A stretch of DNA of 15,741 bases from Nanobdellota archaeon (GCA_038046345.1 JBBSWJ010000027.1:18428-34168), one strand, 5' to 3'. Shown: positions 1 through 15,741, counted from the stretch's first letter. A program made the numbers and translations. Notes: generated from the sequence alone by a model not told the origin.

Positions 1-2
1 TA

Positions 3-101
3 AACTCAACAACTGCAGTATATGGTAGTGGTGGATTAGTCACAGCGCTAGCATTAGCAGTTATAACAAAACGAATCGGAAAAAGACTAATGCGAAAATA
101 G
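3..101 (+). CDS. 3' end of a gene entering from the left; C-terminal hydrophobic helix plus basic tail (probable membrane anchor of a surface protein)
   Basis: Manual translation from position 3 gives NSTTAVYGSGGLVTALALAVITKRIGKRLMRK, ending at TAG 99-101. A hydrophobic stretch is followed by a K/R-rich tail. Confidence 0.6.
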   Translation, partial: NSTTAVYGSGGLVTALALAVITKRIGKRLMRK

Positions 102-211
102 AACGCATAGTTCACCAAAAACACATAAGCTAATGACAAGGCTGAACACTGTTTCTATATATTTTCTGCTTAAAATTTTTAGTTTCGCACCAACAACATC
201 ATGTAAAAAAC

Positions 212-219
212 TTTAAAAA
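212..219 (+). promoter_or_regulatory. Archaeal TATA box for pan (probably leaderless transcript)
   Basis: TTTAAAAA at -29 to -22 from ATG 241, preceded by an A-rich BRE-like run. Confidence 0.55.
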
Positions 220-240
220 TAGCTTAATTAGTGTTAATCC

Positions 241-1365
241 ATGTCAATAGAAAGTTCTGATCCAAAACTCTATGAAATTAAACCATTGATAGATTTAGAA
301 AGAGAAAACAGGCATCTTAGAAGGACAATCAGCTTACTACAAACAGAGCTGCAAAGAATAAATGACAGACCTGCAGTAGTAGCAGAAGTAAAAAGCATAT
401 ACAAAAACAAAGCAATAATCAGAGTCCATAACGGAAATCAATTTGCAGTTAGCATAGGGAAAAAATTTGAAGATAAAATTAAAGTGCAAGATACAGTCTT
501 AGCAGAACAGAGAAGTTTAACAATAATTGATATTATAGAAGAACACAAATCACATGATGTTGAAAAATTTGTGATCATAGAAAAACCTGACACCAAGTGG
601 GAAGAGCTAGGTGGTTTACACGATCAGATAAGAGAACTAAAAGAGGTTGTTGAGCTTCCTCTAAAAAATCCAGAAATATTCAGAGAATTAGGAATAAAAC
701 CCCCAAAAGGAGTTATACTGCATGGACCAAGCGGTACTGGAAAAACAATGCTGGCAAAAGCTGTAGCAGCAAGTACAAATGCAACATTTATTGAGATAAT
801 AGCAAGCGAATTAAACCAAAAATTTATAGGGGAGGGAGCAAAACTTGTAAAAGATTTATTTGCTGTTGCAAGGGAAAAATCCCCAACTATAATCTTCATA
901 GACGAGATAGATGCATTAGCTGGTGAAAGATTAGAAAACGCAACATCCGGGGAAAGAGAAGTACAAAGAACATTTATCCAATTTCTGGCAGAAATGGACG
1001 GATTCAAATCTTTGGATAATGTAAAGATAATAGCAGCAACAAATAGGATAGACACAATAGACCCAGCACTATTAAGACCTGGAAGATTTGATAGGCTAGT
1101 AGAGGTTGGAATGCCAAACAAAGAAGAGCGAGAGGAGATATTTAAAATACACACAGAAAACATGAACACAGAAAAGATTAGCTTATCTTCACTTGCAAAA
1201 AAAACAGAAGAATTTAGCGGGGCAGATATACAAGCAGTATGCACAGAAGCAGGTTACAATGCATTGCGTGACAACCGTAAAAAAATAATTTTTAAGGATT
1301 TTATTAACGCAATAAACAAATTAAACAATGAGATTGTAGATGAACATGTTAATATGTTTGGGTAA
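241..1365 (+). CDS. pan: Proteasome-activating nucleotidase (AAA+ ATPase)
   Basis: N-terminal coiled coil and OB-like region, Walker A GPSGTGKT, pore loop KFIGEGA, Walker B IIFIDEID, SRH AATNRIDTIDPALLRPGRFDR, C-terminal HbYX-like MFG. Confidence 0.95.
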   Translation: MSIESSDPKLYEIKPLIDLERENRHLRRTISLLQTELQRINDRPAVVAEVKSIYKNKAIIRVHNGNQFAVSIGKKFEDKIKVQDTVLAEQRSLTIIDIIEEHKSHDVEKFVIIEKPDTKWEELGGLHDQIRELKEVVELPLKNPEIFRELGIKPPKGVILHGPSGTGKTMLAKAVAASTNATFIEIIASELNQKFIGEGAKLVKDLFAVAREKSPTIIFIDEIDALAGERLENATSGEREVQRTFIQFLAEMDGFKSLDNVKIIAATNRIDTIDPALLRPGRFDRLVEVGMPNKEEREEIFKIHTENMNTEKISLSSLAKKTEEFSGADIQAVCTEAGYNALRDNRKKIIFKDFINAINKLNNEIVDEHVNMFG

Positions 1366-1399
1366 AAAGATATTTAAATTAATAATGATTTAATTAAGC

Positions 1400-2020
1400 A
1401 TGCTACAAAATAGTTTTGTAAAAACAGTTGGCTTGCTATTCTTAATTATAGGTGTTTCTTTGTTCTTCTTCTCAATGGCCGCAGAACAGGTGGCAGACTT
1501 ATTTCAAGACCATGAAGAATTTAAAATAAAGTTTGTTGATACATTATTAGACGACAACCATTACAAAAAATTATCAGAACAGTATAGAAACTTAGCTAAA
1601 AAACCGCCATCAAAAGAGGTATTAAGAGAAAGATTACTAAAAGATGAAAACAAGTTTTTTAGCAGTCTGCCTTCATCAGAAAAAATAAACCAAGATGCGT
1701 CACCAGTATTTTTAACAGCAATAGTGCTGATAACAGCAGGCTTAGCAGCAATACTATTAGGCAACCTAAAAGATATCATGAATGCATTTTATTACTTCAG
1801 TCTGGCTGGAACATTATCGGGAGCAATAGGTTTAGCATTGATGCTTAGCATTCCAACAATGGTATTCAATTCAATAGGTAACTCACTAGGTCTGCCATCA
1901 AAGGATTTATTATTCAAAGATATTTTACAAGAATTCATAAGAAGTAACACGATAATAGTTATTGTGGTCACAGGGGCATCTTTATTAGCATTCGCAATAA
2001 TCCACTTTATTAAAAAATGA
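1400..2020 (+). CDS. Hypothetical membrane protein (about 4 TM segments, with a ~70 aa soluble loop after the first)
   Basis: 206-aa ORF with clear hydrophobic segments. TATA-like TTTAAATT at 1373-1380. ATGA overlap with thpR. Confidence 0.8.
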   Translation: MLQNSFVKTVGLLFLIIGVSLFFFSMAAEQVADLFQDHEEFKIKFVDTLLDDNHYKKLSEQYRNLAKKPPSKEVLRERLLKDENKFFSSLPSSEKINQDASPVFLTAIVLITAGLAAILLGNLKDIMNAFYYFSLAGTLSGAIGLALMLSIPTMVFNSIGNSLGLPSKDLLFKDILQEFIRSNTIIVIVVTGASLLAFAIIHFIKK

Positions 2021-2526
2021 GATTGTTTATAGCAATATTGTTGCCAGAAGAAATAAAAAAGTATATCATAGAATTACAAACTAAATTTTCCTATGAAGAT
2101 ATAAGATTTGTAGAAAAAGATCAGCTGCACATTACTTTAAAGTTCCTTGGAGGTACAAATGAAAACATCAAAGAAAAATTAAGAAAGGTTAAGGCTAATC
2201 CTTTTGATTTAAACCTTACGCATCTTGGTGTGTTTCCCACCAAGAATAATCCAAGAGTATTATGGGCTGGGACTAGCAATGAATGTTTCCAATTAGTTGA
2301 TAATATTCACAAAACAGTTAATCCACGTAGTTTAAACGACCAGTTCCATAGTCATATAACTATTGGTCGAATCAAAAAGATTAAAGATCCAAAAAAATTT
2401 AATAAACTATTAACCACAGACATTAAAAAAATAAAGTTTAAAGTTGACGAATTTTGTTTGATTGAAAGCAAGTTAAATCTTGATGGTGCTAAATATAAGC
2501 TAATTGAAAGATATAAGCTAGGATAA
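2017..2526 (+). CDS. thpR: RNA 2',3'-cyclic phosphodiesterase / 2'-5' RNA ligase (2H phosphoesterase)
   Basis: MRLFIAI N-terminus, two HxT motifs (HITLKFLG, HITIGR), GVFP...PRVLWAG and CLIESKL..GAKY signatures. Confidence 0.93.
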   Translation: MRLFIAILLPEEIKKYIIELQTKFSYEDIRFVEKDQLHITLKFLGGTNENIKEKLRKVKANPFDLNLTHLGVFPTKNNPRVLWAGTSNECFQLVDNIHKTVNPRSLNDQFHSHITIGRIKKIKDPKKFNKLLTTDIKKIKFKVDEFCLIESKLNLDGAKYKLIERYKLG

Positions 2527-2563
2527 TTAAGTTTATAATATTAAACAACCTCATTTCATTTTT

Positions 2564-3166
2564 ATGCCAGACTACTTTAGCATTTTCTTTAAACGTGAGA
2601 AAGACAGAACATTAGTCCAAACCGTGCCTAGTATTATTATCCATAACGGAAGATGGAAAGATCTTGTAGACATGGCTGATAGTGTACTCGCGCACCACAG
2701 CACACCTAAAAGCCTAACAATTACATTGTTACGAACTGGCATAGAAGGACGTACCGGCGAGTATAATATTAATTTTGGTAAATTATTTGAATATTACCTC
2801 GCCTTTCCATGGCTAACAGCAGCTAGGGATTATCTAAGGGGGATTATTAAGCATGGTGTGAAATATATTCTTGTATCTGGTCCTTGTGATGATAGTAAAA
2901 GAGCCGGTGATGTATTACTAACTACTTTAGGGGATCGTGCTATGCTCACATTAGAAGGCAGAGTTGATGCTCTCGCAGAACTAGCAGATAAAAATCCAGG
3001 TAAGCTATGGACAATATCAATCTCACCAATAATTCCTGATAATCCTGAAGAACATAAACATGAAATGTATGCCCTCCAAGACCAACATGCCCCGTTTAAT
3101 GATAAAGTAGTTTATGTTGATGCATCAGCATTTTTAAAAATTATAGACTCTCAATCACCTGCCTGA
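2564..3166 (+). CDS. Hypothetical soluble protein, no family recognised
   Basis: 200-aa ATG-initiated ORF with its own TATA-like TTTATAAT at 2532-2539 and globular alpha/beta-like composition. Confidence 0.7.
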   Translation: MPDYFSIFFKREKDRTLVQTVPSIIIHNGRWKDLVDMADSVLAHHSTPKSLTITLLRTGIEGRTGEYNINFGKLFEYYLAFPWLTAARDYLRGIIKHGVKYILVSGPCDDSKRAGDVLLTTLGDRAMLTLEGRVDALAELADKNPGKLWTISISPIIPDNPEEHKHEMYALQDQHAPFNDKVVYVDASAFLKIIDSQSPA

Positions 3167-3794
3167 TAACCTCAGCCCTCTTTTTACCAATTTTTCCAAC
3201 TTTTTGTAAATCATCCTTAGATGCATTAAACACCTTTTCAACGGAACCAAAATAGCTAAGCATGTTGGATGCAAGTGTTGGTCCAACTCCAGGAAGGGAT
3301 TCAATTACAAACTGTTGTTGTTCTTTCAATGTCAAAGGTTTTTTCTTATGCATTAATGATATATCCCTATGCGGTCCAGATAATCTTTTTGATATAACAC
3401 CGATCAGTGCAGCAGTATCTCGCACATTTCTGGTATATAATATTGGAATCTTTAAGTCTATAGCAATTGCTGCAAGCATTCCACGAATTGCATTAGGATG
3501 AAACTTTCTCAAAGTATAAAAGTTCTGTGATCCTTCAATCACCAGTAATGGTAGTTCAAACTGTTCTTTAAGATCAATTAATTGTTTAATTAATCGCTTA
3601 TCAATCACAGAATTTAAAAAGTCATTACGAGTTTTTTTCTCAATGCCAACTAGCTGGATTTTACCATCACTATTTTCTGTGCTTATAATAAAATCTGCAA
3701 CAAGTAACGATTTAACCTCAACTTCTATATTAAGTTTAGCTAAATGAATAATAATCCCAGATGGTCTTTCACGGTAGTCAACAATTACTTTCAT
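3141..3794 (-). CDS. xpf: ERCC4/XPF-family structure-specific nuclease with C-terminal (HhH)2 domain; equivalent to the Hef nuclease half
   Basis: VIVDYRE, ADFII, EKKTRND (ERKxxxD-like), LLVIEG, and HhH motifs SLPGVGP and VGKIGKKRA. Confidence 0.92.
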   Translation of the reverse strand: MKVIVDYRERPSGIIIHLAKLNIEVEVKSLLVADFIISTENSDGKIQLVGIEKKTRNDFLNSVIDKRLIKQLIDLKEQFELPLLVIEGSQNFYTLRKFHPNAIRGMLAAIAIDLKIPILYTRNVRDTAALIGVISKRLSGPHRDISLMHKKKPLTLKEQQQFVIESLPGVGPTLASNMLSYFGSVEKVFNASKDDLQKVGKIGKKRAEVIRQVIESL

Positions 3795-5305
3795 CAGAAC
3801 TTTTCCAGAGTGTTGTCTTTTAAACTTTTCTTGATATCTTGAAGAACAGTAGACATTGTTTTTTCATCTTTGCGTGATTTCCAAAAAAATGCAGAATCAC
3901 GAGTGTTCTTAGTTACAATATACACTATTCTTCCTGGTTTAATGCGTGCAACTCGCCCCGCACGTTGAATACGCCTAACTGCGGATGCAACATGGTCATA
4001 GAACATAGCAAGATCAAGTCCTTCGATGGATAAGCCTTCTTCCCCTATGCTTGTAGCAACAATCACATTATACTTGCCTGATTCTAATTGTTTAATTGTA
4101 TTTATCTGCTGTTTTTGGGTGATCCCTTCTTTTTGTCCCATAAGTTTTACTGGTCTGGCACCATTGACTGACTCAGCAATTTTCACAAGAGAGTCAACAG
4201 TAGAACGATAATTAGCAAACACAATTGTTTTAGAGTTTGGATTTTGTAAAAATTGTTCAGATAACAAGTTCTTAAACACTATCATCTTAGGATGAACAAC
4301 CCCTGCTTTAGTTAAAGACTGTAAGATGCTAATAGCTTCTAATATTGCTTTATCATCACAAACAGCCTTAGCAGCTTTAGAAGATTCATCTTTTAATTGA
4401 TTTAGATAATTTAATGCTTGTTCAATCCCCTGTGTTTCTAATAATTCCATCGCGTAATCTACTTTTAGCGCTTGCGCAACCACTGATATTCCATAAAAAG
4501 CTGAGGCATTTTTTTTAATTATTTCTTGGCGTAGACGTATTTGAACTGCTAATAAATCTTTTTTGCTTGTAACTGAAGCTGGTTTTCTAAATCCAACTCT
4601 TGATAACTTTTTAACTTTCTCAACGTATACGTCATGCAATAATTTATGAATTTTTTTAATGTTATCGGGCAACTCAACTTCTATAAGATCATATTCTCTG
4701 GATTGAATATAATTTTTTACATCATCATCCTGATCAGTTCTGACTTCAACATCATCAATAAATAGATTAGTGCATATTTCGTTTATTTTCTCTTTTGTAT
4801 GACCAGGAGAAGCAGTTAAAGCAAGTATATGCTTTGTTTTACATTGCGACTCCATGTAAGCTTTAGCAATTACTGTATTGGCAAACTTCATTCTTGATCT
4901 ATGTGCTTCATCTATCACTAATAATGAAACATCATCCAAACTAATACGACTATTTTCCACATCTGACTGGATGGTTTGTGGTGTTGCAATAATTATTAGT
5001 CCAACGTCCCAAAATTTTTTTCTTACTTTAGGCTGCATGGCTCCTGTATAAATTATTATCCTTGAAGATGGTATCGTAGTGTGTTCAATAAAAGTGTTAA
5101 CATGTTGCTGGCATAATGGTTTAGTTGGACTACAAATTAAAACTTTGGAGTTTGGAATATTATTAAGCCGGTCTATTGCTACCATTAAAGAGATTGCTGT
5201 TTTTCCAACACCCGTGGGCAGAACTACTAAAGTATTCTTTTTTATGCAAGTCTTGGAGATATTTTCTTGGTATGCTCTTGGCTTAAAATTTTTTATTGAA
5301 AACAT
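3794..5305 (-). CDS. hef: Hef/FANCM (Mph1)-like SF2 DEAH helicase, helicase half only
   Basis: Q motif PRAYQ, Walker A LPTGVGKT, DEAH, LTASPG, HPK, TSIGEEGL, QRAGR, and the helical insert typical of Hef. Confidence 0.92.
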   Translation of the reverse strand: MFSIKNFKPRAYQENISKTCIKKNTLVVLPTGVGKTAISLMVAIDRLNNIPNSKVLICSPTKPLCQQHVNTFIEHTTIPSSRIIIYTGAMQPKVRKKFWDVGLIIIATPQTIQSDVENSRISLDDVSLLVIDEAHRSRMKFANTVIAKAYMESQCKTKHILALTASPGHTKEKINEICTNLFIDDVEVRTDQDDDVKNYIQSREYDLIEVELPDNIKKIHKLLHDVYVEKVKKLSRVGFRKPASVTSKKDLLAVQIRLRQEIIKKNASAFYGISVVAQALKVDYAMELLETQGIEQALNYLNQLKDESSKAAKAVCDDKAILEAISILQSLTKAGVVHPKMIVFKNLLSEQFLQNPNSKTIVFANYRSTVDSLVKIAESVNGARPVKLMGQKEGITQKQQINTIKQLESGKYNVIVATSIGEEGLSIEGLDLAMFYDHVASAVRRIQRAGRVARIKPGRIVYIVTKNTRDSAFFWKSRKDEKTMSTVLQDIKKSLKDNTLEKF

Positions 5306-5326
5306 GATCGGGGATTGCTACATAAC

Positions 5327-5334
5327 TTTAAATA
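5327..5334. promoter_or_regulatory. Single TATA element centred between divergent genes (bidirectional promoter)
   Basis: TTTAAATA with a palindromic TTTAAA core lies 21 nt from the hef ATG (5305, minus) and 22 nt from ATG 5357 (plus). Confidence 0.55.
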
Positions 5335-5356
5335 GTTTGTTTTTGAGAATTTGGAA

Positions 5357-5620
5357 ATGTTACTTAAACTTTTAGGGGCCATAGATTTGATGACTGGGAT
5401 ATCAGTTGTATTAGTAAAGTTTGATATAAATATCTTTGCAACATTGTTCTTAGTTATATTTGCAATAAAATCTGTCATATTTATTACGAACCCTGCAAGT
5501 TGGATAGATATAATTGCTTTGATAATTTTTGTTTTAGTAATATTCGGAGTTTTTAATATAATTACATGGTTAGCTGTGATATGGGTTTTACAAAAAGGGA
5601 TAGTTAGTTTGGTTGTTTAG
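5357..5620 (+). CDS. Small hydrophobic membrane protein (87 aa, 3-4 TM)
   Basis: The ORF track starts at TTG 5351. ATG 5357 fits TATA spacing better. The protein is almost entirely hydrophobic (MLLKLLGAIDLMTG...LQKGIVSLVV). Confidence 0.8.
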   Translation: MLLKLLGAIDLMTGISVVLVKFDINIFATLFLVIFAIKSVIFITNPASWIDIIALIIFVLVIFGVFNIITWLAVIWVLQKGIVSLVV

Positions 5621-5952
5621 ATGTTATTATTCTTATTACCCTCCCTATATTATTATCATTCATAGCCTATGGATTTTTTAAGCTTAAGAGATGGACAATT
5701 AAATTACTTTTTATATTTTGTGCACTTGGAATTATCCTCACGCTTTTAGTATTACAGCCTTATAGGCATTTGCCTGACCTGTTACAAGGAGCTTACAAAG
5801 GATCATTCGGACCAGAAGACGATAGTTTATTAAATATTATACCGTTCTTATTTGTTATCCTAATTACTCAGGTACCATTTTTTCTCTGGTTGATTATCCC
5901 ATTATTCATTTTAAGAGATGTAAACAAACATAAAAAAGAATTTGTTAATTAA
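5608..5952 (+). pseudogene. Membrane-protein reading frame (~114 codons, 3 hydrophobic segments) lacking a canonical start; pseudogene, frameshifted gene or non-canonical start
   Basis: The frame of the 5770 ORF is open back to 5608 (DVIILITLPILLSFIAYGFFKLKRWTIKLLFIFCALGIILTLLV...). It has no ATG/GTG/TTG before 5770. ATG 5621 is out of frame and stops at 5663-5665. Confidence 0.45.
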
Positions 5953-6695
5953 TACTTTTTATATTTGTAAAAGTAAATAAAAACAATTATCATTGCAAGT
6001 AACAATGCAATAAGGATTGAATAAATCACATTAAGATAAATAGCCAAAACAAATGTTACCCCTATAAAAATAGTCGCAAATATATACAGCGGAATTGAAT
6101 TAAAAAATATTCTCCCGCCTTCAAGTCTAGGTAATGGTAATAGCTGGAAAGAAGCAAAGTATACGCAAATCTTGATAAATTGATCAAACATTCCATTTTG
6201 GTTTAATAACGAAGTAAACATCACCAATAATACGATAGCAAGAATACCAGATAATGCTATTTTAGCTTCTTCAAACCCTTCCATATGAACATATTGTCTT
6301 CCAGCTCTGTAATGCCTTTTTTCAGATTCTTGAAATGATGCTACTAATGGTAAAAAAAATGTACCCCTAGAAATAAAAGTTACAAAAAAGCTTATTATAG
6401 GTCCAATGTACAAGTTTTTTAGCTTAGACTTTTCAATAGCTTTGCCTCGATTTATATAAAATCTTTGAATGCACCATAGGCTAAAAGTAATTACAATAGA
6501 ATATTTTTTAGCAACAATCTTTTGTGTTATAAAGTATGTTCCAAAAATAACACAAACAGAAAGGAATACAACTAAAATATTCTTAAAGTACTCTCCTGCT
6601 TGAAATGTTTCATTTCCGTCATTAAAACCAAAGATAAAAGTTAATAATAAAACAGCTAAAATCACGTGGTTTAATTCTTTTTTTGAAAATTCCAT
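5949..6695 (-). CDS. Peptidase M50 (site-2 protease)-like membrane protein, catalytic motifs degenerate
   Basis: Matches the short archaeal M50 layout (MEFSKKEL..VILAVLLLTFIF; KIVAKKY; KIALSG; QLLPLPRLEGGRIF). HExxH is replaced by YFITQ and NxxPxxxLDG by QLLPLPRLEG. Confidence 0.7.
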   Translation of the reverse strand: MEFSKKELNHVILAVLLLTFIFGFNDGNETFQAGEYFKNILVVFLSVCVIFGTYFITQKIVAKKYSIVITFSLWCIQRFYINRGKAIEKSKLKNLYIGPIISFFVTFISRGTFFLPLVASFQESEKRHYRAGRQYVHMEGFEEAKIALSGILAIVLLVMFTSLLNQNGMFDQFIKICVYFASFQLLPLPRLEGGRIFFNSIPLYIFATIFIGVTFVLAIYLNVIYSILIALLLAMIIVFIYFYKYKKY

Positions 6696-7363
6696 TGTTC
6701 TTGTTTTTCGATTAGTCTTATTATTTCATCCTCATGGCCTGCACCAACTACTGCAACAATACTATTATTAGCCTGCATAATTCTATATAAATTTTTTGCC
6801 ATGTATTCATTTCTTTCAGATATAAGCACGCTGTAAACTGAGGGGTATCTTTCTTTGATTTTATTGGTAAGTTTTTCAATAAGCGCTTTATCGGGTACTT
6901 TATTTAGATTGATCTTAATCTTTTCTCTCTTTACTAATCCAATGATAATATCTTTAACAAACCTAAACTTTTCATGCCATGTAATACGCCTGGAAAGCTT
7001 CTTCATTGTAATTCTAACATCTTGATCGATCAGCACAAGTTCTGCCCCGATTTGTTTAGACGAATCCACTGCAGCTTTCATATCATCTCCAGGGGTTACA
7101 TTAACAATCTTGCCTAATTTTTTTTCAAGATACGCTCCAATTAGATTGAATAAGAACCCGTTTAGTCCAAGTTGGCTTATGTCCCGAAGGCGTAATTTAC
7201 GCTTTTCCTTGCTTAACAAAGAGTTTAGCCTTATAGGATCAAGCTCAATTGCCACAACATTAGGCTTGCTGGTTAATATAACTCTTCTTACTTCTTTTAC
7301 TGATTCAATAGCTATATGAGACGTTCCAATTAATATTAGTTTTTTGTATTGTTGCATCAGCAT
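6671..7363 (-). CDS. traB: TraB/PrgY/GumN (Tiki) family protein, soluble form
   Basis: LIGTSH, VVAIELDPIR, PGDDMKAA, LVLIDQDVRIT, ERNEYMA and VAVVGAGH motifs. Start could be ATG 7357 instead of 7363. Confidence 0.9.
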   Translation of the reverse strand: MLMQQYKKLILIGTSHIAIESVKEVRRVILTSKPNVVAIELDPIRLNSLLSKEKRKLRLRDISQLGLNGFLFNLIGAYLEKKLGKIVNVTPGDDMKAAVDSSKQIGAELVLIDQDVRITMKKLSRRITWHEKFRFVKDIIIGLVKREKIKINLNKVPDKALIEKLTNKIKERYPSVYSVLISERNEYMAKNLYRIMQANNSIVAVVGAGHEDEIIRLIEKQEQWNFQKKN

Positions 7364-7365
7364 AG

Positions 7366-7396
7366 AGAAATCTTTAAATACTTTAAAAGAGTTTCT
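7366..7396. promoter_or_regulatory. Back-to-back TATA boxes within an imperfect inverted repeat between divergent traB and PRC-barrel genes
   Basis: AGAAATCTTTAAA-TAC-TTTAAAAGAGTTTCT. TTTAAATA at 7373-7380 is -29 to -22 from ATG 7402. Confidence 0.5.
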
Positions 7397-7401
7397 GCCT
7401 T

Positions 7402-7683
7402 ATGGTTCTTAAACTAAAACACGTGTCAGATATGTATGGCATGAGTGTCTTCACAGATGTTGGTGACTACTTTGGTGATATTGAAGAAGGGATATTACAA
7501 GAAAATAAAGTTTTTGGGTGGAGAGTAAAGGCAACAAAGGCGTCATTCCTTAACAAAGTGCTTGGTGGTGCAAAGGGAGTTATTGTCCCGCATCAGATGG
7601 TAAAAGCAATTGGGGATATTATGATCATCAACAAAGCAGCAATACCAAGTTACGAAGAAAAAGAAGAAGAATTAAAAGATTAG
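7402..7683 (+). CDS. Stand-alone PRC-barrel domain protein (CdpB-like)
   Basis: GMSVFTDVGDYFGDIEE and GVIVPHQMVKAIGDIMII match the archaeal PRC-barrel pattern. Acidic tail. Confidence 0.85.
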   Translation: MVLKLKHVSDMYGMSVFTDVGDYFGDIEEGILQENKVFGWRVKATKASFLNKVLGGAKGVIVPHQMVKAIGDIMIINKAAIPSYEEKEEELKD

Positions 7684-7687
7684 ATAA

Positions 7688-7693
7688 TTTTTT
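7688..7693 (+). terminator. Possible oligo-T terminator after the PRC-barrel gene
   Basis: T6 run 4 nt after the stop codon and upstream of a new TATA box. Confidence 0.3.
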
Positions 7694-7726
7694 CTTACTA
7701 TGCTCAGGTTAAAATAATAATAAAGT

Positions 7727-7734
7727 TTTTATAC
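7727..7734 (+). promoter_or_regulatory. TATA box for the three-paralogue membrane operon
   Basis: TTTTATAC at -29 to -22 from ATG 7756, preceded by AATAAAG. Confidence 0.5.
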
Positions 7735-7755
7735 TATAAGATCCGCATATAGATA

Positions 7756-8307
7756 ATGGCTTCACCATTAGAAAATGCAGTTCAATTCCTTAAGGACTTT
7801 GGTTTTTTTGATGTGGTTTTACCATTCTTATTTATTTTTGCCTTAGTTTTCGCAGTTTTAGAAAAAACAAAGATATTTGGAACAGTAAAAGAGGGCGACG
7901 AACAAAAACCATTGCAAAGAGTTAATGCAATGATTGCATTTGTAATTGCTTTATTCTTTGTTGCTGTGCCGTCCTTAGTACAAACAATAAAAATATCACT
8001 GCCACAGATTGCACTCTTGCTTATAGTTATTGTAACATTTTTAATGCTCATTGGCAGCTTAGCTACAGGAGCAAATCCATTAGACTTAACCGCAGACAGT
8101 TACAAATGGTGGAAAAGATTTTTGTATCTTATTATCTTATTAAGCGTCTCAGCAATATTCTTGAATAGTTTTGGATGGTTAGACCCAATATTAGACTATA
8201 TAGTTGATGAATGGCAGGACACATTCATTGTTAGTATGGTATTTTTAATCATCATTGTTACCTCAATATTATATATAGTAGGCAAGGGAGAAGGTAAGAA
8301 AGAATAA
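7756..8307 (+). CDS. Polytopic membrane protein, paralogue 1 of 3
   Basis: About 5 TM segments. N-terminal motif FDVVLPFLFIFALVFAVLEKTKIFG is shared with the next two genes. Confidence 0.88.
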   Translation: MASPLENAVQFLKDFGFFDVVLPFLFIFALVFAVLEKTKIFGTVKEGDEQKPLQRVNAMIAFVIALFFVAVPSLVQTIKISLPQIALLLIVIVTFLMLIGSLATGANPLDLTADSYKWWKRFLYLIILLSVSAIFLNSFGWLDPILDYIVDEWQDTFIVSMVFLIIIVTSILYIVGKGEGKKE

Positions 8308-8308
8308 T

Positions 8309-8884
8309 ATGGCAACAACTGAATTAGGCGGATTCATTAGAAACTTAGAAGAATTTGGGATTTATGAAGTGGCTTTACCATTTCTTTTGGTATTTACAAT
8401 AATCTTTGCAATACTCCAAAAATCTAAAATACTGGGCGAAAGCGTAGATAAACACCCCATCAAGAATCTAAATGTAGTCATATCATTAGTAATGGCCTTT
8501 TTCTTTGTTAGAAATGAAAACCTAGTTACCATAGTAAACAGATTCCTGCCAAACGTAAGCTTATTCATGGTGGTTATATTAATGTTCTTATTACTGATAG
8601 GCTTGGTATATGGCAGTGAGTACAAAGGACTGGGCGGGGCATTTTTGTTCATAGGCGCAATACTCTCAGTTGTATTTATAATCTGGAGCTTAAGCTCTGA
8701 TTCGTTAGGCAAAAATAACACATTCAATCTTCCAAGATGGGCAACTGATATAAGCCCGGACACTAAAACGATTATTATAGTAATTGCAGTAATATTCTTA
8801 CTTGTCTGGTGGCTTTCAAGAGACAATAGCGGAGGTTTCACCGCCCCTGACTGGTCAAAACCGGGTAGTTGGTATAATAAATAA
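8309..8884 (+). CDS. Polytopic membrane protein, paralogue 2 of 3
   Basis: YEVALPFLLVFTIIFAILQKSKILG...NVVISLVMAFFFV...LPNVSLFMVVILMFLLLIG. 1-nt gap from paralogue 1. Confidence 0.88.
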   Translation: MATTELGGFIRNLEEFGIYEVALPFLLVFTIIFAILQKSKILGESVDKHPIKNLNVVISLVMAFFFVRNENLVTIVNRFLPNVSLFMVVILMFLLLIGLVYGSEYKGLGGAFLFIGAILSVVFIIWSLSSDSLGKNNTFNLPRWATDISPDTKTIIIVIAVIFLLVWWLSRDNSGGFTAPDWSKPGSWYNK

Positions 8885-8885
8885 A

Positions 8886-9419
8886 ATGGCAATTCCGCTT
8901 GAATCCGCAATAAGTTTCACAGAGTCTATTAAACCAATATTTGTATTCATAATGGTTTGGTTGATAATTTATGGAACTCTAAGGGCTACAAAAGTATTAT
9001 TCAATGGAGATGAAAGATTAAGCGCCTTATTAGCTTTTATTTTTGGAATACTTTTTATCTTGTTTCCAGGTTTAACTGAAGCAATAAGCATAGCAGTGCC
9101 ATGGGTTGCGATATTAATAATGGTAATAATGTTCATAATCTTAATATTCATGTTTGCTGGAGTAAAAGGTGAGACCATAACAAAAAATATATTCCAGGAA
9201 AGCACATGGGTATGGGTTATTGTCCTTATTGTTATTGGTATATTCTTTGCAGCACTAAGCCAAGTGTATGGACCAATAATATCAACGCTATCTTCAGATC
9301 AAGCAGCTCAGCAGGGTTTAACATATGATGTGGCTAAGATAATATTTAATCCAAAATTATTAGGCTTCTTATTGATTATAGTTATAGCAAGTCAAACCGT
9401 AAAATTAATAGTACGCTGA
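8886..9419 (+). CDS. Polytopic membrane protein, paralogue 3 of 3 (start corrected from 8802 to ATG 8886)
   Basis: MAIPLESAISF parallels MASPLENAVQF of paralogue 1. PIFVFIMVWLIIYGTLRATKVLFNG and VPWVAILIMVIMFIILI align with the other two. 1-nt gap from paralogue 2. Confidence 0.85.
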   Translation: MAIPLESAISFTESIKPIFVFIMVWLIIYGTLRATKVLFNGDERLSALLAFIFGILFILFPGLTEAISIAVPWVAILIMVIMFIILIFMFAGVKGETITKNIFQESTWVWVIVLIVIGIFFAALSQVYGPIISTLSSDQAAQQGLTYDVAKIIFNPKLLGFLLIIVIASQTVKLIVR

Positions 9420-10058
9420 TCAAAATTTCTTTATCTTTTCTGTAACTTTATTTAATTCTTTAATATTAGATGTTAATGGTTCCATAATGTTTTGGAAGAC
9501 TTTCTCAAGTGCTTTCATTTCTGTTGTCATATCCTGAACACCTTGAGAATACTCATCAACTTTTCCAAGTATTGCTCCCTGTAACATATCAAAACGTCTG
9601 CCTAGGCGGATTAATTCTTGTTTTACTGCTACAATATCGTCATTAACACGGGATCTCCAAATCTCTAGATCAGTCATAGTATCAGAAATACGATTCCATC
9701 GTTCCTGCACAACTGATTCAACAATTTCGTTGACATTTGAGTTTATATCCACAACTGCTTGTTGTAGAAACTGAGGTTGTTGCATGATTGGTTTCGATTG
9801 CTGCAATCTTTGAGGCTCAGAATATTCAAAATCAGGTGATGGTACTGGAACTTCATCATCCAGTAATGATGGCTGCAAATCACTTTCAGATCTGCGAGGC
9901 TCACTGCCCACTCCATACTTAATACCAACTTGGCTCATTGCATCAGATATTTCCTTTTCTGAGTATCCACCCTCTTCTAAACTGCTAACAATCTGATCAT
10001 CAGACCAGCCTGTTTGTTTCATTTTAGAAACTTCACTGATCAACGGAGCGTTTACCAA
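9420..10058 (-). CDS. Hypothetical soluble protein: small N-terminal helical domain, P/Q/S/acidic low-complexity linker, C-terminal coiled coil
   Basis: TTG start with SD-like GTGAGGGA just upstream. Tripartite composition is visible in the translation. Confidence 0.85.
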   Translation of the reverse strand: MVNAPLISEVSKMKQTGWSDDQIVSSLEEGGYSEKEISDAMSQVGIKYGVGSEPRRSESDLQPSLLDDEVPVPSPDFEYSEPQRLQQSKPIMQQPQFLQQAVVDINSNVNEIVESVVQERWNRISDTMTDLEIWRSRVNDDIVAVKQELIRLGRRFDMLQGAILGKVDEYSQGVQDMTTEMKALEKVFQNIMEPLTSNIKELNKVTEKIKKF

Positions 10059-10413
10059 CTTCGTCCCTCACAATATTCTTAACGTCTTCTTCGGTAACAA
10101 ACCTCATAGGGTTCCATAAATCCACATACTTTTCAAGTAGCTTCAGTTTATCCTTCCTAGCAAATTGTTTAGTTTCTTTGATCATATCCTGCATTGCTTC
10201 CTTTACCCTTAGCATCTCAATTTTAATGTCTCTTAATTCTGAGTTCATAATATGTAATTGCTGTGTTAATTGTTTGTATTCTATGATCATATTCTTATTT
10301 ATCACCAATACTCTTTCAGACATAAGGGTTTGCTTGCTTTCCAGTCCTCTAACTCTGCTAATTACTTCGTTTAAAATATATCCTGGATCTGAAGTAGGTT
10401 GTTCTAATGCCAT
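10033..10413 (-). CDS. Hypothetical coiled-coil protein, 126 aa (start corrected from 10515 to ATG 10413)
   Basis: The 34 upstream codons run through the AT-rich promoter and overlap the ATPase start. MALEQPTSD... is followed by a long heptad-like helix and KYVDLWNPMRFVT. Confidence 0.85.
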   Translation of the reverse strand: MALEQPTSDPGYILNEVISRVRGLESKQTLMSERVLVINKNMIIEYKQLTQQLHIMNSELRDIKIEMLRVKEAMQDMIKETKQFARKDKLKLLEKYVDLWNPMRFVTEEDVKNIVRDEVGKRSVDQ

Positions 10414-10440
10414 GATTTTTTTCCGAAAACTATATATTTT

Positions 10441-10475
10441 CTTATTATAACTTACTGATGAGATGTTATAAAAAG
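10441..10475. promoter_or_regulatory. Inverted repeat made of two outward-facing TATA boxes (divergent promoter)
   Basis: CTTATTATAAC (10441-10451) and GTTATAAAAAG (10465-10475) are reverse complements at 10 of 11 positions, with a 13-nt spacer. Confidence 0.6.
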
Positions 10476-10500
10476 TTGTGTAACTCTGCAGGGTGGTAAC

Positions 10501-12792
10501 ATGCCAAATGAACAAAAAAGAGAATATGAAATATTAAAACAAGGACCTGAAGATATAATGCGTATAAACGCAGAAGCATGGGCATTCAGTCCTTCACTTG
10601 AAGATAATCCTCTAGTAATGTCTACAACAATTGATCATCTGATAGAATCACCTGGTGTGGCAAGTATAATCTTTTCTCAAAGAAAACAGTACCATTATGA
10701 TTACCATCAAACACAAATGCTAATTGAAATTGCTAATATTTACAAAATGTTGGTAAGACAAACAAAAATATTAAGCCTGCAGGCTTTAGGGCTAAGCACA
10801 ATAGCTTCCGCATATTTGCCAACATGGCAGGCGCAAATACAGGAGATATTGCTAAACCATATGCGGCAGGATCCAATAGGAGCATATATCTTACTAAAAC
10901 GGTTGATACGCCAAGAAAAAATAAAGTTAGCTAAATGCCAAGCAGAGCTACATGATTCATATCAAGGTTATGTAGATATCTTAGCCTACTTGTACAATCT
11001 CCTGGACAGCACCCAATTAATCAGCACAGTTAAACAAGATTTATCAGGGCACAGTGTAGGAGACAGAGAGATTTACAAAACAATTTTTAGACCGGCAATT
11101 ACTCCTGATTTTATTTACACAAGATTAATGGCTCAACCGCCAATCAATGGCATTGAGAAAGATGTCTATAGCGTAGGAAACAGCGATATAGTAGTATACG
11201 ACCAATTTCATAACATAAAACATCTCTATCATCTAACACCACCAGAATTTAAGCTAACAGAAGACAAGTATCAGCTATTAGACTTAGCAAGAAATGTATT
11301 ATCAGAGCATAGGCCCCGTGAAGAAGAGTTCTTAGAGCCAGAAAGATTAAGAAAAACATTCTATAACATAGGGCGCGATTTACTCCAGGAATTAGGAGAT
11401 AACAGAGGATTAGAACTATCCCAGCTAGAATTGCATGAGCTTGCCACAATATTAGTAAGATACACAATAGGTTTTGGATTGTTAGAAGTATTATTAGAAG
11501 ATCAAAAAATACAGGATATAACAGTAAACAGCCCGCCGGGACAATCCCCAATATTTATAGTGCACGAAGAATTTGGAGATTGTGAAACAAATATTATTCC
11601 TTCCCGAGAGGATACCGAATCATGGGCCACAAAATTTAGAATACTGTCGGGAAGACCGCTTGATGAAGCAAATCCTATACTTGATACCGAACTAAGCATA
11701 CCTGGTGCTAGGGCAAGAGTAGCAATAGTTCAATCACCGCTAAACCCGTTCGGAATATCTTACGCTTTCAGAAGGCATAGGGACAAACCTTGGACCTTGC
11801 CATTATTCATAAACGCTAAAATGTTAAATCCACTCGCAGGAGGGCTTCTAAGTTTCTTTCTTGATAATGGCAGAGCTCTAATATTTGGAGGCAGCAGATC
11901 CAGTGGAAAAAGCTCGTTGCTTGGCAGTGGTATACTTGAGATTATGCGGCGTTTTAGGATAATAACAGTGGAAGATACTTTAGAACTAAGTCATGAAGCC
12001 TACAGAAAACTTGGTTTTAATATTCAAGCCATGAAAGTGAGGTCAGCACTAACAAAGGGAGGTACGGAAGTAGCAGCAGATGAGGGGGTAAGAACAAGCT
12101 TAAGACTTGGTGATTCAGCGCTTATTATAGGAGAGATAAGATCCACTGAAAGTCTTGCACTATTTGAAGCAATGAGGATTGGAGCGCTAGCGAATGTAGT
12201 TGCTGGAACAATACACGCAGAAAGTCCATATGGTGTGTATGATCGTCTTGTAAATGACCTTGGCGTTCCAAAAACAAGTTTTAAAGCTGCTGATATCATA
12301 ATTATCTCAAACCCAATAAGAAGTCCTGACGGTTTAAGCAGGAAAAGAAGAGTTGTTCAGATAACTGAAGTAAGAAAGCATTGGGAAAACGACCCCCTGG
12401 CAGAAAGAGGATTCGTAGACTTGATGAAGTATAATCCAATAACTGATGAGTTAGAACCAACCCCTGAATTGATAAACGGAGATAGTGAAGTTATAAAATC
12501 TATTGCAGGGCGAGTAAGTGAATGGGCTGGTAATTGGGATGCAATATGGGGGAACATTCAGTTAAGAGCTGCAATACAAAAAACAATTGTAGAATATTCA
12601 GCAAGGTATAACTCACCTGAAATGTTAGAAGCATCATTCGTAATCCAGTCAAACGATCAGTTGCATAAACTGATAGAAGAAGTAAGAACAGTAGAGGGTG
12701 CTATCGACAATAAGCATGTTTACCTGTTATGGGAAGATTGGATGAAGAGAGCAATTAAGCAATTAAGCGAAGAAAAAGAGGGAGCAGTTTGA
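10501..12792 (+). CDS. Type II/IV secretion / type IV filament assembly ATPase (VirB11/ArlI/PilB/TadA family) with long N-terminal extension
   Basis: LLEDQKIQDITVN, RARVAIV, YAFRRH, Walker A GGSRSSGKSS, Asp box TVEDTLEL, SLRLGDSALIIGEIRS (Walker B), His box GTIHAES, and RRVVQITEV. Confidence 0.93.
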   Translation: MPNEQKREYEILKQGPEDIMRINAEAWAFSPSLEDNPLVMSTTIDHLIESPGVASIIFSQRKQYHYDYHQTQMLIEIANIYKMLVRQTKILSLQALGLSTIASAYLPTWQAQIQEILLNHMRQDPIGAYILLKRLIRQEKIKLAKCQAELHDSYQGYVDILAYLYNLLDSTQLISTVKQDLSGHSVGDREIYKTIFRPAITPDFIYTRLMAQPPINGIEKDVYSVGNSDIVVYDQFHNIKHLYHLTPPEFKLTEDKYQLLDLARNVLSEHRPREEEFLEPERLRKTFYNIGRDLLQELGDNRGLELSQLELHELATILVRYTIGFGLLEVLLEDQKIQDITVNSPPGQSPIFIVHEEFGDCETNIIPSREDTESWATKFRILSGRPLDEANPILDTELSIPGARARVAIVQSPLNPFGISYAFRRHRDKPWTLPLFINAKMLNPLAGGLLSFFLDNGRALIFGGSRSSGKSSLLGSGILEIMRRFRIITVEDTLELSHEAYRKLGFNIQAMKVRSALTKGGTEVAADEGVRTSLRLGDSALIIGEIRSTESLALFEAMRIGALANVVAGTIHAESPYGVYDRLVNDLGVPKTSFKAADIIIISNPIRSPDGLSRKRRVVQITEVRKHWENDPLAERGFVDLMKYNPITDELEPTPELINGDSEVIKSIAGRVSEWAGNWDAIWGNIQLRAAIQKTIVEYSARYNSPEMLEASFVIQSNDQLHKLIEEVRTVEGAIDNKHVYLLWEDWMKRAIKQLSEEKEGAV

Positions 12793-14954
12793 GCAGAGAA
12801 GAAGAAATTCTAAGAAAATATCAATACAAGCTTGGTGGAGATACAGGTGGTTTATCAGACAATGAAACATTCTCAAGAGAGTATGAGATATTTAGAGAAG
12901 AAGCACTTGATAATACTGACACTTTTTATGCAAGAATAGCAAGAAAAGCTGGAAGGATAATAACAGTAAATCCTAAACCTGAAGAAGAAGAGAAATTACA
13001 AGAATCAATTGAATGGGCTCATTTAACCATGCGCCCGAGTGACGCAACTAGTTTAGCCGCTTTAACTGGTTTGATGATAATAGTATTAGCCATAGCGTCC
13101 ATTCTGCTACAAGCCGTACTATTTTATATGAGTCAAAATGACTCCGCCCTGTTAGGATCAATCAATTTATTCCTGCCTTTATTTGTGATGCTGTTAGGTG
13201 CGATTATAATCAGGCCTTTAAGTAAATATCCTCATTATGTAGCAAGTAAATGGCGATTAAGAGTGAGCAATCAAATGGTTCTTTGTATTCTTTACATTGT
13301 AATGTATATGCGGCATACAAGCAACCTGGAGCATGCAATAAAATTTGCAGGATTACATGTAGGTCAGCCATTATCATTGGATTTAAGAAAAGTTTTTTGG
13401 GATGTTGCTGCTGATAAGTATTCTACAATAAAAGAAAGTTTAGATGCTTACTTGTCTAAATGGCAAAAATATAATCTTGAATTTGTAGAATCATTCAATT
13501 TGATAAGTGGAAGTCTTTCAGAACCAAACGAAACAAGGAGGGTGCAGTTACTTGAAAAATCATTGGATGTAATGTTAGATGGTACATATGATAAAATGTT
13601 GCATTTTGCACATGAGTTAAAATCACCATTAACAATTCTTTATTATTTGGGGATCCTTCTTCCAATACTTGGACTTGTGATATTCCCCCTGATAAGTGCA
13701 TTACTGAGCGGCCTTGTAAAATGGTATCATCTAGCAATATTGTATAATCTTCTAATTCCATTGGGAGTTTATTTTCTAGGATATAACATCTTATCAAAAA
13801 GATCAACAGGATATGGTGACACTTCAATAAACAATCAGTTCAAGTTTTACAATCCACCAGGTCTAAAATTAATAACTGGATTTCTGATAACCATTTTTTT
13901 AGCGGCAGGATTTCTTCCTATAATACTTCACTTACTGTATCCAGGTTATGATCCAATACTTTTTGAGGGCAGCACATTCATAGAAGGCAGATTACTTGAC
14001 TACAAATGTGATTACAATGTACAAACTGGAGCTCAAAGTTGTGTTGGTCCATATGGCTTATTCTCGCTTATATTAAGTCTGCTGATACCATTAGGTGTCG
14101 GATTAGGAATAGGTATGTATTACAAAGCTAAAACAAAGGAGCTTATCCTGATAAGAAACAAAACAAAAGATCTTGAAACAGAATTTATTGGCAGCTTATT
14201 TCAGCTTGGTAATAGAATAGCAGATGGTATCCCTGTAGAAGTTGCATTTTCAAAAGTATTAAAGGATATGAAGGGAACACCGAGCGGGGAGTTTTTTTCC
14301 ATAGCAGATTATAACATGAAACAGTTAGGTATGAGCTTGGAAGACGCATTGTTTGATAAAAAATATGGTGCAGTGAACTTTTTCCCATCATCCTTAGTAC
14401 AGACAAGTATGAGAATATTAACAGAAGGGGCTGGCAAAGGACCGCAAGCTGCATCAAAAAGTATGATAAGCATATCGGCTTATGTTGACAGAATTAATAA
14501 AGTAAATCAAAGGCTGAGGGATTTGTTAGCAGAAATTACAACAGGGATGAAAACTCAAGTAACATTCATGACTCCATTAATTGCTGGGATAGTTGTTGGT
14601 GTGTCAAGCATGCTGGTAAACATACTCAACCAGCTTGGGGAAAAAATAAGCCAAGCACAAGGGAGTCAAGCAGATTTAACATCGTTACAAACAAGTTTGA
14701 GCGCTTTTAATATAGAAAATGTTATTCCAAGTTTTTTCTTTCAGGTAGTTGTTGGAGTATTTGTTCTTGAAGTAGGATTTGTTTTAACCTATTTAAGCAG
14801 CACTATAGAAAATGGAGTAGATTGGCTTGCAGAGAAACATGCATTAGGAAAAAGTTTAGTGTTTGGGATGTTGTTATACTCTGCAATAAGTTTTTTTGGG
14901 ATTATAATATTTGCAGTGCTAGCCGGGGGGCTTGGAAACTTTGGCGGAACTTAA
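12789..14954 (+). CDS. Type IV filament membrane platform protein (ArlJ/PilC/TadB-TadC-like, two T2SSF-like repeats)
   Basis: TTG start with SD GAGGGAG, overlapping the ATPase stop by 4 nt. Two cytoplasmic helical domains (SNLEHAIKFA...; LFQLGNRIADGIPVEVAF...) are each followed by TM clusters. Canonical position after the ATPase. Confidence 0.88.
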   Translation: MSREEEILRKYQYKLGGDTGGLSDNETFSREYEIFREEALDNTDTFYARIARKAGRIITVNPKPEEEEKLQESIEWAHLTMRPSDATSLAALTGLMIIVLAIASILLQAVLFYMSQNDSALLGSINLFLPLFVMLLGAIIIRPLSKYPHYVASKWRLRVSNQMVLCILYIVMYMRHTSNLEHAIKFAGLHVGQPLSLDLRKVFWDVAADKYSTIKESLDAYLSKWQKYNLEFVESFNLISGSLSEPNETRRVQLLEKSLDVMLDGTYDKMLHFAHELKSPLTILYYLGILLPILGLVIFPLISALLSGLVKWYHLAILYNLLIPLGVYFLGYNILSKRSTGYGDTSINNQFKFYNPPGLKLITGFLITIFLAAGFLPIILHLLYPGYDPILFEGSTFIEGRLLDYKCDYNVQTGAQSCVGPYGLFSLILSLLIPLGVGLGIGMYYKAKTKELILIRNKTKDLETEFIGSLFQLGNRIADGIPVEVAFSKVLKDMKGTPSGEFFSIADYNMKQLGMSLEDALFDKKYGAVNFFPSSLVQTSMRILTEGAGKGPQAASKSMISISAYVDRINKVNQRLRDLLAEITTGMKTQVTFMTPLIAGIVVGVSSMLVNILNQLGEKISQAQGSQADLTSLQTSLSAFNIENVIPSFFFQVVVGVFVLEVGFVLTYLSSTIENGVDWLAEKHALGKSLVFGMLLYSAISFFGIIIFAVLAGGLGNFGGT

Positions 14955-14955
14955 A

Positions 14956-15070
14956 TGACAGGCAAACATTTGTGACATACTCTTACACACTGAAGTGTGG
15001 AGCTTCCTGTTTCGACGACAGAACTATTGTTCTATCTCCACAGGCTTCAACCGAATGTCCTTCGGCAGGT
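14956..15070 (-). ncRNA. Predicted TnpB omegaRNA/reRNA (scaffold overlapping the tnpB 3' end plus ~16-nt flanking guide); 5' boundary uncertain
   Basis: Minus-strand hairpins CCGAA-GGACA-UUCGG (15065-15051), GAUAGAAC-AAUA-GUUCUGUC (15036-15017, includes a U-G pair) and CACAC-UUCA-GUGUG. GUGGAG (15041-15036) can pair with CUCCAC (15002-14997). Established TnpB biology places the guide just beyond the right end. Confidence 0.65.
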
Positions 15071-15741
15071 AATGAAAGCTTACTATGAGCACGATTCAAA
15101 ATGTTAAAAGCTGAATTTAAATCACGAGAAACAGAAAGTCCACAGTTAGGACAATCATGTTTCCTATTGGATAAATTCTTTGGAACTGCTTTTCCACATC
15201 CTGAACATTCTTGCGTAGTGCCTCTTGGTTCAACAGCTATTAGTTTACATCCAGCTTCCTCCGCTTTATATGTAAGTAATTGCCTGAACTTATTCCATGA
15301 AGCATCATTAATTGAACGATTTAGATACTTATTCTTCATTTTAGACACTTGTAAATCCTCAATAGCAATTAATGAATATAAACTAACTAATCTTTTAGAC
15401 TCCTTATGCAGAAAATCCAGCCTTTGATTAGATACCCTTTCATACAGTTTAGCTAATCTTAATCTTGATTTAAACCTATTAGAAGAACCTCTTTTCTTCT
15501 TTGATAATAATCTTGATTTAGATTTTAGTTTCTCTAATGATGATCTTAAATATCTAGGGTTAACTATTTCAAGTCCGTCAGACAATGTAGCAAATGTAGC
15601 TAATCCTACATCTATGCCAACATGCTTATCAGATGTATGCTTAGGGGGAATAGTATGAACTTCACAACCGAATATAGCATACCATTTATTAGCAGGAGTT
15701 TTCATAAGAGTAAGAGTTTTAACTTTACCTTTAATAGCCCT
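14972..15741 (-). mobile_element. IS200/IS605-superfamily (IS1341/IS605-like) element, right end and tnpB; left part outside window
   Basis: TnpB ORF followed on the minus strand by ...CAGGAAGCTCCACACTTCAGTGTGTAAGAGTATGTCAC. Subterminal hairpin CACAC-TTCA-GTGTG and terminal TCAC at 14975-14972. Confidence 0.85.
14983..15741 (-). CDS. tnpB: TnpB RNA-guided endonuclease (5'-truncated by the window edge; 15705 is not the real start)
   Basis: The frame is open to the window edge (RAIKGKVKTLTLMKTPANKWYAIF). RuvC-I VGIDVG, RuvC-II IAIEDL, zinc finger CSGC...CPNC, RuvC-III RDLNSAFNI. Confidence 0.95.
   Translation of the reverse strand, partial: RAIKGKVKTLTLMKTPANKWYAIFGCEVHTIPPKHTSDKHVGIDVGLATFATLSDGLEIVNPRYLRSSLEKLKSKSRLLSKKKRGSSNRFKSRLRLAKLYERVSNQRLDFLHKESKRLVSLYSLIAIEDLQVSKMKNKYLNRSINDASWNKFRQLLTYKAEEAGCKLIAVEPRGTTQECSGCGKAVPKNLSNRKHDCPNCGLSVSRDLNSAFNILNRAHSKLSLPAEGHSVEACGDRTIVLSSKQEAPHFSV

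What the first reader, a model, noticed from the sequence alone, without database searches (positions are those of the whole stretch)
7756..14954. Candidate uncharacterised DPANN type IV filament/secretion-like machine: ATPase, platform, two coiled-coil proteins and three paralogous membrane proteins, with no pilins nearby
Seen: a 7-gene block of a VirB11/ArlI-like ATPase and an ArlJ/PilC-like platform, two soluble coiled-coil genes transcribed divergently from mirror-image promoters, and three tandem paralogous membrane proteins whose operon ends with a 0-nt gap against the coiled-coil operon. Established: archaeal archaellum, Aap, Ups and bindosome loci pair ArlI/PilB with ArlJ/PilC and usually carry class III prepilins or ArlF/G/H/X accessories; none of these is recognisable here. 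Inference: the five unknown genes are dedicated accessory subunits (cytoplasmic scaffold plus hetero-oligomeric membrane ring) of a lineage-specific surface machine. In host-dependent DPANN cells it could mediate host attachment, a cytoplasmic bridge or macromolecule transfer.
Basis: partly seen in the sequence, partly recalled or inferred. Interest (0 to 1): 0.8.

Follow-up and report, generated by a model that had tools for sequence, protein, structure and literature searches.

The report
Core of a DPANN pilus machine
These seven genes are the conserved motor end of a type IV pilus-like machine found in almost every Nanoarchaeia (Woesearchaeota-type DPANN) archaeon; the pilin genes look missing only because the contig ends here, and the two coiled-coil and three sister membrane proteins remain accessory parts of unknown role.

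Summary
The seven genes are real, at the stated coordinates. The reading "machine without pilins" does not hold.

**Core parts.**
- The 763-aa protein is a CpaF/ArlI/GspE-type secretion ATPase with about 295 extra N-terminal residues.
- The 721-aa membrane protein has no Pfam hit. Profile-profile and fold comparison show it is a fused two-domain T2SSF (TadB/C, PilC) platform.

**Pilins.** The window stops at a contig end inside a TnpB gene directly after the platform gene. In 32 of 37 related loci, 2-7 genes with class III signal-like N-termini follow the platform. This genome's homologues of those genes lie on contigs C13 and C20.

**Distribution.**
- The platform occurs in 200 of 201 sampled genomes of the class, the smaller coiled-coil protein in 61 of 61, and the membrane family in 59 of 61 (usually three tandem copies).
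- *Nanoarchaeum equitans* keeps all parts, scattered.
- Where the block breaks, the membrane trio stays beside the coiled-coil pair.

**Prior work.** Hamm et al. 2024 already described CpaF-TadC-coiled-coil loci in these lineages. This scan has also reported the same block on other DNA. I found no paper describing the membrane trio, and its fold matches no solved structure.

Verdict: new member of a known kind, moderate interest.

The parts
7756..8307 (+). M1: 183-aa membrane protein with 5 predicted TM helices, first of three tandem paralogues.
   Evidence: ORF. Paralogy to M2 and M3. TM prediction. The AF2 model has pLDDT 86.6 and shows an N-terminal amphipathic helix, 5 TM helices and a beta-hairpin at 43-52. 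No Pfam or NCBIfam family and no fold match; best Z was 5.8. Orthologues in 59 of 61 genomes of the class.
8309..8884 (+). M2: 191-aa paralogue. Its start lies 1 nt after the M1 stop.
   Evidence: 35% identical to M1, E 5e-22. A separate orthologue group is kept in fixed order in related loci.
8886..9419 (+). M3: 177-aa paralogue and the most diverged. Its ATG lies 1 nt after the M2 stop.
   Evidence: 31% identical to M1 over the N-terminal 99 residues, E 6e-12. Orthologues. A *Nanoarchaeum equitans* protein (L124:110-652) matches the M3 profile at 1e-14.
9420..10058 (-). CC1: 212-aa soluble protein with a small N-terminal helical domain, a Pro/Gln-rich linker and a conserved C-terminal coiled-coil domain of about 110 aa.
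   Evidence: No TM segment. Alignment A5 shows the three-part layout and supports the TTG start at 10058. Its profile hits only coiled coils in the PDB: short tail fibre 8.8e-7, sigma-1 6gaj 0.065 and 6gao 0.22. An *N. equitans* orthologue scores 1.6e-20.
10033..10413 (-). CC2: 126-aa soluble coiled-coil protein, first gene of the divergent CC operon.
   Evidence: ATG at 10413. Single copy in 61 of 61 genomes. Its PDB profile hits are coiled coils only, all weak. Stays adjacent to CC1 even where the block is broken.
10414..10500 (.). Divergent promoter spacer, 87 nt.
   Evidence: TATA-like boxes face both genes, and GGTGG precedes ATG 10501. Two motifs recur in related loci: 'CGAAAACTAT(T/A)TA' on the CC2 side, and 'TTAAAA..TGT...AGTGGTAA' before the ATPase start. 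That these are promoters is inferred from sequence only.
10501..12792 (+). Secretion ATPase of the CpaF/ArlI/GspE type, 763 aa. It carries an N-terminal region of about 295 aa that matched only ATPases from Nanoarchaeia-type archaea in the one search run, plus a conserved C-terminal tail.
   Evidence: Pfam T2SSE 3.7e-14. NCBIfam FlaI 3e-35 and TadA 8e-31, both below the equivalog cut-offs. PDB hits: afGspE 1e-24, CpaF 4e-19, FlaI 3.5e-17, all aligning from residue ~292. Walker A G464-K470-S472, E491/D492, G544-E545-R547 and T570-H572 are invariant in 30 orthologues. All named hits to the N-terminal region are Nanoarchaeia/Woesearchaeota ATPases.
12789..14954 (+). Fused two-domain T2SSF (TadB/TadC, PilC, ArlJ-like) platform protein, 721 aa, about 9 TM helices.
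   Evidence: No Pfam or NCBIfam hit. hhalign against the T2SSF family of the same order: N half (132-309) 94%, E 1e-7; C half (458-621) 97%, E 7e-11. The AF2 model (pLDDT 77.8) at residues ~450-586 matches PilC-N 2whn Z 11.7 (rmsd 2.4, 103/103), EpsF 2vma Z 10.3, SpoIIIAB Z 8.9 and TcpE Z 8.5. The *N. equitans* orthologue passes the Pfam T2SSF cut-off at 32.3 bits. Full-length match to a haloarchaeal 'secretion system protein', E 3.4e-41.

Best explanation
The block is the motor and accessory half of a type IV filament (pilus-like) assembly system that is close to universal in the class Nanoarchaeia.

**Shown**
- A catalytically intact CpaF/ArlI-type ATPase.
- Translationally coupled to it, a fused two-domain T2SSF platform.
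- A divergent operon of two soluble coiled-coil proteins, and convergent to that operon three paralogous 5-TM proteins.
- All four kinds of part are found throughout the class sample, and they are linked in most genomes.
- In relatives the platform gene is followed by an array of genes with class III signal-like N-termini. In this genome the array is detached: its homologues lie on contigs C13 and C20. A TnpB gene and the contig end follow the platform gene directly.

**Inferred mechanism**
1. Prepilins are cut by the A24 peptidase encoded on C7.
2. The ATPase hexamer drives the platform to lift them from the membrane into a thin surface filament.
3. CC1/CC2 form a cytoplasmic scaffold or regulator at the motor. 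This is functionally like ArlX/ArlCDE, or the coiled-coil protein of haloarchaeal subclade 4F.
4. M1-M3 form a hetero-oligomeric membrane sub-complex that couples to the coiled-coil pair. This is functionally like PilN/O or GspL/M, without homology.

The filament's use, whether attachment to a host or a surface or DNA uptake, is not resolved.
For: **ATPase**
- Pfam, NCBIfam and PDB matches, and invariant catalytic motifs.

**Platform**
- Both halves are T2SSF by hhalign.
- The five best fold matches are all T2SSF cytoplasmic domains.
- The *N. equitans* orthologue passes the Pfam cut-off. The G205 orthologue hits T2SSF weakly in both halves.

**Pilins**
- Class III signal-like ORFs make up 157 of 477 ORFs in the 8 kb after the platform. 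The rate is 4 of 258 in the upstream flank and 30 of 1013 genome-wide.
- 32 of 37 loci have two or more such ORFs.
- Own-genome homologues are on C13 (beginning at the contig end) and C20.
- An A24 peptidase is present in this genome.

**Distribution**
- Platform in 200 of 201 genomes, CC2 in 61 of 61, M family in 59 of 61 with a mode of 3 tandem copies.

**Linkage**
- Among related loci with enough upstream sequence, 46 of 51 have the CC pair adjacent and 41 of 51 have all three M genes.
- G205 and G117 keep the 7-gene block. No PRC, TraB, S2P-like or Hef homologue lies in the fetched stretch around it (about 5 kb upstream), although these genes flank the block in closer relatives.
- Across the class sample, CC2 lies within 10 kb of the platform on the opposite strand in 38 of 52 genomes. 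The M trio lies within ~5 kb of CC2 in 38 of 58. I counted both by hand from the coordinates.
- In G053, G071, G075, G081 and G085 the M trio and CC pair stay together while the ATPase-platform pair lies elsewhere.
- *N. equitans* keeps the ATPase (46% identity), platform, CC1, CC2 and 4-5 M-like genes, all scattered.

**Literature**
- Hamm et al. 2024 describe CpaF-TadC-coiled-coil loci in these lineages and detect the coiled-coil proteins in a nanohaloarchaeal proteome.
Against: - No pilin gene lies in the window itself. The physical join of C27 to C13 is not shown.
- The downstream 'pilins' are called from N-terminal motif and context only. No Pfam or NCBIfam model recognises them and no fold was predicted for them.
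- The genome has a second, canonical pilus locus on C24 with its own pilins. Which pilins each motor uses is therefore open.
- Every part is near-universal in the class, so co-occurrence alone does not discriminate.
- In closer relatives the unrelated upstream genes (PRC barrel, TraB, Hef) are syntenic too.
- The M trio, the CC pair and the motor pair lie at three separate sites in family f36 and are scattered in *N. equitans*.
- Nothing shows physical contact between M, CC and the motor.
Confidence: 0.72

Rival explanations
1. This is a filament-less, secretion- or transfer-type machine that uses the ATPase and platform with M1-M3 as a membrane ring and CC1/CC2 as a scaffold, without pilins. 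An example would be a cell-to-cell channel, functionally like the SpoIIIA feeding tube.
For: - No pilin gene lies in the window.
- SpoIIIAB is among the fold matches of the platform domain at Z 8.9.
- *N. equitans* keeps the system but gave no A24 peptidase hit. Makarova et al. 2016 say the same.
- Five of 37 relatives have at most one pilin-like gene after the platform.
Against: - The lack of pilins in the window coincides with a contig end inside a TnpB gene.
- 32 of 37 relatives carry 2-7 pilin-like genes right after the platform.
- Homologues of those genes exist in this genome, as does an A24 peptidase.
- SpoIIIAB is simply a member of the T2SSF fold. PilC, EpsF and TcpE score as well or better.
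Confidence: 0.1
2. Only the ATPase, the platform and perhaps the coiled-coil pair belong to the pilus machine. M1-M3 are an unrelated membrane complex, such as a transporter or envelope factor, that sits nearby through inherited gene order.
For: - Unrelated genes upstream (PRC barrel, TraB, S2P-like, Hef) are as syntenic as M in the closer relatives.
- The M trio lies apart from the motor in f36, G042 and other genomes, and is scattered in *N. equitans*.
- M has no recognisable pilus-related fold or family.
- Hamm et al. 2024 do not mention such proteins in the main text.
Against: - The trio stays convergent to the CC pair in 38 of 58 genomes from many families.
- That includes five genomes where the motor pair has moved away.
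- In G205, G117 and G060 it stays with the block. In G205 and G117 no homologue of the usual upstream flank genes lies in the fetched stretch.
Confidence: 0.2
3. The coiled-coil proteins are exported attachment fibres, as Hamm et al. suggest from their likeness to reovirus sigma-1, and not cytoplasmic scaffold parts.
For: - The CC1 profile matches trimeric fibre coiled coils: phage short tail fibre 8.8e-7, sigma-1 0.065 and 0.22.
- The suggestion is made in PMC11291902.
Against: - CC1 and CC2 have no signal peptide, no class III motif and no TM segment.
- Matches between coiled coils largely reflect heptad composition.
- Makarova et al. 2016 read the coiled-coil protein of haloarchaeal 4F loci as intracellular.
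Confidence: 0.12

Closest known systems
Type IV pilus-like 'CCP loci' of cluster 2 DPANN archaea (Hamm et al. 2024, Nat Commun, PMC11291902)
   Same: - A CpaF-type ATPase and a TadC platform lie next to genes for coiled-coil proteins.
- The loci are reported for Woesearchaeota, Pacearchaeota, Nanoarchaeota and others.
- The coiled coils resemble sigma-1 (6GAO). The CC1 profile also hits sigma-1 weakly.
   Different: - The main text does not mention the three 5-TM paralogues or the downstream array of pilin-like genes.
- I could not compare CC1/CC2 directly with NAR1_03220 and NAR1_01690.
Archaeal T4P subclade/subsystem 4F (Makarova et al. 2016, PMC4858521; PLoS Genet 2026, PMC13705601)
   Same: - The ATPases carry an extra, variable N-terminal domain.
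- Haloarchaeal loci hold an intracellular coiled-coil protein (arCOG07564).
[quoted passage not shown]
- A *Haloterrigena* plasmid ATPase and its fused platform match this pair at E 7e-53 and 3.4e-41.
   Different: - No tree was built, so membership of 4F is not shown.
- The haloarchaeal neighbours tested are not related to CC1/CC2 or to M.
- Here the pilin-like genes can be found next to the platform in relatives.
Tad/Flp pilus (CpaF, TadB, TadC) and archaeal Epd-type 'system 1' pili
   Same: - The same ATPase family. CpaF is among the best solved relatives, 4e-19.
- The same T2SSF platform fold.
- Small pilins with a class III signal.
   Different: - Tad and system 1 use two separate platform genes. 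This genome's other locus on C24 does so too. Here both domains are fused in one 721-aa protein with about 9 TM helices.
- No TadZ, secretin or TadE/F/G homologues.
- Extra M and CC genes.
Archaellum motor (ArlI, ArlJ, ArlH, ArlX/ArlCDE, ArlF/G)
   Same: - ArlI-like ATPase and ArlJ-like platform.
- A cytoplasmic coiled-coil partner is conceivable as an ArlX analogue.
   Different: - The NCBIfam FlaI equivalog scores 121.9 bits against a cut-off of 550.
- Pfam and NCBIfam scans of the seven block proteins gave no Arl family other than the sub-threshold FlaI hit.
- The downstream genes are short pilin-like proteins, not archaellins.
PilM/N/O and GspL/M assembly sub-complexes
   Same: Possible functional analogy: membrane and cytoplasmic parts that couple the ATPase to the platform.
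   Different: No sequence or fold likeness. PilN/O and GspL/M are single-pass proteins, whereas M1-M3 have 5 TM helices.

Membership tests
Type IV filament (T4F/TFF) superfamily machine | Hexameric secretion ATPase of the T2SSE/VirB11 type with Walker A, Walker B, Asp box and His box | tested here: met
   Pfam T2SSE at 52.6 bits against a cut-off of 24.9. PDB hits to afGspE, CpaF and FlaI. Catalytic motifs are invariant in 30 orthologues. The oligomeric state was not tested.
Type IV filament (T4F/TFF) superfamily machine | Polytopic platform protein with T2SSF domains | tested here: met
   hhalign gives 94% for the N half and 97% for the C half. VIA gives Z 11.7 to PilC-N and 10.3 to EpsF. The *N. 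equitans* orthologue scores 32.3 bits against the Pfam cut-off of 25.2. The window's own protein has no direct Pfam hit.
Type IV filament (T4F/TFF) superfamily machine | Pilins with a class III signal peptide encoded with or for the system | tested here: inconclusive
   None in the window. In 32 of 37 relatives, 2-7 motif-positive genes follow the platform. Homologues lie on C13 and C20 of this genome. They are recognised by motif only: no Pfam or NCBIfam hit and no fold prediction.
Type IV filament (T4F/TFF) superfamily machine | Class III signal (A24) prepilin peptidase in the genome | tested here: met
   PF01478 hit at G000:C7:26414-26743, 55.5 bits, over the cut-off. No hit was found in *N. 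equitans*.
Cluster 2 DPANN CpaF-TadC-coiled-coil locus (Hamm et al. 2024) | Adjacent CpaF-like ATPase, TadC-like platform and one or two coiled-coil protein genes in a Woesearchaeota/Nanoarchaeota-type genome | tested here: met
   Gene order. Coiled-coil nature. The paper was read.
Cluster 2 DPANN CpaF-TadC-coiled-coil locus (Hamm et al. 2024) | Sequence relatedness of CC1/CC2 to the published coiled-coil proteins (NAR1_03220, NAR1_01690) | not tested
Archaeal T4P subclade 4F (Makarova et al. 2016) | ATPase branches inside subclade 4F in an archaeal secretion-ATPase tree | not tested
   No reference set from outside the phylum could be fetched. The only pointers are haloarchaeal relatives and the paper's remark on nanoarchaea.
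Archaellum | ArlI equivalog score | tested here: not met
   The NCBIfam FlaI model scores 121.9 bits against a cut-off of 550.
Archaellum | Archaellum-specific partners ArlH, ArlF, ArlG and ArlX/ArlCDE | not tested
   Pfam and NCBIfam scans of the seven block proteins listed no Arl family besides the sub-threshold FlaI hit. No genome-wide search for these partners was run.
PilMNO / GspLM assembly sub-complex (for M1-M3 and CC1/CC2) | Fold or sequence likeness to PilN/PilO/GspL/GspM | tested here: inconclusive
   These families were not listed in the Pfam, NCBIfam or fold searches of M1. CC1 and CC2 were not folded.

The most novel reading that the evidence does not exclude
M1-M3 and CC1/CC2 together form a previously undescribed accessory module of type IV filament machines: a hetero-trimeric 5-TM membrane unit coupled to a cytoplasmic coiled-coil pair. 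It is fixed in nearly all Nanoarchaeia, including the 0.49-Mb *N. equitans*, and is needed for a filament on which these host-dependent cells rely. That would make it a lineage-defining part of the DPANN cell-contact apparatus.
Probability: 0.4. Interest if true: 0.6.

Novelty: new member of a known kind. Interest (0 to 1): 0.4.

Why it matters
DPANN archaea live attached to other cells. How they hold on, and what passes between the partners, is an open question.

- **A nearly invariant candidate apparatus.** This machine is one of the very few surface systems kept by almost every genome of the class. It persists in genomes of 0.5 Mb, and its ATPase is conserved enough to host inteins.
- **A gap in published surveys.** Standard models miss its platform and its pilin-like proteins. 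This fits the published view that these archaea have 'unordered' or pilin-less type IV filament genes.
- **Concrete targets.** The three sister membrane proteins and the two coiled-coil proteins are testable candidates for parts that set this machine apart from ordinary archaeal pili. *N. equitans*, *Nanoclepta* and *Nanobdella* offer cultivated systems for the test.

Tried and rejected
**Searches and predictions that gave nothing**
- Foldseek of the platform model against the PDB gave nothing at E <= 0.001. A PDB sequence-profile search with the first platform alignment gave no hit. The low-diversity alignment A2 showed only the C-terminal T2SSF domain. The more diverse A3 was needed for the N half.
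- Complex prediction with the ATPase N-region (1-300), CC1 and CC2 returned no verdict, score 0.00. It is not used as evidence either way.
- The M1 model gave no fold match in VIA wide (best Z 5.8, helical hairpins only) or Foldseek. The ESM Atlas listed only unnamed archaeal clusters for M1 and for the putative major pilin.
- Pfam and NCBIfam scans of the downstream pilin-like proteins gave nothing above threshold.
- The *Haloterrigena* genes next to the related ATPase-platform pair showed no likeness to the CC1, CC2 or M profiles.
- No RNA holder was listed among the sequencing runs, so nothing can be said on expression.

**What the laid contigs showed**
- Laid contigs bridge the platform-TnpB junction and run up to 2.3 kb past the window end. 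They do not show what follows.
- The TnpB sequence has no second copy in the binned genome. A multi-copy repeat as the cause of the contig break is therefore not supported.

The contexts of distant platform relatives outside the class could not be fetched.

**Ideas considered and dropped**
- *M proteins as odd pilins.* They have a conserved Gly followed by a hydrophobic helix. But they have five TM helices and no basic residue before the Gly.
- *M proteins as prepilin peptidases.* They have no conserved Asp pair.
- *The archaellum reading*.
Full report
**1. What is in the window**

The window is G000:C27:18428-34168, and contig C27 is 34168 bases long. The window therefore ends exactly at a contig end. 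The genome has 0.82 Mb in 35 contigs and is 97% complete. Every close relative found is labelled Woesearchaeota, Nanoarchaeia or Nanoarchaeota. The DNA occurs in groundwater metagenomes of at least two studies.

| Gene | Coordinates | Strand |
|---|---|---|
| M1 | 7756-8307 | + |
| M2 | 8309-8884 | + |
| M3 | 8886-9419 | + |
| CC1 | 9420-10058 | - |
| CC2 | 10033-10413 | - |
| ATPase | 10501-12792 | + |
| Platform | 12789-14954 | + |

- The M genes are separated by 1 nt.
- The M3 and CC1 stop codons abut.
- The ATPase and platform genes overlap by 4 nt.
- The alignment of CC1 orthologues supports the TTG start at 10058.

**2. The two core parts**

*ATPase.*
- It passes Pfam T2SSE.
- Its nearest NCBIfam models are archaellum FlaI (3e-35) and TadA (8e-31), both far below the equivalog cut-offs.
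- Its nearest solved relatives are *Archaeoglobus* GspE, CpaF and FlaI. All align from about residue 292 onward.
- Walker A, the Asp box, Walker B and the His box are invariant in 30 orthologues. Mean column identity is 68%, with *N. equitans* at 42%.
- The first ~295 residues have no family. All named hits to this region are ATPases of Nanoarchaeia-type archaea.

*Platform.*
- The 721-aa membrane protein has no Pfam or NCBIfam hit, and Foldseek finds nothing. Four independent lines nevertheless identify it as a T2SSF platform.
- With a diverse alignment (A3), hhalign matches both halves to the canonical T2SSF proteins of the same order. The N half (132-309) scores 94%, E 1e-7. The C half (458-621) scores 97%, E 7e-11.
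- The exhaustive fold search puts five T2SSF cytoplasmic domains on top: PilC-N Z 11.7 (rmsd 2.4, 103 of 103 residues), the PilC model, EpsF Z 10.3, SpoIIIAB Z 8.9 and TcpE Z 8.5.
- The *N. equitans* orthologue passes the Pfam T2SSF cut-off.
- The family aligns over 563 columns with a haloarchaeal 'secretion system protein', E 3.4e-41. That gene lies next to an ATPase which matches this one at E 7e-53.

The pair is not confined to DPANN.

**3. The 'missing' pilins**

*The contig break.*
- Directly after the platform gene lies a TnpB gene cut off by the contig end.
- Contigs from four groundwater runs bridge the platform-TnpB junction and continue up to 2.3 kb beyond the window. What lies beyond is not visible to me.

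*Relatives.*
- In related loci the platform gene is followed by a same-strand run of genes with the class III signal pattern: a short basic head, Gly or Ala, then an uncharged hydrophobic helix. An example is 'MKLNKRG|AELSINVIIIAILVIL' in the closed genome GW2011_AR20.
- With a fixed motif rule, 157 of 477 ORFs in the 8 kb after the platform are positive.
- The rate is 4 of 258 in the upstream flank and 30 of 1013 across this genome.
- 32 of 37 loci have two or more such ORFs, and 29 have four or more.

*This genome.*
- The genes that follow the platform in the closest relative (L007) have homologues here on C13 and on C20:40027-42187.
- On C13 they read inward from the contig end, and the first gene is truncated by that end.
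- The genome also has an A24 prepilin peptidase.

'No pilins nearby' is thus a property of the assembly, and perhaps of an insertion at this spot. It is not a property of the system. The pilin-like proteins match no Pfam or NCBIfam model. This fits the remark of Makarova et al. 2016 that the cognate pilins of the nanoarchaeal ATPases could not be identified, though I did not test that link.

**4. The five unknown genes**

*M1-M3.*
- They are paralogues with an N-terminal amphipathic helix, five TM helices and a conserved 'G-x-[FY]-[DE]-V-x-L-P-F-L-L-V-F' start of TM1.
- From the distribution of charged residues (positive-inside rule, by my reading of the sequence) the topology is N-out, C-in.
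- The AF2 model is confident (pLDDT 86.6) but matches no solved fold.
- The genome has exactly three copies, all in this window.

*CC1 and CC2.*
- Both are soluble.
- CC1 has a small helical head, a Pro/Gln-rich linker and a conserved helical domain of about 110 aa. CC2 is a 126-aa helical protein.
- Their profiles match only coiled coils in the PDB, including reovirus sigma-1 weakly. Sigma-1 is the structure that Hamm et al. 2024 named for their DPANN coiled-coil proteins.

**5. Distribution and linkage**

*Presence across the class.*

| Part | Genomes with it | Note |
|---|---|---|
| Platform | 200 of 201 | high-quality genomes spread over the class |
| CC2 | 61 of 61 | one match in 58 of the 61 genomes |
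| M family | 59 of 61 | most often three tandem copies |

*Gene order in 80 related loci.*
- The order M1-M2-M3 > < CC1-CC2, ATPase-platform > holds almost wherever the contig reaches far enough.
- The unrelated upstream genes (PRC barrel, TraB, S2P-like, Hef) are conserved there too. Close-range synteny alone is therefore weak evidence.

*Evidence from more distant genomes.*
- G205 and G117 keep the seven-gene block. No homologue of the upstream flank genes lies in the fetched stretch around it, about 5 kb upstream.
- In family f36 the block is split exactly along operon borders into an M trio, a CC pair and the motor pair.
- Comparing coordinates by hand gave two counts. CC2 lies within 10 kb of the platform, always on the opposite strand, in 38 of 52 genomes. 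The M trio lies within about 5 kb of CC2 in 38 of 58.
- In five genomes (G053, G071, G075, G081, G085) M and CC remain together although the motor pair is elsewhere. G042 keeps CC with the motor but without M.

The two pairwise links therefore recur in different contexts. This supports one functional unit, with the coiled-coil pair as the hinge.

*N. equitans.* The handle's single contig has this organism's genome length, 490885 bp. It keeps the ATPase, platform, CC1, CC2 and 4-5 M-like genes, all scattered.

**6. What is known already**

- Hamm et al. 2024 (PMC11291902) reported two conserved type IV pilus-like loci with CpaF, TadC and coiled-coil proteins across cluster 2 DPANN, Woesearchaeota included. 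They detected the coiled-coil proteins in a nanohaloarchaeal proteome.
- Makarova et al. 2016 (PMC4858521) described subclade 4F. It has ATPases with extra N-terminal domains and an intracellular coiled-coil protein in haloarchaea, and its ATPase clade is present in nanoarchaea.
- The 2026 census (PMC13705601) finds DPANN type IV filament genes mostly 'unordered', with the ATPase and platform adjacent.
- None of these texts mentions the M trio.
- This scan has reported the same block and the same trio on other genomes (e1-713360, e1-1494125, e1-2869776), and the downstream pilin arrays as well (e1-3189912, e1-1362174, e1-1209992). My tests agree with those notes.

**7. Mechanism and verdict**

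Shown:
- an intact motor ATPase;
- a bona fide platform;
- the conserved neighbourhood;
- pilin-like arrays in relatives;
- the peptidase in the genome.

Inferred:
- that the motor assembles a filament from those proteins;
- that CC1/CC2 act at the cytoplasmic face;
- that M1-M3 form a membrane sub-complex coupled to them;
- that the filament serves contact with a host or uptake of DNA.

The single complex prediction gave no verdict.

The finding is a real, well-conserved type IV pilus-like core of a kind already published. It carries one accessory family, M1-M3, that I did not find described in the papers I searched. I rate it a new member of a known kind, interest 0.4.

Noticed in passing
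window 14983-15741 (-), running off the contig end: A TnpB gene (OrfB_IS605 plus the Cas12f1-like TNB domain) lies directly after the platform gene and is cut by the end of contig C27. Contigs of four groundwater runs from two studies bridge the platform-TnpB junction. The binned genome holds no second copy.
   Followed up: partly
L042:455-6394, L050:2864-6682, L066:4950-9335 and nine other related loci: 12 of 79 orthologues of the ATPase are 1260-1980 aa long. The three scanned against Pfam (L042, L050, L066) each match the intein splicing and LAGLIDADG endonuclease domains, and L042 shows two stretches of each. The window's own ATPase has none.
   Followed up: partly
window 7402-7683 (+): A 93-aa PRC-barrel protein lies 73 nt upstream of M1 on the same strand. 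It is 53-81% identical across relatives and present in 42 of 46 loci that reach far enough. From memory, small archaeal PRC-barrel proteins (CdpB) act in cell division. Whether this one belongs to the M operon is open.
   Followed up: no
window 10414-10500 and the same spacer in L007-L086: The CC2/ATPase spacer carries motifs conserved across genomes. 'CGAAAACTAT(T/A)TA' lies close to the CC2 start. 'TTAAAA..TGT..' followed by 'AGTGGTAA' lies just before the ATPase ATG. They look like divergent promoters plus a ribosome-binding site.
   Followed up: partly
G000:C24:7390-14623: The genome's second, canonical pilus locus. It has a 520-aa ATPase, two separate T2SSF genes (428 and 290 aa) and at least five pilins with 'KG|VSPLIATVL'-type signals. 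It fits the description of 'system 1' (two platform genes, PMC13705601).
   Followed up: partly
G000:C8:8062-9876 (-): A third T2SSE-family ATPase, 604 aa. Its N-terminus looks PIN-like ('FIIDTSVVIE...'). From memory it resembles the MJ1533/PilT-like group, which Makarova et al. 2016 say is not linked to secretion systems.
   Followed up: no
L145 (Haloterrigena turkmenica plasmid pHTUR04, 16292-20060): A haloarchaeal plasmid carries an ATPase and a fused 604-aa platform that are clear full-length relatives of the window's pair (E 7e-53 and 3.4e-41). They sit beside an AAA ATPase, a DEAD-box helicase and ParA.
   Followed up: partly
window 241-7363: Upstream genes: a PAN-like proteasomal AAA ATPase (241-1365), a LigT phosphoesterase (2017-2526), a split Hef (ERCC4 nuclease 3141-3794 and helicase 3794-5305), and a soluble TraB/PrgY protein (6671-7363) overlapping a 248-aa membrane protein without a family hit (5949-6695). 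This order is kept in many relatives.
   Followed up: no
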